Source of the DNA: an uncultured Candidatus Saccharibacteria bacterium
GTDB taxonomy: Bacteria; Patescibacteriota; Minisyncoccia; Phycocordibacterales; UBA2100
DNA length: 64,000 nt
Direction of reading: 5' to 3'
Assembly (NCBI GenBank): GCA_964437185.1
Contig: CAYTFU010000002.1
Span: 41,296-105,295, forward strand
Under the pieces are notes generated by a model. The model made no database searches. It worked only from the letters and a program-made list of their open reading frames with translations, and was not told the origin of the DNA. Of this stretch, positions 1 to 64,000 are shown one piece after another. Within the stretch, counting starts at the first letter, position 1, and each line of letters opens with the position of its first letter. A program made the translations under genes and the position numbers.

Positions 1-87
1 CGCGGCGGGATGGAGCGAAAACGCGAACTGCTGAAGAGTGAGGGTGCGCTCTAGCGATGTTGGCGCAAATTTCAGTATACTGGCGAA

Positions 88-810
88 ATGGACGCCGCAG
101 ACAACATTAAGATCGAGCCGTCGTGGAAGCGCGTATTACTGGATGAATTTGGTAAGAACTATTTCAAAGAACTGGCGGAGTTTGTGCGTGGAGAGTATGA
201 ACACGCAATCGTGTATCCGCCGCCAAAAAATATATTTCGAGCGTTCGATCTTTGCCCTTTCGACCAAGTAAATGTCGTAATACTCGGCCAAGATCCCTAC
301 CATGGACCCCGGCAGGCCAATGGCCTCTGTTTCGCTGTCACTGAAGGCTTAGTCTTACCGCCGTCACTCCAGAACATTTTCAAAGAGCTTCAAAATGATC
401 TAAAACTGAGGGTCGGTGGCGGCGACCGAGCGTCGAGCGAGGAAGTCCCTCGGCCAGCAGGACGAGGGAGCGATCTGGAGCATTGGTCCAAACAGGGTGT
501 CCTTTTGCTTAACGCGACACTTACCGTGCGTGCGCATAGTGCCGGTTCGCATCAGAAGAAAGGGTGGGAAGAATTTACGGACGCGGTGATACGAAAACTA
601 TCCGAGGAGCGTGAGCATCTCGTATTCATACTCTGGGGCAACTACGCTAAGGCCAAAGGCGCCCACATCGACCGCTCGAAACACCTCGTGATCGAATCCG
701 CGCACCCGTCGCCACTCTCGGCTCACAATGGCTTTTTTGACTCTAAACCGTTTAGTAGAGCAAACGTATACCTCGCGTCACACGGGATCAGCCCTATTGA
801 TTGGGCCTAA
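88..810 (+). CDS. ung: uracil-DNA glycosylase, family 1
   Basis: GQDPYHGP, PPSLQN, QGVLLLN and HPSPLSA motifs in canonical order. Extra ~20 aa Gly/Arg/Pro-rich segment before GVLLLN. Confidence 0.95.
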   Translation: MDAADNIKIEPSWKRVLLDEFGKNYFKELAEFVRGEYEHAIVYPPPKNIFRAFDLCPFDQVNVVILGQDPYHGPRQANGLCFAVTEGLVLPPSLQNIFKELQNDLKLRVGGGDRASSEEVPRPAGRGSDLEHWSKQGVLLLNATLTVRAHSAGSHQKKGWEEFTDAVIRKLSEEREHLVFILWGNYAKAKGAHIDRSKHLVIESAHPSPLSAHNGFFDSKPFSRANVYLASHGISPIDWA

Positions 811-822
811 CGCAAAAACCAC

Positions 823-1794
823 ATGATACGCGTCGTAAACATCGTTTTAGCTGTCTTCGCGATTGTGCTGACTGCGGCCATTGTTTTGTCAGGTAACACA
901 AAGAATCCCTCGTCACGCATTCTTGCCGGCACGGGCGCAGAATCAAAACGAGCGTTAGTGAATGTTATAAACGATGTTGGTGCGACTAATGCATGGCGCA
1001 TCTTGAAGGAAGCTTATTTGACCGATGGTCAGTTGCAGCATAGAAACATCGACCCGCATACTCTGGCTCATCAGATAGGCCGTGCGATATACAAAGAGCG
1101 TGGGATCAACGGACTCAGTATTTGTGATGATGCGTTTACCGGCGGGTGCTTTCATGGCGTCGTGGAGGAGGTTTTAATACTAGATGGGGTTGGCGCATCT
1201 GCTCGGATCGGCAGACTTTGTTCAACGCTCGATAATCCGTCTGGCTGCGCGCACGGCGCGGGCCACGGTCTAAACGAGGCCTCCGAGAGAAATTTATCGA
1301 ATGCCATGCGCAGCTGCGCTACGTTTCCCGAATCTCTGAAACCAGACTGTATCGAGGGCCTTCTTATGGACAATCTTTGGTCCTGGAAAGAAGCTGACGT
1401 CCGAAGGAAGTTGTGGGCGATTTGCGAAGGTCTGTCTCCGGAGTATCACGTTGCGTGCGCGTCTAGTTTGGGCAACTACTTTAGCGAGCATAAAAGCGTA
1501 GACGTGCATAGTTATGAACCAAGCACAATTGCCGCTGTTTGTGGTACGGCGCCAACCGAAGAGATGTCTAATCGATGCTTACTACGGCTCGGCCAAAGTA
1601 TTACGAGGCGAACCAATGGACACGTGGAGCAGATTATTCTTGAGTGCGGCCGATTGTTCACCGATCAGCAAGACGACTGCTTGAAGAACGCCGTTTCTTT
1701 CGCCATCAGTGCAAAATACATCGATCCCTCGATTTCGCGACTCGACATTTGCGCAAGATATTTTGGAGAAAAAACTCAGCATTGCCCGATCTAA
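823..1794 (+). CDS. hypothetical N-terminally membrane-anchored Cys-rich protein
   Basis: 323 aa ORF with one N-terminal hydrophobic helix (VVNIVLAVFAIVLTAAIVL) and many Cys. No recognisable catalytic motif. Confidence 0.5.
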   Translation: MIRVVNIVLAVFAIVLTAAIVLSGNTKNPSSRILAGTGAESKRALVNVINDVGATNAWRILKEAYLTDGQLQHRNIDPHTLAHQIGRAIYKERGINGLSICDDAFTGGCFHGVVEEVLILDGVGASARIGRLCSTLDNPSGCAHGAGHGLNEASERNLSNAMRSCATFPESLKPDCIEGLLMDNLWSWKEADVRRKLWAICEGLSPEYHVACASSLGNYFSEHKSVDVHSYEPSTIAAVCGTAPTEEMSNRCLLRLGQSITRRTNGHVEQIILECGRLFTDQQDDCLKNAVSFAISAKYIDPSISRLDICARYFGEKTQHCPI

Positions 1795-1830
1795 GGTCGG
1801 TGGCGGACGAGGCGCTTTTGACATGATAGT

Positions 1831-2742
1831 ATGAATAGCATGATTAAATTCACACTCGGATTTTTAGCAGCGGCTGTGCTTGCAATTGGCGCTTATTTCT
1901 ACCTCACTCCTCGGCAAGCTGCGCCTCCGCAACCAGATACGGCATCCGAAAATTCTTTGGCTGGAACGACGGCTACGAATACACAGCCAGTCGCGGATTC
2001 CACAAAAACCGTCATCGGTACGTCAGTAAAGGGAAATGAGATCGTGGCGTACCATTTCGGCGAGGGTTCAAAGAACGTGTTGTTTGTCGGCGGCATACAT
2101 GGCGGATATGAGTGGAACACTGCGCTCCTCGCGTACGAAATCATGGACGAACTGAAGAAAAATCCAAACATCATTCCTACAGGGGTGCGCGTAACGATCA
2201 TACCGGTACTCAATCCCGACGGTCTTGCGATTGTCGCGGGTACGTCGAGTCGATTTGCCGCATCTGATGTTTCTACCTCAAAAAGCGTGCAGGTATCGGG
2301 TCGCTTCAATGCAAACACAGTAGACCTGAATAGAAACTTCGATTGCGACTGGAAGGAGGCCGGGACTTGGCAAAACACCCGCGTAAGTGGTGGTAAATCG
2401 GCGTTCTCAGAACCCGAAAGCATCGCAATGAAATCATACATAGAATCGCTGAAGCCAGATGCTGTTGTCGTGTGGTACAGCGCTGCAGGCGGTGTGTATT
2501 CTTCAAGTTGTCACGACGGCGTATTGCCGCAAACGAGCGCGCTTACCGCCCTGTATGCAAAAGCCGCGTCGTATCCCGCGCATGAGGTGTTCAATTACTA
2601 CGACATCACGGGCGACATGGTAAATTGGCTCGCAAAAATAAAGATCCCCGCTATTAGCGTGCTCCTCACAAATCACACCGACATTGAGTTGAGCAAGAAT
2701 CGTGCGGGCGTACAAGCCGTCTTAGAGTACATTTCGAAATAA
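1831..2742 (+). CDS. M14-like zinc carboxypeptidase paralog, probably catalytically dead
   Basis: GGIHGGYEWN, NPDG and DLNRNFD motifs. Positions aligned to the third Zn ligand and the catalytic Glu read Y216 (VWYS) and L278 (ISVLL). Confidence 0.7.
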   Translation: MNSMIKFTLGFLAAAVLAIGAYFYLTPRQAAPPQPDTASENSLAGTTATNTQPVADSTKTVIGTSVKGNEIVAYHFGEGSKNVLFVGGIHGGYEWNTALLAYEIMDELKKNPNIIPTGVRVTIIPVLNPDGLAIVAGTSSRFAASDVSTSKSVQVSGRFNANTVDLNRNFDCDWKEAGTWQNTRVSGGKSAFSEPESIAMKSYIESLKPDAVVVWYSAAGGVYSSSCHDGVLPQTSALTALYAKAASYPAHEVFNYYDITGDMVNWLAKIKIPAISVLLTNHTDIELSKNRAGVQAVLEYISK

Positions 2743-2743
2743 G

Positions 2744-3619
2744 ATGCGCTTTCTTTCGTCTCGACAACTCGTTATTTCTGTAGCGGTGATTGCGTTGCTC
2801 GCGACGTACGGAGCCTACTTCTATTCACGTGAAGAGCCTCCAGAAGTGCAACAAGAGGTCGTCGCACCTGCTCCCGCCTACACGCGTGCGGTTATCGGCC
2901 ACTCCGTGGAAGGTCGCGCTATCGAAGCGTTTACATACGGCGCCGGTGCGAGGCAACTTTTGTTTGTCGGCGGTATGCATGGGGGATACGAGTGGAACAG
3001 CGTGCTTCTTGCGTACGAAATGATGGATTACCTCGTGCAACATCCGGATTTCGTCCCGAGTGGCATGAGCGTTACCATAATCCCTGTAGCCAATCCCGAT
3101 GGTCTCTATAGAATCGTGAACAAAGAGGGGAGGTTTACGCTCACCGACGTTCCATCGGACACAGATCAATCGCCCGGCCGATTCAATGCCCATGAAGTCG
3201 ATCTCAATCGCAACTTCGACTGCAAATGGCAGCCTGAGAGCATGTGGAAGAGTCGCACTGTGAGCGGCGGCACAGCGGCATTTTCTGAGCCTGAGAGCCG
3301 CGCCCTTCGCGATTTTGTTCTCACGCACAAACCTGTCGCCGTCGTCTTTTGGCACAGTAAGGCAAATGCTGTGTATGCGTCGGAGTGCGAGAATGGGATT
3401 TTGCCCATCACGCGCGACATTATGAGCGCCTACGCAGGCGCCGCTGGTTATCCTGCAGTCGATAGCTTCGATAGCTACTCGGTGACTGGAGACGCAGAAG
3501 GGTGGCTCGCTTCCATTGCGATACCAGCGATAACGGTCGAGCTTAAGACACACGAAGATATCGAGTGGGACAAAAATCTTTTGGGAGTGACTGCGCTCGT
3601 CAAATATTTTTCAAAGTAA
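2744..3619 (+). CDS. M14-like zinc carboxypeptidase (MpaA / gamma-D-Glu-mDAP peptidase-like)
   Basis: Tandem paralog of 1831-2742. GGMHGGYEWN, NPDG and DLNRNFD motifs, and it retains FWHS (His) and ITVEL (Glu). Confidence 0.75.
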   Translation: MRFLSSRQLVISVAVIALLATYGAYFYSREEPPEVQQEVVAPAPAYTRAVIGHSVEGRAIEAFTYGAGARQLLFVGGMHGGYEWNSVLLAYEMMDYLVQHPDFVPSGMSVTIIPVANPDGLYRIVNKEGRFTLTDVPSDTDQSPGRFNAHEVDLNRNFDCKWQPESMWKSRTVSGGTAAFSEPESRALRDFVLTHKPVAVVFWHSKANAVYASECENGILPITRDIMSAYAGAAGYPAVDSFDSYSVTGDAEGWLASIAIPAITVELKTHEDIEWDKNLLGVTALVKYFSK

Positions 3620-3653
3620 TCTTACAGTGAGTGTGACGTGCTATAAATAGCGT

Positions 3654-4604
3654 ATGGACCAGGTAGGCGCTCCTCATCCAAATGCAGTCCACAAAAAACA
3701 TCTGTGGATGTTTGGCGCCATACTAGCGATCGTTGTCGGCGGTGCATTTGTGTTTACGGGGGTGAAAATCGTATCGCTCAACACAGAAATTGCGCGTCTC
3801 ACGTCGGATATCGCCTCAACCACTTCGGTGCTCTACGGGACAGCGGGCACGCTCTCCAAAAATATTTCCGATTTGAGTACCGAAACAAAGGGGATATCGC
3901 AAGATCTCTCGAATACCAAAGAAAATATTGCAACGGTCAAAGATCAGGTAGGCGGCGTGCAGCAGACGCTCGGCTCCGTTTCGGGCACCGTTTCTACACT
4001 TCAAAAGCTTTCTACTATTGATGCTGAGCTTTTGAAAAAATACTCAAAGGTGTATTTTCTCAACGAAAATTACACGCCCGCCCACCTCTCTGTACTGCCG
4101 CAAGACATAATCTACAGTAATACTCGTCCCGAAAGCTTTCTTACCGAAGCCGCGCCTGCACTCGTCCGAATGATGACGGCGGCGAAGGCCGATGGCGTCT
4201 CAATGTATGTATTTTCTGCGTTTCGATCGTTCGCAAAGCAGCAGACTCTAAAATCTCAATACACATTCACCTATGGCGCCGGCACCGCGAGCACTTTTTC
4301 GGCAGATCAGGGCTACTCTGAACACCAACTCGGGACAACGGTCGATGTCATCGCGCCCGGCCTCGGTGGAGAATTGACCGTCGCTTTTGAAAAAACCCCG
4401 GCGTTTGCATGGCTTATGGCCAATGCGCACAAATTCGGATTTCACCTCTCCTATCCGCGCAACAATACATACTACGTGTACGAGCCCTGGCACTGGCGCT
4501 ACGTGGGCGTAAAACTTGCCACGTACCTGCACGAACAAAACCTCAATTTCTACGACATGGATCAACGCACGATTGATACTTATCTGGCAAATCTATTCGA
4601 CTGA
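3654..4604 (+). CDS. VanY/M15B-type D-alanyl-D-alanine carboxypeptidase, membrane anchored with coiled-coil spacer
   Basis: SAFRSFAKQ, SEHQLGTTVD and EPWHWRYVG motifs, plus an N-terminal TM helix. Confidence 0.8.
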   Translation: MDQVGAPHPNAVHKKHLWMFGAILAIVVGGAFVFTGVKIVSLNTEIARLTSDIASTTSVLYGTAGTLSKNISDLSTETKGISQDLSNTKENIATVKDQVGGVQQTLGSVSGTVSTLQKLSTIDAELLKKYSKVYFLNENYTPAHLSVLPQDIIYSNTRPESFLTEAAPALVRMMTAAKADGVSMYVFSAFRSFAKQQTLKSQYTFTYGAGTASTFSADQGYSEHQLGTTVDVIAPGLGGELTVAFEKTPAFAWLMANAHKFGFHLSYPRNNTYYVYEPWHWRYVGVKLATYLHEQNLNFYDMDQRTIDTYLANLFD

Positions 4605-4658
4605 CGAGTACTTTACTGCTGTCCATTAGCGAATCTACCGTATAGTTTCCACATTCTT

Positions 4659-5660
4659 GTGAATACTCAAAATCACGGTATTCTGAGTAGTGTGTTTCCG
4701 CATACACGGCTGCGCCGTTTGAGAAAAACTGAGGCACTGCGAACGCTAACCCGGGAGCAGAGGCTTTCTATCGACGATTTGATTTATCCGATTTTCGTCG
4801 AGGAAAATATACAAGCCCCTATTCCAGTAGAGACGATGCCTGGCGTGTTTCGAATTCCGGAGAGAAATCTAGACGATGAGGTGCGAGCGATCGCATCAGA
4901 TGGAGTGAAAGCAATTATGATGTTCGGTGTCTCGCACAAAAAAGACCCCACGGGAAGCGATTCTTTGAGTCAAAGCGGTCTCATGGCGCGCATGATTAGG
5001 TGCGCAAAAAAAGCGGCTCCAGAGATGATCGTGATTTCCGACAATTGCTTTTGCGAATACACTGATCATGGACATTGCGGCGTAGTTCGTGACGGTTATG
5101 TGGACAACGACCTTTCGATTAAAAACCTAGCGCGTCAGACTGTCGTAGCTGTCGAAGCTGGCGCCGACATGGTGGCGCCCTCTTCGATGTTGGACGGCCA
5201 AGTACAGGCGATTCGGCAGACGCTCGACGCAGCGGGCCATGGCGACATCCCGATTATGGCGTATTCTACGAAATTCGCTTCCTGCTTTTACGGTCCTTTT
5301 CGCAACGCCGCGGGATCAACACTACAAGGCGACCGAAAAACCTATCAGATGGATCCCTCGAACACTCGAGAGGCAATACGAGAATCCTTGCTAGATGAAA
5401 GCGAGGGCGCGGACATTCTTATGGTAAAGCCTGCACTTCCGTATCTCGACATTCTGTCGAAACTGCGAAAACGAAGCCTATTACCAATAGCCGCTTATCA
5501 AGTAAGTGGTGAATACGCAATGATCAAATTTGCTGCCCAAGCTGGTGCCATTGATGAGCGGCGCGCGGTACTTGAAACGCTCGGGGCGATACAAAGAGCT
5601 GGTGCCGATATTATTCTCACATATTTTGCTCGTAGTCTCGCTCGAGAAGGTATCATATGA
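4659..5660 (+). CDS. hemB: porphobilinogen synthase (ALA dehydratase)
   Basis: RLRRLRK N-terminus, [18 protein letters not shown] and [10 protein letters not shown] motifs. GTG start; an alternative GTG lies at 4692. Confidence 0.92.
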
Positions 5661-5706
5661 ATAATGCCCGTTATGTACTGAATGATCGAAGGGAAAAGCA
5701 GCAATA

Positions 5707-6612
5707 ATGAAAACAATTCTGATTAAAATTGGTTCTCGTGGAAGCGAACTTGCACTTAAGCAAACAGATATCGTATTCGCGGCGCTTAAGGCAGCGGACC
5801 CATCTGTTTCCGTCGAGGTGCACGTAGTCCAAACACGCGGCGACGTTGACCAGCAACCGATTCCTCTCGACACCATAGGCAAGGGGTGGTTCACGAGAGA
5901 AATAGAAGATGAGCTTTTGCGGGGTGAAATCGACATCGCTGTGCATAGTCTCAAAGATATGGCGGAAGGCATGCCGCCGGGCCTCATGATTGGAGCATAT
6001 CTTCCGCGTGAAGACGCGCGCGATGTTCTTATTACAAAAAACGGCGTGTCATATCAGGAATTAAAGCGGGGAGCAATAATCGGTACCGACAGTTCGCGCA
6101 GGCAGGTACAAATGCTTGCCCTCCGACCTGACGCACGGATGAAAAGCATACGCGGGAATGTGCCGACGCGTCTCCAAAAGCTACAATCTGAAGAATACGA
6201 CGCAATTATTCTTGCTGCAGCGGGTTTAAAACGTCTTGGAATGGAAAAAAAAATCACTCATTATTTTGCCTTGACGGATATCATTCCAGCGCCCGGGCAG
6301 GGAATTCTTGCCGTACAAACACGAAGGGACGACACCGAGTTGGAACAAATACTCGCGCGAATCAACGATCTTGAGGCGGCGCAAGCGGCAACTTTGGAGA
6401 GATTGTTCTCGCGTACCGTCGGAGGCGGATGCAAAGCTCCGACAGGAGCCTACGCCGTAAAGGGACCAGAAGGATGGACATTGACGGCAATGATTGCTGC
6501 AGCAAATGGCCGAATCATCCGGGGAGAAATGAGTACCCAATTAGATGGCGATTTTCAGATCGGCCAACAGCTCGCGAAGAGTCTTCTTATTACCCGTGAT
6601 GCGGAAAAATAA
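5707..6612 (+). CDS. hemC: hydroxymethylbilane synthase (porphobilinogen deaminase)
   Basis: IGSRGSELALKQT, AVHSLKD, RGNVPTRL and GGGCKAP motifs. Confidence 0.92.
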   Translation: MKTILIKIGSRGSELALKQTDIVFAALKAADPSVSVEVHVVQTRGDVDQQPIPLDTIGKGWFTREIEDELLRGEIDIAVHSLKDMAEGMPPGLMIGAYLPREDARDVLITKNGVSYQELKRGAIIGTDSSRRQVQMLALRPDARMKSIRGNVPTRLQKLQSEEYDAIILAAAGLKRLGMEKKITHYFALTDIIPAPGQGILAVQTRRDDTELEQILARINDLEAAQAATLERLFSRTVGGGCKAPTGAYAVKGPEGWTLTAMIAAANGRIIRGEMSTQLDGDFQIGQQLAKSLLITRDAEK

Positions 6613-6613
6613 A

Positions 6614-7159
6614 ATGGAAATAGGCATAGATATTAAGGCGCTGTCGCTGTCGCGAAGCACAATTAGCGTTCTTCGCAATATTGCTCGATACGACCTCATT
6701 GTTTTTACAAGCAAAAATGCACAAAACTTCTTCAAGAGAGCACTCTCGCGGCTTCAAATAAAGCTGCCGAGGAGCAGCGGGATTGTGCGAGTGGGGCCCC
6801 GAAATGATCTTCTTAAACTTGCCGTGCGGGGGAAGCGGATACTATTTCCGCGCTCCGCTCTAGCTCCGCATGACATTATCAGAGGCTTGCGGTCTAAAGG
6901 ATGCTCGGTACGTGTCATTACTCTATACACAGCACATGGCACAAAATTATCCAAAAAACAAAGACAATTGATACTTAGCGGGAACATTGAGAGATTGTAT
7001 TTCAAAAGCCCTTCTGGCGTACGAGGACTTTTGCAGCAAATGCGGGGACGAAATAAAAAGTTAGTACTTTCAATTCTTGCAGAATGCCTCGGCAAAACTA
7101 CCGCAAGTGCGGCAAAAGCGGAGGGCTTTAAAAAAGTGGTAGTTGCAGGCATACTGTAA
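6614..7159 (+). CDS. hemD: uroporphyrinogen-III synthase, short form
   Basis: IVFTSKNAQNFF and FKSPSGVRGLL (the two FTSxxAV-type motifs) plus RILFPRS. Only 181 aa, so it lacks about 60 N-terminal residues of typical HemD. ATG lies 1 nt after the hemC stop. Confidence 0.7.
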   Translation: MEIGIDIKALSLSRSTISVLRNIARYDLIVFTSKNAQNFFKRALSRLQIKLPRSSGIVRVGPRNDLLKLAVRGKRILFPRSALAPHDIIRGLRSKGCSVRVITLYTAHGTKLSKKQRQLILSGNIERLYFKSPSGVRGLLQQMRGRNKKLVLSILAECLGKTTASAAKAEGFKKVVVAGIL

Positions 7160-7164
7160 GACCT

Positions 7165-7821
7165 ATGCGATACCACAGCTATATTTTTTTCGATGTATGC
7201 CAGAGCTTCCCTGTACCGTCGGCTGCAAAAATCAATACGTACAAAAAGGGTTTTGCTGCGATAGTGGAAAACAATGTCGATGTTGGTGTGCGAGCCTACG
7301 GGACACTAGCACTTAAATCCGGTACGCGATTTATGTTACACATGAATGCAGGTTCTCCCGATGCGATACAGCTTCTTACGCGAAACTTATTGCACTCCGA
7401 GCTCGGGAGGCTTCTCACGATACGCTACACGCTCATGGGCATAACCCGATCATCGCAGTACAATCCAAAATCGGCCCCAAAAGAAAGCGTGCCAGATATG
7501 CCTCATCGCTATCTTGTGGTGTATCCATTCACGAAAACTATCGAATGGTATTTAATGCCGTACGATGAGCGACGGGGTATCATGAAGTCCCACGTTGATG
7601 TCGGCCGCAAATTTAGCAAGAACATATCGCAGCTTCTCTTGTACTCATACGGCATAGACGATCATGAATTCATCGTGTCATACCAAATGAGTGATCTGGA
7701 AGAATTCCAAACCCTCGTGATGGAAATGCGTGAGACCGAAAGCCGTCGTCACACGAAAAATGACCTGCCAATATTCACCTGTATACACATGTCACTTCCC
7801 GAGGCACTCGACATGGTATGA
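7165..7821 (+). CDS. chdC: chlorite dismutase-family coproheme decarboxylase (HemQ/ChdC)
   Basis: YLVVYPFTKTIEWYLMPYDERRGIMKSH...GIDDHEFIVSY pattern typical of HemQ; sits inside the heme cluster. Confidence 0.8.
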   Translation: MRYHSYIFFDVCQSFPVPSAAKINTYKKGFAAIVENNVDVGVRAYGTLALKSGTRFMLHMNAGSPDAIQLLTRNLLHSELGRLLTIRYTLMGITRSSQYNPKSAPKESVPDMPHRYLVVYPFTKTIEWYLMPYDERRGIMKSHVDVGRKFSKNISQLLLYSYGIDDHEFIVSYQMSDLEEFQTLVMEMRETESRRHTKNDLPIFTCIHMSLPEALDMV

Positions 7822-8825
7822 ATGATACATTTCTCCGTGCGGCAAGAGGAGAAAAAACGGAGCAAATCCCGATTTGGTTTATGCGCCAGGCTGGACGATC
7901 GCTTCCTGGCTACCGCAAACTTCGCGAGAAATACAGCGTGCTGGAGCTCGCGCAGACGCCGGAACTCGCAGCGCAGGTCTCAATCGAGCCAGTAGAGCGA
8001 CTGGGAGTGGACGCCGCGATACTCTTTGCAGACATTATGCTTCTGCCTTTGGCGCTCGGTGTAAAACTCGAAATTGTGGATTCTGTGGGCCCTGTTATAG
8101 ACTCACCGATCGAGAGCAGAGCAGATATAGAGCGCCTCCTACCTTTTAAGAAAAGCAATATAACGTACCTGGGAGACACCATTAGACTCCTGCGGCAACG
8201 TCTTGATGTGCCGGTCATCGGTTTTTCTGGCGCTCCTTTCACACTGGCCTCCTACCTCATAGAAGGTAGGCCGACGCGCGACTGGAAGAAGACCAAGAAA
8301 TTCATGCTCGAGGAGCCGGAGTTGTGGGAGCTTTTAATGCGAAAACTTTCGGATTCAGTCATTGGCTACCTAGACGTACAGATACAGGCAGGAGCGCAGG
8401 CAGTGCAACTTTTCGACAGTTGGGCGGGATGTCTTTCGCCAACTGACTACAGGACGCACGTGCTACCGCATGCTCGGAAGATATTTTCCGCCCTGAAAGA
8501 ACGTAAGGTGCCGCGGATACACTTCGGCACGGATACCGGCGCCATGCTGGAGGATTTCGCCGATGTGGACTGCGAAGTCATCGGTGTGGATTGGCGAGTA
8601 GATCTCTCAAAAGCGAGAGAATTGGTCGGCAAGAAAGCGCTGCAAGGCAATCTCGACCCGGCAGTGCTTCTGTGCGATTGGTCTGTAGTCGAAAAGAAGG
8701 TAGACGAGATGCTTTTCAACCTTGGGAACGCGAAAGGTTACATATTCAATCTAGGGCACGGTGTATTGCCTCAAACCGACGACAAGCAGATCAAGCGGCT
8801 TGTCGAATACGTGCATGGTAAATAA
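7818..8825 (+). CDS. hemE: uroporphyrinogen decarboxylase
   Basis: PIWFMRQAGRSLPGY and ILFADI motifs with full-length similarity. ATGA overlap with chdC. Confidence 0.93.
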   Translation: MNDTFLRAARGEKTEQIPIWFMRQAGRSLPGYRKLREKYSVLELAQTPELAAQVSIEPVERLGVDAAILFADIMLLPLALGVKLEIVDSVGPVIDSPIESRADIERLLPFKKSNITYLGDTIRLLRQRLDVPVIGFSGAPFTLASYLIEGRPTRDWKKTKKFMLEEPELWELLMRKLSDSVIGYLDVQIQAGAQAVQLFDSWAGCLSPTDYRTHVLPHARKIFSALKERKVPRIHFGTDTGAMLEDFADVDCEVIGVDWRVDLSKARELVGKKALQGNLDPAVLLCDWSVVEKKVDEMLFNLGNAKGYIFNLGHGVLPQTDDKQIKRLVEYVHGK

Positions 8826-9732
8826 GATCGGCGTGGTTCTGATGACGTACGGTTCCGCTAATACCTCGGCCGGAGTCGAAGCGTATTTCAGGCATATCTA
8901 CGAGAATCCTTCGCCGGAAGCTATTGCAGATTTCAAGAATCGTTATGATCTGGTAGGCGGCTCGCCTCTGGTACGCATCACCAAGCATCAGGCCGTGCTT
9001 CTCCAGAAAAAACTCGGTAAAAAGTACGTAGTGCGCTCCGGGATGCGGCACTCGAAGCCCTTTATCGCCGATGCGGTTGCCAGTCTGAAAAAAGCCAATG
9101 CAAATGAGATTCGCAGCATAATCCTTTCTCCGCAATTCTCATCTTTTATTATGGAGGGCTACAAGAAAGACTTTACGGAGGCCGCAAGAGCAAATGGATT
9201 TACAAACTACATGATCGCAGGGCCATGGCCTGCTGATGAACATTTTGTCAAACTTTTCGCAAAGCGCATAAAGGTAAAGCTCTCCAAACTCGGCAAAGAT
9301 ACACCAGTCGTGTTTACGACTCACAGCTTGCCCCAACGAGTCGTCGATACAGATCCGAGTTATTTAAAACAATTAGACCAGACTATCGTCGCAGTGAGAA
9401 AGCAATTGCCAAAAATAAATTGGTACCAGGGATACCAGAGCGCGGGCCACACGCCCGAGGAATGGCTCAAGCCCGACCTCACCGACATTCTTGCCGACCT
9501 CGCCAAAAAAAGACAAGACAAAGTCCTGATAGTACCGATACAGTTTCTCTCCGACCATTTGGAGATCCTCTATGATCTCGATATTGCTGCACGCGAGCAG
9601 TGCAATGAATTCGGAATAGACTACCATCGTATCGAGTTACCGAATACCGATCCGCTGTTCATACGATCGCTTGAAGAAATCACAAAAAAAGCTGCTCCGC
9701 GATTGCGTGGTGCGCGAGGACGACGCATATAA
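8815..9732 (+). CDS. hemH: ferrochelatase (probably coproporphyrin ferrochelatase)
   Basis: IGVVLMTYGS N-terminus, TTHSLP and IQFLSDHLEILYDLD motifs. Start chosen at the internal ATG overlapping the hemE stop. Confidence 0.88.
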   Translation: MVNKIGVVLMTYGSANTSAGVEAYFRHIYENPSPEAIADFKNRYDLVGGSPLVRITKHQAVLLQKKLGKKYVVRSGMRHSKPFIADAVASLKKANANEIRSIILSPQFSSFIMEGYKKDFTEAARANGFTNYMIAGPWPADEHFVKLFAKRIKVKLSKLGKDTPVVFTTHSLPQRVVDTDPSYLKQLDQTIVAVRKQLPKINWYQGYQSAGHTPEEWLKPDLTDILADLAKKRQDKVLIVPIQFLSDHLEILYDLDIAAREQCNEFGIDYHRIELPNTDPLFIRSLEEITKKAAPRLRGARGRRI

Positions 9733-9810
9733 TGCTCGAGTCCGTGCCGATTATCGTCGGCGAGCGCGATTTGAAACTGCAGGGCTTCTTTGCTCTAAAT
9801 GGCTACGATA

Positions 9811-11094
9811 CTAGATTCGCAGCAGTTTCTGCAAGGCGGCTTTGTGGAGGTGGGGGCCGATGATAGCGAGGTTAAGTGAGGAAGTTTTGAGGATGTCATT
9901 CGCGACGCGCGCTATGTCGTCGGATGTTACTTTGTCCACGCCCTTCAATATTTCATCAAGAGGGCGTATGCGACCGAGGTTTATGAGCGAAGTGGTGGCA
10001 TTTTGAGCAATTTCATCGCTCGTCTCGAGCGAGAGCGTCATGGTGCCCTTAATGTACGACTTGGCTTTGCGAAGCTCCTCCGCCGAAACTTTCCTCTTTT
10101 TGATTTTTCGGAATTCGGCGAGAATCGTTGAAATGGCTTTCTCCAGTTTGCCGTGCTCCACGCCCGCCTGAACGACGAAATACCCTGTATCGGGGTATTT
10201 GTCTGCCCACGCGTGCACGGAGTAGGCGAGGCCGCGTTTTTCACGAACTTCAAGAAAAAGTCGGCTGCTCATGCCGCCACCGAGAATCGTAGAAAGAACC
10301 GCGAGCGCGTATTCATCCTTGTGTGCGTACGGATACGCGGGCACTCCGACCATTAGTTGCGTCTGATCGGTTTTCTTCTCCTTAATCGCGATGCGTGGCG
10401 CAGTCTGTGTGCCAGAGTACGCGGCAAATGTCGGCGCTGGTGCAGGCTTTAGTTGACCGAATTCCTTCTTTATTTTCGCCAAAACCTTTGCGCTGGAAAA
10501 ATTGCCGGCGATACAGACCACCGTGTTTGCGGATACGTAATTGCGTTTCAGATAATCAGCAAAATCTTTGCGTGAAAAGGATCGAATATTTTCCTTGGGT
10601 CCGAGAATAGTCCGACCAAGCGCGTGATTACCAAAAATAAGAGCGTCGAATACGTTGTCGACCGTGCGCATCGGTATATCTTCATACATGTCGATTTCTT
10701 GGATGATTGCGCCACGCTCTTTCTTGATTTCAGCAGCAGGCAGAGTGGAATTGAGAAAAATGTCACCGATCACATCGAGCGCCGTATCGACGTATTGTCG
10801 ACTCACCTTCGCGAAATAGGCAGTGCGATCTTTGGAGGTAAATGCGTTATATACAGCGCCCACGCCATCAAGCTCTTCGCTTACAGCGCGCGCCGACGGG
10901 CGCTTCTTTGTGCCTTTAAAAAACATGTGCTCAAGAAAGTGTGCGAGGCCGTTTTCGCGCTCGTTTTCGTACCGAGAGCCGGTGCCGCTCATCACGACGA
11001 CGGTGGCGGTAGCGCTATCAGGCATCGGCGCAAGGACTACCCTGAGGCCATTTGGCAACGTGTGAAGGTCGTATTTCACCCCGTTAGAAGCCAT
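9811..11094 (-). CDS. M16 (pitrilysin/insulinase) family zinc peptidase
   Basis: HFLEHMFFKGT (HxxEH) motif in a 427 aa ORF with two-domain M16 architecture. Confidence 0.85.
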   Translation of the reverse strand: MASNGVKYDLHTLPNGLRVVLAPMPDSATATVVVMSGTGSRYENERENGLAHFLEHMFFKGTKKRPSARAVSEELDGVGAVYNAFTSKDRTAYFAKVSRQYVDTALDVIGDIFLNSTLPAAEIKKERGAIIQEIDMYEDIPMRTVDNVFDALIFGNHALGRTILGPKENIRSFSRKDFADYLKRNYVSANTVVCIAGNFSSAKVLAKIKKEFGQLKPAPAPTFAAYSGTQTAPRIAIKEKKTDQTQLMVGVPAYPYAHKDEYALAVLSTILGGGMSSRLFLEVREKRGLAYSVHAWADKYPDTGYFVVQAGVEHGKLEKAISTILAEFRKIKKRKVSAEELRKAKSYIKGTMTLSLETSDEIAQNATTSLINLGRIRPLDEILKGVDKVTSDDIARVANDILKTSSLNLAIIGPHLHKAALQKLLRI

Positions 11095-11226
11095 GGCATA
11101 TTGGTCTAGTACTCATATTAAAATATTGTGAATATTAATTAGGCGGCTTCTAACGGGGTTCTTCCGGTGAGCATAGTACCTTTCGCTCTGTTGCACAAAC
11201 GGAGCGGACGCGTTACGCTCTTTTGA

Positions 11227-13152
11227 ATGACTATCAATGAAATTCGAGCAAAATATTTTGAGTACTTTAAGAAAAACGGGCACACCATCATTCCCTCAGC
11301 CTCGGTAGTTCCGCAAAATGATCCGACTACGCTCTTCACCGGTTCGGGCATGCAACCACTCGTGCCATACCTCCTTGGGGAGCCGCATCCCGAAGGTAAC
11401 AGACTTGTAAATAGTCAAAAAAGTTTTCGCGCGGAGGATATAGAGGAGGTCGGCGACAACCGCCACACGACCTTTTTTGAGATGCTCGGCAATTGGTCGC
11501 TCGGAGATTACTTTAAGAGAGAGCAGTTGCCTTTCTTTTTTACATTTCTTACGGAGGAAATTGGTCTCGATCCGCAGAAGCTTTACGTTACGGCCTTTAT
11601 TGGAGACGAAAAAAACAGCGTCCCGCGTGATACTGAATCAGCAGAAGTTTGGACAAAACTCTTTGCGGAAAAAGGCATTGATGCAAAAGTCGTCGCGATA
11701 GGATCTGAGGCAGATGGATATCGTCTCGGAATGCAGGGCGGTCGGATATTCTACTATGAAGCAAGAAAGAATTGGTGGAGCAGAGCAGGAGTGCCAGAAA
11801 ATATGCCACCTGGCGAGCCCGGCGGACCGGATTCGGAAGTATTTTACGACTTCGAGACGCCCCACGATCCCAAATTCGGCGCCGAGTGCCATCCCAATTG
11901 CGATTGCGGCCGATTCTTGGAAATTGGGAATTCGGTATTTATGCAGTACATCAAGAAGCCTGACGGCTCGTTTGCGCTTTTACCGAAACAGAATGTGGAC
12001 TTTGGCGGTGGCCTTGAACGCATCGCGGCCGCAGCGCGAGGGAATCCTGACGTATTTCAAATCGATGTCTTTGCGGACGTCATCGGAATGCTCGAACATT
12101 TCTCGAAAAAAGATTATCTCGACAGCCGCTTCACGCGATCATTCCGTATCATCGCGGATCACATGCGCGCCGCCACCATCATGCTCGAAGCCGGAGTGCG
12201 GCCATCAAATACCGAGCGCGGTTACGTTCTCCGCCGCCTGCTCCGTCGCGCAGCACAGCACGCGCTAAAACTCGGCGTTGCCCGCGGACAAGAGGGAGAC
12301 AGCATGCTGGTGCGTTGCACCGTAAATTACATAGAAAAATACAAACAGGCGTACCCGGAGTTTTCTGGAGACGACGTGTATCAAATGATTTCAGAAGAGA
12401 TCTGGAAGGAAGAGCGACAGTTTGCGCGAACACTCGAAGCGGGCATGAAAGAATTTGAGAAGGTCGCCGAGGGCGGACACATATCGGGCGCGCAAGCTTC
12501 AGTGTTATTTACCACCCACGGTTTCCCGTTTGAGATGACGACTGAATTGGCGCATGAGCGAGGGATCGATGTCGACGAAGACGGCTTCAAAAACGAAATG
12601 AAGAAACACCAAGATCTTTCGCGTGCGGGCAGTGAGCAAAAGTTTAAGGGGGGACTCGCCGATACTTCGGAGCAAACGACGCGACTCCATACAACGCACC
12701 ACATTTTGCTGAAAGCTCTACAAATCGTCCTCGGGCCATCCGTCAAGCAGCGGGGAAGCAACATTACAAAAGAGCGCCTTCGTATCGACTTCTCGCATGG
12801 CGCGAAAATGACACCCGACCAGATTAAAGACGTCGAACGTATTGTGAACGAAAACATTCAAGAGCACCTCCCCATGATCCGCTCCACTCTTCCCAAAGAG
12901 GAGGCCGAAAAACTTGGTGCTGAGCATGAATTTGGTGCTAAGTACCCCGATGTCGTATCGGTGTATTCACTTGGCCCCGTGGGAGCTACCGTGGAGGATC
13001 CGCAGTTTGATCGCGCATTTTCCATCGAGTTCTGCGGAGGACCCCATGTCTCGAACACATCTCAGATCGAAGAAGGGGGGTTATTTAAAATTTTGAAAGA
13101 GGAGGCGGTAGCATCGGGCATCCGCCGCATCAAGGCGGTTTTGATAACATAG
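11227..13152 (+). CDS. alaS: alanyl-tRNA synthetase, short form lacking the C-Ala domain
   Basis: FTGSGMQP and FFEMLGNWSLGDYFK motifs; editing domain HTTHHIL and CGGPHV. The ORF ends right after the editing domain (641 aa). Confidence 0.93.
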   Translation: MTINEIRAKYFEYFKKNGHTIIPSASVVPQNDPTTLFTGSGMQPLVPYLLGEPHPEGNRLVNSQKSFRAEDIEEVGDNRHTTFFEMLGNWSLGDYFKREQLPFFFTFLTEEIGLDPQKLYVTAFIGDEKNSVPRDTESAEVWTKLFAEKGIDAKVVAIGSEADGYRLGMQGGRIFYYEARKNWWSRAGVPENMPPGEPGGPDSEVFYDFETPHDPKFGAECHPNCDCGRFLEIGNSVFMQYIKKPDGSFALLPKQNVDFGGGLERIAAAARGNPDVFQIDVFADVIGMLEHFSKKDYLDSRFTRSFRIIADHMRAATIMLEAGVRPSNTERGYVLRRLLRRAAQHALKLGVARGQEGDSMLVRCTVNYIEKYKQAYPEFSGDDVYQMISEEIWKEERQFARTLEAGMKEFEKVAEGGHISGAQASVLFTTHGFPFEMTTELAHERGIDVDEDGFKNEMKKHQDLSRAGSEQKFKGGLADTSEQTTRLHTTHHILLKALQIVLGPSVKQRGSNITKERLRIDFSHGAKMTPDQIKDVERIVNENIQEHLPMIRSTLPKEEAEKLGAEHEFGAKYPDVVSVYSLGPVGATVEDPQFDRAFSIEFCGGPHVSNTSQIEEGGLFKILKEEAVASGIRRIKAVLIT

Positions 13153-13185
13153 CTACTCACAGACCCGCAGAAATCGCGCACCTAT

Positions 13186-14370
13186 GTGGAGCGTGTTCGC
13201 GATATACTTGAGAGCATGCGAGGCTTGTTTGGAAAGCATTCACACGATAAAACAGTGGGCGTCATCCGGCTCGATGGCGAGGCGAGCGTTGCGATTGTGC
13301 GGCAGAGAGATGAAGTCCCCTCTGAAATTCTTGCTGCCGAGCTCAGTCCCGTCACATTTGAAGAGCGCCCTCCAGAGTCGGTCGCTGCGGGGACGCCCGC
13401 TATTTCTGCGGTCTTTGAGGCGATGCATACCAAGTACGCGGCACTCGTCGCTCGCGGAATTCCACCTGTGAGTGAGGTGCAGGTAACTCTCGGCGATCCA
13501 TGGAGCACATCAAAGGTCGTCCGCGCAACCAAAAAATTTGGTAGCGACGTCATCATTACCGAAAAAATGATTGCCGACCTCGCCAAAGAACTGCTCGCCG
13601 AAAATTCGACTAAAGATCAGGATCTATTCGAGGCCAGCGTCGTAAGAACGGAGTTGAATGGGTACAACTCTGGCAAGCCGGAGAGGAAACGTGCTCGGCA
13701 ACTCTCGCTTTCAGTGCTGATGAGCACATTTCAGAGTGGTTCCCGAGCGTCAGTACAGCGAATCGTTGAAAAACTCTTTCCACATGTCATTCCGACCTTT
13801 CGATCATCTATCCGCGCCAACACGACAGTGATTCAAGAGGTGATTCCTGACTCAAAAGATTACCTTATCGTAACGATCTTAAGCGGGGCCACAGCGTTCA
13901 CCGTAGTCCGCGACGGCACAATGGGTGAATCTTCGATATCAGAGATCGGGATGGCCAGCATCGTAAAAAGAATATCCGCGAGCGGAATGCCTGAAGAGAC
14001 TCTCACAACACTCAAGATGCTTGCACGAGATCAATGTTCAGAGCCCGCATGCGATATAATCCGTGCGTCTATGGGTACGATTGAGCCCGAGCTTGTGCGT
14101 GATTATGGCGAGGCACTCGGTAAGTGCGCATTTGAGCGGCGGGTACCCAACACGCTCGTGTTGTTATCACATCCCGATATATTGCCCTGGATGGCGCGCT
14201 TTTTTGCACGCATCGACTTTGCACAATTTACTCTCACGACACAACCCTTCGATGTGCGCGGGGTCCAAATTGGAGATCTGTCGAAATTGATTTCTCGAGC
14301 CGATGGGGTAGTGGTCGATTCGCCTTTGGCGACGGCATGCGGACTTGTCAACATCGAGGCGAGTCGGTAG
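13186..14370 (+). CDS. hypothetical cytoplasmic protein
   Basis: 394 aa ORF with a GTG start and no recognised motif. Weak resemblance to a degenerate actin/FtsA-PilM-like fold; speculative. Confidence 0.45.
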   Translation: MERVRDILESMRGLFGKHSHDKTVGVIRLDGEASVAIVRQRDEVPSEILAAELSPVTFEERPPESVAAGTPAISAVFEAMHTKYAALVARGIPPVSEVQVTLGDPWSTSKVVRATKKFGSDVIITEKMIADLAKELLAENSTKDQDLFEASVVRTELNGYNSGKPERKRARQLSLSVLMSTFQSGSRASVQRIVEKLFPHVIPTFRSSIRANTTVIQEVIPDSKDYLIVTILSGATAFTVVRDGTMGESSISEIGMASIVKRISASGMPEETLTTLKMLARDQCSEPACDIIRASMGTIEPELVRDYGEALGKCAFERRVPNTLVLLSHPDILPWMARFFARIDFAQFTLTTQPFDVRGVQIGDLSKLISRADGVVVDSPLATACGLVNIEASR

Positions 14371-14402
14371 GCTGGTCCTCGTTGTATACTCTCTTGTACA
14401 AT

Positions 14403-15791
14403 ATGGCCAAAGACTATTTCCAAGACATATTACCGCCTTCCGACGATTCCACGATCAGGTCTTCGGCGACTGGGCATGACGACCCGATCGCGGACACCGG
14501 TGCAGAGCAGGGGCGCAGCATTCGCGATATTCAACCGCCTGTGCGTCGTCCGGCGGCGCGCGTTACCACGATTCCGCCTCGCCCAAGTTCTCGAACTAAT
14601 GAATCGTTCGAAAACGGGGAGCCGATCCACAAAGTCTCGATGGTCAGGCACCTTACGTCGTGGTGGATATGGGTTCTTGCGGCAGTTGCCATTCTGACGA
14701 TCTCTGTTCTTCTTATTTTTGCCTACCGACCCACGACTATCACTCTCACCCCAAAGTCTCGCACCGTGACTCTCAATGAGACCGCATCCTTCACCGCGTT
14801 TCCGACTTCTGAGTCTTTCGATGGGCTTACATACACCACCCACGCTTTCGACATCGAAGATTCGGAAGTTATAGCCGCGCAGGGTACGAGGCATGTCGAA
14901 AGCAAGGCATCGGGCAGCGTGACCGTCTACAACGAGTATTCAGCAACCAGTGTCAAACTCATCAAAAACACGCGCTTCGAGACTCCCGATGGCCTCATTT
15001 TCAGGACTCCCGCAGACGTTGTCATTCCAGGCAAGTCTGGATCAACGCCTGGTCAGATCAGAATTACCGTGATTGCCGATAGTGCGGGAGAGAAATACAA
15101 TGTGGGGCCGATTTCCCGATTCACGCTTCCAGGTCTTAAATCTGGCGATATGTACTCCAAAGTCTACGCGAAATCCACCATCCCCATGAGCGGAGGAATA
15201 ATCGGTGAAGAGCCCGCAACCGCCCCAGGCGTCCTGACGTCTGCAATTTCCGCCGTTCGCGGCCGCCTCGCCGAAAAGGCGCGGGAGATGGCACTCGCGC
15301 AGTCAGGTGATTCAGGTACGACCTTTTTCCCGCAACTCGCACAAGTCACCTATCAGTCTCTTCCCAGCACCACCGAGGCAGGTTCCTCGGTTCGAATCCA
15401 TGAGCGTGCTCATGTAGAAATGCCCGCAATGCCGACCGATCAATTCGCGCATGCCATCGCGCGCGCGAGTGGCGAGGACGTCGCTCCGGGATCTATCCGA
15501 ATGCTTCCCCTCGACGGATTCACCGCGCGCATCGCGACAAGTTCTGCGATCGCGTTTGGTTCGGATGCGATTCCTTTTTCACTCGTAGGCGAAGTGCGCC
15601 TCATCTGGAACATCGACACGGCCGCTCTTTCAGCCGCAATCGCTGGCAGAGAAAGTGCTGCGTTTCAAACAGTGGTTGATGGTTTTTCCGGAATTCAGGA
15701 GGCCCGCGCGCGCATTATGCCCCCGTGGAGTAAATCGTTTCCGAGCAATGCGCTAGACATTCAGATCGTTCTGGCAGAGGTCTCTGAATGA
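14403..15791 (+). CDS. hypothetical single-pass membrane protein with large extracytoplasmic domain
   Basis: 462 aa from the internal ATG (MAKDYFQDILPP). Pro/Arg-rich N-terminus, then TM WWIWVLAAVAILTISVLLIFAY. Confidence 0.5.
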   Translation: MAKDYFQDILPPSDDSTIRSSATGHDDPIADTGAEQGRSIRDIQPPVRRPAARVTTIPPRPSSRTNESFENGEPIHKVSMVRHLTSWWIWVLAAVAILTISVLLIFAYRPTTITLTPKSRTVTLNETASFTAFPTSESFDGLTYTTHAFDIEDSEVIAAQGTRHVESKASGSVTVYNEYSATSVKLIKNTRFETPDGLIFRTPADVVIPGKSGSTPGQIRITVIADSAGEKYNVGPISRFTLPGLKSGDMYSKVYAKSTIPMSGGIIGEEPATAPGVLTSAISAVRGRLAEKAREMALAQSGDSGTTFFPQLAQVTYQSLPSTTEAGSSVRIHERAHVEMPAMPTDQFAHAIARASGEDVAPGSIRMLPLDGFTARIATSSAIAFGSDAIPFSLVGEVRLIWNIDTAALSAAIAGRESAAFQTVVDGFSGIQEARARIMPPWSKSFPSNALDIQIVLAEVSE

Positions 15792-15864
15792 CGCCACACA
15801 ACCCGATCACCCTCTGCCATGCACGCTTTCATTCTTCCGCATTCCCAGTTCGTCACCCAGTGAT

Positions 15865-15893
15865 TTGACTGATTATTGTTAAGCTGCTATATT
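15865..15893 (+). promoter_or_regulatory. sigma70-like promoter for the infA-ribosomal operon
   Basis: TTGACT, 17 nt spacer, TATATT, ending 16 nt upstream of the infA ATG. Confidence 0.45.
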
Positions 15894-15909
15894 TCTGAGC
15901 GCAGATCAT

Positions 15910-16116
15910 ATGTCAGAACCAGTGGTAGTAGGAGGAGTCGTCGATGAGGCGCTCCCCAATACGCTGTTTCGAATAAAGCTCGAAGACGGCGCAAATGTAC
16001 TCGCGTACCTTGCCGGCAAGATGCGACTGCATAGAATTAAAGTACTTGTTGGTGATCGTGTGGAGGTTCGCTTGGATCCATATGGAGGACGAGCGCGCAT
16101 CACAAGGCGCCTATAA
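15910..16116 (+). CDS. infA: translation initiation factor IF-1
   Basis: 68 aa with the S1-like pattern LPNTLFRIKLEDGANVLAYLAGKMR; synteny with rpmJ and rpsM. Confidence 0.93.
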   Translation: MSEPVVVGGVVDEALPNTLFRIKLEDGANVLAYLAGKMRLHRIKVLVGDRVEVRLDPYGGRARITRRL

Positions 16117-16134
16117 AATGTTTGAGATGTTTTC

Positions 16135-16248
16135 ATGAAAATTAAGTCATCCGTTAAAAAAATCTGTCCTCACTGCGAATCGGTGAAGCGAAAGGGTCGC
16201 TTGTGGGTCATCTGCAAGAATCCTCGCCATAAGCAGCGACAAGGATAA
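16135..16248 (+). CDS. rpmJ: 50S ribosomal protein L36
   Basis: Not in the ORF track (37 aa). [37 protein letters not shown] read directly from the DNA; canonical position. Confidence 0.9.
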
Positions 16249-16258
16249 TCACATACTC

Positions 16259-16639
16259 ATGCGCATTGCCGGAATTACAATACCAGAAGAGAAAAGGCTC
16301 GAGATCGGGCTTACCGCGATTTACGGTGTCGGCCGCGCGCGCGCTCAGAGCACCCTTGCCGCTCTTTCTTTAGACTTCGGTATCAGACCAAAAGATCTGA
16401 CCGATAAGCAGGAGGGAGCGCTTCGAGATGCCATCGAGAAGTTCCAGCTGGAAGGGGAGTTGCGCCGCGATATCAGCAGCAACATTCGTCGCCTCAAAGA
16501 CATCAAGTCATACCGAGGCAGCCGCCACGCAAAGCACCTGCCAGCCCGCGGCCAGCGATCCAAGACCAACTCTCGGACAGTTCGCGGGAATGTGCGTAAA
16601 ACCATGACGAGCGGCAGACGTAAGTTGGAGAAGACATGA
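16259..16639 (+). CDS. rpsM: 30S ribosomal protein S13
   Basis: MRIAGITIP...LTAIYGVGR...YRGSRH pattern and synteny. Confidence 0.95.
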   Translation: MRIAGITIPEEKRLEIGLTAIYGVGRARAQSTLAALSLDFGIRPKDLTDKQEGALRDAIEKFQLEGELRRDISSNIRRLKDIKSYRGSRHAKHLPARGQRSKTNSRTVRGNVRKTMTSGRRKLEKT

Positions 16640-16653
16640 TGTAAATAATTTAT

Positions 16654-17088
16654 ATGGGAAAAAAACGAATCATACGAAAAAGCGGGGGCTCCGTAGACCA
16701 GGGACTGAAGTCACGTTCGCTTGCGCGCGTGGCCAAGAAAAACATCGTCGTTGGAACGCTGCATATTAATGCGACCTACAACAACACGAAGGTAATGCTC
16801 ACCGACCGCAACGGCAATGCTGTTGCGTGGTCGTCCTCTGGATCACTGGGATTTGCCGGCGCTAAAAAGGGCACGCCGTTTGCCGCTGCCAAAGTAGGGG
16901 AACTCGTCGGTGACAAAGCTGCGATTATTGGAATAAAAGAGGTGGATGTCATAATCCGCGGCGTAGGAGCTGGACGCGAGTCTGCGCTTCGAGGCTTTGC
17001 GGGAAAGGGCATCGAGGTGGTGCGCATTGCAGACGACACTCCCGTGCCTCACAATGGCCCCCGACCGCCTAAGCCGCGCCGAATATAA
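16654..17088 (+). CDS. rpsK: 30S ribosomal protein S11
   Basis: NNTKVMLTDRNGNAVAWSSSGSLGF...TPFAA...PHNGPRPPKPRR. Confidence 0.95.
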   Translation: MGKKRIIRKSGGSVDQGLKSRSLARVAKKNIVVGTLHINATYNNTKVMLTDRNGNAVAWSSSGSLGFAGAKKGTPFAAAKVGELVGDKAAIIGIKEVDVIIRGVGAGRESALRGFAGKGIEVVRIADDTPVPHNGPRPPKPRRI

Positions 17089-17090
17089 TT

Positions 17091-17705
17091 ATGTTGCTCA
17101 TCAAATCAAAGTACAAAATTGCGAAGCGGCTGGGGGCAGCGATATTTGAAAAAACGCAATCTCAGAAATTCGCACTTTCGGAAGCTCGATCGCCTCGCAA
17201 GACTCGCGGGGGACGCGGCGGAGGAAGTGACTACGGCAGACAATTGTTGGAGAAGCAGCGTGTTCGCTACACCTACGGCCTATCGGAAAAGCAACTCTCG
17301 CGGTATGCGCAGGCCGCGTTTGCCGAGCCGGATCCTTCAAAGAGCCTTCATACGCTACTCGAAATGCGCGCTGATTCGGTGGTGTACCGCGCCGGATTTG
17401 CACCCACTCGACGCGCCGCTCGGCAAATGGTATCGCACGGCCACGTCACGGTGAATGGTCGGAGAACTACCGTTCCGTCTCACCAGGTCCGAAAGGGAGA
17501 TGTGATCGGGGTGCGCGAAGGAAGCCGTGGAAGCGCCCTTTTCACCGTTCTTGCAGAGAAGAATTCTGAATCGCGACCCAACGTGCCCTCGTGGATCAAC
17601 GTTTCGGTTGAGAAACTCACCGCCGAGGTATCGGGCGTGCCGAGCTACAATGCCGTAGAAGCAGGCCTTGATTACGCAACAGTATTTGAGTTTTACAGCA
17701 GGTAG
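17091..17705 (+). CDS. rpsD: 30S ribosomal protein S4
   Basis: YGRQLLEKQ..., S4 domain VSHGHVTVNGRRTTVPSHQV, and synteny. Confidence 0.93.
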   Translation: MLLIKSKYKIAKRLGAAIFEKTQSQKFALSEARSPRKTRGGRGGGSDYGRQLLEKQRVRYTYGLSEKQLSRYAQAAFAEPDPSKSLHTLLEMRADSVVYRAGFAPTRRAARQMVSHGHVTVNGRRTTVPSHQVRKGDVIGVREGSRGSALFTVLAEKNSESRPNVPSWINVSVEKLTAEVSGVPSYNAVEAGLDYATVFEFYSR

Positions 17706-17754
17706 TGTATAATTGCGAACGATTTTTACTAGAACTTGACGAATTTTTAATTCT

Positions 17755-18732
17755 ATGTCCGATTACCACATCGCCCTCCCCAGCAAGCCACGAGTCGTAA
17801 GTGAATCAGAGAGAAATGGTATCTACGAGGTCGATGGCCTCTACCCAGGGTACGGATTCACACTCGGAAATTCGCTTCGTCGCATCATACTTTCGTCCCT
17901 CCCGGGCGCAGCAGTGACGCACGTCAAGATTCCAGGTGTATCTCATGAGTTTTCCACGATCGAAGGCGTGAAGGAGGATGTGGTTACGATTCTGCTCAAT
18001 ATTCGAAAAATACGATTTAAGATTCTGACGGACGAGCCTCAGAACATTACGCTCTCTATCAAGGGCCCGAAGGCGGTGACCGCCGCAGATCTCAAACTCC
18101 CCGGCCAGATAGAAGTCCTCAATCCTGATCAGCACATTGCCGATGTTACGGGCAAGGCCTCGTTTGAACTCGAGCTTCGTGCAGAGCGCGGGCTTGGCTA
18201 CATTCCTAAGGAGGCTCACCAAAAGGAGCGCGTAGAAATCGGCACCATCGCGCTTGATGCAATCTTTTCTCCGATTCGACGAGTGAACTACGAAGTGGAA
18301 AACATGCGCGTCGGTGACCGCACGGACTTCAACAGACTTCGCATTGTCATCGAGACCGACGGAACGCTCGCGCCGCGAACCGCTTTTGAAAACGCCATTG
18401 AAACTATGATTCACCAGCTTCGAGCCATTGTAGGCTTCAAGGAGGAAGAGATATCGGACACCCCATCGTCTGTTGAAATCGGCCGATCGTCGAGCAGAGA
18501 AGACCGTTCTGCGCCCGTGGATTCGGAGCAACTCAAGACTCGTATCACCGAACTCAACCTGCCTCAGCGCGTGGAAATGGCGCTCGATAACGCGTCTATC
18601 CGGACGGTCGGCGGCCTTGTGCGCAAGCGCGAAGACGACCTTCTCAGCATCGAGGGTCTCGGTCAGAAAGGACTTCAAGACATCAAGCGCGCGCTCTCAA
18701 ATATGGGTCTCACGCTTCGCACGGATAAGTAA
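17755..18732 (+). CDS. rpoA: DNA-directed RNA polymerase alpha subunit
   Basis: [23 protein letters not shown], with a C-terminal domain carrying the helix-hairpin-helix [14 protein letters not shown]. Confidence 0.95.
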   Translation: [325 protein letters not shown]

Positions 18733-18743
18733 ACGCTTTTGGT

Positions 18744-19097
18744 ATGCAGCATCACAATAAAAACAGAAAGCTGGGCCGAGAAAAGGGACAGCGCACGGCG
18801 CTTCTCAGAAGCCTCGCGCGATCCCTCGTGCTGCAAGAGGGCATTACGACAACCGTAGCGAAAGCGAAGGAGCTTCGGCCGTTCGTTGAGCGATTGGTGA
18901 CAGCGAGCAAGAATAATTCACTTGCTTCTCGTCGTACCATATCGAGTACGATGGGTGGCGCAGCGGATGTCGTGAAGAAGCTGCACAGCGATCTCGCCGT
19001 TCGGTATGCAGAGCGGGCGGGCGGATACACTCGGATCACACTCTTGGGCAAAGTCGGCAAGCGTGCGGTGGATTCGGCGCGAATTGAACTCGTCTAA
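18744..19097 (+). CDS. rplQ: 50S ribosomal protein L17
   Basis: HHNKNRKLGREKGQRTALLRSLA...GGYTRI. Confidence 0.94.
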   Translation: MQHHNKNRKLGREKGQRTALLRSLARSLVLQEGITTTVAKAKELRPFVERLVTASKNNSLASRRTISSTMGGAADVVKKLHSDLAVRYAERAGGYTRITLLGKVGKRAVDSARIELV

Positions 19098-19104
19098 TAA
19101 TAGT

Positions 19105-19458
19105 ATGGAGAAGCGAACACACACGATCGATGCAGCAGGCCGTACACTTGGCCGCATTGCCTCTGAAGCAGCGAAGGCGCTGATGGGTAAAATGTCTCCC
19201 GACTACACGCCGCACATTGACTCCGATATTAAGGTAACGATTACCAACGCGTCAAAAATGTATGTTCGAGACCGAAAGAGTCTTGCAACCATCTATACTA
19301 CCTACTCCGGTTTTCCTGGCGGACAGAAGCGTGAAAGCATGTCGTCGCTCGCAAAGCGCAAGGGCAGGGGGGAGGTAATTCGCCGCGCCGTCAGCCGAAT
19401 GTTGCCACGCAATACCATGCATACAGCTCGTTTGAAGAATTTATCGATTAGCGAATAG
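19105..19458 (+). CDS. rplM: 50S ribosomal protein L13
   Basis: Internal ATG of ORF 19006-19458. IDAAGRTLGRIASEAAKALMGK...MLPRN. Confidence 0.92.
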   Translation: MEKRTHTIDAAGRTLGRIASEAAKALMGKMSPDYTPHIDSDIKVTITNASKMYVRDRKSLATIYTTYSGFPGGQKRESMSSLAKRKGRGEVIRRAVSRMLPRNTMHTARLKNLSISE

Positions 19459-19501
19459 TTCGACGTGCTCACTATAAATAACTCAATAACCCTACATTTT
19501 T

Positions 19502-19897
19502 ATGGCAAAGGATAAGGAATACCGAGAGGCAGTTGGCCGACGAAAGACGGCCACAGCGCGCGTGCGAGTTGTACCCGCAAAGAGCGCTTCCATGATCGTC
19601 AACGGAAAAGATGCGGCATCGTATTTTCCGCTCGACATAATGGTAAAGACTGCGTATGCGCCGATGAAACTCTTGGGCGCTACCTATGCCGTGTCTGCGC
19701 ACGTGCGGGGCGGAGGCTTGAAAGCGCAAGCTGAGGCGGTGCGACACGGTTTGTCGCGCGTCATGAGCGAGATTGTACCTGAACAGCGCAAAGACCTGAA
19801 GATTAAGGGTTTTTTAAAGCGCGATCCGCGGGCAAAGGAGCGCAAGAAGTTTGGCTTGAAGGCGGCACGACGTGCCCCGCAGTGGTCGAAGCGCTAG
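19502..19897 (+). CDS. rpsI: 30S ribosomal protein S9
   Basis: GRRKTATARV...GGGLKAQAEAVRHGLSRV...KFGLKAARRAPQWSKR. Confidence 0.95.
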   Translation: MAKDKEYREAVGRRKTATARVRVVPAKSASMIVNGKDAASYFPLDIMVKTAYAPMKLLGATYAVSAHVRGGGLKAQAEAVRHGLSRVMSEIVPEQRKDLKIKGFLKRDPRAKERKKFGLKAARRAPQWSKR

Positions 19898-19923
19898 CTT
19901 CGAGCCTGCGTGAGGAGGGGGTC

Positions 19924-19977
19924 GGGGAACCCGCCGGTTCCCCGTGAAGGAAGAAGTGGGAAAACCGTGGGTTTCCC
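19924..19977 (+). terminator. two GC-rich hairpins downstream of rpsI (no clear U-tract)
   Basis: First hairpin is GGGGAACC-cgcc-GGTTCCCC (19924-19943). Second is GGGAAAACC-gtg-GGTTTCCC (19958-19977, one bulge). Confidence 0.3.
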
Positions 19978-19986
19978 AGAACCGCG

Positions 19987-20003
19987 AGTGGTCGAAACGC
20001 TAG
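19987..20003 (+). repeat. second copy of the rpsI 3' terminus
   Basis: agtggtcgaaAcgctag versus agtggtcgaaGcgctag at 19881-19897. Both read WSKR-stop, 106 bp apart. Confidence 0.35.
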
Positions 20004-20046
20004 TCGTTCGTTCCACTTTTAAGAGCGAGTGATATACTCGTTGTCT

Positions 20047-20592
20047 ATGAGTGACTCCGATCATGTAACCGACGACGTCGACTTCGAGTCAGAGGACGAT
20101 CTTGGCGCCGTCGCTGCACTAAAGGTTAAGATTCGGGCACTTCATCAATCGCTTGAACAGTGCAGAAAGGAGCGCCAAGAATACCTCGATGGCTGGCAGC
20201 GATCCAAAGCAGACGGCATAAATGCGCGTAAAGAAGCGATAGCCTCTGCGGATCGTTTGGCTACGCGATCTAAGGAGACGCTTATCGAAGACATTATCCC
20301 TACTCTCGACGCTTTCGACATGGCGATGAATAACGAATCCTGGAGCAAAATGGACTCGCAGTGGCGCTCCGGTATTGAATTTATACGCAATCAACTCTCC
20401 GACGCACTCACGCGCAACGGAGTTGAGGCGTTTGGGAAGGTTGGAGATCCTCTCGATCACAATCTGCATGAGGTAGTGAGTGAAATCGCCGATGATGAAG
20501 GGGATTCCCAGGCGATCGTCCGCGTCGTACGCAAAGGATACAAGGCGAGTGATCGAATCTTGCGTCCCGCTCATGTCGTTATTAAAAAATAG
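20047..20592 (+). CDS. grpE: nucleotide exchange factor GrpE
   Basis: Acidic N-terminus, a coiled coil, and a C-terminal GDPLDHNLHEVV...RPAHVVI pattern. Lies upstream of dnaK. Confidence 0.9.
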   Translation: MSDSDHVTDDVDFESEDDLGAVAALKVKIRALHQSLEQCRKERQEYLDGWQRSKADGINARKEAIASADRLATRSKETLIEDIIPTLDAFDMAMNNESWSKMDSQWRSGIEFIRNQLSDALTRNGVEAFGKVGDPLDHNLHEVVSEIADDEGDSQAIVRVVRKGYKASDRILRPAHVVIKK

Positions 20593-20629
20593 CGCCCGCC
20601 CAACTACCAATTTCTCGCGCAAGCCAGAC

Positions 20630-20657
20630 TTGCACCGAGGCGGGAAAAAAATATAAT
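20630..20657 (+). promoter_or_regulatory. sigma70-like promoter upstream of dnaK
   Basis: TTGCAC, 16 nt spacer, TATAAT, about 40 nt upstream of the dnaK ATG. No CIRCE element seen. Confidence 0.4.
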
Positions 20658-20697
20658 TCGCTTGAAAAGACCAAAGTTATCAAATAATCTAACCACT

Positions 20698-22548
20698 ATG
20701 TCAAAAATACTTGGAATTGACCTCGGTACGACAAATTCCGCTATCGCGATCGTGAGAAGCGGCGAGCCAGAAATACTCGAAAATGCGGAAGGTGCTCGAA
20801 CCACACCATCGGTCGTCGCGGTATCAAAGACGGGCGAGCGCCTTGTGGGCCTTTTGGCAAAGCGCCAGGGCGTCACCAATCCCAAAAACACGGTCTACCA
20901 AATTAAGCGATTCATCGGACACAACTACGACGAAGCCGCAGCGCAGTCCGACAAGGCGGCTGTACCATTTGAGATTCAAAAATCGGCAAACGGTGGCATT
21001 GAGGTAAAGATGGCTGATAAGTGGCACCGACCAGAAGAGATTTCTGCGATGATACTTCAAAAACTGAAGCAGGACGCGGAGGCGCGCATCGGCGAGACCA
21101 TCACCGAGGCCGTCATCACGGTGCCTGCGTACTTCAATGACTCGCAAAGGCAGGCGACCAAAGACGCGGGCAAAATTGCAGGACTCGACGTGAAGCGCAT
21201 CATCAATGAACCAACCGCGGCAGCACTCGCGTACGGTTTCAACAAAAAGAAGAATGAAAAGATCGTCGTGTTTGACTTTGGAGGCGGTACGTTTGATATC
21301 TCGGTCCTTGAGGTAGGCGACGACGTGATCGAGGTACGATCTACCGACGGCGACGCGCACCTCGGCGGCAAGGACATTGATCAGAAGATCATGAACTGGA
21401 TAGCCGATGAGTTTAAGAAGCAATCCGGCGTCGACGTGCGCAACGATTCGCTCGCACGCCAGCGGCTCGATGAGGCGGCGGAAAAGGCCAAAATTGAGCT
21501 TTCAACTGCTCTGGAGACAGAGATCAACATCCCGTTCATCACTTCGACAGACGCAGGCCCGCAACACTTGCTGGTGAAAATGACGCGGGCCAAGCTTGAG
21601 GAACTCACAAGCGAATTTTTGGATCGCGCGATGAATATTACGAAGCGTGCCGTGGCTGCGTCGCCGTTCAAAGTAAGCGACATCAACGAAGTCGTGCTCG
21701 TCGGCGGCCAAACCCGCATGCCGGCAATCCAGAAAGCTGTTGAGACATACTTTGGAAAAAAGCCAAACTTAAGTGTCAATCCAGACGAAGTGGTTGCAAT
21801 CGGTGCTGCGATTCAGGGCGGAATCTTGCAGGGCGACGTGAAGGACGTGCTCTTGCTCGACGTGATTCCACTTTCTCTTGGCATTGAAACAATGGGGGGC
21901 ATTGCGACGAAGCTCATTGAGCGCAATACCACCATTCCGACGTCGCGCTCGCAGACATTTTCAACGGCCTCGGACAATCAGCCGTCGGTCGAGATTCACG
22001 TCGTGCAGGGTGAGCGACCGATGGCGGGAGACAATAAATCGCTTGGTCGCTTTAATCTCGACGGCATTCCACCAGCACCGCGCGGCACTCCGCAGGTCGA
22101 AGTATCGTTCGACATCGACGCCAACGGCATACTTTCTGTGAAGGCAAAAGATAAGTCTTCTGGCAAGGAGCAGTCCATTCGTATAGAAGCCACTTCGGGC
22201 CTTTCGGACGCTGAAGTGGAAAAGATGCGCAAGGATGCCGATCTCAATGCGGAGGCGGATAAAAAGAAACACGATGTAGTGGAGGCACAAAATGCAGCAG
22301 ATCAGGTAATGTACGCCGCCGAAAAAGCGCTCAAAGAACACGGCGACAAGGTTGGTGACGACATAAAGAAAAATGTGCAAGAAAAAATAGATGCACTGAA
22401 GGCGGCTCGCGCCGGCACCGATCTCGAGGCGATCAAATCGGCCTCAGACGCGCTCTCGACAGCTATGAGTGCAATCGGAAATGCAATGGCAAAGGCAAAC
22501 CAGACGCCGCCACCGAGCGAGCCAACGCCGCCCGAAGCAGACAAGTAA
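20698..22548 (+). CDS. dnaK: chaperone DnaK (Hsp70)
   Basis: [19 protein letters not shown] and [10 protein letters not shown] motifs. Start taken at the internal ATG ([10 protein letters not shown]). Confidence 0.97.
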
Positions 22549-22561
22549 TCTGGTGTCAATC

Positions 22562-22593
22562 CAAAGAGCGATCGCACATGCGATCGCTCTTTG
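22562..22593 (+). terminator. perfect 14-bp stem hairpin between dnaK and dnaJ
   Basis: CAAAGAGCGATCGC-acat-GCGATCGCTCTTTG followed by cTTTaca. Could be an attenuator or partial terminator. Confidence 0.4.
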
Positions 22594-22625
22594 CTTTACA
22601 CGTTCTAATCACTATAATGAAAGCG

Positions 22626-23687
22626 ATGAAAGATTATTACGAAATTCTCGGAGTCGCAAAAGGCGCGAGTGAGGAAGAAATCAAGGTTGCATTTCGCAAG
22701 CTTGCGCACAAGTACCACCCCGACAAAAAAGGCGGCAACGAGGCCAAATTCAAAGAGGTGAGCGAGGCGTATTCTGTACTTTCTGATAAAAAGCGACGAG
22801 CGGAGTACGACACCTACGGGAGCGCGCATGCGGGAGGCGGCCACCAAGGTTTCTCCGGATTCGACTTTTCAAATTTCCAAGGCTTCGGACAGGGCGGGGG
22901 TGTCGAATTCGATCTCGGCGATATATTCGGCGAAATGTTTGGCGGGGGCGGCGGCTCGCGAGTACGTCGTGGCCGAGACATTTCTATCGACCTTGAGTTG
23001 TCCTTTCGCGAATCTATCTTCGGAACAGATCGCCGCGTACTTATAGGTAAGGTCGGCGCCTGCGACACCTGCGCCGGAAGCGGCGCGCGCAAGGGCTCGA
23101 AACTTATCACGTGCACCTCGTGCAATGGGAAGGGCGAAATACGCGAGACGAGGAACTCCTTCTTCGGCACATTCGCATCGTCGCGATCCTGTCCAAAATG
23201 CCACGGAAGAGGGCAAATACCGGAAGCGTCGTGCGACGCATGCAGGGGAGAGGGCGTGCGCAAACGACAGGAGGAAGTGCATATCGTCGTACCAGCTGGT
23301 GTCTCTGACGGCGAAATGATACGGATGCCCGCACGGGGCGAGGCGCTCGCGGGCGGCACGGCGGGAGACCTCTACGTAAAGCTTCACGTTAAGACTGATC
23401 CCAAGTTTTCCCGAGAAGGCAACAATCTCGCTACCATACTCTCAATCAAGCTTTCCGACGCGCTCTTAGGCGGTGAATTCCGAGTGACGTCGCTTGATGG
23501 AGAAGAGGCGATCAGTATTGAAAGTGGCGTGGTCCACGGCGATATTCTGCGCATTCGCGGCAAGGGCGTACCGCACGGGCGCGGCACTCGCGGCGATCTG
23601 CTCGTAAAGGTCAACATCCAGTTCCCAAAAAAGCTCTCTCGCCAAGCGCGAGAATTGGTAGAAAAATTACGCACAGAGGGTGTGTAG
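22626..23687 (+). CDS. dnaJ: co-chaperone DnaJ
   Basis: J-domain ([12 protein letters not shown]), a G/F-rich region and four CxxCxGxG repeats. Confidence 0.95.
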
Positions 23688-23727
23688 CAATCAATTGCCG
23701 CTTGCAAAAGCGTAGTAGAATTACCGC

Positions 23728-24216
23728 ATGGACCTCAATGCGTGGTCAAGCGTTCTTTCGTCGTGGCCGCACGACTGGATTCTTATCGGCGGCATCGCAA
23801 TTTTCGTCTCGCTCGACGCGATGCGCTCTGGCTCTGCCCGCGCGGCGTCGATCGCGCTAGCCTTGCCTGCAACTCTTTTTGCCTTCAACGCAATTCCTCA
23901 GGCTTATTTTTTGGGGCCATTGCTCGCTGAATACACCGCACCAATTGTCCACATTGTTTTATTTGTCGTGTTCTTCGCACTCATTTTTTTCACTACATAT
24001 CGTACCGTCTTTGGCGCATCGGATGGGGGGCGGGTCTTACAATCGCTCCTCATCGGCCTCGCGGCCACGGCCGCTATTGTGCTCGTATGGATTCAGGTGC
24101 CAGCTCTTGAATACGCATGGCATTTTGGCGACCAAGTGCAGGCCGTCTTCGCCCCTGCGCTTAGGCTGTGGTGGTATGTCGCAATTTTCACTTCGCTTGC
24201 GTTTGCGCGGAGTTAA
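23728..24216 (+). CDS. hypothetical polytopic membrane protein
   Basis: 162 aa with 4-5 hydrophobic helices. Its last 19 codons are repeated at 25775-25834. Confidence 0.6.
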   Translation: MDLNAWSSVLSSWPHDWILIGGIAIFVSLDAMRSGSARAASIALALPATLFAFNAIPQAYFLGPLLAEYTAPIVHIVLFVVFFALIFFTTYRTVFGASDGGRVLQSLLIGLAATAAIVLVWIQVPALEYAWHFGDQVQAVFAPALRLWWYVAIFTSLAFARS

Positions 24217-24222
24217 AAGGTA

Positions 24223-24251
24223 TTGGTAAATCCGCGCGAATGTGGCATAAT
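24223..24251 (+). promoter_or_regulatory. sigma70-like promoter at the island's left edge
   Basis: TTGGTA, 17 nt spacer, CATAAT with an upstream TGg, 8 nt before the MNT ATG. Confidence 0.35.
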
Positions 24252-24259
24252 GCGATCGT

Positions 24260-24667
24260 ATGGTAGCCAATTTTACACTCACAGAAACTCAACGATCGGC
24301 TATTGAAAAGCTTGGCGTTGTCCTTTTGTATCTACATGGCTCGGTGGCTGCTGGCACCGCGCGCGCAAACAGTGATGTAGACATTGCTGTTTTATTTGAA
24401 ACTACGCCGCGGGACTCGATTAGCGCGACGACCGCGGTCACGGAGGCTCTACGCGGATTGGTACCGCAACGTGAGATGGATATCGCCATACTCAATGAAG
24501 CAAATCCGCTGCTGAAACAAATAGTCGCCTCGACCGGCAATCTCCTGTACGCGCGTACAACTGACGACGCATTGAAATTTGAGCTGCGCGCCATGCACGA
24601 TTACGAATATTCTCGCCATGTCGTCCGTCTGGGGCAGGAACTTATTTTGCGCAACGTGAGCGTATGA
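24260..24667 (+). CDS. minimal nucleotidyltransferase (MNT-type antitoxin)
   Basis: LYLHGSVAAGTARANSDVDIAVLF (GSx10-ish DxD pol-beta NTase motif). ATGA overlap with the downstream HEPN gene. Confidence 0.8.
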   Translation: MVANFTLTETQRSAIEKLGVVLLYLHGSVAAGTARANSDVDIAVLFETTPRDSISATTAVTEALRGLVPQREMDIAILNEANPLLKQIVASTGNLLYARTTDDALKFELRAMHDYEYSRHVVRLGQELILRNVSV

Positions 24668-25095
24668 CCGAATTTTCTCGAGAATTACTCATGGGCAAAT
24701 TGGTGCAGTGCAGCGAGGCACTCACCGATCTGCAGCGATACCGCGAGGTCGGAACTTTGGATTACCTGCGCGACCACCAGGACATATATTACGCTGTATG
24801 TTATCGGTTTATCGGTGGCATCGAAGCCTTATTTGATGCTGGCCAAATAATTCTGGCGAGCCACGGACAGCATGCAGCCGGTGACGGCGACATACCCGTA
24901 CTTCTTGGGCGAAGGAAAATTATATCTGACGAGCTGGCTAGTGCATTCACCAATATGTACGGTTTTCGCAATCGGCTGGTGCACGCCTACGGCACGCTCG
25001 ATGATTCCAAGGTGGCCGAGTACCTTCAGAGGCATCTTGTAGATATCGAGGAGCTTATCAGTGTATTTCGAGACACGGTGACAAGCTCGGAGTGA
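24664..25095 (+). CDS. HEPN/DUF86 domain protein (HepT-like toxin)
   Basis: RNRLVHAYGTLD (Rx4-6H HEPN motif) near the C-terminus; paired with MNT. Confidence 0.8.
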   Translation: MTEFSRELLMGKLVQCSEALTDLQRYREVGTLDYLRDHQDIYYAVCYRFIGGIEALFDAGQIILASHGQHAAGDGDIPVLLGRRKIISDELASAFTNMYGFRNRLVHAYGTLDDSKVAEYLQRHLVDIEELISVFRDTVTSSE

Positions 25096-25128
25096 AGGCG
25101 AATGAGGATCAGATAGTAAATAGTCATT

Positions 25129-25608
25129 ATGGGGGAGATCGAGATACAGTCCTTGGTGGCTGAGGTCGATCGGGAGGCGGTAGAGTTTTGCCGCGAGATT
25201 TATTCTGAAATGGGATGGCCTGAACATGCCCTAGGTTCAAGCGTCGCGGCACTATTCAGTGAACCTGGTGATGCTTTTGTGACCATCAAGCAGGCCGGAA
25301 AAATTATCGGTACCGGTGGTTTTCTACGACTCTCAAAAGAAGAAGCGGTATTAAAAAGGTTTTACCTCGCAAAACATGTACGCGGTAGTGATCTCGCGCC
25401 GCGATTATTTGCCGATCTCGTAGATAGGGCGCGAGTCATTGGGTACTCCGTGCTCCTTGTGGATGTTTCTTCAACCAACGTACGTGCGATACGATTCTAT
25501 GAGAAGGAGGGTATGAAGGAGTTTTTTGGTGTCTCACCCCACCCGCGCTGGGAAGGATCCTCACCCGAAAGGCAGAAAACTGACCGATATTTTCGCTTAA
25601 AACTCTAA
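25129..25608 (+). CDS. GNAT family N-acetyltransferase
   Basis: 159 aa with the pattern LAKHVRGSDLAPRLFADLVDRARVIGYSVLLVDVSSTNVRAIRFYEKEGM (acetyl-CoA binding motif A region). Confidence 0.75.
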   Translation: MGEIEIQSLVAEVDREAVEFCREIYSEMGWPEHALGSSVAALFSEPGDAFVTIKQAGKIIGTGGFLRLSKEEAVLKRFYLAKHVRGSDLAPRLFADLVDRARVIGYSVLLVDVSSTNVRAIRFYEKEGMKEFFGVSPHPRWEGSSPERQKTDRYFRLKL

Positions 25609-25774
25609 TTCAACCTGAGGTGATCCATGCTTCATTTTCACATTGTCGCCCGCAAGAGAGCGGAGTAGTTCCGTCAGAGAAACAGAGAATTTACCACAGC
25701 CCTCTCTTGCCTTATCGACAGCAAGGTTTAGAGTACACCCTATGGGTGCGTTTTCATGGAGACTTCTCGAGGAC

Positions 25775-25834
25775 GCACTAAGACGGTGGTGGTATGTCGC
25801 AATCTTCACTTCGCTTGCGTTTGCAAGAAGCTGA
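25775..25834 (+). pseudogene. orphan 3' fragment of a diverged allele of the 23728-24216 membrane-protein gene
   Basis: Encodes ALRRWWYVAIFTSLAFARS-stop versus ALRLWWYVAIFTSLAFARS-stop. Of 10 nt differences, 9 are synonymous or stop-to-stop. Confidence 0.6.
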
Positions 25835-25856
25835 GAAAATCAGCGCCTCCATACCT

Positions 25857-25884
25857 TTGCACTGGCTGATTTACGTGTTATAAT
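25857..25884 (+). promoter_or_regulatory. strong sigma70-like promoter, possibly giving a leaderless transcript
   Basis: TTGCAC, 16 nt spacer, (TGt)TATAAT. The ATG of the DMT transporter lies only 6 nt after the -10 box. Confidence 0.45.
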
Positions 25885-25890
25885 CTGAAT

Positions 25891-26787
25891 ATGCATGCTG
25901 AGCTTATCGTCGCAGTACTCGCAGGAATGGGCGGCATGTTCGGATGGGGATTTTCAGAATTTGGAGCAAAAAAATCCGTTGATGACATAGGAGCAATTTC
26001 CAGCCTCGTGTGGGCGCATGTCTTTGGCACGGTGATTCTTTTTGCGCTGCTTATAGCCCGGTCCTCCTTCACGCATGAATCCGTTTATTTCCCGACAGAT
26101 TCCGGTGTATGGCTGGGTCTTATTTTTTTTGGAGCTCTCCAAGCTGCCGTATATTATTTTGCTTATAAAGGTTTCGGAGAGGGTGAGGTTTCCATTTTGA
26201 GTCCTATTTTTGCATCGTTTGCCGGTCTCGTCGCACTGCTATCTGTCTTGGTATTTGGGGAGATTTTGAGTGTAGGTATGGTGCCCGCTTTAGTAATTAT
26301 TTTTGGGGGCGTGATACTGATGAATCTTGATCTAGGAAGATTCCGAACGGCGGGTGTTCGTATCAAAGCTGTCGCCGGATTGAAAGCAATCCTAGTAGCT
26401 ACGGCACTTGCGACGATTTGGACCTTGGGGTGGAACACATTTTCGGGAACTCAGGACTGGATAGTTTACACGACCTTCATGTTTGTATTTATGACACTTG
26501 CAGCATTTGGTATGGCACGGTTGGCAAAAGTTAATTTAATGGAGGTTAAACCACGAGCATGGAAATTCTTATGGCTCATAGCTGTGGGAGAGGTTGTTGC
26601 GTATTTGGCAATAACGTTGGGTTATGCAAATACCTCGTATACCAGTGTCGTTGCAATATTGAGCGGTGCCTCTTCTTTACCGACCATACTGCTCGCTCGT
26701 ATCTTTCTAAAGGAACAAATGACGAAGACGCAAGCGGTTAGCTGCGTCGTCATCATCGCAGGTATCGTCATCTTGGCTGTATCATAA
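25891..26787 (+). CDS. EamA/DMT superfamily transporter
   Basis: 298 aa with about 10 TM helices in two EamA-like halves. Confidence 0.8.
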   Translation: MHAELIVAVLAGMGGMFGWGFSEFGAKKSVDDIGAISSLVWAHVFGTVILFALLIARSSFTHESVYFPTDSGVWLGLIFFGALQAAVYYFAYKGFGEGEVSILSPIFASFAGLVALLSVLVFGEILSVGMVPALVIIFGGVILMNLDLGRFRTAGVRIKAVAGLKAILVATALATIWTLGWNTFSGTQDWIVYTTFMFVFMTLAAFGMARLAKVNLMEVKPRAWKFLWLIAVGEVVAYLAITLGYANTSYTSVVAILSGASSLPTILLARIFLKEQMTKTQAVSCVVIIAGIVILAVS

Positions 26788-26789
26788 AT

Positions 26790-28247
26790 ATGCAGCCAAA
26801 ACACCCAAAATCCCATCTTACGCACGCGCTTAATCACGTGACGCATAAAGCGATTCGCTGGTGCACCCCCTCGATTGATCTGACATTCGCTCAGGTTAAA
26901 AACCCCTATGCGAGCGACACGTCGACATCTTTCGAATCGCTGGGGTATCCTTCTGACCCATCCGGCGTTTTTAAAAAAGTGTACGAGCATGCTGCTAGCG
27001 CATATGGGGCGCAGCACACTCTGTTCTCCGTGAATGGCACTACCGGTAGCAATTTCATGGTTTTGCGAGCTTTAAGCAAACAAATTCCAAATCTTCGGAT
27101 GCTCGCCCAAAGAAATGTGCATAGATCAATTGTCGCGGCATGTGAGGATTATGGAATAAATCTTTTCTTTCTGGAACCCAATATCGATCAAACTCACCAA
27201 CTTTTTCTTCCAAACACGGTAGAGCAAATATGTGAGGGGATTGAGCGGATCAAGCCGCAAGTGCTGCTTCTTACTAATCCTACCTACGAGGGACTTTGTC
27301 TCGACTTGAAACACGTCATTGCGACTGTGCGGGAAAAATCCCAAGAAATGATAATGTACGTCGATGAGGCGTGGGGCGCTCACTTGCATTTTTCCGATAA
27401 GCTGCCCATCTCTGCTATGGATGCCGGAGCGGACATTTGTGTTCAAAGTACTCATAAGCAAGGCGGGTCTCTTCAGCAGTCAGGCATGATTCATTGGAGA
27501 GAAGGGAGAATTAACAACGACCTGCTCGTCGAGTCCTATCGAAGCCTAGGAACCAGTAGTCCGTCCTACTTGCTTCTTGCGTCTTTGGATGCCGCGAGGG
27601 AAACTATGCAAAAAAAGGGCAAGAAAAAGATAGACCACATACTGACAACCGCAAAGCATTTGTCCGACGAGACAAGTAAAATCTCCGGTTTGCATGTGAT
27701 CTCAGTAGACGACCTGACGACAAACTATTCATCAGTGCGCGATAGAGATAATTCAAAAGTAATTGTTGACGTTACCGGTACGGGGTTTAACGGATACGAT
27801 GTGGCAAATATTTTGGACAGTAAGTATAAAATTTTAGTTGAATCGTACAACCTAAAAACGATTCTTTTTCTTGTCCCATTTAGGGCAACGGCCGCTGATG
27901 TCCATACGACGGTAGCGGCCCTTAAAGAAATAGTTCGTAAACCTAAAAAGAACGGCGTCGCGATGGAATACAATTTAATAATCCCGACAAATATTCCTAA
28001 AATTTTGGACTTACATGAAATGACAAAACTGCAGGTCGATCAAATTGAGCGCGTGCCGTTGGACAGGGCTGTCGGACGAATAGCGGCAGAGCATATTACT
28101 CCATTTCCACCAGGTATTCCAATCACTATTAAGGGCGAGGAATTGACGAGGGAAATTATCGAATATTATATTGCATTAAAGGCGTACCCCAATGTCCACA
28201 TAGCGGCGCGCGACAAATCAGTAGAATATGTATGGGTTGTAAAGTAG
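26790..28247 (+). CDS. PLP-dependent Orn/Lys/Arg decarboxylase (fold type I)
   Basis: SVNGTTGSNFMV and STHKQGGSLQQSGMIH (PLP-Lys region). Starts 2 nt after the transporter stop. Confidence 0.8.
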   Translation: MQPKHPKSHLTHALNHVTHKAIRWCTPSIDLTFAQVKNPYASDTSTSFESLGYPSDPSGVFKKVYEHAASAYGAQHTLFSVNGTTGSNFMVLRALSKQIPNLRMLAQRNVHRSIVAACEDYGINLFFLEPNIDQTHQLFLPNTVEQICEGIERIKPQVLLLTNPTYEGLCLDLKHVIATVREKSQEMIMYVDEAWGAHLHFSDKLPISAMDAGADICVQSTHKQGGSLQQSGMIHWREGRINNDLLVESYRSLGTSSPSYLLLASLDAARETMQKKGKKKIDHILTTAKHLSDETSKISGLHVISVDDLTTNYSSVRDRDNSKVIVDVTGTGFNGYDVANILDSKYKILVESYNLKTILFLVPFRATAADVHTTVAALKEIVRKPKKNGVAMEYNLIIPTNIPKILDLHEMTKLQVDQIERVPLDRAVGRIAAEHITPFPPGIPITIKGEELTREIIEYYIALKAYPNVHIAARDKSVEYVWVVK

Positions 28248-28274
28248 CCTTACGTTTTGTTGTATAATGATTGC

Positions 28275-29792
28275 ATGAGGAAATTCAAAACGGTCTTCGA
28301 GCAGTTGCCCACGCCCGTTAGCATCGCCGTTTTGCTCGTCATAATTGTGATTGTTATTACCACCTCGTGGACGCTATACAATCACACGGTCGACATTCTC
28401 ACGCAGAATTTAAGAGACCGTTTGCAGACTATCTCTGTTACCCAAGCGGCCAATGTCGATGCCTCGGATATTGAGGCACTTCAGGTAGAGGAGGATTGGA
28501 AAAAACCAGAGTGGGAACATCTGGTAAGTAAATTGCACAAAGCAAAGTACAGTAATGGTCAAATTGTTTTTATATACATTTTCCGAAAAACCAAGGATGA
28601 CCCGACCAAAATGGAATTCGTTGCAGACGCTGATTCAATTGACCCATATGCAAACATTAACAATAATCCAACCGGAGAAATAGTTTCCGCATCAACATGC
28701 CCTTTGTGCGTTGACTCCAACAGAGATGGAAAAATCGACAGAGAACATGCTGATAGGCTGCAGTGGCCCGGCATGCTGTTCCCCGAAATAGAAGGTGTGC
28801 CGGAAGCTTTTGCGGCATATAACGGCCCGATTACTGTGCCGGATATTTACACGGACGAATACGGCTCAGTTCTTACGGGCTTTGCTCCCATCACAAACGC
28901 AAGCGGGACTGTCGTAGCGATTCTGGGAACCGACATAAAAGCCGACGACTTTCTCACAATCACAAGGCAGACGCTGTATCCGTTTCTTGCGTTTATCGCC
29001 GCGCTGACGCTGATTATCGCCGTTTTGGCGGCATCGCTCATTTATATTTGGTCTCGACGTGCAAACATGTTAGCAAGACTTTCGCGTAGCCTAGAAATAG
29101 CTAATGCCCAGCAGGAAGGCCTTTTGCACTTTATTAGTCATGAGATCAAGGGCTACCTTACCAACAGCGAAGCAGGGTTTGCTTCCATCGCGGAGGGGGA
29201 TTACGGAGAGGTTACCCCTCAATTGAAAACCATGGCCACAAGCGCCCTCGCGAATGTCCGCAGGGGAGTGAGCACGGTGGTCGACATACTTCGTGCGGCG
29301 GATATGAAGCGAGGCACGGTCTCGTACAGAAAAGACCCTGTCGACGTGCGAGCGGTCGTCGAGAATGTTATCAACACACTTCGACCAAACGTCACAGAAA
29401 AAGGCCTAACTCTCGAGACCAACATCGCAGATGGGTCGTACACCACCTCGGGCGATGAGGAGAAACTTCGCAACAACGTCCTCCGCAACCTCATCGACAA
29501 CGCCATCCGATACACGCCGACCGGAACGATTACCATCAGCCTTTCCAACGCTGGCGGTACAATACGTTTTTCGGTAAAGGACAGCGGTGTCGGAATTACT
29601 GAGGAGGATAAGAAGCGATTATTTACTGAGGGTGGGCACGGCAAAGAATCCATAAAAACCAACGTCCATTCCACCGGCTACGGCCTCTTTATCGCAAAGC
29701 AAGTAGTAGACGCCCACGGCGGCAAAATCTGGGCCGAATCGGAAGGGGAGGGCAAAGGCTCCACGTTTGTTGTAGAGCTCCCCACTGCATAG
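28275..29792 (+). CDS. sensor histidine kinase with periplasmic Cache-like sensor; no adjacent response regulator
   Basis: Two TM helices, H-box FISHEIKGYL, N-box NLIDNAIRYTP, and DSGVGI...GYGLFIAKQVVDAHGG. TATAAT at 28264-28269. Confidence 0.9.
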   Translation: MRKFKTVFEQLPTPVSIAVLLVIIVIVITTSWTLYNHTVDILTQNLRDRLQTISVTQAANVDASDIEALQVEEDWKKPEWEHLVSKLHKAKYSNGQIVFIYIFRKTKDDPTKMEFVADADSIDPYANINNNPTGEIVSASTCPLCVDSNRDGKIDREHADRLQWPGMLFPEIEGVPEAFAAYNGPITVPDIYTDEYGSVLTGFAPITNASGTVVAILGTDIKADDFLTITRQTLYPFLAFIAALTLIIAVLAASLIYIWSRRANMLARLSRSLEIANAQQEGLLHFISHEIKGYLTNSEAGFASIAEGDYGEVTPQLKTMATSALANVRRGVSTVVDILRAADMKRGTVSYRKDPVDVRAVVENVINTLRPNVTEKGLTLETNIADGSYTTSGDEEKLRNNVLRNLIDNAIRYTPTGTITISLSNAGGTIRFSVKDSGVGITEEDKKRLFTEGGHGKESIKTNVHSTGYGLFIAKQVVDAHGGKIWAESEGEGKGSTFVVELPTA

Positions 29793-29806
29793 TAGAATGC
29801 GTTGGT

Positions 29807-30055
29807 ATGTTGACGAACAAAGATATAGACAAGATGATAAAGGTTTTCGCTACTAAGGAAGACATCCGGAGCGTCACCGATAGACTCGACAGGCTGGAAT
29901 CCTTGGTTCGCGGTCTTCTAACTGGGGTGGACAAACTCGCGACGAGTGTCGACAAATTGCTTTTGGAGTATGCGGCAGTCAGCGAACAACTTACGCGCCA
30001 CGAGAGGTGGATCAAACAAATCGCAAAAAAGTCTGGCGTGATGCTCGCGGACTAG
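29807..30055 (+). CDS. small coiled-coil protein, family member A
   Basis: 82 aa. The C-terminal EYAAVSEQLTRHERWIKQIAKKSGVMLAD aligns with the ORF at 60378-60653. Confidence 0.65.
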   Translation: MLTNKDIDKMIKVFATKEDIRSVTDRLDRLESLVRGLLTGVDKLATSVDKLLLEYAAVSEQLTRHERWIKQIAKKSGVMLAD

Positions 30056-30085
30056 CAGTGCATTAGACTTGATTCTTTTCTATAA

Positions 30086-30175
30086 AAAGTAGACACTCGC
30101 AAGTGCAAAATCTGGGCCGAATCGGAAGGGGAGGGCAAAGGCTCCACCTTCATTGTCGAACTTCCCGCAGCTTAA
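30086..30175 (+). pseudogene. orphan 3' fragment of a diverged histidine-kinase allele
   Basis: Reads KVDTRKCKIWAESEGEGKGSTFIVELPAA-stop versus the HK C-terminus VVDAHGGKIWAESEGEGKGSTFVVELPTA-stop. A 43-bp core is identical (30105-30147 = 29722-29764). Confidence 0.65.
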
Positions 30176-30207
30176 AATATCGACGATTTTCTGCTATCAT
30201 AGGTCGC

Positions 30208-31143
30208 ATGACACGCCTTTTTACTGGCCTCCAGCCATCTGGATCGCTTCATATTGGCAACTATTTTGGCGCACTGAAGCAGACCGTCGAGCTTCTTCGA
30301 GACGCGGACGGATTGGTGATGATTGCGGATTACCATGCCCTCACGAGCCTCAAAGATGTACCCGCGCTTCGAAAAAATATTGGAGATGTGGTGCGCGATT
30401 ACGTGGCGGTGGGAGTTGATCCAAAGAAGGCGGTGATCTTTCAGCAGTCCTCCGTTTCGGCGCACACTGAGCTCGCATGGATTTTTGATTGCCTCGTCAC
30501 AGTTCCATTTCTCATGCAGGCCCACGCATACAAAGATAAAGTAGCAAAAGGATTGGAGGCCAACGCCGGCCTCTTCACATATCCCATGCTCATGGCTGCG
30601 GATATATTGCTCTACGACACCGACGTCGTACCCGTGGGCGCCGACCAGAGGCAGCACGTCGAGTACGCGCGCGAGGCCGCGACAAAGTTTAACAACGCAT
30701 TTGGCGAGACGTTTAGAATTCCGCAAGAAAAGATTCTTGACTCAGTCGCAATTGTGCCTGGTACCGATGGCAAAAAAATGAGCAAGAGCTATGGCAACAC
30801 TATCCCGCTGTTCGGTACTAAGGACGAAATCCAAAAAGCGGTGATGAGCATCGTTACCGACTCAAATGCAGAGAGCCCTGAAAACGTATACAACATTCAC
30901 CGACTTTTTAGGAGGAGGGAGGAGCTTTCCGTACTTTACACAGAGAACAAAGGGAAATATAAGGCTCTAAAAGACGCGCTCGTCGAGGATATTGAAGGCA
31001 TGATCGCCCCGATGCGCGCGCGACGCGAGAGTCTTACCGATGAGGATGTGCGGGCGATTCTTAAGGATGGGGGCGATAGGGCGCGTGAGCAAGCCGACAA
31101 AAAAATGTCTATTATTCGCCAAGCGGTCGGCGTGGCAATATAA
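30208..31143 (+). CDS. trpS: tryptophanyl-tRNA synthetase
   Basis: TGLQPSGSLHIGNYFGA (HIGH) and KKMSKS motifs. The ORF-track GTG start at 30103 runs through the HK remnant in another frame and is rejected. Confidence 0.93.
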   Translation: MTRLFTGLQPSGSLHIGNYFGALKQTVELLRDADGLVMIADYHALTSLKDVPALRKNIGDVVRDYVAVGVDPKKAVIFQQSSVSAHTELAWIFDCLVTVPFLMQAHAYKDKVAKGLEANAGLFTYPMLMAADILLYDTDVVPVGADQRQHVEYAREAATKFNNAFGETFRIPQEKILDSVAIVPGTDGKKMSKSYGNTIPLFGTKDEIQKAVMSIVTDSNAESPENVYNIHRLFRRREELSVLYTENKGKYKALKDALVEDIEGMIAPMRARRESLTDEDVRAILKDGGDRAREQADKKMSIIRQAVGVAI

Positions 31144-31166
31144 CGATTTACGAAACCACTAATTTT

Positions 31167-32573
31167 ATGGCAAGAACGTTCATCAAGGATTTGCAAAACG
31201 CTGTCGACACGACGGTACTCATCAAGGGCTGGGTGTCGGTGCGGCGAGATCAAGGCAAGATGGTCTTTTTCGATTTTCGCGATATGACAGGCACGGTACA
31301 GGGCGTCGTCCTGCCGGGAAGCGCAGCGATAGAGATTGCAAAAAACACGAGCCGCGAGAGCGTGGTCTACGTGACGGCTGAGGTCAAACAACGGCCTGAA
31401 AAGAATAGACAACACGGTAAACAAAACGGCGACATTGAACTGGTCGTTACCGAACTTACCGTGGAGAGTCCGTCGGCGGTCCTGCCGTTTGAGGTTAATG
31501 AAGATACGTTTGGCATCGGGGAAGAAACTCGGCTCGAACACCGCTACCTTGATCTCCGAAGCGAGCGCATGCAGCGCAATCTGCGCCTGCGCAGCGAATT
31601 CGTGCGACGCTGTCGAGACTTTCTTTTTGAAAATTTATTTACAGAAATCGAGACGCCGCTTCTTACCGAATCTACTCCCGAAGGCTCTCGAGATTTCGTG
31701 GTGCCCTCGCGCCTTCATCCAGGCAAATTTTATGCGCTGCCGCAGTCGCCGCAACAATACAAACAATTGCTTATGGTAGGCGGCTTCGAGCGCTATTTTC
31801 AAATCGCGCGAGCAGTGCGTGACGAAGACCTGCGGGCGGATCGAGGATTTGAGCACACCCAGGTAGACATTGAGATGTCTTTTGTCGACCAGGAAGAGGT
31901 CATGCAGACGATAGAAGCGATGATCACGACCTCGGTGGAGGCGATGGGATTTACTGTGAAGCAAAAACCATTTCCTCGCCTTACTCACGCCGAATCAATG
32001 GAACGATATGGAGCCGACAAATTTGATTCGCGCACAGAGGAGGAAAAGAAAGAGGGGATACTTGCATTTGCGTGGGTCTATAAGTTTCCTTTCTTTGAAA
32101 AAACTCCTGAGGGCGGATGGACCTTTACACACAATCCGTTTTCAATGCCTATTGCCGAGCACATAGACAATGTCTTGCAAAAGAAAGACATTGGGGAAAT
32201 CTTAACGACGCAATACGATCTTGTGTGCAATGGATTCGAATCGGGTGGGGGCAGCATACGATCACATCGAGCCGATATACTGCGCGCGACCTACGAGATT
32301 ATGGGGTATTCGGAGAGCGAGACGGACGAGCGCATCGGGCACATGCTTCGCGCGTTTGAGTACGGCACGCCGCCACACGGCGGCATTGCGATTGGCGTCG
32401 AGCGCATTATCATGAATCTGACAGGGGAGTCGTACCTGCGAGAAGTGCAGGCATTTCCGATGACGCGCGGCGGCCAAACGGCCGTTATGAGCGCCCCGAA
32501 GCCGCTCACGAAAGAGCAGCTCGCAGAATTGCATATCTCAATTCAACCAGATAAGAAGCATGGAACGATTTGA
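31167..32573 (+). CDS. aspS: aspartyl-tRNA synthetase, bacterial-type but lacking the GAD insertion domain
   Basis: FYALPQSPQQYKQLLM, FQIARAVRDEDLRADR and GGGSIR motifs. 468 aa; YGADKFD is followed almost directly by the motif-3 half. Confidence 0.92.
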   Translation: MARTFIKDLQNAVDTTVLIKGWVSVRRDQGKMVFFDFRDMTGTVQGVVLPGSAAIEIAKNTSRESVVYVTAEVKQRPEKNRQHGKQNGDIELVVTELTVESPSAVLPFEVNEDTFGIGEETRLEHRYLDLRSERMQRNLRLRSEFVRRCRDFLFENLFTEIETPLLTESTPEGSRDFVVPSRLHPGKFYALPQSPQQYKQLLMVGGFERYFQIARAVRDEDLRADRGFEHTQVDIEMSFVDQEEVMQTIEAMITTSVEAMGFTVKQKPFPRLTHAESMERYGADKFDSRTEEEKKEGILAFAWVYKFPFFEKTPEGGWTFTHNPFSMPIAEHIDNVLQKKDIGEILTTQYDLVCNGFESGGGSIRSHRADILRATYEIMGYSESETDERIGHMLRAFEYGTPPHGGIAIGVERIIMNLTGESYLREVQAFPMTRGGQTAVMSAPKPLTKEQLAELHISIQPDKKHGTI

Positions 32574-33285
32574 GGTTGCTACGCCTACATTTGCAGGCCC
32601 CTTAGAGGCGCTGCTCAATCTGATCGAGGATCGGAAGATGGCGGTATCAGACATATCACTTGCCGAAGTCGCCAATTCGTATCTTTCCTACGTCGAAAAA
32701 CTCCCGGAACTACCGCTTGCCGAGACTTCGCAATTTATCCTCGTCGCATCGACACTGCTCCTCATTAAATCGAGATCACTTCTTCCAACGCTTGAACTTT
32801 CCGAAAGCGAGCGAGAAAGCGTGGAAGAGCTCGAACGAAGGCTCGCGCGCTACGCGCTGTACCGCAATGCCGCAAAGACTCTGCGGCAGCATTGGATGAA
32901 GCGACCCTTTCTTTTCGCGCAACGAGCTCCTGCGCGCAGCGCTGTATTTAGTCCGGCCAACGCGGCGCGTGATACGATACGTGCGGCGGCCGAGCGGTTG
33001 ATCCACGTACTTCCAAAGCCAGAATCGCTTGCCCGAGCCGCCGTAGCACCTGTGCTCGCGCTGGAGGAAGTAGTGACGCATCTCAAGCAACGACTTTCCG
33101 CCGCGTTTAAAGCTCGATTTAGCGAGCTTACAGGATCGCGGCCGAAAGCCGAAGTGATCGTATACTTTTTGGGAATTCTCGAACTCGTACGATCGGGTTC
33201 TGCAAGCGTTACGCAGGATGCACTTTTTGAAGATATGATGATCGAAGTCGAGGGAATGGCTTCTACGCCACAATATGGGATCTGA
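32560..33285 (+). CDS. scpA: segregation and condensation protein A
   Basis: FAGPLEALLNLIEDRKMAVSDISLAEV N-terminus typical of ScpA; followed by scpB. Confidence 0.88.
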   Translation: MERFEVATPTFAGPLEALLNLIEDRKMAVSDISLAEVANSYLSYVEKLPELPLAETSQFILVASTLLLIKSRSLLPTLELSESERESVEELERRLARYALYRNAAKTLRQHWMKRPFLFAQRAPARSAVFSPANAARDTIRAAAERLIHVLPKPESLARAAVAPVLALEEVVTHLKQRLSAAFKARFSELTGSRPKAEVIVYFLGILELVRSGSASVTQDALFEDMMIEVEGMASTPQYGI

Positions 33286-33865
33286 CGAGACGCGCACACT
33301 ATCCAACAAAATTCACGCCTTTTTGTTTAATGAAGGCGGGACTTTGACATTAAAAAAACTCATCCGGCTTACGAATGCGAGTGAGGCGGCGGTGCAGCAG
33401 GCGCTCGCAGCGCTCGCAGCGCAACTCGAAGGGACTGGATTAGCCCTCGTTCGCACCGACATGGAAGTAACACTCGCAATCGACGGCGCGACATCGCTGA
33501 GCGTTACGGAGGCGCTTGGCCGCGAGCAGAGCAGCGACATCGGCGATGCCGGACTCGAAGTTCTCGCAATACTGCTCTACCGCGGGCCTTCTACCCGTGC
33601 GCAGGTGGATTATATTCGCGGCGTCAACACGAGCTCAACAATGCGCGCGCTTCTTTCGCGCGGTCTGATCGAGCGCAGCGGAAATCCCGAGGATGGCCGC
33701 GAGTATCTCTACAGACCGACTGTCGATCTTCTTACGCACCTTGGCGTTCGCCATACAAGCGAACTTCCCGAACGCGAACGCTTTGCTGCAGAGATTGCCC
33801 TTTTTGAATCATCACAGCCCGCAATCAGCGATTCGTCAGGGACTGAAAATGCAGATACTGCCTAA
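33275..33865 (+). CDS. scpB: segregation and condensation protein B
   Basis: Double winged-helix pattern. AGLEVLAILLYRGPSTRAQVDYIRGVNTSSTMRALLSRGLIE. Confidence 0.88.
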   Translation: MGSDETRTLSNKIHAFLFNEGGTLTLKKLIRLTNASEAAVQQALAALAAQLEGTGLALVRTDMEVTLAIDGATSLSVTEALGREQSSDIGDAGLEVLAILLYRGPSTRAQVDYIRGVNTSSTMRALLSRGLIERSGNPEDGREYLYRPTVDLLTHLGVRHTSELPERERFAAEIALFESSQPAISDSSGTENADTA

Positions 33866-33868
33866 TCT

Positions 33869-34858
33869 ATGCCACCTCAAGACACCGAATCACCAGCATC
33901 GCCCGAAGATCCAATAGTTGCGCCTGGCGTTCGACCAATCCACAAGTATGCCGGTCTCGTGCTGATCTTTTTGCTATTCATCGCGAGTGCATGGTTTACC
34001 GCGACGTTTCTTTCGGATTCGCCAGGACCGATTCAACAAGTCGCCGCAGCGGCGATCCCCGATCCGTTTGATTCGGTAATGATAGAGGCCGAAAGTGCGT
34101 ATGTGCTCGACCTGAAGACCGGACGAGTGCTGTTTTCAAAAAACGCCGACGCTCAGCTTCCGCTCGCCTCGCTCACCAAGGTCGCGCTCGTCCTTGCGGT
34201 GCGCGACGCGCTCGCGGACACATCTCTTTTGATTCCTGAGCACGTTACTCCCGACGGCGCCCCGATCCGCCTTCCCTCACAGTGGCGCTTTGATGCGAAG
34301 GACGTCATGGACTTTACGCTTGTCGCATCGTCCAACGAAGGAGCGGAAATTCTTGCGAGCGCGGCTCGCGAGAGCGTGCGGCTCCGTTACCCACAGGCGT
34401 CACCACTACAGCCGGTCCTCTGGAGAATGAATGATATTGCTCAAAATCTAGGGCTTGCACATACGTACTTCTTGAACGTCACGGGCCTCGATCTGAGCGC
34501 CACGCAAGCGGGAGCGTACGGTTCAGCACATGATATGGCACTTCTCTTTGGGCATGCGGCATCCACCTCGGCGCATACGTTTGAACCCACGACCAAAGAC
34601 GAGTTGCAAATCAGGGCACTTTCGGGGCAATTGGTAACCGCGGAAAACACCGATTCTGCCTTGCCAGTCATACCTGGGATGATAGTGGGAAAGACGGGGT
34701 ACACTGATCTTGCGGGAGGGAACCTCGCCGTCGTGTTTGAGATAGGTCCCGCGCACCCTATTGCCGCTGTGGTGCTGCGCTCGACGCAAGAAGGTCGTTT
34801 TTCCGACATTGAGAAACTTATTACCAAAGCACAAGAAGCCATTGCCCTTGGCCACTAA
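33869..34858 (+). CDS. serine-type D-Ala-D-Ala carboxypeptidase (S11 PBP)
   Basis: SLTK, SSN and KTG active-site triad motifs in order, plus an N-terminal TM helix. Confidence 0.85.
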   Translation: MPPQDTESPASPEDPIVAPGVRPIHKYAGLVLIFLLFIASAWFTATFLSDSPGPIQQVAAAAIPDPFDSVMIEAESAYVLDLKTGRVLFSKNADAQLPLASLTKVALVLAVRDALADTSLLIPEHVTPDGAPIRLPSQWRFDAKDVMDFTLVASSNEGAEILASAARESVRLRYPQASPLQPVLWRMNDIAQNLGLAHTYFLNVTGLDLSATQAGAYGSAHDMALLFGHAASTSAHTFEPTTKDELQIRALSGQLVTAENTDSALPVIPGMIVGKTGYTDLAGGNLAVVFEIGPAHPIAAVVLRSTQEGRFSDIEKLITKAQEAIALGH

Positions 34859-34863
34859 ATTTT

Positions 34864-35928
34864 ATGCTGACCACATCGATCGTAATTATCCTCATTCCCG
34901 CTACAATCGCATTTATCGCGGGCATGCTTGGCGCGCCGATACTCATTAATTACCTCTACGCACAGAAGGCGTGGAAAAAAAAGGCGGGTAAGCAAGCGCT
35001 TGATGGCAACATTGCGCACGAATTTAATAAACTTCACATCCACAATGAGGTACGAGCGCCTCGCATGGGCGGGATTGTAGTGTGGGCGAGCGCGACCGTG
35101 ACGATCATGATGCTCTCGCTGCTTTCATACCTTTTTCCAAGCCCCGTCACAAAAGAACTCGATTTCTTAAGTCGCGGACAGACCTGGATCCCGCTCGCGA
35201 CCCTCCTAATCGGCGCGTTCGTGGGACTTATCGACGACCTGCTGGTGATACGGCCGTCGGGCGAGGGCTTGCGGCTGCGATATCGGCTGATAACCGTCGT
35301 TGTGTTATCTACCTGCATCGCATGGTGGTTTTGGGCGAAGCTCGGGGTGACGGCGATCAACATTCCTTTTTCTTCACCTCTCGAAATTGGCTGGCTGTTG
35401 ATACCATTTTTTGTTTTTGTGTCTCTCTGCCTCTACGCCTCAGGGGTTATTGATGGGGTTGATGGCCTTTCGGGGGGCGTATTCGCGACTATTTTTGCTT
35501 CTTACACGATTATTGCATTTGCTCAAAATCAAATCGACCTCGCGGCGTTCACGGCGTCGATCGCGGGTGGTCTCCTCGCGTTTTTGTGGTTTAACGTTCC
35601 TCCCGCGCGATTCTACATGAGCGACACCGGCACGATGGCCCTCACCCTCACGCTCGGGGTTGTCGCGCTGATGACAGACAATCTCGGGGAAGGGATCGGT
35701 ATTGCGGTGCTCCCGATTATCGGGATGCTCCTTGTCATCACCGTGCTTTCAGATATCGCCCAAGTTATTTCCAAAACATTTTTTGGGACCAAGCTGTTTC
35801 GCATCGCTCCGCTCCACCACCATTTCGAGGCGATCGGTTGGTCGAGCGCCAAGGTGACCATGCGATACTGGATTCTTTCCGTTATGTTTTCGTTTCTTGG
35901 CGTAATCCTCGCACTGCTCGCCATCTAA
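34864..35928 (+). CDS. mraY: phospho-N-acetylmuramoyl-pentapeptide transferase
   Basis: PRMGGI, IDDLL, VDGLDGL, MSDTGTMALT and APLHHHFE motifs. Confidence 0.95.
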   Translation: MLTTSIVIILIPATIAFIAGMLGAPILINYLYAQKAWKKKAGKQALDGNIAHEFNKLHIHNEVRAPRMGGIVVWASATVTIMMLSLLSYLFPSPVTKELDFLSRGQTWIPLATLLIGAFVGLIDDLLVIRPSGEGLRLRYRLITVVVLSTCIAWWFWAKLGVTAINIPFSSPLEIGWLLIPFFVFVSLCLYASGVIDGVDGLSGGVFATIFASYTIIAFAQNQIDLAAFTASIAGGLLAFLWFNVPPARFYMSDTGTMALTLTLGVVALMTDNLGEGIGIAVLPIIGMLLVITVLSDIAQVISKTFFGTKLFRIAPLHHHFEAIGWSSAKVTMRYWILSVMFSFLGVILALLAI

Positions 35929-35955
35929 GCGCAACGGGGGTGGTACTATTTCGGC

Positions 35956-37053
35956 ATGCGTCAGGGGAAAATCGATAAACCACTACTTCTTCTTCTCATT
36001 GTACTGGTACTTGGGGGCGTCGCTATTTTTGCTTCTGCCGCGTTTGGACTTCTCGCGAGAGGTCAAGACGGAATGAGTTCGGTGGCCTTCAACCACCTCG
36101 TGCTGGGCGTGGGCCTCGGCATGGCTGGACTCGCCGTATTCGCGCACGTGAATTACCGCCACTCCAAACCATACGCGCTACACCTCTTTGCGTTCACCAT
36201 CTTCGGCACCGCGCTCGTATTCATTCCGCAAATAGGCTTCTCTCATGGCGGTGGCACGCGCTGGCTCGACATCTTCGGACTCTCAGTTCAACCCTCTGAG
36301 GCACTCAAGCTCGGGGCAATTATCTTCACTGCGGCGTATTTTTCAGGAGCCAAGGGCCGTGCGGAGTCGCTCACGTGGGGACTCGGCGGTTTTTTTGCAA
36401 TCATTTCACTTCCGACCCTCATACTACTGTTACAGCCCGACATCGGTACGCTCATAATCGTGTGCATGCCTATTTTTGTTATGTACCTTCTCGCTGGCGC
36501 TCGCCTTCGACATGTGGCGATTGCGATTATTGTGGCGCTTTTGTGCTTCGGCGCCATCTTGATTGTAAAACCGCACGCACGCGCCCGCGTCACGACATTT
36601 CTCAACCCTGCCCAAAATCAACTTGCCTCGGGATACCAAATACGGCAATCCCTCATCGCCATCGGATCGGGTGAATTTCTCGGCCGTGGGCTCGGGCAGG
36701 GCGTGCAGAAATTTACTTACCTACCGGAGCCAATGGGGGATTCAATTTTTGCCGTTGCGGGTGAGGAATTTGGGTTTGTGGGCGCTACCACCATCGTGCT
36801 GCTTTTCTTGGGGTTTGGACTTCGCGGCTTCGGAATCGCAGCCCGCACGAGCGACCTCTTCGGGGCGCTGCTCGCTGTCGGCATTTCGACCTACCTTGTC
36901 GGTGAGGCGTTCATCAATATCGCCGCAATGCTCGGCCTTGCACCCCTTACAGGAGTCCCACTAACCTTCGTGAGCCAGGGAGGGAGCGCCATGCTCGTTT
37001 CCCTTGCCAGCGCGGGTATTCTTCTGAGCATCTCTCGAAATCAGAGAAAATGA
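35956..37053 (+). CDS. ftsW: SEDS-family peptidoglycan glycosyltransferase FtsW/RodA
   Basis: 10-TM protein with QPSEALK, GYQIRQSLIAIGSG, LPEPMGDSIFA and PLTGVPLTFVSQGGSAM motifs. Confidence 0.9.
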   Translation: MRQGKIDKPLLLLLIVLVLGGVAIFASAAFGLLARGQDGMSSVAFNHLVLGVGLGMAGLAVFAHVNYRHSKPYALHLFAFTIFGTALVFIPQIGFSHGGGTRWLDIFGLSVQPSEALKLGAIIFTAAYFSGAKGRAESLTWGLGGFFAIISLPTLILLLQPDIGTLIIVCMPIFVMYLLAGARLRHVAIAIIVALLCFGAILIVKPHARARVTTFLNPAQNQLASGYQIRQSLIAIGSGEFLGRGLGQGVQKFTYLPEPMGDSIFAVAGEEFGFVGATTIVLLFLGFGLRGFGIAARTSDLFGALLAVGISTYLVGEAFINIAAMLGLAPLTGVPLTFVSQGGSAMLVSLASAGILLSISRNQRK

Positions 37054-37079
37054 GCCAACAGGTTGTGCACCGTACAAGC

Positions 37080-37108
37080 TTGACGATATGACATACAATG
37101 TATATCAT
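37080..37108 (+). promoter_or_regulatory. promoter with overlapping imperfect palindrome (candidate BrnA operator)
   Basis: TTGACG, 17 nt spacer, TATCAT. A 21-bp near-palindrome ATGACATACAATGTATATCAT (37088-37108) spans the spacer and the -10 box. Confidence 0.4.
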
Positions 37109-37118
37109 ACAGACATCC

Positions 37119-37382
37119 ATGAAGTTCTTTGAATGGGACACCCGAAAGAACGAGTGGCTTATTAAAAATCGTGGGATCTCGTTTGAGATGTGCATCACGT
37201 GCATAGAGCAAGGGCACCTGTTGGCCGACACCTACAACGAACCGGCCCGTCCGCTCCAAAGGGTGTTTATTATCAACATTGAGGGATATGCGTATAAGGT
37301 GCCATACGTAGAGGATGAGGAGAAGATCTTTCTCAAAACAGCCTTCCCAAGTCGAGACGCAACGAGACAGTATCTGCGCTAA
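37119..37382 (+). CDS. brnT: BrnT-family (DUF497) ribonuclease toxin
   Basis: MKFFEWDTRKNEWLIKNRGISFE N-terminus characteristic of BrnT. An alternative ATG lies at 37098. Confidence 0.8.
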   Translation: MKFFEWDTRKNEWLIKNRGISFEMCITCIEQGHLLADTYNEPARPLQRVFIINIEGYAYKVPYVEDEEKIFLKTAFPSRDATRQYLR

Positions 37383-37400
37383 ACATCGCATAACACAAAT

Positions 37401-37664
37401 ATGAAGCCAAAAAATAACGTGCGACTAACCAAAGAAGAGCGGGAGATGGAGGCCGCATTTGCACGCGGAGAGTACAAGTCCATGCCGAATTTTAAAGCAG
37501 CGAAGACGCAGTATGAGGCTGCGGCACGTTATACGCTCACAAAAACACGCACCATCACGGTACGCATGACCGAGCGTGACATGATGCGACTCAAAGCAGC
37601 TGCCGCCCGCGAAGGCCTGCCGTATCAGACGCTCATTACCTCCATCCTGCATAAGCATGTGTAG
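37401..37664 (+). CDS. brnA: BrnA-like antitoxin with C-terminal ribbon-helix-helix
   Basis: 87 aa. ITVRMTERDMMRLKAAAAREGLPYQTLITSILHKHV is a CopG/RHH pattern; lies immediately after brnT. Confidence 0.78.
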   Translation: MKPKNNVRLTKEEREMEAAFARGEYKSMPNFKAAKTQYEAAARYTLTKTRTITVRMTERDMMRLKAAAAREGLPYQTLITSILHKHV

Positions 37665-37697
37665 GATTTAAGCTCTCGCTCGTGATAAAATGACCCG

Positions 37698-38840
37698 ATG
37701 CGTATAGCACTTGTCGGCGGGGGATCAGGGGGGCATTTTTACCCCCTCATAGCGGTCGCTGAGGCGATAGAAGACATTTCTAAAGAGAGGACACTCCTCG
37801 AACCCGACCTTGTGTACATTGGCCCGCCCGCTTTCGACCCGCAATCCCTCCTTGAACACGACATCCAATACGTGGCTGGAAGCGCCGGACCCATCCGAAG
37901 GTACTTTAGCGTGCTCAATGTTTTTAGCGTATTTTTGAATGCTTTTGGCATCATTAGATCGACGATGACCCTTTTCCGACTCTATCCGGATGTTATTTTC
38001 TCAACAGGGGGATTCGCAGCGTTCCCCACGCTTTACGCTGCACGCCTCCTCCAAATACCGGTCGTTATTTACGATGCCGATGCCTCGCCCGGGAGAGTTT
38101 CCCTCTGGTCGGCGAAATTTGCGCAATGGATTGCAGTGGCGCATCCTGATGCCGCAAAGCAATTTCCAGAAAAGACGCGATCAAAGGTTGCTCGCACGGG
38201 CCATCCGATCCGCAAAGAGATTGTTGAACCATCCAAGCAGGGAGGTCACGAGTTTTTAAAACTTGATCCCGCCGCCCCGACCATCTTCATCATGGGCGGC
38301 TCGCAGGGCGCGCGCGCGATCAACGAAGCGGTGCTCGACGCACTCCCGCAACTCGTGACGCGGTACAACGTCGTCCACCAAGTGGGATCCGCGAATCTCG
38401 AAGAGGTGAGCGGCATCTCCTCCGTTTCGCTCAAAAATTCAAACTTTGCCAACCGCTACAAAGTCTTTGGGCTACTCAACGTCCTCGCGATGCGCATGAC
38501 TGCGGGCATCACTTCCGTCGTCGTGGCTCGCGCGGGGTCCGGAACAATTTTTGAAATTGCGAGCTGGGGCATACCCGCGATCATTATTCCGATTCCAAAA
38601 GACGTGTCACACGATCAGCTGGACAACGCGTTTTCTTATGCACGCGCAGGAGGTGCGGTGGTTATCGAACAAAATAACCTTTCGCCTCATCTTCTCATTT
38701 CCGAGATCGACCGCCTGATGAGCGATCCCGAGCAGCGGAGCTCTATGACAAACGCTGCTCGCGCCTACGCGCGCCCCGACGCAGCTCGCGCCATTGCGAC
38801 CGCGCTTCTTGAGATTTCTATTGAGCACGAACCGGCCTGA
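37698..38840 (+). CDS. murG: UDP-N-acetylglucosamine--N-acetylmuramyl-(pentapeptide) pyrophosphoryl-undecaprenol GlcNAc transferase
   Basis: GGGSGGHFYP N-terminus, GGSQGA, and ARAGSGTIFEIA...P motifs. Confidence 0.93.
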   Translation: MRIALVGGGSGGHFYPLIAVAEAIEDISKERTLLEPDLVYIGPPAFDPQSLLEHDIQYVAGSAGPIRRYFSVLNVFSVFLNAFGIIRSTMTLFRLYPDVIFSTGGFAAFPTLYAARLLQIPVVIYDADASPGRVSLWSAKFAQWIAVAHPDAAKQFPEKTRSKVARTGHPIRKEIVEPSKQGGHEFLKLDPAAPTIFIMGGSQGARAINEAVLDALPQLVTRYNVVHQVGSANLEEVSGISSVSLKNSNFANRYKVFGLLNVLAMRMTAGITSVVVARAGSGTIFEIASWGIPAIIIPIPKDVSHDQLDNAFSYARAGGAVVIEQNNLSPHLLISEIDRLMSDPEQRSSMTNAARAYARPDAARAIATALLEISIEHEPA

Positions 38841-38928
38841 TCCGCGACAAAACTGACATGAACCTTTCCTCACATATCATCTCTACAAACCACAACATGT
38901 ACATCCGAGCAAGCATATGGAGCGGGTT

Positions 38929-40272
38929 ATGAGTATCGTTAAGGTGCGTTTCCCACCGAGCCCGACGGGCTATTGCCATGTCGGCACCGCTCGAATGGCG
39001 ATTCTTAATTATTTATTTGCGCGAAAACACGGCGGGAGCATTGTATTTCGCAGCGAGGACACCGACAAGGAGCGCAGCCGCGCGGAGTACGAAGACGACA
39101 TTCGAGAAAGTCTTAGCTGGCTCGGACTTTCGTGGGACGAGTTTTATCGCCAGTCTGAGCGCACCCACGTATACACTACCGCGCTTCTACAACTCATCCG
39201 CGAGGGGAAAGCATACGTCTCCGAGGAGGAGAGTAAAAAAGAACCTGGCGTACGCGTGCGTCCGGTACGACTCAAAAACCCGGGCACCGTTATCACGTTT
39301 GCAGATGAGATCCGCGGTGAGATTACGTTTGATACGGCAGAACTCAAAGATTTTGTCATTGCGCGCTCGATCAACGATCCGCTGTATCACCTTGCAGTGG
39401 TCGTCGACGATCACGATATGGGGATCACGCACGTGATTCGCGGCGAAGATCACATCTCAAACACACCTCGGCAAATTCTGATTCAGGAGGCGCTTGGATA
39501 TTCGCGGCCCGTGTACGCGCACTACCCGCTGCACCTTTCAGCAGACAGAGCGAAGCTCTCTAAACGCACGGGCGATGTGGCCGTCCGATCGTATCGAGAA
39601 AAAGGATACCTGTCCGGAGCACTACTCAATTACCTCGCGACACTTGGCTGGACGCCACCATCGGGTAGGGAGATATTGAGTCTTGATGATATGGTCAGCG
39701 AATTTGAACTCAAAGACGTGCACAAAAGCGGGGCAATTTTCGATCTCGAAAAGTTGCGCTGGTACAACAGACACTACTTGCACGAACTTTCACCCGGAGA
39801 ATTTGCCGCAGAAGCGTCGATTATCCTCTCCGAAGAAATGCACACTCGCGGTATTACGGTCACAGACGACCTTGTACTAAAATTATGGCCGATTATACGC
39901 GAGCGAATAGGCGTGTGGGAGGATTTGCGTGAGGCGATTCGCGATGCCGAGTTTGATTTCTTTTTCAAAGACCCGGTATTGGATTCCGCCCGTATATCGC
40001 AAAAAGGAGTCGAGCCAAACGTGACGCTGAAGCACCTCGCCGCTTGTGCGGAGATGCTGACCTCTGTCACCGAGGAGGATTTTACCGAGTCACACATCAA
40101 GGATCGGCTGTGGCCCTACGCAACATCAGAGGGTCGCGGGGCTGTTTTATGGCCGCTACGATACGCGCTCTCGGGCCTCGAAAAATCACCGGACCCCTTT
40201 GTAATCCTCGGGATCATAGGGAAAGAGACGGCACTGAGGCGTATTGAGGCAGCTCGATCGCAGCTTGTATGA
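38929..40272 (+). CDS. gltX: glutamyl-tRNA synthetase
   Basis: RFPPSPTGYCHVGTAR (HIGH), THVIRGEDHISNTPRQ and KLSKR motifs. Confidence 0.93.
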   Translation: MSIVKVRFPPSPTGYCHVGTARMAILNYLFARKHGGSIVFRSEDTDKERSRAEYEDDIRESLSWLGLSWDEFYRQSERTHVYTTALLQLIREGKAYVSEEESKKEPGVRVRPVRLKNPGTVITFADEIRGEITFDTAELKDFVIARSINDPLYHLAVVVDDHDMGITHVIRGEDHISNTPRQILIQEALGYSRPVYAHYPLHLSADRAKLSKRTGDVAVRSYREKGYLSGALLNYLATLGWTPPSGREILSLDDMVSEFELKDVHKSGAIFDLEKLRWYNRHYLHELSPGEFAAEASIILSEEMHTRGITVTDDLVLKLWPIIRERIGVWEDLREAIRDAEFDFFFKDPVLDSARISQKGVEPNVTLKHLAACAEMLTSVTEEDFTESHIKDRLWPYATSEGRGAVLWPLRYALSGLEKSPDPFVILGIIGKETALRRIEAARSQLV

Positions 40273-41564
40273 ATAGAGGACTCGCCGTTATCTCGGTACT
40301 CTGCGTACTGCTGTGCTTACCGTCCAATTCCTTCGCCCAAAATGCGCCTGCCTCAGAGGAGCGCATCAACTCCTTACAATCGCAGATTGACACCCACAAA
40401 TCTGAGATCGAAAAAATTGACCGGGAAATTGCGCAATATCAACAGCAGCTTGACGCTGTCGGGACCAAAAAGAAAACACTTCAAAACACACTTTCGCAGC
40501 TGGATCTTCAGATAAAAAAAGCGACTGCGTCGATAAACGTCACAAAAAATAAAATTAGTGCAACGCAGCTCGAAATTCTCCAGCTTGAGAAGGGAATTGC
40601 AGGCAAAGAAGTTTCTATCGAAACGGGGAACCAGGGCCTGCGAGAGTCCCTGCGTCGACTCAATGAGATTGGAACCAATCCTCTTGCAGTGCAAGTGCTT
40701 TCCTCAATCGACATCTCCGAAGCGTGGGAAGACGCGGACGCTATTCAAGAACTCCAAGTGGCAGTGCGCGATCAAATCGCACGACTCGCTTCGGAGAAAC
40801 AATCACTCACGGAGACAAAAAACCAGACCGAGGCGAAGCGCGCGCAATTGGTGAAGCAAAAGGATACTCTGCTTGCGCAGCAAGGCTCGCTCACGGCTCA
40901 AAAAAAGGCGCAGAACGAGCTTCTCGTTCAGACCAAATCACAGGAATCCACCTACCAATCAATTTTGAAACAAAAACAGGCGGCAAAAGCCACGTTTGAA
41001 GCAGCGCTTGGTGATCTTAAAATCCAGTTCCAGAGAGCTATTAGGCCCTCGGAAATTTTGGCCGCCGGAAAGGGGATATTGCGCTGGCCGCTCGACAACG
41101 TGCGCATCACACAGCAATTTGGAAACACCGCCTTCGCGGCTTCTGGTGCATATAATGGCAAGGGACACAACGGCATCGACCTCGCCGCTCCCGTCGGCAC
41201 ACCGCTGAGAGCGGCTCTTAATGGCGTAGTTTTGGGGACGGGCAACACGGATAGCATAAAGGGCTGCTACTCATTTGGACGGTGGGTGATGATTAAGCAC
41301 CCCAATGGGATCAACACCATGTACTCGCACCTCTCCCAAATCAACGTTGCAGAGGGCCAAAACGTCGATACAGGGCACATAATCGGCTACAGCGGGGAAA
41401 CGGGCTATGCCACAGGCCCACACCTTCACTTCGGCGTGTACGTCAGCTCGGCAACGGCAATCATTCGCCTCGGCGCCGCGAGCAATTCGACCACCCCGTG
41501 CTCAAACGCCGTCATGCCCGTCGCACCCCTATCGGGATACTTAAATCCGATGAATTATCTCTAG
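40269..41564 (+). CDS. M23 family metallopeptidase with long N-terminal coiled coil (EnvC-like)
   Basis: Signal peptide, about 250 aa coiled coil, then HNGIDLAAPVGTPL and GYATGPHLHFGV. Confidence 0.88.
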   Translation: MNRGLAVISVLCVLLCLPSNSFAQNAPASEERINSLQSQIDTHKSEIEKIDREIAQYQQQLDAVGTKKKTLQNTLSQLDLQIKKATASINVTKNKISATQLEILQLEKGIAGKEVSIETGNQGLRESLRRLNEIGTNPLAVQVLSSIDISEAWEDADAIQELQVAVRDQIARLASEKQSLTETKNQTEAKRAQLVKQKDTLLAQQGSLTAQKKAQNELLVQTKSQESTYQSILKQKQAAKATFEAALGDLKIQFQRAIRPSEILAAGKGILRWPLDNVRITQQFGNTAFAASGAYNGKGHNGIDLAAPVGTPLRAALNGVVLGTGNTDSIKGCYSFGRWVMIKHPNGINTMYSHLSQINVAEGQNVDTGHIIGYSGETGYATGPHLHFGVYVSSATAIIRLGAASNSTTPCSNAVMPVAPLSGYLNPMNYL

Positions 41565-41597
41565 TACCGAGATACTCCTAACCTGAAATGAGTCTAG

Positions 41598-41620
41598 CCC
41601 CGTGGTGAAAACGCACGGGG
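41598..41620 (+). terminator. hairpin in the 55-bp spacer between the two M23 3'-end copies
   Basis: CCCCGTG-gtgaaaacg-CACGGGG. No U-tract. Confidence 0.3.
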
Positions 41621-41664
41621 TCGCACCCCTATCGGGATATCTAAATCCGATGAACTATCTCTAG
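41620..41664 (+). pseudogene. orphan second copy of the M23 peptidase 3' terminus
   Basis: 45 bp, 42/45 identical to 41520-41564 and exactly 100 bp downstream. All 3 differences are synonymous; both encode VAPLSGYLNPMNYL-stop. Confidence 0.6.
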
Positions 41665-41695
41665 TGGGGCGGAGCCTGCTTGTAATACAGTTCGC

Positions 41696-41735
41696 CTGAC
41701 ACTAACTCTAGCCGATGGCGTGAAGTTAGTGTCAG
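41696..41735. repeat. perfect 12-bp inverted repeat with 16-nt loop
   Basis: CTGACACTAACT...AGTTAGTGTCAG in a noncoding stretch. Confidence 0.6.
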
Positions 41736-41765
41736 TGTGCACCAAGTATAAGATGTGAAATAGAT

Positions 41766-41790
41766 GAGGCGGCACCGCGGGTGCCGCCTC
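41766..41790 (-). terminator. GC-rich 11-bp stem hairpin downstream of the 75-aa ORF
   Basis: GAGGCGGCACC-gcg-GGTGCCGCCTC. On the minus strand it is followed by atctaTTTcac. Confidence 0.45.
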
Positions 41791-41802
41791 ATTGAGGGAA
41801 GA

Positions 41803-42030
41803 TCAGCCATCAGATATGGACTTCAGCGCACCAAGATTGATTGGACCTCGGTGACCTTCTATCCACGCTGAATCATTTTGAATTTTGGTGATTTTCCCCC
41901 TTACGCCTGGATCGTATATGGATTGCACCAGCATTCCAATAGCAAACTTCTCACCGAGCTGACCAGTAGATTGAAGACCCGGAATTCTGCCGCCAACGTT
42001 GACTGGTGCCCACGGTCGAAATGTAGACAT
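41803..42030 (-). CDS. hypothetical small protein (75 aa)
   Basis: ORF with a downstream hairpin; no recognisable motif. Confidence 0.4.
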   Translation of the reverse strand: MSTFRPWAPVNVGGRIPGLQSTGQLGEKFAIGMLVQSIYDPGVRGKITKIQNDSAWIEGHRGPINLGALKSISDG

Positions 42031-42089
42031 GCGTTACCCCCAAAAGAACAAGTGACGATTATCACACAGGCAAGTGGATTTTTCGAGGG

Positions 42090-42740
42090 TCATATTTTCT
42101 TTCCACGCTTGGACCACTCAGTTGTTTTCATGGCGCGCAACTCGACAGGCGCTGCGCGACGTAATGTGCGTAGATTTTTTTTGGGAGCGACAGGGAAGTG
42201 GCGCGAATCGTCAAGAGCCTGTACGAGCCAAGTCAGTTCTTTGTCAGACGTAACCCAACGACTGGGTGTAAATTTTGAGAGATCATACGGTGCCGAATAT
42301 TCCCGCAGCGACTTCTTTCCATTCCACTCTAAATATTCGTGAAAATATGACATCGCAAGCTCGCGCGGCGACGCGTACACTGGATCTCTGTACCGAAGAA
42401 TCGAGTGATTGGTCTTCGATATCGCGCCCCAGCGACCGCCTTGCATAAATAATGCGACGACGTGATCCTCGTCTGTCGGCGCTGTTCGAAAATCCATTAA
42501 CAACGGCGGGGCACCATGGTACGCGAGTGCTGCGGCAGCCAAAAGGGCACCCTCAAAGCAGTGAGCAGTATTTTGCTCGATAACTCGTCTCGGCGACATG
42601 TATGTCTCGCCCGAGATCTCGAAGTTTATTGGGAGCGTGTCCAAGAAATCCTGAATTTTAGTGGGTGTCGACAATTTCGATAGCAGCGAGCGCTCGAGGG
42701 GAAGAAGGATAGACCGCAGGGTGTCACGATACGTGGCCAT
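42090..42740 (-). CDS. hypothetical protein with papain/transglutaminase-like Cys-His signature
   Basis: 216 aa with QNTAHCFEGALLAAAALAYHG (Gln-x4-Cys) followed by DEDHVVALF. Fold assignment is tentative. Confidence 0.4.
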   Translation of the reverse strand: MATYRDTLRSILLPLERSLLSKLSTPTKIQDFLDTLPINFEISGETYMSPRRVIEQNTAHCFEGALLAAAALAYHGAPPLLMDFRTAPTDEDHVVALFMQGGRWGAISKTNHSILRYRDPVYASPRELAMSYFHEYLEWNGKKSLREYSAPYDLSKFTPSRWVTSDKELTWLVQALDDSRHFPVAPKKNLRTLRRAAPVELRAMKTTEWSKRGKKI

Positions 42741-43056
42741 ACAAGCATTCTAGCGCCTTGTGGGGCACAATGCGCGCCTCAGACGGTTGCCCTGGTCATG
42801 AGAGCTGCTCAGGCGTCTTGACGAAGGCATACGTCGCAAAAGATATATTGTGCGACGTTGCCATTCTCGGCCACCCTATGCGGGTAAATATTAGACAACA
42901 AAAATGCGAAAGAATACAAGCGTTAGAAAGTGTTACAGAAAAATCTCAAGTCGCTTGATCTGTCTTGCCGCTCGTCATAAATGTCTTGCATAAATATTGC
43001 CGCATTTACTCGCCCCAAAAGGCCCTACCCTATCGGGGGAGACCTCGATGCTATTT

Positions 43057-43659
43057 TTAGACGACCTTCCACGGAATATCGAACTCTGTAAATTCTGGTA
43101 GAAGTTTTCTTCCGTACAAAAGTCGCGACACAACTTCTGCGTGCGAAAGTGCGCCAGTAAGTGCGTTGTGCGGCTGCGGCTCTTCTGGTATTCCGCAATA
43201 GTTGAGCACGGCGTCGAGGTCAAGTGCGCTTCGGCGATGTCGCACAGGCGGCTGAAGACCCCTGTTGATCATATGCATGTAGCAGAGCGTGTGAGTGTCG
43301 ATAGTTCGGTATGCAAAGGGCCACTCCGTATGCCCTGCTCGCTCTGCGGCGGCCTTCAAAAAATCACGATCAAAGGAAACATTCTGTCCCACGAGCGTCC
43401 GCTCCCCTAATGAATCGCTCCAATGCAAAAACGATTTTACGAGATCGGCCTCGGTCTGCTTTTTCGGGTCGAGTAATTCCTTTTTTGTAAAGCCGTTGAC
43501 TGCAAGCGCACCATCCATAATATGTGCTCCATCCCATACCCTGCACTCTTCATAAAATCTATTGGAAGGTTGAGAAAAATCGAGCGCGCCGACACTCACT
43601 ATGGAATGCTTCTTCGCCTCTGTCCCCGAGGCCTCAACATCTACGATCAGCATGCTCAC
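43057..43659 (-). CDS. DEDD-family 3'-5' exonuclease (DnaQ/epsilon-like, stand-alone)
   Basis: LIVDVEASG (Exo I), LVGQNVSFDRDFL (Exo II) and HNALTGALSHAEV (Exo III-like) motifs. Confidence 0.7.
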   Translation of the reverse strand: MSMLIVDVEASGTEAKKHSIVSVGALDFSQPSNRFYEECRVWDGAHIMDGALAVNGFTKKELLDPKKQTEADLVKSFLHWSDSLGERTLVGQNVSFDRDFLKAAAERAGHTEWPFAYRTIDTHTLCYMHMINRGLQPPVRHRRSALDLDAVLNYCGIPEEPQPHNALTGALSHAEVVSRLLYGRKLLPEFTEFDIPWKVV

Positions 43660-43689
43660 AGTATAGCGCGGGTCCCACTCAGTGAGAAA

Positions 43690-44052
43690 TCATTCAAGCC
43701 CTGTGCAATTCTTTGCTGGCTCGTACCCTGCAGCACGAGCTTGATCCGCCGTCGAATACCACACGCGATTCGCCGGCAAAATTCTGTTCACGCCCGAACA
43801 CCAAGGATAACTATAGGTCTTCCCCTCGCGAGAGGCCACGTACATGCCGCCTAGGCTCCTCGGTACGACTTTGCTCGCAGAAATCCTTTCTGAAACGATC
43901 ACGGCGGTTTTTGAGTCCTCTAGGGCCGAATACCTGCCGAGACCGAAGGACGCGAGGCAGGCGGCGATGACAATGGCCGCCATCCCCCACTCTGCGAGCC
44001 ATCCGTCAAGACCTCCCTTGATTCCGTGCCAACTTTCAGGTATAGTGGCCAT
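43690..44052 (-). CDS. membrane-anchored protein with Ada-like (sunset) Zn-binding C-terminal motif
   Basis: N-terminal TM helix. C-terminal YSYPWCSGVNRILPANRVWYSTADQARAAGYEPAKNC. Confidence 0.55.
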   Translation of the reverse strand: MATIPESWHGIKGGLDGWLAEWGMAAIVIAACLASFGLGRYSALEDSKTAVIVSERISASKVVPRSLGGMYVASREGKTYSYPWCSGVNRILPANRVWYSTADQARAAGYEPAKNCTGLE

Positions 44053-44081
44053 GTTAAATCATCATACATTGAGTAACCACT

Positions 44082-44354
44082 ATGGCCCATACAAAAGCAG
44101 GCGGAACAGCGCGCAACCTAAACGACTCTAATCCCAAGTACCTTGGGGTTAAGCGAGCGGATGGTCAGAAGGTAGGCGTTGGAGAAATTATCGTTCGACA
44201 GCGCGGTACCGCCATCATGGCCGGAAAAAATATCGGTGTTGGCGTTGACCATACCCTCTTCGCGCAGACTGCTGGCACCGTAAAATTTCGAAGCACTCGC
44301 AAGACTAACTTCGACGGTCGTTCGACCACGCGTCGCATCGTAGACGTTGTATAG
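44082..44354 (+). CDS. rpmA: 50S ribosomal protein L27
   Basis: [24 protein letters not shown]...RQRGT. Confidence 0.95.
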
Positions 44355-44364
44355 TTGACTGCGC

Positions 44365-44808
44365 CTAGGCAGCAATTATCGCGAGCGTAATTTTGCTTTG
44401 CGCGCCTCCTGCACGAATACTGAGCACGTGCTCCCCTACCTCTTTGAGAGGTTTTTCGAGTGTTATCAAATCTTCGTCAATTGCAACATTTCTTTGAGAT
44501 GCGATCGCTCGCACGATATCCGCGGCCGTTATTGATTTAAAGAGGCCGCCCTTCTCCGTCGCGCGCGCTTGTATCTCAACACGCGCACCCTCAAGACTCT
44601 GAATGCTTTTTGCGCGAGCCGCATCATCCCTTGCGCGCGCCTCCATGTGCTTCTTTTGCTCAGCCTCCCACGCAGTGATCTTCTCGGGAGTCGCCTGCAC
44701 CGCAAGCCCTCGTGCGATCAGAAAATTGAGCGCGTAGCCATCGGCAACGTCTTTGATTGTCCCGTGTTGTCCCACCTTTGCCACGTCTTTCAGAAGAATG
44801 ACTTTCAT
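44365..44808 (-). CDS. rplI: 50S ribosomal protein L9
   Basis: Internal ATG gives [31 protein letters not shown]. The longer track ORF would overlap ctpA. Confidence 0.9.
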
Positions 44809-44818
44809 TGCTATGAGA

Positions 44819-46066
44819 CTACTCCGTACCGCGCAAAATCGCAACTGCCTTTTCAAGCTGCACATCTTTACCAGCGGCACGATCTTCGTCGGTAACTTCA
44901 ACCACAACATCGGGAACGATTCCGTCGAGCGGAATTTGCTTGCCGCTCGGGTCGAGCCAGCGCGCCACCGTAACCTTTAGAGACGTCTCTGGGGTGATCT
45001 CGACGAGCTCCTGCACAGAACCCTTACCAAACGTATTGGTACCCACAAGTTGCGCGATTCCGTGCGCGCGCAGCGCACCCGCAAGAATCTCCGAAGCAGA
45101 CGCCGATCCCCCATCGACGAGAATAATCATTTTGAGATCATCGCTGAAGACATTGCGTCCCGTGGAGCGATGAACGATGTTGCGCGTATGACCCGCATAA
45201 TCCTCAGTGACAACGATTTTGCCCGACGGCAAAAACCAACTCGCCATATCTACGGCCGCTTCGAGATATCCGCCCGGATTCCCTCGCACGTCAAGAATCA
45301 ACATGGAGTTCCCTGATTCCGCAAATTCCCGCAATGCGCCGCGAAAGAGATCCGGCGAATTCGAAGTAAAGCTTGCGAGATGAATGACGAACACTCCGTC
45401 AGGCCGCGCTTTCGTAATGAGTATGGGGACGTTGATGACATCGCGAACGACTCGTATTTCCTTCGGTTTATCCCAGCCTTTCCGCGCAATGAGAAACACC
45501 ACTTCCGTCCCCTTCGGGCCGCGGATCTTTCGCACCGCGCTCGCCACATCGAGGCCAGCCGTATCAAGGTCATCAATCTTGAGAATAAGATCCTGCGCTT
45601 TGAGCCCCGCCTTCTCAGCGGGTGTCCCCTTGAGCGGGGATACTACCGTGAGCACTTGGTCACGCACCGCGACCTCCATTCCCACTCCCTCAAAACTCCC
45701 GCTCATGTCTGCTGCAAATTCCTCATTTTCAACCGGAGGAAGAAAGAAGGTGTACGGATCCTTCATAGACGCCGCAAGGCCCCCGATCATTCCCCATACG
45801 CGCTCCTGATTCTTCGCAAGCGTGGTGGTGGCCTGCTCGGTCGATGTGGCGACGGCGGCCGGAACAAATTTTTCATCGAGCACTTGCCACGCCTTCCAGA
45901 CGGGAGAGAAATCTACACCTTCAGGCCCGCTCGTTGATGCGGCAGCGCCCGCGACGGTTCGTGACCCGACCACATATCCGCCGGAAAACGCCGCAAAAAG
46001 AAACGCGAGACCGAGCGCCGCGAGTGTTACAAAATGGAGTGGTCGATGCTCTGCAGCTGTGGGCAT
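44819..46066 (-). CDS. ctpA: S41 carboxy-terminal processing peptidase with PDZ domain
   Basis: PDZ motif [15 protein letters not shown], then DVRGNPGG and [13 protein letters not shown]. Confidence 0.88.
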
Positions 46067-46140
46067 TATGGGATTATCGCATACCAGCGCTCCCCCTCAA
46101 ACCATTCCCCGTTCTCCACAGCCATATTTGTTGCGCTATA

Positions 46141-47061
46141 ATGTTCTCTATGCGGTCACAATATCAGCACGAGGGCCTCGTATGGATAGATCTGGAATCT
46201 CCCAGCCAGGACGATGTACGTGGAATTATTGAAACCTATCATATCGCGCCACTTATCGCCGAAGAGCTTCTCGTGCCATCGTCGAAGCCGAGAGTCGTGT
46301 TTGAAAGCGATTATGTATATCTCGTCCTTCACTTTCCTGCGCTCCGGCACAGCCACAGCAGCACGGAACAGGAGATTGATTTTATCATCGGCAAAAATTT
46401 TCTCATTACGACGCACTACGAGACAATTGATCCCCTTCATAATTTTTCTAAGGTATTTGAAGTGCATAGCGTGCTTGAAAAAAGTCGCTTCGGAGAACAC
46501 GCGGGTTTTATGTTTTATTACATGCTAAAGAGCCTGTATCAAGCGGTCGAAAACGAGGTCGAATACGTTTTGCGAGAGCTGCGTCATATTGAAGAAGATA
46601 TTTTTGCCGGTCACGAAGTACACATGGTTGAGAGTATATCGAACAGTTCGCGCGACCTCCTTACGCTTCGCCAGCGCATGGAGCCTCACCGAGAAGTTTT
46701 GCGTGATTTTGAGTCAGTCGCCACGCAACTTTTCGGTTCTGATTTCGCACCTTTTGTTCGATCGCTTACCGACGACTACTACCGCGTTCACAACCACATC
46801 ATGCGAGCTACCGAGTCTCTCCACGAGCTTCGCGAAACCAACAATTCTCTACTCACGACAAAACAGAACGAGACGATGCGGGTGCTTACACTCATGGCGC
46901 TCCTCACCTTTCCCCTCGCGCTTCTCGTCGCCGTTCTCGATAGCAATACTATATCGAACCCCATTGTCGGTCATCCATACGACTTCTGGATTATTCTTGC
47001 GCTCATTCTTGCTCTCGGAGGCGCAATGCTTTGGTATTTTAAGTACAAGCGGTGGATGTAG
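46141..47061 (+). CDS. CorA-like divalent cation transporter lacking the GMN motif
   Basis: CorA architecture: cytoplasmic domain, NETMRVLTLMALLTFPL, two C-terminal TM helices and a KYKRWM tail. The loop reads VLDSNTISNP instead of YGMNF. Confidence 0.7.
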   Translation: MFSMRSQYQHEGLVWIDLESPSQDDVRGIIETYHIAPLIAEELLVPSSKPRVVFESDYVYLVLHFPALRHSHSSTEQEIDFIIGKNFLITTHYETIDPLHNFSKVFEVHSVLEKSRFGEHAGFMFYYMLKSLYQAVENEVEYVLRELRHIEEDIFAGHEVHMVESISNSSRDLLTLRQRMEPHREVLRDFESVATQLFGSDFAPFVRSLTDDYYRVHNHIMRATESLHELRETNNSLLTTKQNETMRVLTLMALLTFPLALLVAVLDSNTISNPIVGHPYDFWIILALILALGGAMLWYFKYKRWM

Positions 47062-47082
47062 GTTCGGCGAGCACGGTTCTAT

Positions 47083-48609
47083 ATGTCTGATTTATTTGAA
47101 CTCATAGGGACCATGTACGTTGGGGCAGTCGATGTCGTATCTGCGCTTATACCGAGATCTTCGCGAAAATCCGCTGCCCACCCTCTGCGGCTTTACAACA
47201 CAATGAGTGGTGCCATTGAGCTATTTAAGCCACTTCGAAAGGATGCGGTCAAAATGTACAACTGCGGTCCGACTGTCTACGGCAGGCAGCATATCGGCAA
47301 CCTTTCGATGTTTATCTTTACGGATACGCTTCGCAAGGTACTTCTGTACAACCACTTCACCGTTAAGCAGGTCATTAATTTTACCGACTTCGGCCACCTA
47401 TCATCCGACAACGACGAGGGCGAGGACAAAATGACGAAAGGCTTAAAGCGCGAAGGAATGGCGCTTTCTATAGAGAACATGCGCGTGCTCGGAGAGAAGT
47501 ACGCGAATATCTTTCTCGAAGACCTTCGCCAGCTCAACGTTGACGTTGATCACGTTACCTTTCCGCGCGCGAGTGACTTTGTATCCGAGCAAATAGCGAT
47601 GATCCGAACCCTGGAAGAAAAGGGCTACACCTACCAGTCGCACGGGTGCGTGTATTTTGATACTTCCCTCTTACCGGACTATGGCAAGCTCGGCAATATC
47701 AATCTGGAGGGATTAATATCGGGCGCTCGCGTCAAAGATAGCCACAAAAAACACCCCACGGATTTTTTGCTCTGGAAAGCGAGTAGGCGCGTGGGATGGA
47801 TGAGCCCGTGGGGCAAAGGATTTCCCGGGTGGCACATTGAGTGCTCTGCGATGATTAGAGCGACGCTCGGCACTCAAATCGATATTCATACGGGGGGAAT
47901 CGAGCACATACCCATCCATCACAACAACGAAATAGCGCAATCTGAATCTGCGACCGGCAAAAAACCCTTTGCTCAGTATTGGCTGCACCGCGCGCATATT
48001 CAACTCGAGGGTTCAAAAATTGCGAAATCTGGCGGCAACGTTATTTACCTCAGCGATGTTATCGAGCGCGGTTTTCACCCACTTGCACTTCGCTACCTTT
48101 TTTTGACCGCTCATTACCGCACTCCCTCAAACTTTACTTGGGAAGCACTCGGGGCCGCTCAAACCGCGTTCGCGAAGCTCGTCGGCTTCCGATTGTCACT
48201 CGCAGACGCTGAAAAAGACGCTGTATCAACCCATTGGAGATCGGCATTTGTGAGTCGACTTAACGACGATCTCGAAACTCCGGCAGCCATCGCGGTGGTA
48301 TGGGAAATGGTTTCGGATAAGTTGCTTAGTAGTGCACAAAAACTTGCTACGCTCCTTGACTTTGATTCTGTACTTGGGCTTAACCTCGCGGAACCCGATG
48401 AGCACGCTCTCCGGCTCGCGCGTGAACACACGAGAGAAGAGGTAGTGGCCGGCGATCTACCCGACGCTATCGCCCACCTCGTCAGAGAGCGCGAAGAGGC
48501 GCGAGATGCGAAAGATTGGTCCAGGGCAGATGAACTGCGGATCCGAATTCAGTCCGAAGGATACGCGCTCGAAGACAAAGATGGCGCTACAAAAATACTC
48601 AAAATCTAG
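47083..48609 (+). CDS. cysS: cysteinyl-tRNA synthetase (with ~30 aa N-terminal extension or uncertain start)
   Basis: CGPTVYGRQHIGN (HIGH), GWHIECSAM and KIAKSGGN (KMSKS variant) motifs. Confidence 0.9.
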   Translation: MSDLFELIGTMYVGAVDVVSALIPRSSRKSAAHPLRLYNTMSGAIELFKPLRKDAVKMYNCGPTVYGRQHIGNLSMFIFTDTLRKVLLYNHFTVKQVINFTDFGHLSSDNDEGEDKMTKGLKREGMALSIENMRVLGEKYANIFLEDLRQLNVDVDHVTFPRASDFVSEQIAMIRTLEEKGYTYQSHGCVYFDTSLLPDYGKLGNINLEGLISGARVKDSHKKHPTDFLLWKASRRVGWMSPWGKGFPGWHIECSAMIRATLGTQIDIHTGGIEHIPIHHNNEIAQSESATGKKPFAQYWLHRAHIQLEGSKIAKSGGNVIYLSDVIERGFHPLALRYLFLTAHYRTPSNFTWEALGAAQTAFAKLVGFRLSLADAEKDAVSTHWRSAFVSRLNDDLETPAAIAVVWEMVSDKLLSSAQKLATLLDFDSVLGLNLAEPDEHALRLAREHTREEVVAGDLPDAIAHLVREREEARDAKDWSRADELRIRIQSEGYALEDKDGATKILKI

Positions 48610-48614
48610 CCTTC

Positions 48615-51600
48615 TTATTCCTTCACAACGAAATTGACCAAGCGGCCTGGCACGAGGATAGTACGTACAATTTCTCTTCCAGCAACGCGCTCGCTCACTG
48701 CCTTCCTCGCTTCCCCTTCTATTGCTGTCTTATCCGCATCAGACGCAACATCGATCTGCGCGCGTGTTTTGCCGTTGACTTGCACTGCAATTGTCATCGT
48801 CTCAGATTTAAGATATTCCGCTTTGTAAACGGGCCACGTTTGTAAGTGGACGGACGACTTGTGGCGCTCCGACCAGAGTTCTTCCGCCATGTGAGGGGCA
48901 AACGGCGCCAGGATTTTCAAGAACGTGTCCCACTGTACTGCGCCAATTTTACCCTCTGACTCAATGGCATTGAGTAGTATCATGAGCTGACTAATGGCGG
49001 TGTTAAATTTTAGCGCCGCGATGTCCTCCCCTACTTTCTTTATCGCTTTGTGCAGAACATTCTGGAGCGCATCAACCTCCCCTTTCGCAACCATAAACTG
49101 GATTTTCCACGCACGCTCCAAAAATCGCCTCACCCCCACCACCCCATCGGGATTCCATGGATAGCTCGACACTTCGTTGTATGGCCCGATAAACGCGAGA
49201 TACATGCGCACCGTATCCGATCCGAGCTGCGCGACTACGGCATCTGGATCGATCACATTCCCGCGTGATTTACTCATCTTTTGACCGTCGGGGCCCATGA
49301 TGAGGGATCGGTTCATGCGACGCGTATACGGCTCTTTGTCTTTCACCAAGCCGAGATCGTACATGGCCTTCTGCCAAAAACGGCTATACAGCACGTGCAT
49401 AGTCGTATGTTCAGCGCCTCCCGAATACAAATCTATCGGCATCCACTTCGCAAGTTTTTTCGGATCTGCAAATTTCGATCTGTTTTTTGGATCACAGTAG
49501 CGCAAAAAATACCACGAAGAGTCTATGAATGTATCGAACGTATCAGTCTCTCGCTCCGCCGGCTTTTTACATTGCGGGCACTTTACCTTCACCCACTTCG
49601 TAGCCTTCGCAAGCGGCGACTTGCCACTCCCCTCCGGTAGATAGTCTTTGACCTCCGGCAACTTCACAGGCAAATCTTTATTCGGCACCGCGACAGGCCC
49701 GCACACGGCGCAGTGAATAATCGGTATGGGCACTCCCCAATATCTCTGACGCGACACGATCCAGTCACGAAGTTTGTAAGTCGTCTTTACTCGTCCATAC
49801 TTTGCCGTAATTCTTCCGATTGCTTCGCGATTCATGAGGCCAGTAAACTCTCCGGAGTCAACAAGTATTCCCTCCTCTGTATATGGCTGGTATCCGGTCA
49901 CGCGCTTCCAAGCAATCATCACATCGGGACGATTGATAAACCGAGAAAATTCTTCGGGCCCGTACCAACCCACATCATGACGTGACTTTTCGTGCTCGGA
50001 AACAATATCTTGCTCGCCGTTTTCTAGACTGTACAAAAGCGGCGTAAAATCTACGAGACGATTTACCTTTTTCTCTACGCTGTAATATTTTCCCCATATA
50101 TGACCGCCGAGAGATCGCACAAGCTTTGCGCTCCGATATCCAGTCTCCTCGCGAATTTCGCGTATGCCAGCCTCCACGGCATCTTCTCCTTCTTCAATAC
50201 CACCCGAGACGCACTCATTGACCTTCGTCGGTTTGAAGTGCACTCCGAGGTATTTGTCCTCCGACCAGTGCTTTACAATCGCAAACACAGATTTTCGGCG
50301 CTCAAGCGGTTCTCCTTCGCGTACCGCATCAAGCCCGCCCTTGAAAAGCGAGAGTGGTTCAACCACCTCCTTAATTGGTAGTTTAAACTTAGTAGCAAAC
50401 TCATGGTCGCGCTCGTCGTGCGCAGGGACTGCCATAATCGCGCCTGTACCGTAGTGGGCAAGCACATAATCTGCTATCCAAACGGGGATCTTCTCTCCTG
50501 TCGCCGGATTGATGGCTCTCACACCCTTCAACTCCACTCCCGTTTTCTCTTTCTGGTCTGCCATCCTCTCCAGCTCCGTCTTTCGCTTTGATGCCTCAAC
50601 GTATGTTTTTATTTCGTCAGCGTTTGCGCACAGACCACTCCGTATAAAATCCGAGACCCAACGGTGCTCAGGAGCCAATACCAGGTACGTCGCGCCGAAA
50701 AGCGTGTCCGCGCGCGTGGTAAAGACTCGCATAGTAGGCCTGAGCCACATAAGCACGTCTGGCTCAGTGTCACCTGTAAAGTGCGTCGCATTCGATACAC
50801 CTAGCTCAACGCGCGTACCGAGCAAATCCGCAAGGGCTTGCGCCTGTTGATCTGAGATGGCGTGATCGCGTGGATCGTGCAAAACCGTAAATGAACCAAC
50901 GTTTCGCTTAATAGCTTCAGAATCAAATTTCCACGACCACGTTTTTTCAAACAGTCTCTTTTTGTCTTTAAACTTCGTATCCACAAAGCCCCCGATGGTT
51001 ACCAGCCGCGCAACGGGCTTCGTAAGTTGCTCCGCCACTTTGAGCGCGAGCACGGCCCCGAGACTGTGGCCAACGATCACAGTGCGTTCATCGTACGTCG
51101 TCGCGCTTATTGCGTACTCGACCTGCTCGCGCTCCGTGGGATTATCAGTGTTGGGAAGGCGCGGAATAACTACTTCGTGACCCATTTTTTCCAGCTCCGC
51201 CTTCACCCACTTCCACCGCGGCGCATCAGGAGTTCCGCCAAATCCGTGAAAAATCACAAACTTGTACTTCTGACCAAGATCGAGGACAAAATCTATCTCG
51301 GCTCCTTCACTTCGACCAATCCAATTTCTCTGAGATTCTTTGATCTGCTCCGGCCAGTCCAGTCCATCGAGGTCGTCGATCAGTCGGTCTGCATAATCAG
51401 TAATCTTTATATTCCACTGCAACATTTTCCTCTGCACGACTTCGCTGTCGCATCGCTCACATCTTCCAGAAACCACTTGTTCATTTGCGAGTACCGTCTT
51501 GTCCTTCGGGCACCAGTTTACCGCGGTCTCTTTACGATATGCGAGCCCCTTTTTGAAAAATTCGAGAAAAAGCCATTGCGTCCATTTGTAGTACGCCGGA

Positions 51601-51986
51601 TCACACGTAATCACTTCTCTCGACCAATCAAAGGATGTGCCCATGGAGCGGATCTGCTTCTTCATGAACTCGATATTCCTGTACGTCCATGTACGCGGAT
51701 TTATGTTGTTCTTTATGGCAGCGTTTTCGGCGGGCAAACCAAACGCATCGAAGCCGATCGGATAAAGCACATTTTTCCCCTGCATCCGCTCCGCGCGCGC
51801 AAAAATATCTGGTACAGCAAATGCGTACCAGTGACCGACGTGCAGATTTCCCGAGGGGTATGGAAACTCGACGAGTAGGTAGGAATTTTTCTTCCCTTTT
51901 ACTGAATCTCGGGTCCTGTAAAGTTTCGATTTATCCCATCGCGCTTGCCACTTTCGTTCAATTGCCCGATGATCATATTTTTTCAT
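48615..51986 (-). CDS. leuS: leucyl-tRNA synthetase carrying two inserted hydrolase domains (Ser-hydrolase and Nudix)
   Basis: PYPSGNLHVGH, Zn finger CERCD, editing TTRADT and GTGAIMAVPAHDERD, KMSKS and the C-terminal tRNA-binding domain are all present. 1123 aa because of inserts at about aa 236-416 and 545-700. Confidence 0.93.
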   Translation of the reverse strand: MKKYDHRAIERKWQARWDKSKLYRTRDSVKGKKNSYLLVEFPYPSGNLHVGHWYAFAVPDIFARAERMQGKNVLYPIGFDAFGLPAENAAIKNNINPRTWTYRNIEFMKKQIRSMGTSFDWSREVITCDPAYYKWTQWLFLEFFKKGLAYRKETAVNWCPKDKTVLANEQVVSGRCERCDSEVVQRKMLQWNIKITDYADRLIDDLDGLDWPEQIKESQRNWIGRSEGAEIDFVLDLGQKYKFVIFHGFGGTPDAPRWKWVKAELEKMGHEVVIPRLPNTDNPTEREQVEYAISATTYDERTVIVGHSLGAVLALKVAEQLTKPVARLVTIGGFVDTKFKDKKRLFEKTWSWKFDSEAIKRNVGSFTVLHDPRDHAISDQQAQALADLLGTRVELGVSNATHFTGDTEPDVLMWLRPTMRVFTTRADTLFGATYLVLAPEHRWVSDFIRSGLCANADEIKTYVEASKRKTELERMADQKEKTGVELKGVRAINPATGEKIPVWIADYVLAHYGTGAIMAVPAHDERDHEFATKFKLPIKEVVEPLSLFKGGLDAVREGEPLERRKSVFAIVKHWSEDKYLGVHFKPTKVNECVSGGIEEGEDAVEAGIREIREETGYRSAKLVRSLGGHIWGKYYSVEKKVNRLVDFTPLLYSLENGEQDIVSEHEKSRHDVGWYGPEEFSRFINRPDVMIAWKRVTGYQPYTEEGILVDSGEFTGLMNREAIGRITAKYGRVKTTYKLRDWIVSRQRYWGVPIPIIHCAVCGPVAVPNKDLPVKLPEVKDYLPEGSGKSPLAKATKWVKVKCPQCKKPAERETDTFDTFIDSSWYFLRYCDPKNRSKFADPKKLAKWMPIDLYSGGAEHTTMHVLYSRFWQKAMYDLGLVKDKEPYTRRMNRSLIMGPDGQKMSKSRGNVIDPDAVVAQLGSDTVRMYLAFIGPYNEVSSYPWNPDGVVGVRRFLERAWKIQFMVAKGEVDALQNVLHKAIKKVGEDIAALKFNTAISQLMILLNAIESEGKIGAVQWDTFLKILAPFAPHMAEELWSERHKSSVHLQTWPVYKAEYLKSETMTIAVQVNGKTRAQIDVASDADKTAIEGEARKAVSERVAGREIVRTILVPGRLVNFVVKE

Positions 51987-52096
51987 ACGATTTCTGCTTG
52001 CCCGTCCGAAGCTTTCCTGACCTTCGTAGCTTTAGCGAAGTAGGTAGCGAAGGAGGGCCACTTTTTCTCAATTTTGGTATGGTCGTACTTCTTCAT
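51983..52096 (-). pseudogene. 37-codon upstream ORF starting with a diverged copy of the LeuRS N-terminus
   Basis: MKKYDHTKIEKKW... versus LeuRS MKKYDHRAIERKW... The DNA differs mainly at synonymous sites, and its TGA overlaps the leuS ATG (ATGA). Confidence 0.5.
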
Positions 52097-52166
52097 TGGA
52101 TGAGCGTATCATATCCCTCCGCAAAGGAAAAACCTCTGCACCAACGGTCCTCTCGCCTCTGCAGCC

Positions 52167-53132
52167 TTACAAATTCTTCATTTTAGAGTACGGAGGGTAC
52201 CGCTCCGGGTCTATGGTACGTTCAAAACATACTCGGCCTGCGGCATGATGCCATACGTCGTTTTCAAGGCTCGCTGCCTTCCCCTCAATCATCGGTGCTG
52301 AGACTGGGCGCGCTCCCATGTAACTATTCAACTGACCCTCGGCATTGAACACTGCGCAGAGCTCGAAGATCATGCTACCTTTTGCCGAGTACTCATAACT
52401 TTCTCCCGTCTGCGGGTCGCGCGGTACAATTGTGCCGCTGATAGGATCGTGCAGGTCGCTAAGTAACGAGGGCATTCTTTCTTTACTCTGCCAGTAATTT
52501 ACGATCATGGATTGTATCGAGACAAGATCATTCAACTTCTGATCATCAAGACGCTGCAAGCGAGCCTGAGCCGGAGATCCTACAATAAAGAAACCAGCGA
52601 TAACAGTGCAGAAAACCAGAAGCAACGTAGCGACACTGACATAGCGATTGCGCTCAGGGTACTCACTCCAGTAGTTCCAAATATCTGCCAAGAAGTGCAT
52701 GAGGCCAACCGCGGCCACGAGCAGCACAACGAGCGCCTTAAGAATAAACCGAGTCGTTATCTCTTCTCCATTCAGAAATGTATAAAGAACAAAAATCAAA
52801 TCACCGACAATCGCGGCGCCGGCTACGAATACGGTCAGGTAGAGCGCCCACCTACGAACCCATATCTCCTTACGTGACTGATCCTTTCTCATATCGCGGC
52901 GTATGAGGTACATCAGCGCCAAAAAGGCTGGAGTGAGGACAATAAGTGCAGCCATCTCCCAGCTTATCCCGCTCTGGTACGGGTCCGAGGGATAGTAATC
53001 CAGAGGATCCGGCATTGCATAATCCACGTAGTTCCACACGAGCGCGATGTAATTAAAAACCGCCACGTAGAGCGCTATAACAGCCCCGGCCCACAGGAAG
53101 AAATCCTTTGGTGTTACTTTTGAGGTATTCAT
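52167..53132 (-). CDS. DUF5671-like polytopic membrane protein
   Basis: N-terminal PKDFFLWAGAVIALYVAVFNYIALVWNYVDY, about 6 TM helices and a C-terminal soluble domain. The pattern is common in CPR genomes. Confidence 0.6.
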   Translation of the reverse strand: MNTSKVTPKDFFLWAGAVIALYVAVFNYIALVWNYVDYAMPDPLDYYPSDPYQSGISWEMAALIVLTPAFLALMYLIRRDMRKDQSRKEIWVRRWALYLTVFVAGAAIVGDLIFVLYTFLNGEEITTRFILKALVVLLVAAVGLMHFLADIWNYWSEYPERNRYVSVATLLLVFCTVIAGFFIVGSPAQARLQRLDDQKLNDLVSIQSMIVNYWQSKERMPSLLSDLHDPISGTIVPRDPQTGESYEYSAKGSMIFELCAVFNAEGQLNSYMGARPVSAPMIEGKAASLENDVWHHAAGRVCFERTIDPERYPPYSKMKNL

Positions 53133-53138
53133 GTTCGT

Positions 53139-53426
53139 TTATTTAATTGTTAAACGTGCCTCTATGCGAGATATCCGCTTATCGTGTTGAAAAACTGCTT
53201 CTGCATCCTTATCGACAGCCTTCGAAATAATCTTTACTTCACGAACAATCTCGTCAATCTTTTTTAACTGACCATTAGTACTAAAAGCCCTTTCAATCAT
53301 CCTCTCAACATCATTTTTTGTTGGCAACTCTGCCACCTGCTCTCCCAGAGAAACAACCGCCTTCAATACCGACCCTAGCGATGCCTTCGGCTTTACCATA
53401 AAGGAATGGTATATCGCCCGAAACAA
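53139..53426 (-). CDS. small coiled-coil protein, distant family member B
   Basis: 95 aa (or 86 aa from the internal Met). Heptad-rich, and ...AVDKDAEAVFQHDKRISRIEARL resembles the A/C core. Confidence 0.5.
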   Translation of the reverse strand: MFRAIYHSFMVKPKASLGSVLKAVVSLGEQVAELPTKNDVERMIERAFSTNGQLKKIDEIVREVKIISKAVDKDAEAVFQHDKRISRIEARLTIK

Positions 53427-53471
53427 AAGTCAAAGTGCAGACTGCGCGTGCAGGCATGAGCACTACAGACA

Positions 53472-54572
53472 CTAACTATGCAAGAACTCCATCACGTCGC
53501 CGTCCTGTACGATGTATTCTTTACCCTCGGTACGCAAGACTCCCTTATCCCGCGCCTTTGACCACGATCCGGCTCCGAGCAAAACGTCCCATTGCACCAC
53601 CTCGGCGCGGATAAACCTGTCTCGAAAATCGCTGTGTATCGCTGCGCCAGCCTCTGGCGCGGTCGAGCCTCGATGTATCGTCCAGGCGCGCGTCTCTTTC
53701 TCTCCTGTCGTAAAGAATGAGATAAGATCGAGAAGTGCGTACCCTCCCTTGATGAGCGCATCAAGTCCATCGTCGGCCACTCCGAGCTCGCGACGAAAAT
53801 CCCCCTTTTCGTCTTCATGCACATCCGAGAGATCATTTTCAACACCCGCGTCCACGACAACGTATCCCGCGCCCTCGCCATCAAGAAATTCTTTCAGCTC
53901 ACGCCAACGAGGTCCGCCTTCCGCATCCACATTGACCGTTCCACTTTTTCTGTTGAGCACGTACAAAATCGGTTTCATAGTGAGTAACTGAAAACTCTTA
54001 GCGACCTCTCCCTCACGCTCATCAAGCAATACCGTTCGCGCAGCCTTACCCGCCTTAAGTGAAGGCACAATTTTTCGGAGCACGTCGCGCTCGGTAATTA
54101 ATTCTTTATCTCCCCCCTTGGAATCGCGCTCCAGACGATCGAGCCGCTTTTCGGCGCTCTGGAGGTCGGCGAGCACGAGCTCCATGTTGATGATTTCGAT
54201 ATCGTGCCGTGGATCTACTTCACCTGCGACATGATGCACGTCTTCGTCATCGAACATCCGCACCACCTGCGCAATTGCATCAACCTCTCGAATGTGTGTG
54301 AGAAATTGATTACCGAGTCCCTCCCCCTCCGAAGCCCCCTTTACGAGCCCCGCAATATCCACGAACTCAACTATAGCGGGGACAATTTTCTGAGTGTTAG
54401 ACATCTTTGAGAGAGCCTGCAATCGATGATCCGGCACAGCAACAACACCCACCGAAGGATCAATGGTGCAAAAAGGGTAATTCTCGGCAGGTACGCCCTT
54501 GCGCGTGAGCGCATTAAAAAGGGTCGATTTGCCAACGTTTGGCAATCCCACAATTCCAATTGAAAGCCCCAT
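53472..54572 (-). CDS. ychF: ribosome-binding ATPase YchF
   Basis: GIVGLPNVGKSTLFNALT, DIAGLVKGAS and a C-terminal TGS-like domain. Confidence 0.95.
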   Translation of the reverse strand: MGLSIGIVGLPNVGKSTLFNALTRKGVPAENYPFCTIDPSVGVVAVPDHRLQALSKMSNTQKIVPAIVEFVDIAGLVKGASEGEGLGNQFLTHIREVDAIAQVVRMFDDEDVHHVAGEVDPRHDIEIINMELVLADLQSAEKRLDRLERDSKGGDKELITERDVLRKIVPSLKAGKAARTVLLDEREGEVAKSFQLLTMKPILYVLNRKSGTVNVDAEGGPRWRELKEFLDGEGAGYVVVDAGVENDLSDVHEDEKGDFRRELGVADDGLDALIKGGYALLDLISFFTTGEKETRAWTIHRGSTAPEAGAAIHSDFRDRFIRAEVVQWDVLLGAGSWSKARDKGVLRTEGKEYIVQDGDVMEFLHS

Positions 54573-54617
54573 AATCGGCTCATCCTAACAGTTTTCCGGG
54601 ATTTTTCTATGTCGGCG

Positions 54618-55211
54618 CTATCGGCCGAGACGACCGAGCTCCTGGACTTCAGCGAGCCAACGAGCCTTCCGAGAAGCTGGAATATTTTCTGAAGGGCCAA
54701 ACCAGGTAGATCGGACGGAAAATCCCGCAAACCAAAGAATCCCCCACCGTAGCTGCGCGTTTACATTGCCCGGCAGAAAACGAACAAGCCAGGGGGGCGT
54801 ACCACTCGTGAGAATAGTCCGAGCCGTCTTGCCTCTGAAAAGACGATGCCAAAAAATTGTTCGTCGACCCGCCGGCGTTTTGATGTATCGAAATGCCGAT
54901 CCGGGAAGCCACGCGCGGTCAAACAATCCCTTCAAGAGTGCAGGCATCCCCACCCACCAGACAGGGTAAATGATTACAAAGTGATCCGCCTCGACAAGAA
55001 GACGTTGAAATTTTTGCAGATCAGGTTCGAGCGCTTGCATCGCACGGTAACCCTTGTGCAGTACGGGATCAAACTGCATATCGCCGAGGTTGAGTCGATT
55101 TACCGTGTGGCCCGATTTTAGAGCGGCCGCACAATACTCATTCGCAATTTCTCCGCAAAATCCAGACGAATCCGAGTGCCCGAGAAGCACGAATATTTTC
55201 TTATGATTCAT
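54618..55211 (-). CDS. flavodoxin-like fold NAD(P)H oxidoreductase (Flavodoxin_2 / KefG-like)
   Basis: KIFVLLGHSDSSGFCGEIA N-terminus and YPVWWVGMPALLKG motif. Confidence 0.7.
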   Translation of the reverse strand: MNHKKIFVLLGHSDSSGFCGEIANEYCAAALKSGHTVNRLNLGDMQFDPVLHKGYRAMQALEPDLQKFQRLLVEADHFVIIYPVWWVGMPALLKGLFDRAWLPGSAFRYIKTPAGRRTIFWHRLFRGKTARTILTSGTPPWLVRFLPGNVNAQLRWGILWFAGFSVRSTWFGPSENIPASRKARWLAEVQELGRLGR

Positions 55212-55214
55212 GGG

Positions 55215-55742
55215 TCAGAGTGTATCACGCCGCACCATGGTCTCTCGCTCTAACTTTTCCGCACGCTCTTTCTCTGCTTCTGTTTCAAATTCATCCACAA
55301 CATCATGCTTTCCGATCTGGCCGAGCCGGAACGCTCGCACTGTTTTTAAGCTGAAATAAAAGGAAGACAAAAATATTATTGCAATGGTGAGTCGGAGGAT
55401 AAAGGATATTGGGCTAGATGTATCGTACTGCAAAATGCCCCACGTGCCGTACACGAGGACTCCCACTCCAGAAGCAATAGTACTTCCCATAGAAACAGCC
55501 GGATCCTTTGGACTGGTTAACGCTGCAAGAGCGACAATAACCAACGCGCCCACCACCATGAAAGGAAACTCGACGCGCAAGTTACTTCCGTAGAGAGGCG
55601 CGCCGATAAGCATAAGCGTCGCGGCCCCGATCAAAAGTTGCCGAGCGTATGAACCGTAGTAGTGAGGAATATGCTCAAAGTGCCCAAGGCCTGGCATGTT
55701 CCATATCGAATCAACACGGCCGCCGTCTCCACCTTCTGACAT
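55215..55742 (-). CDS. hypothetical membrane protein (4 TM)
   Basis: Start moved to the internal ATG (MSEGGDGG) to avoid overlapping the upstream gene; hydrophobic helices. Confidence 0.5.
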   Translation of the reverse strand: MSEGGDGGRVDSIWNMPGLGHFEHIPHYYGSYARQLLIGAATLMLIGAPLYGSNLRVEFPFMVVGALVIVALAALTSPKDPAVSMGSTIASGVGVLVYGTWGILQYDTSSPISFILRLTIAIIFLSSFYFSLKTVRAFRLGQIGKHDVVDEFETEAEKERAEKLERETMVRRDTL

Positions 55743-55759
55743 GTCACAATGATGACACG

Positions 55760-56053
55760 CTATTGTTTTCCCGCAAGTGCGAGTATTGCCTTTGTATCGT
55801 CTTCGCCTTTCACCGCATTGCGGTGGGTGTATCCACAGCTCTCGCATAGGTGGATAATCCGATATTGATTCGTTGAGCCCTCTATTCTCAAAGGCTTCAT
55901 CATTCCCCCACAGGTAGCCGCTCTGTCGCCAGGATGAACGTCTACGTGCTTACTCCAAAGGCATCGTGGGCAATGATTTGTGTATCCGCTCCCCTTCACT
56001 TGCGCGCCACAATGTTCGCACGCAAAATTCTCGACCGTTTTCGTAAAACTCAT
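55760..56053 (-). CDS. RNHCP domain zinc-ribbon protein
   Basis: CEHCG...TNHCPRCLWSKHVD...CGGMM...CESCG. Confidence 0.7.
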   Translation of the reverse strand: MSFTKTVENFACEHCGAQVKGSGYTNHCPRCLWSKHVDVHPGDRAATCGGMMKPLRIEGSTNQYRIIHLCESCGYTHRNAVKGEDDTKAILALAGKQ

Positions 56054-56088
56054 TGGTAGAAAGTACCCCGATATCGGGCGGCCCGCAA

Positions 56089-57312
56089 CTACTGAATCGT
56101 TACCACCGTATTTTTACTCGTCGCGGTGCCTGCGGAGTTGGTGCATTGCAACGCGAGAGAAATAGTGCCCGCGATTGACGTGAGTGGCGCACCCAATACC
56201 TTCGCCCCTTCACCCCCTATCGCAAACGGCTGCCCGTTTTGCGACACAGTGCAAGACCCCGCTTGCATTCCGACGGATGACCAAACGATAAGCGTGCTGC
56301 CATTTCTCGTAACGGTCGGTGATTGCGCAATGATGAGCGATGCAGACGACATTGCAATTTGGGGAGTCGTACTCGATGTTTGACCGACTCCAGGAGAACT
56401 TGTCGCGCCCGTAGATATTCCACTACCTGTTCCAGTCTGCGAACCACTATTGGTACCTGATCCCTGCGTCGAGCCGCCCGTTCCACCCCCGCCGCTTGCA
56501 CCAGACCCCCCACTTGTACTTGTGCTACCAAGGCCAGCCAACCACTGAGCTAGCCCTGCGGCAATACTAGGCGTGGCGGATGTGTTGTAATTTGTTTGAA
56601 AAGTTCGGTATGGATCGGCCGTTGGCGGAATGAAGGTAGGAGGATAGTACTCGTTCATGCCCACATCCGCATCACTGAACGCCAGCGAGATTCCGGATGC
56701 ATCTACATAGTTACCAGGCACGTTCACCGCAACCCCCGCCACTTTCAATTTCGCTGCAAAAGAATTCAAAATATCCGTGTACGTTTTTCCAGCAAAGATT
56801 TTTGGATTGTACAGCGTTTCTTTCACAAACACCGTCGAAGCGAGTGCATTTGGAGTCTGCATGTAGCCAGCAATAAACCTCACCGACCCGGCTTGGCCTA
56901 GGAAATGGCCTAAGTAAAGACCGAGGGATGGGTCAATTTTTGCCTGAATAAAAAGTTTTTCATTTCTGTCTAATGTTTCTCTCAGTGCAAAGGCGGTTAC
57001 CTTGGCGGAGGTCACGGGATCTCGTCGGCTTTCCAATCTAAGCGAGCTACCGTACAGAGCTTTAGTAGCGCGCAACCATGAATCCTCAGTCCATTGGAAC
57101 ATTCCGACAGCGGTCGAAGTAGTATTCGCGATGGTTGCGTTACCGTTACTCTCTATATTTGCAATTTTTCCCAAAATACCTACAGGCAACCGATACTGTT
57201 TTGTTTCCAGTTCAAAAAAGATTTGATTCAGAGATACGGTGATGAGGGCGTTCGCAGACCCGAAAAGAAAAAGAACTACGAGCGCTCCTAAAATAACCGG
57301 TCGCCTTAGCAT
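56089..57312 (-). CDS. secreted lytic-transglycosylase-like protein with G/S/T-rich linker and C-terminal beta domain
   Basis: Signal peptide and SLT-like IESNGN...AVGMFQWT. A low-complexity GSTSTSGGSGASGGGG linker precedes a C-terminal ~88 aa shared with the next gene. Confidence 0.6.
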   Translation of the reverse strand: MLRRPVILGALVVLFLFGSANALITVSLNQIFFELETKQYRLPVGILGKIANIESNGNATIANTTSTAVGMFQWTEDSWLRATKALYGSSLRLESRRDPVTSAKVTAFALRETLDRNEKLFIQAKIDPSLGLYLGHFLGQAGSVRFIAGYMQTPNALASTVFVKETLYNPKIFAGKTYTDILNSFAAKLKVAGVAVNVPGNYVDASGISLAFSDADVGMNEYYPPTFIPPTADPYRTFQTNYNTSATPSIAAGLAQWLAGLGSTSTSGGSGASGGGGTGGSTQGSGTNSGSQTGTGSGISTGATSSPGVGQTSSTTPQIAMSSASLIIAQSPTVTRNGSTLIVWSSVGMQAGSCTVSQNGQPFAIGGEGAKVLGAPLTSIAGTISLALQCTNSAGTATSKNTVVTIQ

Positions 57313-57381
57313 TTGATCATTATATACTCACTCCTTAATGAAGGATGGAATTGTGTTGAAAACCTTTAGCGATGCGTCGTG

Positions 57382-58689
57382 TTATTGGACGACTATATCA
57401 ACGACACGGCGATTCAAAACGCCACCGAAATCGGTGCAGTCGAACTTAATCGTGGTCGTACCGGATTGTGAAGTGTGTGGGACACTAAGAACCGAACTCC
57501 CCTCCGAACCGACTCCAAAAGGAATGTCGTTTTGGGTAATGGTGCACGATGTAGGGATCATACCGACAGAGGTCCACGCAATAACGGTGCTTCCATTGCG
57601 CGGAATGCTGCGAGTTTGCGCAATGATGAGCGAGGCAGCGGGAATTGACCTCGTTGACGTGGAGTAAATCGGGGTAACCGAGACCGCGGGAGGTTGAGTG
57701 GTTGGCTGAGTCTGCATCGGGGTCCCGCCAGTTGTGTACCCCTGATTTGTCGTCATTGGGTTAAACGCTTGCATCGGCGGCATCGGCGGTGGAGGCGGCA
57801 TAAACGGTGTCGGAGAAAACATCGGCTGGGACATGTATGGCATCGATTGTCCGCATGGCATAAGCATCATCGGGGCAGTGCTCACCATACACATCTGATT
57901 TTGCTGAGTCGGGTTATAGGGATTTCCAAAAGGATTTCCACCCATTACGTTGTTTCCAACGGCCGAATACGCAGTGCCCGTTTCGTCGGATACCCATATT
58001 CCGTTCGGAGGGACGGGTGGCTGCATGCCGCCGATGGTGCCGGAAGGCTCAATGTGCCACGGCTCAACAACCATTGGGTAGCGAAGCCCAAAACCCGAGT
58101 AATTCCGGTGTGCCCATGCACACGAAGATATTTGTGCGATACAATCGGCAGTTGCTTGCGATCCGACTCCCGAACCTTTCAATTTTCCCTCGTAGTGAAG
58201 ATCGGCGGCGAGGCCATAATTGTGTTTTGATTGCCCTGGCGGCGCAACGGGAGCTCCCGTCCTTCCTGCAGCAACATACGTTGCGTACATTTGTTTTTGG
58301 CGTTCAACGGATCTGTATCCCGATACAATAGTGATATTTTTTCCCTCTGCGGCCGCCAGTTTCGTCAACCCATACAGTCTGCAGGCAAATATAGGATTCA
58401 AACCGCTTACATCGGTGGGATAACCGGATCTGTTGATTTGTTGCAGGTACAAAAACGGATTTTCGGTGCAGCCGCCATAGATGAGCGGTTTATCTCTATC
58501 GCAAAACTGCCCACCTGCTGGAATGGTCACGCCCGCCGCCTTCAGGCCTTCTTTTTCTTCCGGAGTAATCTCGTGGCAGCCAGGATCTATCTCCCCATAC
58601 GACGCCGAGGGCAAAATTATTACTACAAGCAGCACCAGACCTGAGAGGACTTTTGCCAAGTTCACGATTAAAAGTGTAGCACACAGCAA
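57382..58689 (-). CDS. secreted M15-family (VanY-like) peptidase with Pro/Met-rich linker and shared C-terminal beta domain
   Basis: VSGYRSVERQ, SKHNYGLAADL and EPWHIEP motifs. The start is uncertain: TTG at 58689 or GTG at 58665 (MNLAKVLSGLVLL signal peptide). Confidence 0.75.
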   Translation of the reverse strand: MLCATLLIVNLAKVLSGLVLLVVIILPSASYGEIDPGCHEITPEEKEGLKAAGVTIPAGGQFCDRDKPLIYGGCTENPFLYLQQINRSGYPTDVSGLNPIFACRLYGLTKLAAAEGKNITIVSGYRSVERQKQMYATYVAAGRTGAPVAPPGQSKHNYGLAADLHYEGKLKGSGVGSQATADCIAQISSCAWAHRNYSGFGLRYPMVVEPWHIEPSGTIGGMQPPVPPNGIWVSDETGTAYSAVGNNVMGGNPFGNPYNPTQQNQMCMVSTAPMMLMPCGQSMPYMSQPMFSPTPFMPPPPPMPPMQAFNPMTTNQGYTTGGTPMQTQPTTQPPAVSVTPIYSTSTRSIPAASLIIAQTRSIPRNGSTVIAWTSVGMIPTSCTITQNDIPFGVGSEGSSVLSVPHTSQSGTTTIKFDCTDFGGVLNRRVVDIVVQ

Positions 58690-58694
58690 AAGCT

Positions 58695-58710
58695 CGACGA
58701 CGGCTCGTCG
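58695..58710 (-). terminator. candidate intrinsic terminator after atpC
   Basis: CGACGA-gccg-TCGTCG on the minus strand, followed by agcTTTTgc. Confidence 0.4.
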
Positions 58711-58748
58711 GTTGAAATTGTGAACTACGCTCCGACTCGTGGGTTCGG

Positions 58749-59000
58749 TTACAACAACACAACCGCCTTGTTACTTGAGCACTCCACAACACCGGATTCG
58801 ATTTGAAATTCCCGCGTTTCGCCCGCAGCGTTGAGCACGCGAATCGTTCCTTTCTTCAGCGTCGTCACGATCGGTTCATGGTGCGGAAGAATGGTGAACA
58901 CACCCGCAGCGCCCGGGAGCGTTGCCGATCGTGCTTGGCTGTCGAAACGCGTCTCGCCGACACTTGCGATCGTAAGCAAAAAAGTGTTTGGCTGATGCAT
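58749..59000 (-). CDS. atpC: F-type ATP synthase epsilon subunit, beta-sandwich only
   Basis: 83 aa. GVFTILPHHEPIVTTLKKG pattern; lies directly downstream of atpD. Confidence 0.85.
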   Translation of the reverse strand: MHQPNTFLLTIASVGETRFDSQARSATLPGAAGVFTILPHHEPIVTTLKKGTIRVLNAAGETREFQIESGVVECSSNKAVVLL

Positions 59001-59001
59001 A

Positions 59002-60653
<1,652 letters not shown>

Positions 60654-60702
60654 AAATGACGATTATACGCGGTCTTAACAAAATTCCTAGTAGCTCCTTA
60701 CT

Positions 60703-61626
60703 CTATCTCATCGCTTCGATGCCGCTCGTAATCTCCGACACCTCCCGCGTAATCGCCGCTTGGCGAACTTTGTTGAAGGTGCGTGTGAGGTTGTGCGCCA
60801 TCTCCTTGGCCTTGTCGGTTGCATTTTTCATCGCGACCATGCGTGCCGAGTGCTCGGAAGCCTTGGACTCAAGGAGGGCATGGAAAATGCTGATATTAAC
60901 GAGCTTAGGAAGGAGTACACGAAGTATGCTGTCCGCATCGGGTTCTATCGTATACGCCGAAACGCGATGAGATGTCATCTCATCGTGAAGCGGAGCGTAT
61001 TTACCTCGTGCGGGTCTGATGCCAGCGACCATGGATCGTATGATTTCGGGCGTAATAGGGACGATCTGCCGCACTACGGGCTCTTGCTCGAAGGTCGATA
61101 TAAAGTTCTGGTACGCGACAAACACGCTCCCCACCTCGCCGCTTTCGTGCCAGCCAAGAATCTTTCGCGTTACATCCGACATATCCCCTTCAGCGATAGC
61201 GTCCGATTTGTTGTCGGCGCGTTCTCGCACATCGTACCCCCGCGAAGCGAAGTAATCGCTCCCGCGCCGGCCGTACCCCACGATAATTACATCCTCTTTC
61301 TTGAGATCCTTTTCGCGAATCATCTGCTCAACCGCACGTATAACCCCGCTGTTGAGCGCACCCGCGAGTCCTTTGTCGCTCGTGATAACGATGATGCTAG
61401 TTTTTGCTCCGCTGCGATCATGCATGAGCGGATGCTGCGCGGCATCAACAGTGCCCGAGAGTTTCTCCAAAATCGAAAGCGCCGCAGCAGCATACGCACG
61501 GCCTGAGAGCGCTCGTTCTTGCCCTTTGCGCATCTTCACCGCAGAGACAGCCTCCATCGCATGAGTCACCGTGCCCGTCTTTTTATACGAGAGGATTTTC
61601 AGCTTGATGTTTTTCAGCGAGGCCAT
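60703..61626 (-). CDS. atpG: F-type ATP synthase gamma subunit
   Basis: MASLKNIKLKI...TGTVTHAMEAVSAVKMRK N-terminus and ...QAAITREVSEITSG C-terminus. Confidence 0.93.
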   Translation of the reverse strand: MASLKNIKLKILSYKKTGTVTHAMEAVSAVKMRKGQERALSGRAYAAAALSILEKLSGTVDAAQHPLMHDRSGAKTSIIVITSDKGLAGALNSGVIRAVEQMIREKDLKKEDVIIVGYGRRGSDYFASRGYDVRERADNKSDAIAEGDMSDVTRKILGWHESGEVGSVFVAYQNFISTFEQEPVVRQIVPITPEIIRSMVAGIRPARGKYAPLHDEMTSHRVSAYTIEPDADSILRVLLPKLVNISIFHALLESKASEHSARMVAMKNATDKAKEMAHNLTRTFNKVRQAAITREVSEITSGIEAMR

Positions 61627-61692
61627 GTTAGATTTTGTTGTGAGCGTTAGCGAACTAGAAAATCTTACATCCTGAGCAAAGTCGAGGGATTA

Positions 61693-63264
61693 TTATTTCG
61701 ATGAGGAGAAAAATTCCGAATGGGCCAGCCTAAACGACTCAAATGCGGCGTTGAGTTCCTTTTTCAAATCGTCGGAGACTGCACCAGCATCTTTAATGCT
61801 TTTGAGCGTCTTCGCGTGTTGATCCTCCAAGTACGCCACGAGCTTTGCTTCCACGTGCGTCACCTGTGCGACGGGCACCTCCAGAAAGAATTTATGATTG
61901 GCAGCGTAGAGCACTGCGACTTGCATCTCCACGGGAATAGGCGCTCCGTTCTTCTGCTTCAGCACCTCCACCATTCGCTGACCCGACGCGATACGATCTG
62001 CCGTCACCTTATCGAGATCTTGCGCAAATTGCATGAACGCCTCCAGCTCTCGAAACTGAGCGAGCTCGAGCTTGAGTCCGCCTGCTACGGATTTCATCGC
62101 CTTCGTCTGAGCCGCAGATCCTACGCGCGAGACAGAAATACCGACATCGATCGCGGGTCGCACGCCTTTGTTGAAGAGTTCTGCGATCAAGAAGATCTGA
62201 CCATCTGTGATCGAAATGACGTTGGTCGGAATGTAGGCCGAAACGTCCCCTTCCTGCGTCTCAATAATCGGGAGTGCAGTGATAGAGCCTCCGCCCTTTT
62301 CCTCACTCAAGCGACACGCGCGCTCAAGCAGTCGAGAATGTAAGTAGAAAATATCTCCTGGATACGCCTCGCGTCCCGGCGGACGTCGCAGAAGGAGCGA
62401 GAGTTCGCGGTACGCAACCGCCTGCTTGGAGAGGTCGTCGTAAATAATGAGTACATCTTTCCCCGCGTCCATGAAGTACTCGCCGATAGCGACGCCTGAA
62501 AACGGCGCGATGAATTGAAGCGCGGCAGGCGCGGATGCTGGAGCGTCCACAATGATCGTGTATTCGAGCGCACCCTCCTTGCGCAATTGCTCGACGATTC
62601 GCGCAGTCTTGGATTCCTTCTGGCCGATCGCGACGTAAATACAGATGGGTCGTTTCTCTTTTGGCTCGTTGCGCTGGTTGATTATCGTGTCGATGGCCAC
62701 GGTCGTCTTGCCGATAGATCGATCGCCAATGATCAGCTCGCGCTGCCCTCGACCGATTGGAATCATCGAGTCGATTGCTTTGATACCGGTTTGCAATGGC
62801 ACCGACACCGACTTTCGATCAATAACACCGCTTGCCTGTCGCTCGACAGGCATCATTTTCGTATTTTTGAAAGGCCCCTTTCCGTCGATCGGCTCGCCAA
62901 GCGCATTCACCACACGCCCGAGCAAATCTTCACCCGATGGGACCGAAAGGATTTTGCCCGTCGATTTCACCGTCATGCCTTCTGCCACGCGCGAGGTCTC
63001 TCCCAAAATCGTTGCGCGCACCCCATCCTCTTCAAGGTTCAAGATGAGACCATAGAGCGGTCCATGTGTTTCCAAGGAGTCCGCGAGCTTTTTACCTTTC
63101 CCTTCTTCAAAATGGATGATTTCGCTCATCACTGCCTTCGACAAGCCATCGATCGCGACCACGCCGTCCCCGACCGAGGTCACGCGCCCCACATGCTCAC
63201 TCTCGTGCGTGGGCACAAAGTGCTCGATCTCGCGTATGATTTTTTCAACTACTGAGTTATCCAT
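61693..63264 (-). CDS. atpA: F-type ATP synthase alpha subunit
   Basis: [15 protein letters not shown] (P-loop), [14 protein letters not shown] and PGREAYPGD motifs. Confidence 0.97.
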
Positions 63265-63267
63265 AAA

Positions 63268-63654
63268 TTATTGAGTGGTCCGATTATACAGTGTAAGCAG
63301 CTGTTTCTTAAAACTTGCATCGACGAGAACTTCGCGGCCCTCAAGTCGCCACCCCCCGATAAGGGATTCATCGACGATGGTAACGAGGTCTTTTGCAGAT
63401 ACGCTGAGCTCTGAAAGTACTGCGCGAATTTCTTTTTCTGCGACATCACGGTCACCGGCGTGAGCAACACTGACCGTCATTCGACTCTTCTCACGCGCAC
63501 GTTCTGCCGCTTGAGCAAATGCCCGCCCAATTTTCGGAATGAGCATTATTCGGCCGGTACGTTCGAGTGATTTCCGTACCGACGCCACCGCATCAGTAGG
63601 ACTTACGCCTTTTGAAAGAAGTCTCAACAGTGCTTGTGCGTATGCGTTTTCCAT
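63268..63654 (-). CDS. atpH: F-type ATP synthase delta (OSCP) subunit, short
   Basis: 128 aa between atpF and atpA. C-terminal IGGWRLEGREVLVDASFKKQL pattern. Confidence 0.75.
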   Translation of the reverse strand: MENAYAQALLRLLSKGVSPTDAVASVRKSLERTGRIMLIPKIGRAFAQAAERAREKSRMTVSVAHAGDRDVAEKEIRAVLSELSVSAKDLVTIVDESLIGGWRLEGREVLVDASFKKQLLTLYNRTTQ

Positions 63655-63702
63655 AGTTATTTTATAGTGAGTTGCCTGTGGTGAGCGTATCGAACCATCG
63701 AA

Positions 63703-64000
63703 CTATGCGGATTTCTGCCTCAGTATTTTCTCAGCTGCCAAGACAGCAGCCCGCGCAATTTCCTTTTCGCTCTTTTTCAACGCCTCTCTTTGCGCCTCCT
63801 CGGCTCGCTCAGCGGCGTCCTTGAGGGTTGCCGCAGCTCGCGCCTCTGCACTTTGGACAATTTCAACCCCCCTTTCCTCCGCGCGCACTCGCGCTGTGGC
63901 GATAATCCCCTCCGCCTCTCTCCCCGCCTCGCCTTTCATGGAGTCGCTTGTGGTTTTAGCCTCTGCAAGACTTCTTGCTGCGGCTTCCGCATCACGTACC
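63703..64000 (-). CDS. atpF: F-type ATP synthase b subunit, 5'-truncated by the window edge
   Basis: Charged Ala/Glu/Arg-rich helix. The reading frame stays open upstream of the annotated Met to position 64000. Confidence 0.7.
   Translation of the reverse strand, partial: VRDAEAAARSLAEAKTTSDSMKGEAGREAEGIIATARVRAEERGVEIVQSAEARAAATLKDAAERAEEAQREALKKSEKEIARAAVLAAEKILRQKSA

Follow-up and report, generated by a model that had tools for sequence, protein, structure and literature searches.

Why should a leucyl-tRNA synthetase (LeuRS) carry a complete serine hydrolase within its editing domain, and what might this enzyme do there? The question is raised by the leuS gene in the window, i.e. the whole stretch of 64,000 nucleotides analysed here, which comes from a Kaiserbacteria-like genome (Patescibacteria). 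Its product of 1123 amino acids belongs to the bacterial-type LeuRS (TIGR00396 leuS_bact, 949.9 bits for the whole protein at a cut-off of 548.4). The best match in the PDB is the enzyme of Thermus thermophilus (1h3n, E 3e-222), to which it aligns in four blocks. The features of the gene are given below in coordinates of the window.

48615..51986, minus strand: leuS, bacterial-type LeuRS of 1123 aa with two nested extra domains (ORF listing, TIGR00396, PDB match)
51318..51986, minus strand: N-terminal half of the Rossmann catalytic domain with the Zn-1 region, aa 1-223 (PF00133 at aa 12-223)
51279..51317, minus strand: first strand of the editing domain, GRSEGAEIDFVLD, aa 224-236, with GRSEG at aa 224; upstream flank of the insertion
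50733..51278, minus strand: nested RBBP9/YdeN-type serine hydrolase, aa 237-418 (Pfam, phmmer against the PDB, hhalign, AF2, Foldseek)
51063..51065, minus strand: codon of Ser308, predicted nucleophile in the GHSLG elbow, pairing with RBBP9 Ser75
50865..50867, minus strand: codon of Asp374, predicted triad acid, pairing with RBBP9 Asp138
50781..50783, minus strand: codon of His402, predicted triad base (ATHF), pairing with RBBP9 His165
50358..50732, minus strand: core of the CP1 editing domain, aa 419-543, with TTRADT (aa 423-428) and AHDERD (Asp524) (PF13603)
49887..50357, minus strand: second nested domain, NUDIX hydrolase, aa 544-700 (PF00293, AF2, Foldseek)
50136..50204, minus strand: Nudix box G595-x5-E601-x7-R609-E610-I-R-E613-E614-T-G616-Y, aa 595-617, read from the sequence
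48615..49886, minus strand: C-terminal half of the catalytic domain (second Cys4 zinc knuckle, KMSKS), anticodon-binding and C-terminal domains, stop (PF00133, PF08264)

The synthetase surrounding the two inserts is well preserved. In the alignment to 1h3n, aa 1-236 pair with Thermus residues 1-237, aa 419-543 with residues 243-363 and the C-terminal region with residues 376-579 and 637-877. Both class I signatures are kept (HVGH, aa 49-52; KMSKS, aa 903-907), and PF13603 covers aa 418-544 with 186.6 bits. The editing residues T424, R425 and T428 are present in all of 120 relatives and D524 in 119 of them, and 10 of the 13 columns of the strand leading into the first insert are at least 95% conserved in 110 relatives. 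The canonical synthetic site and the CP1 editing site are predicted to be untouched by both inserts. The leucine-specific domain is absent, as query residues 898-903 span Thermus 579-637 and nothing in the alignment matches 580-636.

The first insert comprises 182 residues (aa 237-418), standing in place of a 5-residue turn of the Thermus enzyme. It enters the first beta-hairpin loop within the editing domain, 5 residues ahead of the T-rich motif, so that the location at the 'CP1 hinge' given in the original prediction was imprecise. The name 'CP1 hairpin' was dropped for this site, too, since in the literature it denotes the zinc-bearing neck (PMC4138327). Pfam families scoring above their gathering thresholds are Ser_hydrolase (PF06821, 25.5 bits vs 22, aa 244-404), Abhydrolase_1 (PF00561, 32.2 bits vs 25.8) and Abhydrolase_6 (PF12697, 31.4 bits vs 26.3). 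A phmmer comparison with the PDB brings up RBBP9 at E 8e-10 and YdeN at E 1e-4, the Ser, the Asp and the His of the triad being paired in the alignments, and hhalign gives a probability of 99.2% for RBBP9. The AF2 model of the insert (pLDDT 95.6, pTM 0.92) has 9fcr, 1uxo, 7oex and 2qs9 as top Foldseek matches over the full length (TM 0.80-0.83, E about 1e-12). RBBP9/YdeN are ahead by five orders of magnitude, the fold family ranking after them being at 7e-7.

The expected motifs FVIFHGFGG (aa 243-251, nt 51260-51234), GHSLG (aa 306-310, nt 51071-51057), HDPRDH (aa 370-375) and ATHF (aa 400-403) are all present. Judged by sequence and model, the insert is a complete, lid-less and predicted catalytically competent alpha/beta serine hydrolase of the RBBP9/YdeN family. 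Much of this had been anticipated by the original prediction, which read in the 1123-aa ORF an in-frame, complete block of this type with a Ser/Asp/His triad, among LeuRS motifs showing no decay; Pfam, the pairing with RBBP9, the model and the conserved synthetase signatures bear this out. Its bounds for the insert (50739-51281) lie within 6 nt of the aligned range, and the motifs GRSEG, FVIFHGFGG, GHSLG, HDPRDH, ATHF and TTRADT are situated where it had placed them. An intein or other self-excising element was ruled out, as Pfam and NCBIfam scans of the whole protein gave no Hint or intein family; the junctions (…DLGQKYKF… and …MWLRPTMRVF…) are without Cys, Ser or Thr splice residues. In Pfam and the PDB the insert matches alpha/beta-hydrolase families alone and none of the known aminoacyl-tRNA editing folds (CP1, INS/YbaK, AlaX, DTD). 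If it takes part in editing, it would thus be a new kind of editing module.

The hydrolase insert accounts for one part of the surplus length of the protein, but not for the whole. About 125 residues beyond this insert and within the same editing domain, a NUDIX hydrolase (aa 544-700) that had been missed stands for 12 residues of the Thermus enzyme (364-375) and explains the remainder. PF00293 scores 33.9 bits (threshold 21.1), and the AF2 model reaches a pLDDT of 94.0. Foldseek assigns it to the NUDIX fold with 2azw, the Ap4A hydrolase 3i7u, MutT1 and Ndx1 as top matches; Ap4A/Ap6A hydrolases, MutT1, RppH and ADP-ribose pyrophosphatases obtain similar scores. The best sequence match in the PDB is lupin Ap4A hydrolase (E 8e-5), the similarity being restricted to the Nudix box. 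E610, E613, E614 and G616 of this box are found in every relative possessing the domain.

Both inserts occur in 110 of the 120 closest protein clusters, and the same architecture was detected in 8 MAGs, each representing a different species. The two-insert LeuRS is the normal architecture in a large Kaiserbacteria/Paceibacteria group and is not rare. Its apparent rarity was an artefact of search sensitivity: a word-indexed search with the hydrolase insert alone gave 3 matches, compared to 1281 cluster representatives in an exhaustive search. An assembly chimera was ruled out by this wide distribution and by an identical protein on several contigs from several source collections (NCBI, ENA, Logan). 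In relatives with the hydrolase domain, position 308 is Ser in 117 of 117 sequences, position 374 is acidic in all 117 (Asp in 102, Glu in the other 15), and position 402 is His in 118 of 118. Pairwise identity within the 120 closest clusters is 46% for the hydrolase insert vs 77-80% for the catalytic core; relatives share about 45% over the two inserts, with invariant catalytic residues. The hydrolase insert is kept by selection and is not decaying.

Close relatives have undergone at least three losses of the hydrolase insert, and the leuS neighbourhoods of those lacking it contain no visible replacement. Hydrolase and NUDIX inserts were each lost several times, hence both are accessory. The 64,000-nt window itself contains neither a second leuS nor a stand-alone copy of the hydrolase (tblastn), no tRNA and no Rfam match, and the leuS leader shows no significant fold (z = 0.15). 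Public databases name such proteins 'alpha/beta fold hydrolase', 'class I tRNA ligase family protein' or 'leucyl-tRNA synthetase/predicted esterase YcpF'. No paper describing a LeuRS with such a hydrolase insert was found by full-text searches, in agreement with the earlier statement that no aminoacyl-tRNA synthetase of this kind was known to have been described.

Hints on the substrate may come from RBBP9. In valacyclovir, a nucleoside analogue is esterified with L-valine, and to our knowledge no function has been assigned to the bacterial members of the RBBP9/YdeN family. Human RBBP9 is a serine aminopeptidase acting on aromatic residues; its substrates are alpha-aminoacyl amides, in which the alpha-amine has to be free (PMC8866121). 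It was also identified as an enzyme activating valacyclovir (Shenoy 2020, as cited in PMC7730578). Direct transfer of the aromatic-aminopeptidase specificity to the insert was ruled out, because the alpha-amine anchor Glu108 of RBBP9 is not conserved in the insert and its relatives, pairing with the variable K343, and neither is Ser76, which pairs with L309 (Leu or Phe in relatives). A conserved Asp341 is situated two residues before K343 in the same loop. The positions corresponding to the hydrophobic S1 cage of RBBP9 (Tyr99, Leu103, Phe140, Leu141) are F334 (Phe in 64/117), F339 (aromatic in 113/117), A376 (Ala, Val or Ile) and I377 (Val or Ile in 104/117). The pocket is predicted to be hydrophobic in character at these positions, but to differ in shape from that of RBBP9.

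Further indications are provided by the genomic company of the family. Many LeuRS carry the hydrolase at the same editing-domain hairpin, others behind the HCxxC zinc knuckle and another one ahead of the WPE motif. Among the closest stand-alone homologues, P0009, P0014 and P0018 precede a leuS gene of the same orientation by 7, 37 and 25 nt, respectively, and P0037 is encoded 1.4 kb away from leuS. In one operon, headed by P0021, overlapping or abutting genes encode two such hydrolases, a YbaK-like tRNA_edit protein, a HAM1-like protein and an archaeal-type LeuRS. Altogether, leuS was nearby in 5 of the 7 closest stand-alone loci examined; more distant stand-alone members were not near leuS. 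A neighbour-joining tree of the hydrolase domains, which has overlong branches and no support values, hints that LeuRS-embedded and stand-alone forms are interleaved.

LeuRS accounts for 48 of the best 150 cluster representatives. Five other hosts act on tRNA, namely ValRS (at two sites), AlaRS, Fmt, a GatA-like amidase and TsaD, and four of these five families work on aminoacyl-tRNA. Enzymes handling tRNA are the partners in about half of the fusions that arose independently. The connection to NUDIX recurs outside LeuRS, too: two-domain proteins consist of hydrolase and NUDIX only (P0101, P0102), and the gene for L025, a more distant homologue, overlaps that for a NUDIX protein. The hydrolase is coupled genomically to LeuRS and to NUDIX.

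Taking the activity of human RBBP9 together with this genomic company, we suggest, with a probability of roughly 0.45, that the insert, coupled to LeuRS, hydrolyses conjugates of an alpha-aminoacyl group with a nucleoside, a nucleotide or tRNA. It would serve as an accessory clean-up or proofreading module dedicated to LeuRS. With His402 and Asp374 activating it, Ser308 would attack the carbonyl of an alpha-aminoacyl group bound to a nucleoside-type leaving group, and the free amino acid would be released. The substrate may be the 3'-aminoacyl ester of mis-acylated tRNA-Leu, a non-cognate aminoacyl-adenylate after its release, a 2'(3')-aminoacyl-nucleotide by-product or an inhibitor mimicking leucyl-adenylate. 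The NUDIX partner may then handle the product or by-product on the nucleotide side, e.g. dinucleoside polyphosphates of the Ap4A type, which synthetases make.

The original prediction had offered ester hydrolysis or deacylation beside an unrelated moonlighting activity. The genomic context favours the LeuRS-linked role, because close stand-alone homologues adjoin leuS and one locus has an operon with a YbaK-like deacylase. The variable placement of the hydrolase among LeuRS and its existence as a separate protein argue against a required geometry beside the CP1 pocket. The fully conserved CP1 editing residues leave no obvious editing defect in need of compensation, which counts against the LeuRS-coupled reading. 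Losses of the insert without replacement, fusions to non-tRNA proteins and the distant members away from leuS count against it as well.

Alternatively, the insert might be an aminopeptidase trimming N-terminal hydrophobic residues off imported peptides and so supplying leucine locally to the LeuRS of an amino-acid auxotroph. Patescibacteria generally lack amino-acid biosynthesis, and a LeuRS-specific neighbourhood would suit a leucine-producing enzyme. The peptidase activity of RBBP9, the retained hydrophobic S1 positions and a homologue fused to a PepN-type M1 aminopeptidase (P0103) fit this explanation, too. We nevertheless consider it unlikely: it leaves the pairing with NUDIX or HAM1-like domains and the operon with the YbaK-like deacylase unexplained, the alpha-amine anchor is not conserved, and some close relatives have lost the insert. 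Moreover, we know of no precedent for amino acid channelling from a peptidase to a synthetase.

It is improbable to the same degree that the hydrolase is a mere passenger, i.e. a small housekeeping esterase residing in tolerant loops of proteins that are long, essential and constitutively expressed in streamlined genomes, where it would be expressed without a promoter of its own and without any link to leucylation. Such a passenger would account for the many unrelated hosts, which include UvrA, SecA, TatD, LspA, thioredoxin and riboflavin kinase, none of them acting on tRNA, as well as TsaD. It would also account for the other guests of the same LeuRS hairpin, which elsewhere holds an IS200-like Y1 transposase domain, GNAT plus hydrolase (P0112) or hydrolase plus a HAM1/RdgB-like segment, the latter recognised by eye; a HAD domain is found at another place in one LeuRS. 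Repeated loss of both inserts and their faster evolution compared to the core are in line with a passenger, too. However, at least three insertion sites in LeuRS and stand-alone genes just upstream of leuS in several lineages, including one with an archaeal-type LeuRS, are unlikely to have arisen by chance. The shares of LeuRS among the best matches and of tRNA-handling enzymes among the fusions also count against a passenger.

A special case of the LeuRS-coupled reading, with a still smaller chance of being correct, is an on-board immunity: the hydrolase would cleave, directly at the target, the aminoacyl-nucleotide bond of Trojan-horse inhibitors mimicking leucyl-adenylate, such as microcin-C-like or agrocin-like compounds and aminoacyl-sulfamoyl-adenosines. 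The NUDIX, GNAT or HAM1 domains of sister LeuRS would then represent alternative detoxifying chemistries. We know of no leucyl-adenylate-mimicking antibiotic in these habitats. Known immunity enzymes share these chemistries: MccF is a serine peptidase cleaving the aminoacyl-nucleotide amide, MccE2 a GNAT acetylating the alpha-amine of aminoacyl-nucleosides and MccH a nucleotide hydrolase, and TM84 is a Leu-AMP mimic targeting LeuRS (PMC8323819). The combination of GNAT and hydrolase in one LeuRS, an IleRS with GNAT (NCBIfam NF040702), and a patchy pattern of acquisition and loss along with an evolution faster than that of the core, both typical of defence traits, point in the same direction. 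On the other hand, MccF belongs to family S66 and shares no homology with the hydrolase, and the near-universal presence of the latter in the clade (110/120) is more like housekeeping than defence.

That the insert is a spacer of structural or regulatory use without catalysis, or that it stems from faulty assembly or annotation, is a general possibility to which at most the faster evolution of the insert lends support. It is effectively refuted already by a triad and GxSxG elbow invariant over about 117 diverged sequences, the confidently predicted fold, the identical protein in several collections and the recurrence of the architecture in 8 MAGs of different species and in 110 clusters.

The LeuRS-coupled hydrolase can be set in a broader frame, which we put forward tentatively and rate as possible but doubtful. 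Patescibacteria LeuRS and, via operons, some archaeal-type lineages may have gained a third hydrolytic site, in which an RBBP9-type hydrolase and a NUDIX/HAM1-type pyrophosphatase would together destroy aminoacyl-nucleoside or -nucleotide species, be it mis-acylated tRNA ends, escaped non-cognate adenylates or toxins mimicking leucyl-adenylate. The editing folds on which the fidelity of aminoacyl-tRNA synthetases is thought to depend form a small and closed set. A fold never before seen in synthetase quality control, and with it a new class of proofreading or self-defence modules, would be added if this were true, and the natural substrates of the RBBP9/YdeN family might turn out to be aminoacyl-nucleoside esters. 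The occurrence of the hydrolase within or beside bacterial- and archaeal-type LeuRS, repeatedly accompanied by a pyrophosphatase, suggests extra quality control, by-product clean-up or self-protection against antibiotics. A link to LeuRS would give the family a physiological context. Moreover, the surface hairpin of the LeuRS editing domain that carries the insert is a natural hotspot tolerating insertions of whole domains, which is useful for engineering.

Compared with known systems, the closest in structure are RBBP9 (2qs9, 7oex, 9fcr) and B. subtilis YdeN (1uxo), which share with the insert the PF06821 family, the lid-less fold of about 180 residues and the GxSxG motif with the triad. These proteins are free-standing, whereas the present hydrolase is nested in the domain of another enzyme. 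Identity is 23-24%, and the LeuRS-linked subfamily has conserved motifs of its own (FxD341xxR344, WxFD). Mycoplasma mobile LeuRS is also without the leucine-specific domain, which is replaced there by the tetrapeptide GKDG (PMC3643597). A short GPDG-type linker is found here, and the present LeuRS is reduced at this domain like that of M. mobile, yet expanded by two domains in CP1. The IleRS with GNAT (NCBIfam ileS_w_GNAT) is likewise a class Ia synthetase of uncultured lineages with an additional enzyme domain, but of another type, and here two hydrolases are nested in the editing domain; no described function was found in the literature for either IleRS-GNAT or LeuRS-hydrolase. MccF, MccE2 and MccH, the latter of the HIT type, detoxify aminoacyl-nucleotide mimics by chemistry as proposed here. 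They are, however, not homologous and are stand-alone or part of biosynthetic clusters rather than located within the target synthetase.

In function, the proposed role comes close to that of CP1 editing and of the trans-editing deacylases YbaK/ProXp, AlaXp and DTD, which are synthetase-linked hydrolytic modules cleaving aminoacyl esters, and a YbaK-like gene even shares an operon with homologues of the present hydrolase and leuS. Fold and mechanism are nevertheless unrelated: the present alpha/beta hydrolase, being of the Ser-His-Asp type, would form an acyl-enzyme intermediate. Besides it, the present LeuRS keeps an intact CP1.

The sequence identifies the leuS product of the window as a bacterial-type leucyl-tRNA synthetase (LeuRS), scoring 949.9 bits against TIGR00396 in an NCBIfam scan (curated cut-off 548.4), and the host enzyme is a normal one of this type. 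Among solved structures, T. thermophilus LeuRS matches it best (E 3e-222), and the alignment to this protein is split into four blocks (query aa 1-236, 419-543, 701-898 and 903-1122 against Thermus residues 1-237, 243-363, 376-579 and 637-877, respectively). From the block boundaries it follows that a five-residue turn of the Thermus enzyme is replaced by 182 residues (aa 237-418, nt 50733-51278), the hydrolase insert. The leucine-specific domain (Thermus 580-636) has no counterpart in the window LeuRS in this alignment. Further features of the region are:

47083-48609, + strand: cysteinyl-tRNA synthetase gene (508 aa), converging on leuS with 5 nt between the stop codons
48615..51986, - strand: leuS, one long ORF of 1123 aa
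about 49281-49301, - strand: short GPDG-type linker (aa 896-902) in place of the leucine-specific domain, just before KMSKS
49887-50357, - strand: NUDIX hydrolase insert (aa 544-700; PF00293, fold model, Nudix box), 157 residues replacing twelve Thermus residues
51983-52096, - strand: upstream ORF of 37 codons, MKKYDHTKIEKKWPSFATYFAKATKVRKASDGQAEIV, whose TGA stop overlaps the leuS ATG (ATGA)

The original prediction had placed a serine hydrolase at 50739-51281, within 6 nt of the alignment-derived boundaries, and all its motif coordinates hold (e.g. GHSLG at nt 51071-51057). Its location at the "CP1 hinge" has to be corrected, as the insert actually sits in the first beta-hairpin of the editing domain, with TTRADT, the T-rich motif, five residues further on. 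"CP1 hairpin" was rejected as a name for this site, since the term denotes the zinc-bearing hairpin in the literature (PMC4138327). The hydrolase accounts for part of the extra length of the protein; the NUDIX insert, which accounts for the rest, had not been reported.

The gene order YchF, DUF5671 membrane protein, leuS and convergent cysS is also kept in three loci of relatives (L009, L010, L011). The first 13 residues of the 37-codon ORF are a copy of the LeuRS N-terminus, in a reading frame that differs from that of leuS. No such ORF precedes leuS in eight loci of relatives (L001-L008), and RNA folding of the leuS leader was not significant (z = 0.15). This ORF could be a 5' duplication remnant or a coupled leader peptide.

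Pfam assigns aa 243-404 to Ser_hydrolase (PF06821, 25.5 bits, gathering score 22), the family expected beforehand, as well as to Abhydrolase_1 (32.2 vs 25.8) and Abhydrolase_6 (31.4 vs 26.3). Compared with all PDB sequences, the insert matched human RBBP9 best (E 8e-10), followed by B. subtilis YdeN (E 1e-4), with Ser308, Asp374 and His402 aligned opposite RBBP9 Ser75, Asp138 and His165; a profile-sequence comparison with RBBP9 gave 99.2% probability in an unchanged register. An AlphaFold2 model of aa 232-420, based on a 32-sequence alignment, was confident (pLDDT 95.6, pTM 0.92), and Foldseek ranked RBBP9 (9fcr, 7oex, 2qs9) and YdeN (1uxo) first, matching over the full length (TM 0.80-0.83, E about 1e-12; next alpha/beta hydrolases about 1e-6). 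By all these comparisons, the insert is a complete RBBP9/YdeN-type hydrolase with a Ser-His-Asp triad and a bona fide PF06821 member, in agreement with the alpha/beta hydrolase and triad originally proposed. An identity as intein was rejected. The first and last residues of the model make short strands, consistent with flanking LeuRS strands that still pair as a hairpin, the hydrolase bulging from its loop.

AHDERD…LPIKEVVE precedes the second guest domain, and the end of the editing domain follows it. Pfam NUDIX scored 33.9 bits on aa 591-684 (threshold 21.1), and the Nudix box is complete (G595-x5-E601-x7-R609-E610-x2-E613-E614-x-G616), which places the domain in PF00293. The AlphaFold2 model of aa 540-706 is a confident NUDIX fold (pLDDT 94.0) with an uncharacterised Enterococcus NUDIX protein, Aquifex Ap4A hydrolase, M. 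smegmatis MutT1, Thermus Ndx1 (Ap6A), Chlamydia CT771 and RppH as Foldseek neighbours. The best sequence match, lupin Ap4A hydrolase, is confined to the Nudix box. By tblastn, a weak similarity to the Nudix-box region of the insert (E 0.44, 29% over 48 aa) was also seen at 6974-7117 (+) in the window; the ORF concerned (6545..7159) may be a stand-alone NUDIX gene of the same genome.

An identical 1123-aa protein was found via NCBI, ENA and Logan on several contigs, the longest of 250 kb and one a Logan contig of run ERR3094293. In a MAG scan with one genome per species, eight further MAGs labelled Kaiserbacteria, Paceibacterota or "Saccharibacteria" carried a LeuRS hydrolase at the same place, 38-75% identical to that of the window. 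Among the 120 closest protein clusters (59-74% identical overall), 110 have both inserts, seven the hydrolase only and three NUDIX only, so that 113 carry NUDIX. The two-insert architecture is neither an artefact nor rare. Such proteins bear generic database names ("alpha/beta fold hydrolase", "class I tRNA ligase family protein", "NUDIX domain-containing protein" or, at JGI, "leucyl-tRNA synthetase/predicted esterase YcpF").

Pairwise identity among these relatives is 77-80% in the catalytic core, 67% in the editing core, 46% in the hydrolase and 43% in NUDIX. Nevertheless, Ser308 is present in 117/117 and His402 in 118/118 domain-bearing relatives, the triad acid is Asp in 102 and Glu in 15, and the Nudix-box glutamates are kept in every NUDIX-bearing relative. 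Because these residues are conserved despite the low identity, both inserts look catalytically active, and the hydrolase is evidently maintained by purifying selection. The CP1 editing residues T424, R425, T428 and D524 are essentially invariant as well, indicating that the canonical editing site is intact. The pattern argues for a functional insertion instead of decay, as originally suggested. In one relative (L005, Kaiserbacteria RIFCSPHIGHO2_12_FULL_53_13) the nucleophile elbow reads GLSLG, not GHSLG, and a stretch of leuS just past the NUDIX insert is masked (X in translation).

Where the hydrolase is absent from LeuRS, 9-22 residues form an ordinary hairpin at the site. In a core-only tree (neighbour-joining, no support values), forms lacking the hydrolase or NUDIX are scattered singly among two-insert neighbours, and in one pair (P0249, P0156) with cores about 0.03 substitutions per site apart, one member lacks the whole NUDIX insert. 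This difference is due either to a clean deletion of very recent date or to strain-level polymorphism. The distribution implies that losses were repeated and recent; relative to the essential function, leucylation, both inserts are accessory.

An exhaustive HMMER search with the hydrolase insert returned 1281 cluster representatives (E <= 1e-3). The best 150 of these comprise 48 LeuRS, 81 stand-alone proteins or fragments of up to 215 residues, two hydrolase-NUDIX two-domain proteins and two ValRS with the hydrolase at two different sites (P0045, P0142), besides single examples of AlaRS (P0139), Fmt (P0074), a GatA-like amidase (P0106), TsaD, SecA, UvrA, M1 aminopeptidase, TatD, riboflavin kinase, thioredoxin and LspA. 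The ValRS, AlaRS, Fmt and GatA-like hosts, in which the hydrolase is nested or fused, are other aminoacyl-tRNA-binding enzymes. Within LeuRS it occupies at least three sites: the editing-domain hairpin as in the window, a position directly past HCxxC of the second zinc knuckle, and one ahead of the WPE motif. The hairpin holds GNAT plus hydrolase in another LeuRS, and in a further one the hydrolase and, after it, a segment that is HAM1/RdgB-like by eye, to which Pfam gave no match. In P0050 (998 aa) an IS200-like Y1 transposase domain (PF01797, aa 269-374) is inserted there in frame, the hydrolase following the zinc knuckle. Since such varied domains were inserted there, the hairpin is a permissive hotspot, and transposase-mediated events may seed these insertions. 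A 1558-aa LeuRS (L008:4093-8767, +) contains four guest domains, with the hydrolase at the hairpin, one NUDIX at the usual site and two extra NUDIX between "LKDL" and "LDWPE".

The gene neighbourhood of stand-alone homologues is the most informative result, from a small sample of 10 look-ups without a formal null. Context could be judged for five of the seven closest homologues (35-42% identical to the insert). The gene for P0009, a protein encoded on 11 contigs, is followed after 7 nt by a canonical bacterial-type leuS (809 aa) on the same strand, and that for P0014 after 37 nt by a leuS of 801 aa. Downstream of P0018, at a distance of 25 nt, comes a 957-aa leuS with the NUDIX but without the hydrolase insert, and P0037 lies 1.4 kb upstream of leuS. 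P0021 is the first of several overlapping or abutting genes:

L018:5001-9882 (GCA_020049755.1), + strand: five genes in the order Ser_hydrolase, Ser_hydrolase, YbaK-like tRNA_edit, HAM1-like pyrophosphatase, LeuRS (883 aa)

TIGR00395 marks this LeuRS as archaeal-type (784 bits vs 648.5). None of three more distant homologues lay near leuS in the loci examined; the gene for one shares a 16-nt overlap with a stand-alone NUDIX gene. The association with LeuRS recurs in independent genetic forms (nested at three sites, adjacent gene, operon), and so does that with nucleotide pyrophosphatases (co-nested, fused, adjacent). The hydrolase is genomically coupled to LeuRS and to NUDIX or HAM1-like genes.

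To our knowledge, human RBBP9 is the only characterised close relative of the insert. Valacyclovir, a nucleoside analogue esterified with L-valine, chemically resembles the aminoacyl-A76 end of charged tRNA. RBBP9 was identified as an enzyme activating this compound (Shenoy 2020, cited in PMC7730578) and cleaves alpha-aminoacyl amides with a strict requirement for a free alpha-amine (PMC8866121). From this chemistry and from ValRS, AlaRS, Fmt, the GatA-like amidase and the YbaK-like deacylase as hosts or neighbours, we infer the substrate class. The best-supported mechanism, with a tentative probability of about 0.45, is that the hydrolase would cleave off an alpha-aminoacyl group carried by a nucleoside-type molecule, one which LeuRS makes or edits or by which it is inhibited. 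Candidate carriers are mis-acylated tRNA-Leu, escaped non-cognate adenylates or aminoacyl-nucleotide esters, and leucyl-adenylate mimics; NUDIX might handle a nucleotide-side product such as Ap4A. Against this mechanism stand the RBBP9 amine anchor Glu108 and Ser76, not conserved in LeuRS-nested hydrolases (a conserved Asp341 lies two residues earlier), the varying insertion position, the intact CP1, hydrolase loss without visible compensation, and fusions to tRNA-unrelated proteins.

Alternatively, the domain might be a leucine-releasing aminopeptidase, which would fit RBBP9 and the PepN fusion but leaves the NUDIX, HAM1 and YbaK links unaccounted for and seems unlikely. That it is an unrelated passenger of permissive loops would agree with host promiscuity and losses; the repeated LeuRS-specific fusion and adjacency make this improbable, too. 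As a sub-case of aminoacyl removal from a LeuRS-linked carrier, built-in immunity against leucyl-adenylate-mimicking antibiotics would echo the MccF, MccE2 and MccH chemistries, and TM84 targets LeuRS (PMC8323819); we give it only a slim chance. An artefact or a non-catalytic spacer is almost certainly the wrong explanation.

The literature searched contained no paper on this architecture as an already described LeuRS subclass, no description of an alpha/beta hydrolase or NUDIX nested in an editing domain, and none of a leuS-linked RBBP9/YdeN subfamily. The GPDG-type linker is similar to the tetrapeptide GKDG in the LeuRS of Mycoplasma mobile (PMC3643597). A precedent for a synthetase with an extra catalytic domain is the IleRS-with-GNAT model of NCBIfam. 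The hydrolase insert belongs to none of the known editing-domain folds (CP1, INS/YbaK, AlaX, DTD), and should it turn out to act in proofreading or self-defence, the architecture would move towards something categorically new.

Follow-up and report, generated by a model that had tools for sequence, protein, structure and literature searches.

Aminoacyl-tRNA synthetases (aaRS) are among the best-studied enzymes, and accessory domains such as CP1, INS, N2 and AlaX-like modules have shaped the understanding of translation fidelity. Other enzymatic domains can also be found attached to class I synthetases. For instance, the NCBIfam family NF040702, to which the LeuRS core described here has a weak match, comprises isoleucine-tRNA ligases with an N-acetyltransferase domain.

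A different type of relationship is that between a synthetase and a hydrolase acting on its by-products. Mammalian LysRS and NUDT2 constitute such a pair of Ap4A source and hydrolase. Likewise, E. coli LysU is an Ap4A-making synthetase served by a dedicated hydrolase, ApaH, and aaRS are a recognised source of both Ap4A and Ap4 RNA caps (PMC9437257). Both pairs involve LysRS, and in both the two activities reside in separate proteins. The characterized Nudix hydrolases of the ApnA/DIPP type (Rv2985/MutT1, Ndx1, the Aquifex and lupin enzymes, and DDP1/DIPP1) are also independent enzymes.

The leuS gene studied in this work encodes a LeuRS that shares the canonical Nudix box of these ApnA/DIPP hydrolases, with an identity of only about 20%, but here the Nudix domain is embedded in the synthetase or, in other genomes, encoded beside it. 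Compared with NF040702 and with the CP1, INS and N2 editing domains, LeuRS has acquired a Nudix pyrophosphatase and an RBBP9-like serine hydrolase, in or beside CP1, and the copy number (0-3) and position of the Nudix inserts vary, unlike the NF040702-type additions. A functional analogy to the synthetase-Ap4A-hydrolase pairs may be drawn, since the mechanism proposed below follows the logic of LysU-ApaH, except that here the hydrolase either forms part of the LeuRS chain or is coupled to LeuRS at translation. Our preferred reading, to which we give somewhat less than even confidence, is that the insert is an active Mg2+-dependent pyrophosphohydrolase working beside the synthetase, most probably on dinucleoside polyphosphates (ApnN).

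A leucyl-tRNA synthetase with two hydrolase inserts

The window (the whole 64-kb stretch of DNA that was analysed) contains neither a second leuS nor further Nudix genes. The relevant features, all on the minus strand, are the following:

48615..51986 (-): leuS open reading frame, 1123-aa bacterial-type leucyl-tRNA synthetase with two inserted hydrolase domains
51831..51842 (-): HIGH motif of the synthetic site (HVGH, aa 49-52), conserved in 120 homologues
50733..51278 (-): second insert, RBBP9/YdeN-like alpha/beta serine hydrolase (aa 237-418), assigned from Pfam and the closest solved sequences
50358..50732 (-): CP1 editing domain, part preceding the Nudix insert (aa 419-543), PF13603 positions 23-142, E 2.8e-47
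49884..50357 (-): inserted Nudix domain (aa 544-701), in place of a loop of about 12 residues between residues 363 and 376 of T. thermophilus LeuRS
50136..50204 (-): Nudix box GGIEEGEDAVEAGIREIREETGY (aa 595-617), every position of which fits GX5EX7REUXEEXGU
50058..50087 (-): putative X-loop region (aa 634-643), with Y634-Y635 at +17/+18 from the end of the box, then K639, N642 and R643
49965..49991 (-): clade C-terminal signature E666...H670...W674 (E666 in 92%, H670 in 81% and W674 in 97% of 177 non-redundant copies)
49800..49883 (-): CP1 editing domain, part following the Nudix insert (aa 702-729), PF13603 positions 156-183, equivalent to T. thermophilus LeuRS from residue 376
49266..49280 (-): KMSKS motif of the synthetic site (aa 903-907), invariant in 120 homologues

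The leuS product is a member of the bacterial LeuRS family, scoring 949.9 bits with the NCBIfam model TIGR00396 leuS_bact (cut-off 548.4), and the LeuRS structures of T. thermophilus and E. coli align to it with E values down to 3e-222. The first part of CP1 carries TTRADT (423-428) and the Asp524 of AHDERD, which are invariant or at least 90% conserved in the 120 homologues, and the part that follows the insert contains GILVDSGEFTGL (aa 706-717). Judging from its HIGH, KMSKS and CP1 motifs, all of them conserved, the host LeuRS looks functional. In the alignment to 1h3n there is a jump from query 898/T. thermophilus 579 to query 903/T. thermophilus 637 and, therefore, the leucine-specific domain (T. 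thermophilus about 580-636) is missing. This domain is also missing from some bacterial LeuRS, so that its absence is compatible with TIGR00396 membership. No tRNA genes, T-box or other Rfam elements were detected near leuS or elsewhere in the window.

The second insert (aa 237-418) is recognised by the Pfam models Abhydrolase_1, Abhydrolase_6 and Ser_hydrolase (PF06821), each above its cut-off, and its nearest solved sequences are those of human RBBP9 (E 8e-10) and B. subtilis YdeN. Its triad, composed of Ser308 in GHSLG, D371 and H402, is conserved in at least 90% of the 120 homologues. The initial annotation had credited this polypeptide with four potential catalytic centres, and four motif sets, invariant or at least 90% conserved in the same homologues, agree with this number: HVGH/KMSKS, TTRADT with D524, Ser308/D371/H402, and E610/E613/E614 of the Nudix box.

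With respect to the Nudix insert, the initial annotation had described a complete domain with an intact box, placed past a KxxLPIKxV motif at 49887-50354. This interval corresponds exactly to aa 545-700, and all the strings quoted there lie where they had been placed: KFKLPIKEV at aa 533-541, on the N-terminal side of the insert, KSVFAIVKHW at aa 565-574 and HDVGWYGPEEF at aa 670-680. The profile check that it had proposed was positive. The Pfam NUDIX model PF00293, whose gathering score is 21.1 bits, gives 33.9 bits (E 3.7e-8) for the whole protein and 38.1 bits (E 1.8e-9) for the excised segment, and a strict Nudix-box regular expression has a single match among the 502 stop-to-stop open reading frames of the window. 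The location had to be corrected, however. The domain had been assigned to the linker of the editing domain, but the alignment to T. thermophilus LeuRS (1h3n) sets it between residues 363 and 376, where it splits the PF13603 editing-domain profile at positions 142/156 of 185. Since the profile is interrupted by the insert, the Nudix domain lies inside the CP1 fold, in a surface loop, and not in the linker.

Structure prediction yields a Nudix alpha/beta/alpha sandwich with the box as a loop-helix-loop (helix 603-615), with a pLDDT of 96 when the domain is modelled by itself and of 89-95 over the corresponding residues of the full-length model. On the basis of these profiles and models, the insert is a genuine Nudix domain, predicted to fold independently in a CP1 surface loop. 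A chimera or misassembly was ruled out: three contigs carry the identical protein, and more than 100 protein clusters (59-75% identity) and 80 species-level genomes share its architecture. The initial annotation had named misassembly, lack of a Nudix fold and a box not conserved among homologues as possible objections. None of them stands, given the evidence against misassembly, the high-confidence fold prediction and the conservation of the box.

Conservation of the Nudix box and clade signature

The residues of the box predicted to bind metal or to act in catalysis are E610, E613 and E614, plus E601 and R609. In the 120 LeuRS homologues G595, E610, E613, E614 and G616 are present in 100%, R609 in 98% and E601 in 96% of the sequences, although no other region of the protein varies as much as the Nudix insert, whose mean top-residue frequency is 0.57 versus 0.81-0.86 for the LeuRS core. 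All seven key residues are intact in 226 of the 272 domain copies, the E-x-x-E-E core being near-universal. These figures indicate strong purifying selection on the catalytic box.

The clade is further distinguished by a signature of R564, [FY][FY] at 634-635, K639, N642-R643, E666, H670 and W674. In the 177 non-redundant copies positions 634/635 are aromatic in 97%, and K639, N642 and R643 are found in 90%, 94% and 74%, respectively; E666 and W674 are invariant in alignment A2. The E666/H670/W674 group might provide an extra metal ligand or a general base.

A non-catalytic module that binds nucleotides, tRNA or proteins, or that has a structural role, for instance by compensating for the missing leucine-specific domain, would also suit a LeuRS that does lack this domain. 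Non-enzymatic homologues with a Nudix fold are known (PMC5389931), and about 10% of the copies have a degenerate box, in which the first Glu is replaced by Gln and the Arg is lost; P0001, the nearest free-standing relative, is one of them. However, even these variant copies keep the E-x-x-E-E metal-binding core, the box residues of the clade to which the window LeuRS belongs are 96-100% conserved within an otherwise fast-evolving domain, and the free-standing versions are ordinary small Nudix genes. We consider a non-catalytic role quite improbable.

Association of the Nudix clade with leuS in Patescibacteria

An exhaustive HMMER search of 1.84 billion representative proteins gave 289 hits, the best 150 of which were examined. 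Essentially all the long proteins among these 150 are LeuRS or LeuRS fragments, including P0220, P0262 and P0195, which at first sight did not look like LeuRS; P0126, P0242 and P0259 are proteins with several Nudix domains or with Nudix plus unknown regions. A word-indexed homologue search with the insert alone retrieved only P0001, a result that understates the frequency of the domain in comparison with the exhaustive search. The names currently given to the Nudix-LeuRS proteins vary: 'alpha/beta fold hydrolase', 'NUDIX domain-containing protein' and 'class I tRNA ligase family protein' are all in use.

The phylogenetic survey that the initial annotation had recommended revealed a recurrent, clade-wide architecture in Patescibacteria. 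In all 80 species-level genome loci the Nudix match is inside leuS, and the labels of these loci and of the more than 100 protein clusters are almost entirely Patescibacteria. The domain occupies three insertion sites in LeuRS and is present in one to three copies, often in proteins that also carry the RBBP9-like serine hydrolase insert. Each of the five nearest free-standing relatives is found with leuS: P0001, P0136, P0148 and P0154 are directly upstream of it, with gaps of 1-10 nt, and P0153 lies 2.4 kb upstream on the same strand. The small upstream Nudix gene has also been found before leuS genes that have no insert. The recurrence across many Patescibacteria and the free-standing genes of the same clade immediately upstream of leuS go beyond the initial annotation. 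Because all five nearest relatives accompany leuS, they point to one Nudix clade dedicated to LeuRS in Patescibacteria (CPR), present in some genomes as a small gene before leuS and in many others as a LeuRS insert. No description of Nudix fusions to LeuRS or other aaRS, of insertions in CPR aaRS or of hydrolase-domain insertions in LeuRS was found in the searchable literature, and the Nudix-LeuRS partnership appears to be a selected one, apparently undescribed so far.

This distribution bears on the possibility that the insert is a housekeeping Nudix enzyme of the nucleotide pool (MutT-like, or acting on ADP-ribose or NTP), fused for the sake of expression and mechanistically uncoupled from aminoacylation. 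Loops close to CP1 tolerate insertions, and a fusion would guarantee expression in a tiny genome; CPR genomes are small, which makes multi-domain fusions plausible, and an unrelated alpha/beta hydrolase is likewise inserted in the same LeuRS. Moreover, the more remote free-standing relatives are in unrelated contexts, and one of them, P0241, adjoins fpg, a hint of a role with oxidised nucleotides. However, the association is both specific and recurrent: LeuRS is essentially the sole host among the best 150 of the 289 hits, with its three sites and up to three copies, and leuS also accompanies the nearest five free-standing relatives, lying immediately after four of them. MutT1 and ADP-ribose pyrophosphatases are among the structural neighbours, but ADP-ribose pyrophosphatases have a conserved Pro some 15-16 residues past the box (PMC5389931) that is absent here, +15/+16 being G632 and K633 with no conserved Pro in 618-645. 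The MutT models (TIGR00586/NF008044) were rejected, as they do not match the window insert at E<=1e-3 and match only 9 of 59 members, weakly. A mere housekeeping function seems improbable.

The position of the domain inside the editing domain of an enzyme that needs editing, the conserved catalytic residues and the specificity of the clade for LeuRS would all suit an additional pre-transfer editing centre, the second suggestion of the initial annotation, in which Nudix hydrolyses non-cognate aminoacyl-adenylates (Nva-AMP, Ile-AMP, Met-AMP) coming from the synthetic site. This chemistry would be atypical. Nudix enzymes cleave a diphosphate linkage in a nucleoside diphosphate linked to another moiety, and an aminoacyl-adenylate, being a mixed acyl-phosphate anhydride, has only one phosphate and no such linkage. 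In addition, nothing is damaged in the canonical post-transfer editing site of CP1 and, therefore, no editing function is missing, and a separate small protein encoded upstream of an insert-free leuS is easier to reconcile with a substrate that diffuses than with a labile adenylate passed on by channelling. Pre-transfer editing is thus very improbable.

Candidate substrates and biological significance

No curated Nudix family accommodates the insert, the NCBIfam models of RppH, MutT, NudE, NudI and others all remaining far below their cut-offs. The NADH pyrophosphatase motif SQPWPFPxS, located downstream of the box in those enzymes (PMC5389931), is not present in aa 618-700. In Foldseek searches the top structural match is 2azw, an uncharacterised protein, and the nearest characterised neighbours are the diadenosine polyphosphatase Rv2985, the Ap6A hydrolase Ndx1, DDP1/DIPP1 and the Aquifex Ap4A hydrolase; Rv2985, Ndx1 and the Aquifex enzyme rank second to third, alongside DIPP, decapping and MutT-type enzymes, all at about 20% identity. 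Profile-to-PDB sequence hits comprise the decapping effector AvrM14 (the best, E 6e-8), the lupin and Aquifex Ap4A hydrolases and Dcp2. The ApnA hydrolases are marked by an X-loop Tyr some 17 residues past the box (Dunn et al. 1999, reviewed in PMC5389931), where it stacks the substrate (PMC5389931). The LeuRS Nudix domain has an aromatic pair near this distance, Y634/Y635 at +17/+18, a putative counterpart of the marker as judged by sequence offset. The ApnA/Ap6A, DIPP and decapping neighbours, together with this aromatic pair, favour dinucleoside polyphosphates and are compatible with the Ap4A proposal of the initial annotation, an assignment that we modestly prefer given neighbours of about 20% identity and one loosely positioned marker.

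RppH/NudH, Dcp2 and AvrM14 give the most consistent matches of the LeuRS Nudix domain to curated models and PDB profiles. The RppH models match most members (NF001938 55 of 59, NF001936 48 of 59), and LeuRS is an RNA-binding enzyme. The domain could consequently be an RNA-end pyrophosphohydrolase (RppH/Dcp2/AvrM14-like) acting on RNA 5' ends held by or near LeuRS, which would serve as an RNA-binding platform; triphosphate, NAD-capped or Np4-capped ends are candidates, possibly including those of tRNA-Leu precursors. However, the RppH equivalog assignment (NF001938, NF001936 and related models) was rejected: the window insert scores 25.7 bits versus 116, and the other RppH models are also under their cut-offs (about 25 bits versus cut-offs of 116-259). 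The genomic context is different as well. RppH also hydrolyses ApnA, as well as Np4-capped RNA, and the RppH structure with bound Ap4A (7sp3) is among the Foldseek hits, so that the resemblance to RppH does not separate an RNA-end substrate from ApnA. Furthermore, mature tRNA 5' ends, generated by RNase P, bear a monophosphate, and the Nudix domain has no RNA-binding extension. An RNA-end function appears unlikely.

If the substrate is ApnN, the reaction would begin with the attack of ATP or another nucleotide on the enzyme-bound leucyl-adenylate, giving Ap4A, Ap3A or other ApnN. The Nudix insert would then cleave the ApnN formed at the synthetase, so that adenine nucleotides would be recycled and ApnN, as well as ApnN-derived RNA caps, would be kept from accumulating; such clean-up might be relevant in organisms with a minimal nucleotide metabolism. 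Counting against the ApnN reading, LeuRS is a weak Ap4A producer in comparison with LysRS or PheRS. The RBBP9-like serine hydrolase insert could be a second clean-up centre, with an ester bond as target. More tentatively, it is conceivable that Patescibacteria have evolved a modular, 'hydrolase-decorated' LeuRS for clean-up or proofreading of the by-products of leucine activation, combining one to three copies of the dedicated Nudix clade, acting on ApnN or other adenylate-derived pyrophosphates, with an RBBP9-like amino-acid-ester hydrolase acting on an aminoacyl ester, each of them part of the synthetase or coupled to it at translation. If so, aaRS would have a new class of associated activity, in quality control or alarmone control, in addition to the known CP1 editing.

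A canonical pyrophosphatase is nested in the editing domain of LeuRS, conserved over a large bacterial radiation in up to three copies, and the insert is interchangeable with a translationally coupled free-standing Nudix gene. This conserved, duplicated and interchangeable pattern points to an undescribed, selected chemical activity next to leucine activation. The annotation of the Nudix-LeuRS proteins, whose current names are inconsistent, is affected as well. Were the substrate something other than ApnN, a new aaRS-linked reaction would be involved. If it is ApnN, an Ap4A source and its sink would for the first time be seen covalently joined, and the fusion would offer a direct handle on the control of dinucleotide alarmones and RNA caps in the minimal-genome, nucleotide-scavenging CPR.

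The LeuRS of the window and its Nudix insert

The leuS product is a bacterial leucyl-tRNA synthetase (LeuRS) according to the NCBIfam model TIGR00396, which it matches at 949.9 bits (cut-off 548.4). The features of this region are:

48615-51986, minus strand: leuS ORF, 1123 aa, bacterial LeuRS by TIGR00396
about 49281-49295, minus strand: leucine-specific-domain gap, between aa 898 and 903, by alignment with Thermus thermophilus LeuRS
49887-50354, within leuS: Nudix insert, aa 545-700
50733-51278, minus strand: RBBP9/YdeN-like alpha/beta serine hydrolase insert, aa 237-418 (Pfam Ser_hydrolase, Abhydrolase_1 and Abhydrolase_6)

Alignment with T. thermophilus LeuRS (1h3n; residues denoted Tt) gives four collinear blocks: query 1-236 with Tt 1-237, 419-543 with Tt 243-363, 701-898 with Tt 376-579, and 903-1122 with Tt 637-877. 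Between Tt 237 and 243 the query carries the alpha/beta-hydrolase segment (aa ~237-418), and in place of the 12 residues Tt 364-375 it has the Nudix segment (aa ~544-700). No counterpart of the leucine-specific domain (Tt ~580-636) is present, Tt 579 being followed by Tt 637 in the alignment. In an alignment of 120 sequences the host sites HVGH and KMSKS, and TTRxDT and Asp524 of the editing domain (CP1), are intact.

The initial annotation had read a Nudix domain at 49887-50354, and every peptide string that it quoted is found where stated, including the perfect Nudix box GGIEEGEDAVEAGIREIREETGY at aa 595-617. This strict pattern occurs once among the 502 stop-to-stop ORFs of the window. PF00293 recognizes the domain with 33.9 bits in the whole protein and 38.1 bits in the excised segment (E 1.8e-9; gathering cut-off 21.1). 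The proposed location in an editing-domain linker has to be corrected: the insert interrupts the editing-domain profile PF13603 (profile positions 23-142 match aa 419-544, and 156-183 match aa 702-729), indicating that the Nudix domain is nested within the CP1 editing fold itself. A Nudix fold is predicted both by an AlphaFold2 model of the full-length protein, based on 120 homologues (mean pLDDT 88.8, pTM 0.75; Nudix segment pLDDT 89-95), and by a domain-only model of aa 543-701 built on a 59-sequence alignment (pLDDT 96.0, pTM 0.90). The order of secondary structure elements in the full-length model is that of a Nudix domain, with a strand (593-596), a loop and a helix (603-615) over the box.

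Conservation within LeuRS is lowest in the insert, with a mean top-residue frequency of 0.57 versus 0.81-0.86 in the catalytic core (120 sequences). Despite this variability the box residues are essentially invariant in the same alignment: G595, E610, E613, E614 and G616 are each present in 100% of the sequences, R609 in 98%, E601 in 96% and Y617 in 95%. Loss of the box among homologues, which would have spoken against the initial reading, is therefore not what is seen. All seven key residues are kept in 226 of 272 domain copies from all contexts, and the E-x-x-E-E core is near-universal. About 10% of the copies carry a variant box, GGIEEGQTAEEAAxxEIxEETGY, which keeps the E-x-x-E-E core but has Gln instead of the first Glu and the Arg either missing or displaced by one position. 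These copies include P0001 (the nearest free-standing relative), P0136 and P0153, as well as close LeuRS homologues such as P0099, P0045 and P0110 (P-numbers denote proteins with relatives of the insert). Beyond the box, R564, an aromatic pair at 634/635 (97%), K639, N642, R643, L654, E666, H670 and W674 form a clade signature. Thus, the modelled domain is folded and its catalytic box is under selection.

With respect to the surroundings, cysS (47083-48609, plus strand; 508 aa, tRNA-synt_1e) is convergent with leuS, 5 nt separating their ends. Neither tRNA genes (ARAGORN) nor Rfam families at the gathering threshold were found in window positions 1-64000; leuS is thus not preceded by a T-box or leader.

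Distribution and architectures

A full-length search recovered the identical protein on three contigs and more than 100 clusters (59-75% identity, ~1120-1150 aa) carrying both NUDIX and alpha/beta-hydrolase Pfam domains, together with a few single-insert relatives. The named clusters belong to Candidatus Kaiserbacteria, Parcubacteria or Paceibacterota. Misassembly or artefact is ruled out by the three contigs and the >100 clusters. When 1.84 billion representative proteins were searched exhaustively with the insert by HMMER, 289 matches were obtained at E<=1e-3 (127 at E<=1e-10); among the best 150 of the 289, sorted with LeuRS segment probes, practically all long ones were LeuRS or LeuRS fragments. 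A scan of species-representative genomes yielded at least 154 relatives, and the match fell within the leuS ORF at 80 of 80 retained loci, whose record titles are almost all from Patescibacteria/CPR lineages. The survey suggested by the initial annotation thus reveals a clade-wide architecture.

Architectures at the 80 retained loci (L-numbers denote genome loci; site A is the position of the window insert; in the window protein, site B falls between L209 and D210)
Nudix at site A only: 46
Alpha/beta hydrolase and site-A Nudix, as in the window: 11
Site B and site A: 6
Two Nudix copies in tandem at site B plus a third at site A: 3 (L062; L026 and L088 add the hydrolase)
Site B only: 2
Tandem Nudix pair at site A: 1
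Truncated ORFs or single variants, e.g. L022: 11

The three-Nudix LeuRS are encoded, all on the plus strand, at:
L088:3133-7809 (ORF of ~1559 aa)
L026:3337-6792
L062:1137-5753

P0122 is a further case. With the alpha/beta hydrolase, L088 and L026 contain four inserted hydrolase domains. A third Nudix site, in the C-terminal half of the catalytic domain, is used in P0139, P0172, P0223 and P0255.

Some MAG titles conflict with the Patescibacteria-type Nudix-LeuRS found in them, namely 'uncultured Gammaproteobacteria' (L022, L023, L030, L032, L053, L067, L084) and 'Nanoarchaeota archaeon' (L025, L086); these assemblies are probably mislabelled or mis-binned.

The closest solved sequence to the alpha/beta-hydrolase insert is human RBBP9 (E 8e-10), and the triad of the insert, Ser308 (in GHSLG), Asp371 and His402, is at least 90% conserved in the 120-sequence alignment. 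Because RBBP9 is reported to hydrolyse valacyclovir, an L-valyl ester prodrug (Shenoy et al. 2020, as cited in PMC7730578), an aminoacyl ester such as aa-tRNA or aa-adenosine is an attractive candidate substrate. An alpha/beta hydrolase also occurs at another LeuRS site, in the C-terminal half of the catalytic domain (~aa 763, window numbering), at L022:4903-8346 (plus strand) and in P0171, P0180, P0157, P0234 and P0245, indicating that both hydrolase modules are positionally mobile within LeuRS.

Free-standing relatives and their neighbourhoods

Gene neighbourhoods were looked up for eleven free-standing relatives. All of the five that are closest to the window insert are found together with leuS. 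The genes for P0001, P0136, P0148 and P0154 end 1-10 nt before a same-strand leuS start, the downstream ORFs being verified LeuRS. P0153 belongs to a same-strand cluster with an insert-free leuS (823 aa) 2.4 kb downstream of it; another Nudix gene (145 aa) is 4 nt upstream of this leuS. P0154 is followed by an insert-free leuS, and P0148 by one that also carries a site-A Nudix. The synteny YchF - DUF5671 - Nudix - leuS at P0148 and P0154 matches the window order:

53472-54572: YchF
small ORF
52167-53132: DUF5671
leuS

The six remoter relatives (E >= 2e-15) are away from leuS, one of them adjoining fpg. In pairwise identity, free-standing genes and copies from the various sites intermingle, suggesting that fusion, relocation and duplication took place repeatedly and not as a single ancient event.

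Several neighbourhoods deserve separate mention. The P0153 cluster (L002:4482-13389, plus strand) comprises metS, a TatD-like gene, P0153, a YfbR-like HD-domain gene, the unrelated 145-aa Nudix gene and leuS, and looks like a nucleotide-hydrolase/aaRS cluster. At L092:661-1986 (plus strand), P0226, a remoter relative, is directly upstream of a ThrRS/AlaX-like gene with a ThrRS/AlaRS second additional domain (tRNA_SAD, E 8e-10), a further neighbour related to aaRS. At L003:276-896 (minus strand), a Ser_hydrolase gene of 206 aa is free-standing; it is homologous to the LeuRS hydrolase insert (E 4e-7) and is separated by ~5 kb, a stretch that includes proS, from a pair formed by a free-standing Nudix gene and leuS.

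Possible substrates of the Nudix domain

The Nudix domain would be an active pyrophosphohydrolase acting on a LeuRS-related substrate. The initial annotation suggested, among others, aminoacyl-AMP hydrolysis, i.e. pre-transfer editing. Nudix enzymes cleave a diphosphate linkage, which aminoacyl-adenylate does not have, and this activity is therefore unlikely.

Dinucleoside polyphosphates (Ap4A, Ap3A, ApnN) are the favoured substrate. Aminoacyl-tRNA synthetases generate ApnN from aminoacyl-adenylate, and ApnN cap RNAs (PMC9437257). The nearest characterized structures and PDB profile matches are ApnA/Ap6A hydrolases and DIPP and decapping relatives, at ~20% identity. By sequence offset, the conserved aromatic pair, ~17 residues past the box, falls at the position of the marker Tyr of ApnA hydrolases, while the ADP-ribose Pro and NADH SQPWPFPQS markers are absent downstream of the box in the window insert (PMC5389931). 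The Nudix domain seems equally workable as a small protein of its own, and this would suit a diffusible substrate. The strongest rival is an RNA-end, RppH-like activity: RppH is the most consistent of the curated family models, but at ~25 bits versus 116, and none of these models reaches its cut-off for the domain.

Both parts are well-known families, and automated annotation of these proteins is inconsistent. Among known arrangements, trans-acting pairs such as LysU/ApaH and LysRS/NUDT2 come nearest in function, and synthetases with acquired catalytic domains, for instance the IleRS-GNAT type (NF040702), come nearest in architecture. In the literature searched, which covered LeuRS or other aaRS with Nudix domains, CPR aaRS insertions and LeuRS editing-domain insertions, no description was found. 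As judged from sequence, the Nudix domain is coupled to LeuRS, physically or translationally, across a large radiation; a Nudix-bearing LeuRS should surprise aaRS specialists and is directly testable.

Follow-up and report, generated by a model that had tools for sequence, protein, structure and literature searches.

In the stretch of DNA analysed here (64 kb, hereafter the window, to which all coordinates refer), the gene leuS, which encodes leucyl-tRNA synthetase (LeuRS), is preceded on the minus strand by a short open reading frame (uORF) whose first codons read like those of leuS itself, which raises the question of where this second start came from and whether leuS still makes use of it. 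The sequence and the list of its open reading frames confirm the layout given in the original prediction: the uORF begins 110 nt upstream of the leuS ATG, and its TGA (51985..51983) shares two bases with that ATG, giving ATGA. The frame of leuS holds no start codon earlier than the ATG at 51986. The features of the locus are collected in Table 1, in which U denotes the leuS-like first part of the uORF and D the present start of leuS; other loci are cited by number, and those with the uORF are called carriers.

Table 1. Features of the leuS leader in the window, listed from upstream to downstream of the gene start.
Feature	Positions	Strand	Description	Basis
Extended -10-like box	52103..52111	minus	TGaTACGCT, then 6 nt CATCCA (52102..52097), then uORF ATG	
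uORF	52096..51983	minus	37 codons and TGA, translation MKKYDHTKIEKKWPSFATYFAKATKVRKASDGQAEIV	read from sequence and ORF list
U, first part of uORF, stranded ancestral leuS start	52058..52096	minus	13 codons, MKKYDHTKIEKKW	
Spacer between U and D	51987..52057	minus	71 nt, palindromic mini-element copies	
Outer stem of spacer	52057..52052 with 52007..52001		CCCTCC with GGACGGG	
Inner copy in spacer	52039..52026		loop TTCGCTAAAGCTAC	
Tail of spacer	52000..51996 and 51995..51987		CAAGC, then A-rich AGAAATCGT	
Stop/start overlap	51983..51986	minus	ATGA, context GTATGA	sequence
D, present leuS start	51924..51986	minus	codons 1-21 (MKKYDHRAIERKWQARWDKSK), 'IERKW' type, common to all uORF-bearing loci	
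leuS, gene behind the leader	48615..51986	minus	1123 aa; Pfam tRNA-synt_1, Anticodon_1, Abhydrolase and NUDIX inserts	

Two diverged starts of leuS

The 13 N-terminal residues of the uORF (MKKYDHTKIEKKW) and of LeuRS (MKKYDHRAIERKW) are identical at 10 positions, and five of the shared codons differ synonymously (AAG/AAA twice, TAC/TAT, GAC/GAT and GAG/GAA), in agreement with what had been read from the letters before. At the DNA level U and D are 69% identical over 39 nt in the window and 62-79% identical in the other carriers. The match exceeds chance: among the 58 predicted genes of the window, leuS alone has an upstream 13-mer that agrees with its own N-terminus at more than 6 of 13 positions, and when the 300 nt upstream of leuS were shuffled 2000 times, no shuffle gave more than 8 of 13. 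A separate Logan assembly (run ERR3094293, L001) is base for base the same over 259 aligned positions of the region. An exact look-up of the uORF peptide in a gene-position index returned no record.

U and D are nearest to different relatives. The LeuRS start of the sister locus L002 is matched by U at 32 of 39 nt and by D at 24 of 39 nt, and the mean number of matches to 18 relatives (of 39 nt) is 29.6 for U and 23.6 for D. The rare motif DHTK is found in U of the window and in L002, and DHRK in U of L040 and in L033. A recent tandem duplication by slippage, already dismissed in the original prediction, is rejected by the low identity of the copies in all carriers and by their different nearest relatives; so is a plain tandem duplication of promoter and start, because the 71 nt before D are unlike the 70 nt before U.

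The spacer belongs to a family of hairpin elements

The codons between U and D, which the uORF reads as PSFATYFAKATKVRKASDGQAEIV, had been described as 24 unrelated codons, a description that does not hold: they are copies of a dispersed palindromic repeat. The consensus of this element (type 1) is CCCTCC-TTCGCYAARGCTWC-GGAGGG-CAAGC, with a unit of about 33 nt. It was found in frame inside LeuRS at three positions (after EELW in L013 and L042; after APEHP in L016, L023, L026 and L056; with the loop near residue 30 in L050, L054, L046 and L155), within YchF (L038, L050) and near the end of one further predicted ORF (L127). The in-frame copies are read in all three frames (SFAKAT.., SLKLR.. and LLRQGFGGQA), and 10 of the 11 copies checked, at about nine separate sites, lie in the sense orientation.

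In the 18 copies compared, the loop of 14 nt hardly varies, and the 6-bp stem changes with compensation (TCC/GGA, GCC/GGC, TGC/GCA, CACTGC/GCAGTG). In these copies 88.9% of the stem cells are paired and four of the six stem pairs have changed on both sides; the covariation score is 0.212 against 0.066 in shuffles, of which 0 of 500 reach 0.212, and slid controls stay at or below 0.097. The folding energy of the window leader is unexceptional (z = -0.9), so that thermodynamic support for its fold is weak. In the leader, the hairpin stands 14 nt ahead of the leuS start codon.

A second element (type 2), CCCC(A)GTACCAC followed by a variable apical stem and GGCTACGGGGCAGG, occupies the leuS leader of seven loci and was also seen inside leuS (L013) and before ychF (L004, L054). 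The 3' halves of the two kinds of leader (GCTACGG..GGGCArG, A-rich linker, ATG) can be aligned with each other, which suggests that type-1 and type-2 leaders are homologous. The 41-nt spacers of L040, L113, L134 and L107, each with a single element, are 80-95% identical to one another, whereas the following 900 nt of leuS in the same loci are 64-72% identical; this conservation may serve the element and not the expression of leuS. Two spacers are expanded, that of the window to 71 nt (+30 nt) and that of L050 to 74 nt (+33 nt), and both keep the reading frame.

Within the 64-kb window, element copies occur only in the leuS leader. No target-site duplication was seen at the in-frame copies, and at the level of the loci no transposase or terminal repeat tied to the element was identified. 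In the papers searched, no elements of this kind are described for CPR bacteria, and a CPR repeat string, CTTCGCTAAAGCTWCGG, had no exact match in the first 81 loci (the element copies were collected with patterns looser than this string). Rfam gave no match up to E = 10 in 51800..52400 and, at gathering score, neither a T-box nor any other leader in the window or in the 13 carrier loci, its only matches being tRNAs elsewhere. A tRNA scan of the window with ARAGORN returned none. The leader contains no terminator-like site, the hairpin being followed by A-rich AGAAAUCGU without a U-rich tail.

Recurrence of the layout among relatives

With LeuRS as query, the species-representative genomes gave 80 loci, nearly all from Parcubacteria and many labelled Kaiserbacteria, over which the LeuRS start M..YDHKKIEKKWQ is highly conserved. 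The uORF was present in the window, L040, L050, L054 and L004. A metagenome scan with the pattern YDHxxIERKWQ added L092, L096, L097 (= L117), L102, L107 (= L153, L168), L113, L115, L124 and L134. The comparison of leuS upstream regions called for by the original prediction thus brought up 13 other loci with the same layout, 14 distinct loci with the window, which come from different samples and species and fall in at least four places of the LeuRS tree. Because it recurs in so many distinct loci, the layout is not an artefact but a trait inherited within a set of lineages, and the sequence comparison as a whole shows that U is homologous to the ancestral start, that the spacer is a repeat element and that the arrangement of the two is conserved.

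The uORFs that end in a stop are 16-38 codons long, with unrelated peptide tails in type-1 and type-2 loci. The ATGA overlap is found in seven of the 14 loci, the window included; L107 has its uORF stop 11 nt into the leuS gene, L102 has U joined in frame to LeuRS through a 1-nt change, and in five type-2 loci the stop lies 4-31 nt upstream of the leuS ATG. All 14 uORFs have kept their ATG, and none has a stop before the hairpin.

The original prediction had also connected the uORF with the unusual, insert-bearing form of leuS. This link is not upheld, as insert-bearing LeuRS (about 1120 aa) are also common among relatives that have no uORF, and LeuRS of carriers measure 985, 991, 1028 and 1137 aa. 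The 'IERKW' type of D was present in five of five carriers among the 80 genome loci and in none of about 65 non-carriers tabulated; as a unique marker of a cassette it is weakened by the many metagenomic IERKW LeuRS without a uORF. A hypothetical fusion of U, tail and D, used as query in a protein word search, gave one candidate and no matches and was uninformative.

Promoter-like boxes and apparently leaderless starts

The 15 nt directly 5' of the uORF ATG (52111..52097) read TGATACGCT-CATCCA and hold an extended -10-like box. In relatives without the uORF, a box of this kind (TGnTAnnnT) lies 6-8 nt ahead of the ATG of leuS itself (TGATACGTT-GATTCT-ATG in L007, and likewise in L024, L016, L013 and L033). 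In most carriers the order is TGnTAnnnT, 6-8 nt (8 nt in L113 and L134) and the uORF ATG; the box is less clear before the uORF of L040, L092, L102 and L124. The region upstream of the L040 uORF aligns base by base with the leuS upstream region of L030, which has no uORF.

Across the window genes, TAnnnT ending 5-9 nt before the ATG was counted in 12 cases, against 3.7 per equivalent bin elsewhere, and its position peaks 6-7 nt ahead of the ATG. Shine-Dalgarno (SD)-like motifs precede 1 of 50 window genes. A strict scan for sigma-70 promoters with two hexamers found none on the minus strand, and the promoters of the window look like extended -10 boxes only. The mRNAs of this Kaiserbacteria-like (CPR) host appear to be leaderless, because in most genes a -10 box precedes the ATG by 6-7 nt and an SD site is absent. 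Internal cistrons of the genome are likewise without SD sites.

D is preceded by neither a -10-like box (TAnnnT) nor an SD site in the window, and the same holds for the other type-1 loci. Since the promoter box adjoins the uORF ATG, since the same box precedes leuS itself in relatives without the uORF, and since the genome is apparently leaderless, we conclude that U is the resident, ancestral start of leuS. One type-2 locus, L092, has a good -10 box (TGTGTAAAAT + 6 nt) directly ahead of D, so a dependence of leuS on U would not be absolute in every locus.

Origin of the double start

In the tree of the LeuRS core, which is star-like, the carriers are scattered: the window groups with L002 and L040 with L030 and L033, all three without the uORF, and L050 groups with L054. 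Codons 1-21 of D in L040 resemble those of the window (QARWxKSK), and codons 24-60 of L040 are identical to L033. Over nt 1-63 of leuS, agreement with other carriers versus sisters was 13:6 for the window and 13:4 for L040; over nt 64-600 the sisters were ahead (47:65 and 44:61). Sign tests on these small counts gave p = 0.03-0.17, so that a mosaic in which D is nearer to the D copies of other carriers than to the start of its own sister is suggestive, and it hints at a cassette of hairpin and new start that was moved by recombination. An old duplication followed by repeated losses is a candidate for the alternative origin. The original prediction had seen in U a fragment of a diverged leuS allele and, in one of its two readings, the scar of a recombination; of this, the divergence of U and D stands and the mosaic in D is suggestive, whereas U itself is the resident start and keeps the leuS promoter.

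The same pattern occurs at a second gene. In L054, ychF is preceded by a 14-codon copy of its beginning (MALSIGIVGLPNVG), a type-2 hairpin and then the real start, and the copy and the real start differ by 11 synonymous codons and one non-synonymous codon; as the protein motif is invariant, neither copy could be assigned as resident or foreign. The process that produces a start, a hairpin and a second start is therefore not unique to leuS, and the ychF architecture suggests that it is general and not a one-off accident of leuS.

We tentatively propose, as a possibility that we hold to be rather less than even, a start-swap cassette: hairpin elements of about 33 nt would colonise essential genes of Kaiserbacteria-like CPR bacteria in the sense orientation, and where they land within the opening codons of a leaderless gene they would bring along a replacement start, made up of the hairpin, a short A-rich linker and a foreign copy of codons 1 to about 20. 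The cassette would spread between lineages by recombination, and in doing so it would turn the resident start into a coupled uORF and make the leaderless gene dependent on reinitiation.

A leader that probably still loads ribosomes

As to whether leuS still uses its old start, we think that the uORF, as the stranded original start of the gene, probably continues to load ribosomes for it. From the position of the promoter box and of the stop codon we infer a start of transcription at the uORF, translation of the uORF and coupling to leuS. Transcription would begin at or beside the uORF AUG; ribosomes would bind the 5'-terminal AUG of U, translate the 37 codons and unwind the hairpin en route, terminate at the UGA of the AUGA and re-initiate at the leuS AUG (termination-reinitiation coupling). 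We count in favour of such a coupled leader the layout in 14 loci, the promoter next to the uORF ATG, the apparently leaderless genome, the length changes that keep the frame, the higher identity of the spacer than of the coding sequence, and the context of the overlap: GTATGA stands at all three genuine 4-nt gene overlaps of the window (at about 7818, 24664 and 40269), and the junction of uORF and leuS is identical. The positions of the uORF stops (ATGA in seven loci, the overlap in L107, the gaps of 4-31 nt), all of them past the hairpin, fit coupling as well, as does the frame of L102, which runs on into LeuRS. A translated leader coupled to leuS was one of the two readings put forward originally, and the comparison lends it support through the 14 loci, the ATGA or nearby stops, the L102 fusion and the leaderless spacing of the -10 box.

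Much of the conservation of ATGA within the type-1 group is explained by shared ancestry. Tight coupling would not be universal, because the five type-2 loci stop 4-31 nt early and L092 has a box before D; and since the region of D is A-rich and unstructured, direct, SD-independent initiation could be conceived there. Two further readings, a translational bypass like that of T4 gene 60 (from UGG to UGG) and an intervening sequence at the RNA level, were set aside: type-2 loci do not have the matched codons, and a simpler account is given by the fusion in L102 together with the ATGA junctions.

The best of the competing explanations, although we judge it unlikely, is that the leader is an inert scar, an old start and a selfish hairpin left behind by recombination or duplication, with a uORF that has no role and a leuS whose own AUG, set in A-rich and unstructured sequence, serves as an independent start. 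Other genes, too, contain members of the repeat family found in the spacer, and the conservation of the spacer may therefore be unrelated to leuS; the stop positions of the type-2 loci vary, L092 has a new promoter before D, and internal cistrons do without SD sites here too. Yet in an organism of the leaderless type a 5'-terminal AUG would serve if the conserved promoter is used, and the type-1 loci offer no promoter-like box before D. A scar would also leave it unexplained that all 14 uORFs still have their ATG and remain open up to the hairpin, that the frame was preserved through two independent expansions, and that L102 carries an in-frame fusion of U with LeuRS.

Less probable still, and in our view improbable, is a dedicated regulatory leader, in which the hairpin would be an operator that tunes leuS, either by binding LeuRS (as a tRNA mimic, compare the autoregulation of ThrRS) or through the speed of ribosomes on the uORF. 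In favour of such an operator are the stronger conservation of the spacer relative to the coding sequence, the covariation of the stem (the paired cells, double changes and shuffles given above) and the position of the hairpin close before the start codon. Against it, the element is not specific to leuS leaders (further copies lie at three other positions of LeuRS, in YchF, in the last part of a different ORF and in the leaders of ychF), the uORF has no Leu codons, the hairpin has no U-rich tail, and neither the window nor the 13 carrier loci gave an Rfam match to a T-box or to any other leader. An assembly artefact or a collapse of two strain haplotypes, to which the mostly synonymous differences between U and D would be suited, can be dismissed with near certainty in view of the identical independent assembly and of the same architecture, with lineage-specific sequence, in 13 other loci from other samples and species.

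Comparison with known systems

Overlapping stop and start codons support translational coupling in operons, a classical example being the ATGA of trpB-trpA. The leuS leader shares with them the ATGA overlap and the lack of an independent ribosome-binding site, but its upstream cistron is a 37-codon relic and not a gene. Attenuation and T-box leaders of aminoacyl-tRNA synthetase genes are likewise short translated (here predicted) or structured leaders in front of such a gene; unlike them, the leuS leader has no terminator/antiterminator pair and no match to a T-box, and the 37 codons of the uORF include zero Leu codons. Classic Leu attenuation is accordingly as unlikely as had been supposed, the leader lacking a Leu codon and a terminator. 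A tRNA-mimic operator of the ThrRS type is disfavoured because the structure is not specific to the synthetase, the same hairpin family being present in ychF and elsewhere.

Dispersed hairpin repeats are familiar as REP and MITE sequences and as the Rickettsia palindromic elements (RPE), which are 100-150 nt long and tolerated in frame in essential protein genes. A review of small palindromic repeats is available (PMC10969869). The element described here is similarly dispersed in several copies, hairpin-forming and found in frame inside essential genes, and its hairpin potential is upheld by compensatory change. It differs from RPE in its length of about 33 nt, in its conserved loop and variable stem, and in its mostly sense orientation.

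In homology-facilitated illegitimate recombination, as known from natural transformation, a resident 5' end is followed by foreign upstream DNA, a foreign 5' coding segment and the resident remainder of the gene. Such a mosaic is suggested for L040 and the window, with the difference that in every case the junction coincides with the 5' edge of the hairpin and falls at the same codon; this recurrent junction points to an element-specific joining or to the spread of a single original junction.

The closest parallel to the predicted function is found in mycobacteria, in which leaderless small ORFs are coupled by RTGA to the next gene and the layout is conserved but not the peptide (Shell et al. 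2015, PMC4633059). The leuS leader is alike in its short ORF, which begins at an AUG close to the putative promoter and has no SD site, in a stop that overlaps the downstream start as RTGA (here ATGA, 51986..51983, and in six other loci), and in a layout that is kept across species more than the peptide. Unlike the mycobacterial small ORFs, the leuS uORF is the former start of the gene itself, with 13 LeuRS codons, and holds the hairpin of a repeat element; its host is a CPR bacterium. The leader is best filed under a known kind, the leaderless coupled uORF, with the unusual feature that the uORF is the displaced start of its own gene and that a hairpin repeat lies between both starts.

Implications for CPR bacteria

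To our knowledge, most lineages of the CPR are without cultured representatives and the start of translation in them is almost wholly uncharted. The leuS locus offers a compact case, an essential gene that seemingly relies on a leaderless uORF and on reinitiation at overlapping stop and start codons, and its 14 natural variants, with overlap, short gap or in-frame fusion, form a ready mutational series. For annotation it follows that gene callers miss the uORF and may misplace the start of leuS or call fused forms. The leader also illustrates how an essential gene can take in a selfish hairpin repeat at its 5' end. If the start-swap cassette proved true, it would be a new route by which small repeats and recombination rewire gene expression.

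Palindromic elements in leuS and ychF

The type-1 palindromic element, about 33 nt long with a conserved 14-nt loop and a covarying 6-bp stem, also lies within coding sequences, where it is in frame and in sense orientation at three sites in LeuRS and in YchF. All three frames are used, giving the peptides SFAKAT.., SLKLR.. and LLRQGFGGQA. The element is similar to the Rickettsia palindromic elements, yet far shorter, and no account of such an element for CPR bacteria was found in the literature searched.

Coordinates of coding-sequence copies in related loci (L-numbers) and of features in the window
Feature	Location	Strand
In-frame sense copy	L013:7179-7230	
In-frame sense copy	L042:4640-4680	
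In-frame sense copy	L016:5325-5365	
In-frame sense copy	L023:4733-4770	
In-frame sense copy	L026:5320-5385	
In-frame sense copy	L056:5353-5390	
In-frame sense copy	L050:4085-4165	
In-frame sense copy	L054:4090-4130	
In-frame sense copy	L038:2745-2790	
In-frame sense copy	L050:2070-2115	
leuS (called gene; LeuRS, 1123 aa)	window 48615-51986	-
4-nt gene overlap, GTATGA	window 7818-7821	+
4-nt gene overlap, GTATGA	window 24664-24667	+
4-nt gene overlap, GTATGA	window 40269-40272	+

The called LeuRS carries two domain inserts, alpha/beta-hydrolase-like and NUDIX (Pfam matches). Proteins of ~1120-1137 aa are frequent among related Kaiserbacteria loci, and other relatives have LeuRS of 943-1028 aa from which one or both inserts are absent.

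The architecture of the leuS leader recurs at ychF in one relative (L054:1171-1330): the first 14 codons (MALSIGIVGLPNVG) are copied next to the promoter and followed by a type-2 hairpin, the real start lying 114 nt downstream. Between the two copies 11 codons differ synonymously and 1 non-synonymously. In two further loci, L004 (1391-1437) and L092, the 5' leader of ychF contains a hairpin but the start is not duplicated.

At leuS itself, a 1-nt A-run difference in a metagenomic contig (L102:1027-1313) brings the upstream start into frame, so that LeuRS is predicted to have a 26-residue N-terminal extension including both starts and the hairpin-encoded peptide. Another locus (L107:1140-1180) has an extra type-1 copy (stem CACTGC/GCAGTG) immediately upstream of the leader promoter, in the same orientation, which places two copies inside 100 nt.

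Initiation signals and gene junctions

An open frame of 165 codons (window 51689-52186, plus strand) lies in antisense opposite the 5' end of leuS, the uORF preceding it and the intergenic region, and probably results from the composition of the opposite strand.

By its start-codon context the genome looks leaderless: over the whole window, with its 59 predicted genes, TAnnnT boxes are most frequent 6-7 nt ahead of the ATG, and hardly any Shine-Dalgarno-like motif is present (1 of 50 genes). GTATGA (Val-stop/Met) occurs at all three 4-nt overlaps of adjacent genes, and the identical hexamer stands at the uORF/leuS junction; it may be a preferred coupling junction.

Follow-up and report, generated by a model that had tools for sequence, protein, structure and literature searches.

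How ultra-small CPR bacteria remodel their walls or breach the wall of a host is, to our knowledge, largely unexplained, and most of their surface proteins carry no annotation. The 64,000-nucleotide stretch of DNA analysed here (the window) brings this question down to a single locus. Two adjacent genes on the minus strand, both present as open reading frames at the positions proposed in a sequence-only reading, encode putative wall hydrolases with different catalytic heads: gene A (56089–57312) and gene B (57382–58689). Their products end in a homologous module. The locus thus raises the question of what this module is, where else it occurs and what it may do for the enzymes that carry it.

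The product of gene A, a protein of 407 aa, begins with a classic signal peptide (MLRRPVILGALVVLFLFGSANA followed by LI; 57247–57312, minus strand), as read from the sequence and from a hydrophobic-segment scan. Behind it lies the catalytic head (aa 23–240; 56593–57246, minus strand), of which residues 36–116 match the Pfam SLT profile (PF01464) with E = 1.9e-5 and a score of 24.7 bits that exceeds the gathering threshold (21.3); the protein also matches PHROG 4067, annotated as “transglycosylase” (E = 7.8e-15). Two motifs, IESNGN (residues 53–58, including E54-S55 and the putative catalytic Glu) and GMFQW (residues 70–74), are kept in the family consensus. The predicted catalytic fold is alpha-helical and lysozyme-like, and the nearest structural relative of the head is the phiKZ endolysin gp144. 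According to the profile, the fold and the motifs, gene A is classed as a phiKZ-gp144-like family-1 lytic transglycosylase with predicted activity. The head is followed by a low-complexity spacer rich in Gly, Ser and Thr (aa 241–318, with G21, S17 and T14; 56359–56592, minus strand) and by the C-terminal module (aa 319–407; 56092–56358, minus strand). A protein identical to the gene A product occurs in public metagenome assemblies.

Gene B comprises 435 aa when read from TTG 58689. Its catalytic domain (aa 98–214; 58048–58398, minus strand) matches Pfam VanY with E = 6.7e-15 and 55.5 bits, against a cut-off of 25, and contains SGYRS (residues 123–127, the S-x-x-R-S substrate motif), SKHNYGLAADL (154–164) and EPWHIEP (209–215). 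The zinc ligands predicted from the sequence are H156 and D163 (H-x6-D) together with the distal H212. The nearest relatives in the PDB are LysB4, YodJ/LdcB and Ply500 (E = 7e-6 to 1e-5); these solved structures span both DD-/LD-carboxypeptidase and L-Ala-D-Glu endopeptidase specificities, and the NCBIfam equivalog models all score far under their cut-offs for gene B (e.g., LdcB, 23 bits vs. 275). Gene B is therefore best described by its sequence as a VanY/M15 zinc peptidase of the LAS type, with predicted activity. The spacer in this case is rich in Pro, Thr, Met and Gln (aa 216–346, with P26, T17, M15, G13 and Q11; 57652–58044, minus strand), and the module occupies aa 347–435 (57385–57651, minus strand), as delimited by BLASTP against gene A and by the family profile.

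The start of gene B at TTG 58689 is doubtful, because the T-rich tail of a terminator-like hairpin between atpC and gene B (58695–58710, minus strand; recognized by consensus match) runs across this codon. Translation probably begins at GTG 58665 or TTG 58659 instead. With any of the three candidate starts the signal peptide of gene B (ending in AKVLSGLVLLVVIILPSASYG followed by EI; 58594–58689, minus strand, from the sequence and the hydrophobic-segment scan) is retained. Scans of the window for terminators and promoters gave sites no more numerous than in shuffled sequence, and the Rfam scan of the whole window found no RNA family. Genes A and B are co-directional and probably co-transcribed. 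The secreted SLT-like enzyme, the secreted VanY/M15 peptidase and the low-complexity linkers that the sequence-only reading had described are thus all borne out, and the secretion signals persist after correction of the start.

A BLASTP comparison of the two proteins aligns their C-termini only (E = 5e-22), with a gapless core of 89 residues that is 44% identical, so that the homology of the two modules suspected earlier is confirmed. The module has about 88 residues, and its AlphaFold model (pLDDT 96.8) is a seven-strand Ig/FN3-like sandwich. Across 76 modules collected from the family, one Trp (W26) and a Cys pair (C36 and C72) are invariant, corresponding to W344, C354 and C390 of gene A; Q12, S28, M31 and G51 are each present in at least 90% of the modules, and the consensus contains the motifs QP, SVGM (SW-SVGM) and NEGSK. 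An invariant Cys pair is what would be expected of an extracytoplasmic domain, and the two residues may form a disulfide. The only conserved aromatic residues are W26 and F68, of which W26, judged by its position in strand B, is probably a core residue. In the 76-module alignment there is no conserved surface aromatic cluster of the type typical of carbohydrate-binding modules. The module carries a charge that is only slightly basic (median pI 8.8).

The searches of curated collections point to a family of its own. Pfam and NCBIfam scans of the full A and B proteins returned nothing on the module, and scans of the 76 modules at E ≤ 1 gave only faint matches to assorted Ig-like models, the best with E = 0.003–0.02. 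The best hit of a profile search against PDB sequences had an E value of 0.78. No significant profile match was obtained to LysM, SH3b, PG_binding, SPOR, CWB, Big_x, PKD, FN3 or He_PIG, and neither Pfam nor NCBIfam yielded anything among the Por_Secre_tail or TIGR04183-type models. A fold search with the predicted model recovered Ig/FN3-like similarity, from which no functional family emerged. It had been asked earlier whether the module is Ig-like or a carbohydrate-binding module, and the answer is a generic Ig/FN3-like fold outside any recognizable carbohydrate-binding-module family. The novelty claimed for the module also stands, since it has no significant match to a known wall-binding domain or any other curated family. 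According to sequence comparison and the predicted model, the module represents a new, previously undescribed sequence family with an Ig/FN3-like fold.

The 18-nt identity between the two genes that had been pointed out before was found at 56323–56340 and 57616–57633; it encodes SLIIAQ, where the module begins on its N-terminal side. Given both amino-acid sequences and the codon usage of the window, a run of this length has a probability of about 0.001. It lies within a stretch of 89 nt that is 73% identical between A and B, a repeat at the module edge that can be counted as a recombination footprint.

Within the window, the family profile finds only the modules of A and B. An exhaustive HMMER search over 1.84 billion cluster representatives, made after a word-indexed search with the two-module alignment had found none, recovered 103 representatives that match the module, about 95 of them with the module at the extreme C-terminus. 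Signal peptides were recognized by the hydrophobic-segment scan in 31 of the 37 members that are N-terminally complete. The spacer between head and module has a median length of about 87 residues (about 80–130 in A and B). Three scans of viral contigs in IMG/VR with different module sub-alignments, whose sensitivity was limited to exact peptide patterns, found no module on phage contigs, where its presence would have pointed to binding of the wall of the producer, and literature searches on the domain or the locus in CPR or Saccharibacteria returned nothing relevant.

The heads borne by these modules are diverse, with at least nine different kinds in related genomes. Pfam recognizes SLT in 15, DPBB_1 in six and VanY in two. 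Head family 2 resembles the DPBB protein PA4485, and the core of the fam4 head resembles PHROG 873 “endolysin.” Profiles of the fam3 and fam4 heads had no match among PDB sequences and none in Pfam at E ≤ 0.5; a placement of the fam4 core, near lysin regions of phages, came from the PHROGs only. All heads placed so far (SLT, RlpA-like DPBB, two M15 types and a phage-lysin-like core) are of peptidoglycan-lytic types. At least four further head families have no assignment (fam3, the P0028, P0046 and P0054 types and a P0008-like group), and for this reason a universal statement that the heads are all lytic is not proven. The grouping of heads by strict BLAST and Louvain communities is approximate, with “fam2” being heterogeneous; single-linkage clustering was dropped, as the low-complexity linkers merged almost everything.

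Three independent routes (a GTDB scan, which contributed three loci, a metagenome pattern scan and look-ups of proteins found by HMMER) provided 41 related metagenome and genome loci, and in all 41 the module genes, one to three per locus, lie between atpC and an RNHCP gene. In the window these borders are atpC, encoding the ATP synthase epsilon subunit (58749–59000, minus strand; Pfam ATP-synt_DE_N), on the left, and a zinc-ribbon gene with an RNHCP domain (55760–56053, minus strand; Pfam RNHCP, E = 2e-29) on the right. Wherever the upstream flank exists, atpC stands directly upstream of the first module gene, save in locus L006, where a gene of 1066 aa intervenes. In 39 of the 41 loci the last module gene is followed by the RNHCP gene, which is conserved at 64–70% identity, and any called ORF between the two is tiny (35 aa, L044). 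Of the two remaining loci, L038 has the gene one position further on, within an inverted RNHCP-TM pair, and the contig of L018 stops before its position can be read. Downstream, the RNHCP gene, a 4-TM protein and Flavodoxin_2 are kept regardless of the head. The conserved 4-TM protein was considered as a receptor for the module and set aside, as its predicted external loops, read from the sequence, are tiny. The slot adjoins the ATP-synthase operon, in a core and syntenic setting rather than an island. In the loci examined, the module occurs in only one narrow clade and always in the same chromosomal slot.

The sequence-only reading had regarded A and B as a coordinated two-enzyme set. This does not hold for the relatives, in whose slot one, two or three module-bearing genes with different heads were found. 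What is conserved is therefore not the pair of SLT and M15 enzymes but the slot together with the module.

The heads at the slot turn over. Within the clade, AtpD sequences share at least 83% identity, and those of the window and L006 share 93%, whereas the ortholog of gene A in L006 is only 46% identical to gene A, and the head of gene B has no BLAST-detectable match in that locus. The content of the slot is patchy along the AtpD tree, and heads differ even between close relatives. The nearest-neighbour module shares the head family in only 40 of 87 cases, and the three modules of L009 group together even on three different heads. One protein of L044 has a fam4 region at its N-terminus and carries both an SLT domain and the module, and a partial duplicate of atpC between two module genes of L007 was taken as a footprint of recombination. 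The modules of fam4 proteins cluster with fam4 heads, and therefore part of the pattern could reflect differential loss from an ancestral multi-gene array instead of head swapping.

In our opinion, the data as a whole are best explained by a common targeting, retention or anchoring domain placed on exchangeable lytic heads at a recombination-prone locus, a reading to which we assign a probability of about 0.5. In this scheme, A and B are Sec-exported enzymes with predicted cleavage of peptidoglycan. We infer that the module would hold whichever lytic head is present at one defined ligand of the envelope. As this ligand we favour a component of the producing cell's own envelope that is specific to the lineage. 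The head would then sit on a long tether, a layout as in Gram-positive surface proteins, with a distal head, a wall-spanning spacer and a C-terminal anchor. Replacement of the heads may proceed by recombination, with homology provided by the conserved flanks and by the module itself.

This architecture has parallels in Gram-positive autolysins and phage endolysins (with SH3b, LysM, choline-binding, CWB2 or SLH domains), which have the same order of N-terminal catalytic head, linker and C-terminal non-catalytic domain, and in which one targeting domain is likewise found on several catalytic types and domains are shuffled between genes. The differences are that the module lies outside those families, the linkers are unusually long, the examined copies occupy one slot of one clade, and binding is here only inferred. 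Accessory domains of the Ig-like, FN3 and PKD types (e.g., FN3 of chitinase A1, the FN3-like modules in CbhA, Big domain B1 from CelAly and the Ig-like domain in Csd4) are 5–19% identical to the module and have no significant profile match; in contrast to them, the module has an invariant Cys pair and motifs of its own, and is always terminal and always in single copy. At the level of the locus, polymorphic toxin or Rhs-type, capsule and O-antigen loci have the same conserved flanks around content that differs between close relatives. Constant and variable domains are likewise paired, and the recombination footprint here is the partial atpC duplicate of L007. However, in our case it is the N-terminal part that varies and the C-terminal part that stays constant, and the products are wall enzymes, not toxins. 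No variable immunity gene was found beside the heads, the genes downstream being conserved across loci.

The enzymes could instead be directed at a host. An epibiont would use them to open the wall of its host, with the module binding the host surface or holding the enzymes at the contact site, and with heads swapped to match the wall chemistry of the hosts. We regard this as a tentative alternative that is rather unlikely. Divergence and head replacement are very fast relative to the housekeeping neighbours, as is typical where a protein faces a partner outside the cell; the heads show similarity to phage lysins (gp144, LysB4 and Ply500; PHROGs 873, 2276 and 4067); and spacers of 60–130 or more residues could bridge a gap between cells. 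The relatives are labelled Patescibacteria, with sample names that point to groundwater or small-filter fractions; L010, L029, L032 and L033 apparently come from the Hainich aquifer. The wall genes of the genome itself can be read in both directions. They comprise FtsW/RodA, MurG, M23, two M14 peptidases and a second canonical VanY, which lacks the module and scores 126 bits (55 bits for gene B). This VanY and the other module-free wall peptidases could serve housekeeping, leaving A and B for a host; on the other hand, the genes for wall synthesis together with a haem pathway, which the genome also carries, indicate a genome less reduced than those of classical epibionts. Furthermore, the data examined show no sign of an episymbiotic lifestyle or of a host, the locus directly follows the ATP-synthase operon in a core context, and the literature searched links no such enzymes to host attack in CPR. 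The CPR assignment is based on DUF5671, on the labels of the three GTDB relatives and on the sample names. A more elaborate proposal would see in the atpC-RNHCP slot a locus dedicated to diversity in a clade of groundwater Patescibacteria, where a constant, lineage-matched Ig-like docking domain carries lytic warheads swapped by recombination, a tethered “can-opener” set tuned to the wall chemistry of a bacterial host, with docking at the site of contact or on the surface of the epibiont; we consider it speculative and unlikely.

Two further explanations concern the module itself. It resembles the C-terminal domains of type IX cargo (Por_Secre_tail), which are Ig-like sandwiches of roughly 80–100 residues at the extreme C-terminus of diverse exported enzymes, and it might be an export or sorting signal that a lineage-specific machinery recognizes and perhaps cleaves. 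The seven-strand fold of about 88 residues, the terminal position in 95 of the 103 representatives and the diversity of cargo behind linkers would agree with this. We nevertheless hold it to be highly improbable. There is no sequence match to type IX domains, all copies with examined context lie in a single slot, whereas a sorting signal is normally carried by many cargo genes at dispersed places in the genome, and the members already bear Sec signal peptides; moreover, we know of no outer membrane in CPR cells and of no type IX system in this lineage. It is also quite unlikely that the module is a generic stabilizing, spacer or oligomerization domain without a specific ligand, inherited from one ancestral gene, with the variety at the slot left behind when paralogous autolysins of an old tandem array were lost differentially. 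Ig-like domains often act as spacers, the fold search leads to no functional family, the fam4 modules keep to fam4 heads, and tandem arrays of two or three genes do occur. Yet the strong conservation of polar motifs (Q12, S28, M31 and G51; QP, SVGM and NEGSK) points to a role beyond passive spacing, modules are mixed among the head families, and a spacer that comes last in the protein, behind a long disordered linker, would have nothing to hold apart.

Overall, our analysis describes a new domain family that is compact, has clear motifs and can be folded with confidence. It marks a group of wall-lytic, secreted enzymes within one clade, and these enzymes sit in a single fast-turnover locus bracketed by housekeeping genes. 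One small domain is thus available as a probe for its ligand, and the occurrence of the same slot and domain with different heads in close relatives offers a natural experiment on whether the choice of head follows the host or the habitat. Should the ligand prove to be a structure of a host, the module would help to determine, at the molecular level, how CPR bacteria interact with their hosts; should it be a structure of the producing cell, the module would represent a non-covalent surface anchor of a new type for monoderm-like bacteria.

According to our analysis, genes A (56089-57312, minus strand) and B (57382-58689, minus strand) are co-directional open reading frames of 407 and 435 aa, predicted to encode exported lytic enzymes of known classes, a lytic transglycosylase and a VanY/M15 zinc peptidase; the two adjacent secreted wall hydrolases proposed in the sequence-only reading were thus recovered. 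In A, a classic signal peptide (MLRRPVILGALVVLFLFGSANA/LI) precedes a Pfam SLT domain at residues 36-116 (24.7 bits, gathering score 21.3) and a Gly/Ser/Thr-rich linker at residues 241-318; its head, i.e., the N-terminal catalytic part, also matches PHROG 4067 "transglycosylase" (E = 7.8e-15), consistent with SLT. B combines a Pfam VanY match (E = 6.7e-15) and the motifs SGYRS, SKHNYGLAADL, and EPWHIEP with a Pro/Thr/Met/Gln-rich linker at residues 216-346. The nearest PDB relatives of its head are the phage endolysins LysB4 and Ply500, both L-Ala-D-Glu peptidases, and the LD-carboxypeptidases YodJ and LdcB (E = 7e-6 to 1e-5); since these span two specificities, the family of B is clear, but its bond specificity is not. 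The annotated TTG start of B (58689) is questionable, since a terminator-like hairpin downstream of atpC extends into it. The signal peptide (...LPSASYG/EI) is kept with both alternative starts, GTG 58665 and TTG 58659, and the secretion signal therefore survives correction of the start. The only good Shine-Dalgarno match in 57313-57343 (AAGGAG, 57331-57336) lies 18 nt upstream of the ATG of A; its spacing is the usual one for a 4-codon mini-ORF (ATG ATC AAA TGC TAA) that overlaps this start codon. The arrangement may reflect translational coupling or chance.

When A and B were compared by BLASTP, their C-termini alone aligned (E = 5e-22), with a gapless core of 89 residues at 44% identity, confirming the homologous module noted earlier. 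The 18-nt DNA identity between the genes also proved real: it lies at 56323 and 57616, encodes SLIIAQ, has a probability of ~0.001 given both amino-acid sequences and local codon usage, and falls within 89 nt over which A and B are 73% identical. A family-profile search of the 64-kb window revealed the copies in A and B and no third one. The claimed novelty of the module also held: no Pfam or NCBIfam model matched it in A or B, 76 family modules compared with these models at E ≤ 1 gave only faint matches to assorted Ig-like models, and the module profile had no significant match among PDB sequences (lowest E-values, 0.78 for a PKD domain and 2.7 for an FN3 domain). The module constitutes a new Ig/FN3-like sequence family, with the consensus AAxIIAQPxxVxRGxxxLVSWxSVGMxxxSCxV...GNEGSK...GTxTFxLxCT. 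W26, C36, and C72 (module numbering) are invariant, and Q12, S28, M31, G51, and G77 nearly so; judging from strand positions, W26 probably belongs to the core, as it would in FN3 domains, and the two cysteines probably form a disulfide. The module has a median pI of 8.8 and lacks a conserved surface-aromatic cluster.

A word-indexed homologue search returned no match to the module. When 1.84 billion cluster representatives were searched exhaustively with HMMER, 103 proteins were found, with the module at the extreme C-terminus in 95 of them; the remaining eight were giant Ig-repeat proteins with weak partial matches. Both proteins of the window were recovered: A as the identical P0002, and B as P0001, for which a later start had been called. 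Pfam searches of the 95 full proteins assigned SLT to 15, DPBB_1 to six, and VanY to two, with no match on the module itself. The heads fall into at least nine families (BLAST communities). Family fam2 is partly RlpA-like DPBB and matches PA4485 (E = 1e-4). For the core of fam4, the matches were to PHROG 873 "endolysin" (E = 1e-10) and to a tape-measure lytic region, whereas profile and Pfam searches did not identify fam3 or a number of small families. A signal peptide was found in 31 of 37 N-terminally complete members, and head and module are separated by a spacer with a median of ~87 residues. The GTDB relatives are labelled uncultured Candidatus Saccharibacteria (n = 2) and Candidatus Nomurabacteria (n = 1). 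Several metagenome contigs with module loci are named "Hain-H43-01um" or "Hain-H51-01um," which we read as Hainich aquifer wells and a 0.1-µm filter fraction. A gene for DUF5671, of a kind typical of CPR, lies near the module locus in the window. Together, these observations favour placement in the Patescibacteria without pointing to any one class.

Three independent routes led to the related loci: look-ups of exact proteins (L005, L041-L045), a GTDB scan (L006-L008), and a metagenome scan with the peptide pattern [LIV]VSW[TS]SV[GN]M (L009-L040). In all 41, the order is atpA-atpG-atpD-atpC, one to three module genes, RNHCP, a 4-TM protein, and Flavodoxin_2, often followed by ychF, and the module is confined to this one slot in the loci examined. 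In the window, atpC (58749-59000) is followed by B, A, and the RNHCP gene (55760-56053). RNHCP follows the last module gene in 39/41 loci, the exceptions being L038, with an inverted RNHCP-TM pair, and L018, where the contig ends before that point. Directly upstream of the first module gene lies atpC in all 29 loci with an upstream flank; the sole exception is L006, where a gene for a 1066-aa PG_binding_1/LamG/PKD protein (1773-4973) intervenes. A 1485-aa HemolysinCabind/SpaA_4/PG_binding_1 protein is encoded a few genes downstream of the slot in L005 (12628-17085); both proteins are large and of surface type. Some relatives have an ATP-synthase operon split between atpG and atpD by Ham1p_like (ITPase) and NUDIX genes (L005 3089-4402; L041 332-949); at this point the window has a 91-aa ORF (60378-60653). 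The conserved membrane protein (~175 aa; 55215-55847, minus strand), always after RNHCP and with homologues in nearly all loci, has about four hydrophobic helices and a charged C-terminal tail; at 61% identity between the window and L006, it evolves faster than Flavodoxin_2, YchF, and AtpD (83-93%).

The clade is narrow, every pairwise AtpD identity being at least 83%, and heads turn over between close relatives. The flanks of the window and L006 are 93% (AtpD), 88.5% (YchF), 83% (Flavodoxin_2), and 71% (RNHCP) identical; A and its L006 ortholog share 46%, and the head of B has no BLAST-detectable counterpart in L006, where a different M15 subtype occupies its position. What the slot contains varies patchily along the AtpD tree: M15a and SLT in the window, M15b and SLT in L006, M15b and a P0008-like head in L041, SLT, fam3, and a P0046-type head in L009, a fam2/fam4-like head and fam3 in L010, fam4 and DPBB in L005, and a single SLT, DPBB, fam3, or fam4 gene in several others. 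Modules are not tied to particular heads: in only 40 of 87 cases do a module and its nearest neighbour share a head family, and modules group by genome or lineage across differing heads (the three L009 modules; the window/L006 group), with fam4 modules a partial exception to this independence. Direct signs of recombination come from two loci. In L044 (422-2425), one 667-aa protein joins a fam4-type N-terminal region and an SLT domain to the C-terminal module, bringing two predicted head types together on one polypeptide. In L007, the 3' part of atpC is partially duplicated between the two module genes (6314-6529); in protein, this fragment is at least as close to the atpC of another lineage (L005, 76% identity) as to the resident one (72%), and its DNA is 79% identical to the resident copy over 190 nt. 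This fragment looks like the scar of a cassette insertion by recombination. Cassettes would be exchanged through the conserved left flank, leaving such footprints as those in L044 and L007, and on the right side the window's module-edge repeat could play the same part.

The window also holds three wall-peptidase-type genes in a row (1831-4604, plus strand), all without the module: two for Peptidase_M14 (1831-2742 and 2744-3619) and one for a canonical VanY (3654-4604; 126 bits). Genes for Peptidase_M23, FtsW/RodA, and a MurG-type glycosyltransferase lie within 88-44910. A contiguous haem-biosynthesis cluster (4659-9732, plus strand), unusual for a CPR-type genome, encodes ALAD (HemB), porphobilinogen deaminase, HemD, a chlorite-dismutase-like (HemQ-type) protein, uroporphyrinogen decarboxylase, and ferrochelatase. 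Haem genes have been mentioned for oxic-adapted groundwater CPR (PMC12577380). The leucyl-tRNA synthetase (48615-51986, minus strand; 1123 aa) has Pfam matches to an alpha/beta-hydrolase (~aa 243-450) and NUDIX (aa 591-684) inserted between the usual synthetase domains; since its L042 counterpart (8756-9944) also has a NUDIX match inside, the insertion looks like a clade feature rather than an assembly artefact.

The fast change of the module genes and their phage-lysin-like heads would fit enzymes that act on the wall of a host, the target considered in the sequence-only reading. We regard this as less likely than not; against it, the genome encodes wall machinery for itself (FtsW/RodA, MurG, the canonical second VanY, M23, and two M14), none of it with the module. 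The module is also unlikely to be a sorting signal, given its confinement to one slot and the absence of any match to sorting-domain models, or a passive spacer, given its conserved polar motifs and terminal position.

Modular wall hydrolases with common C-terminal targeting domains are already known. No description of this module or locus was found in the open-access PubMed Central papers or bioRxiv preprints searched; what is new is the module family, its confinement to one syntenic slot, and the head turnover there in a CPR clade. Overall, the module is best read as a common targeting or retention domain. We favour a ligand that is specific to the lineage and belongs to the envelope of the producer itself, because the modules track lineage rather than enzyme type, the locus is a core one immediately after the ATP-synthase operon, and a head followed by a long low-complexity spacer and a C-terminal domain is also how surface-anchored proteins of monoderm bacteria are built.
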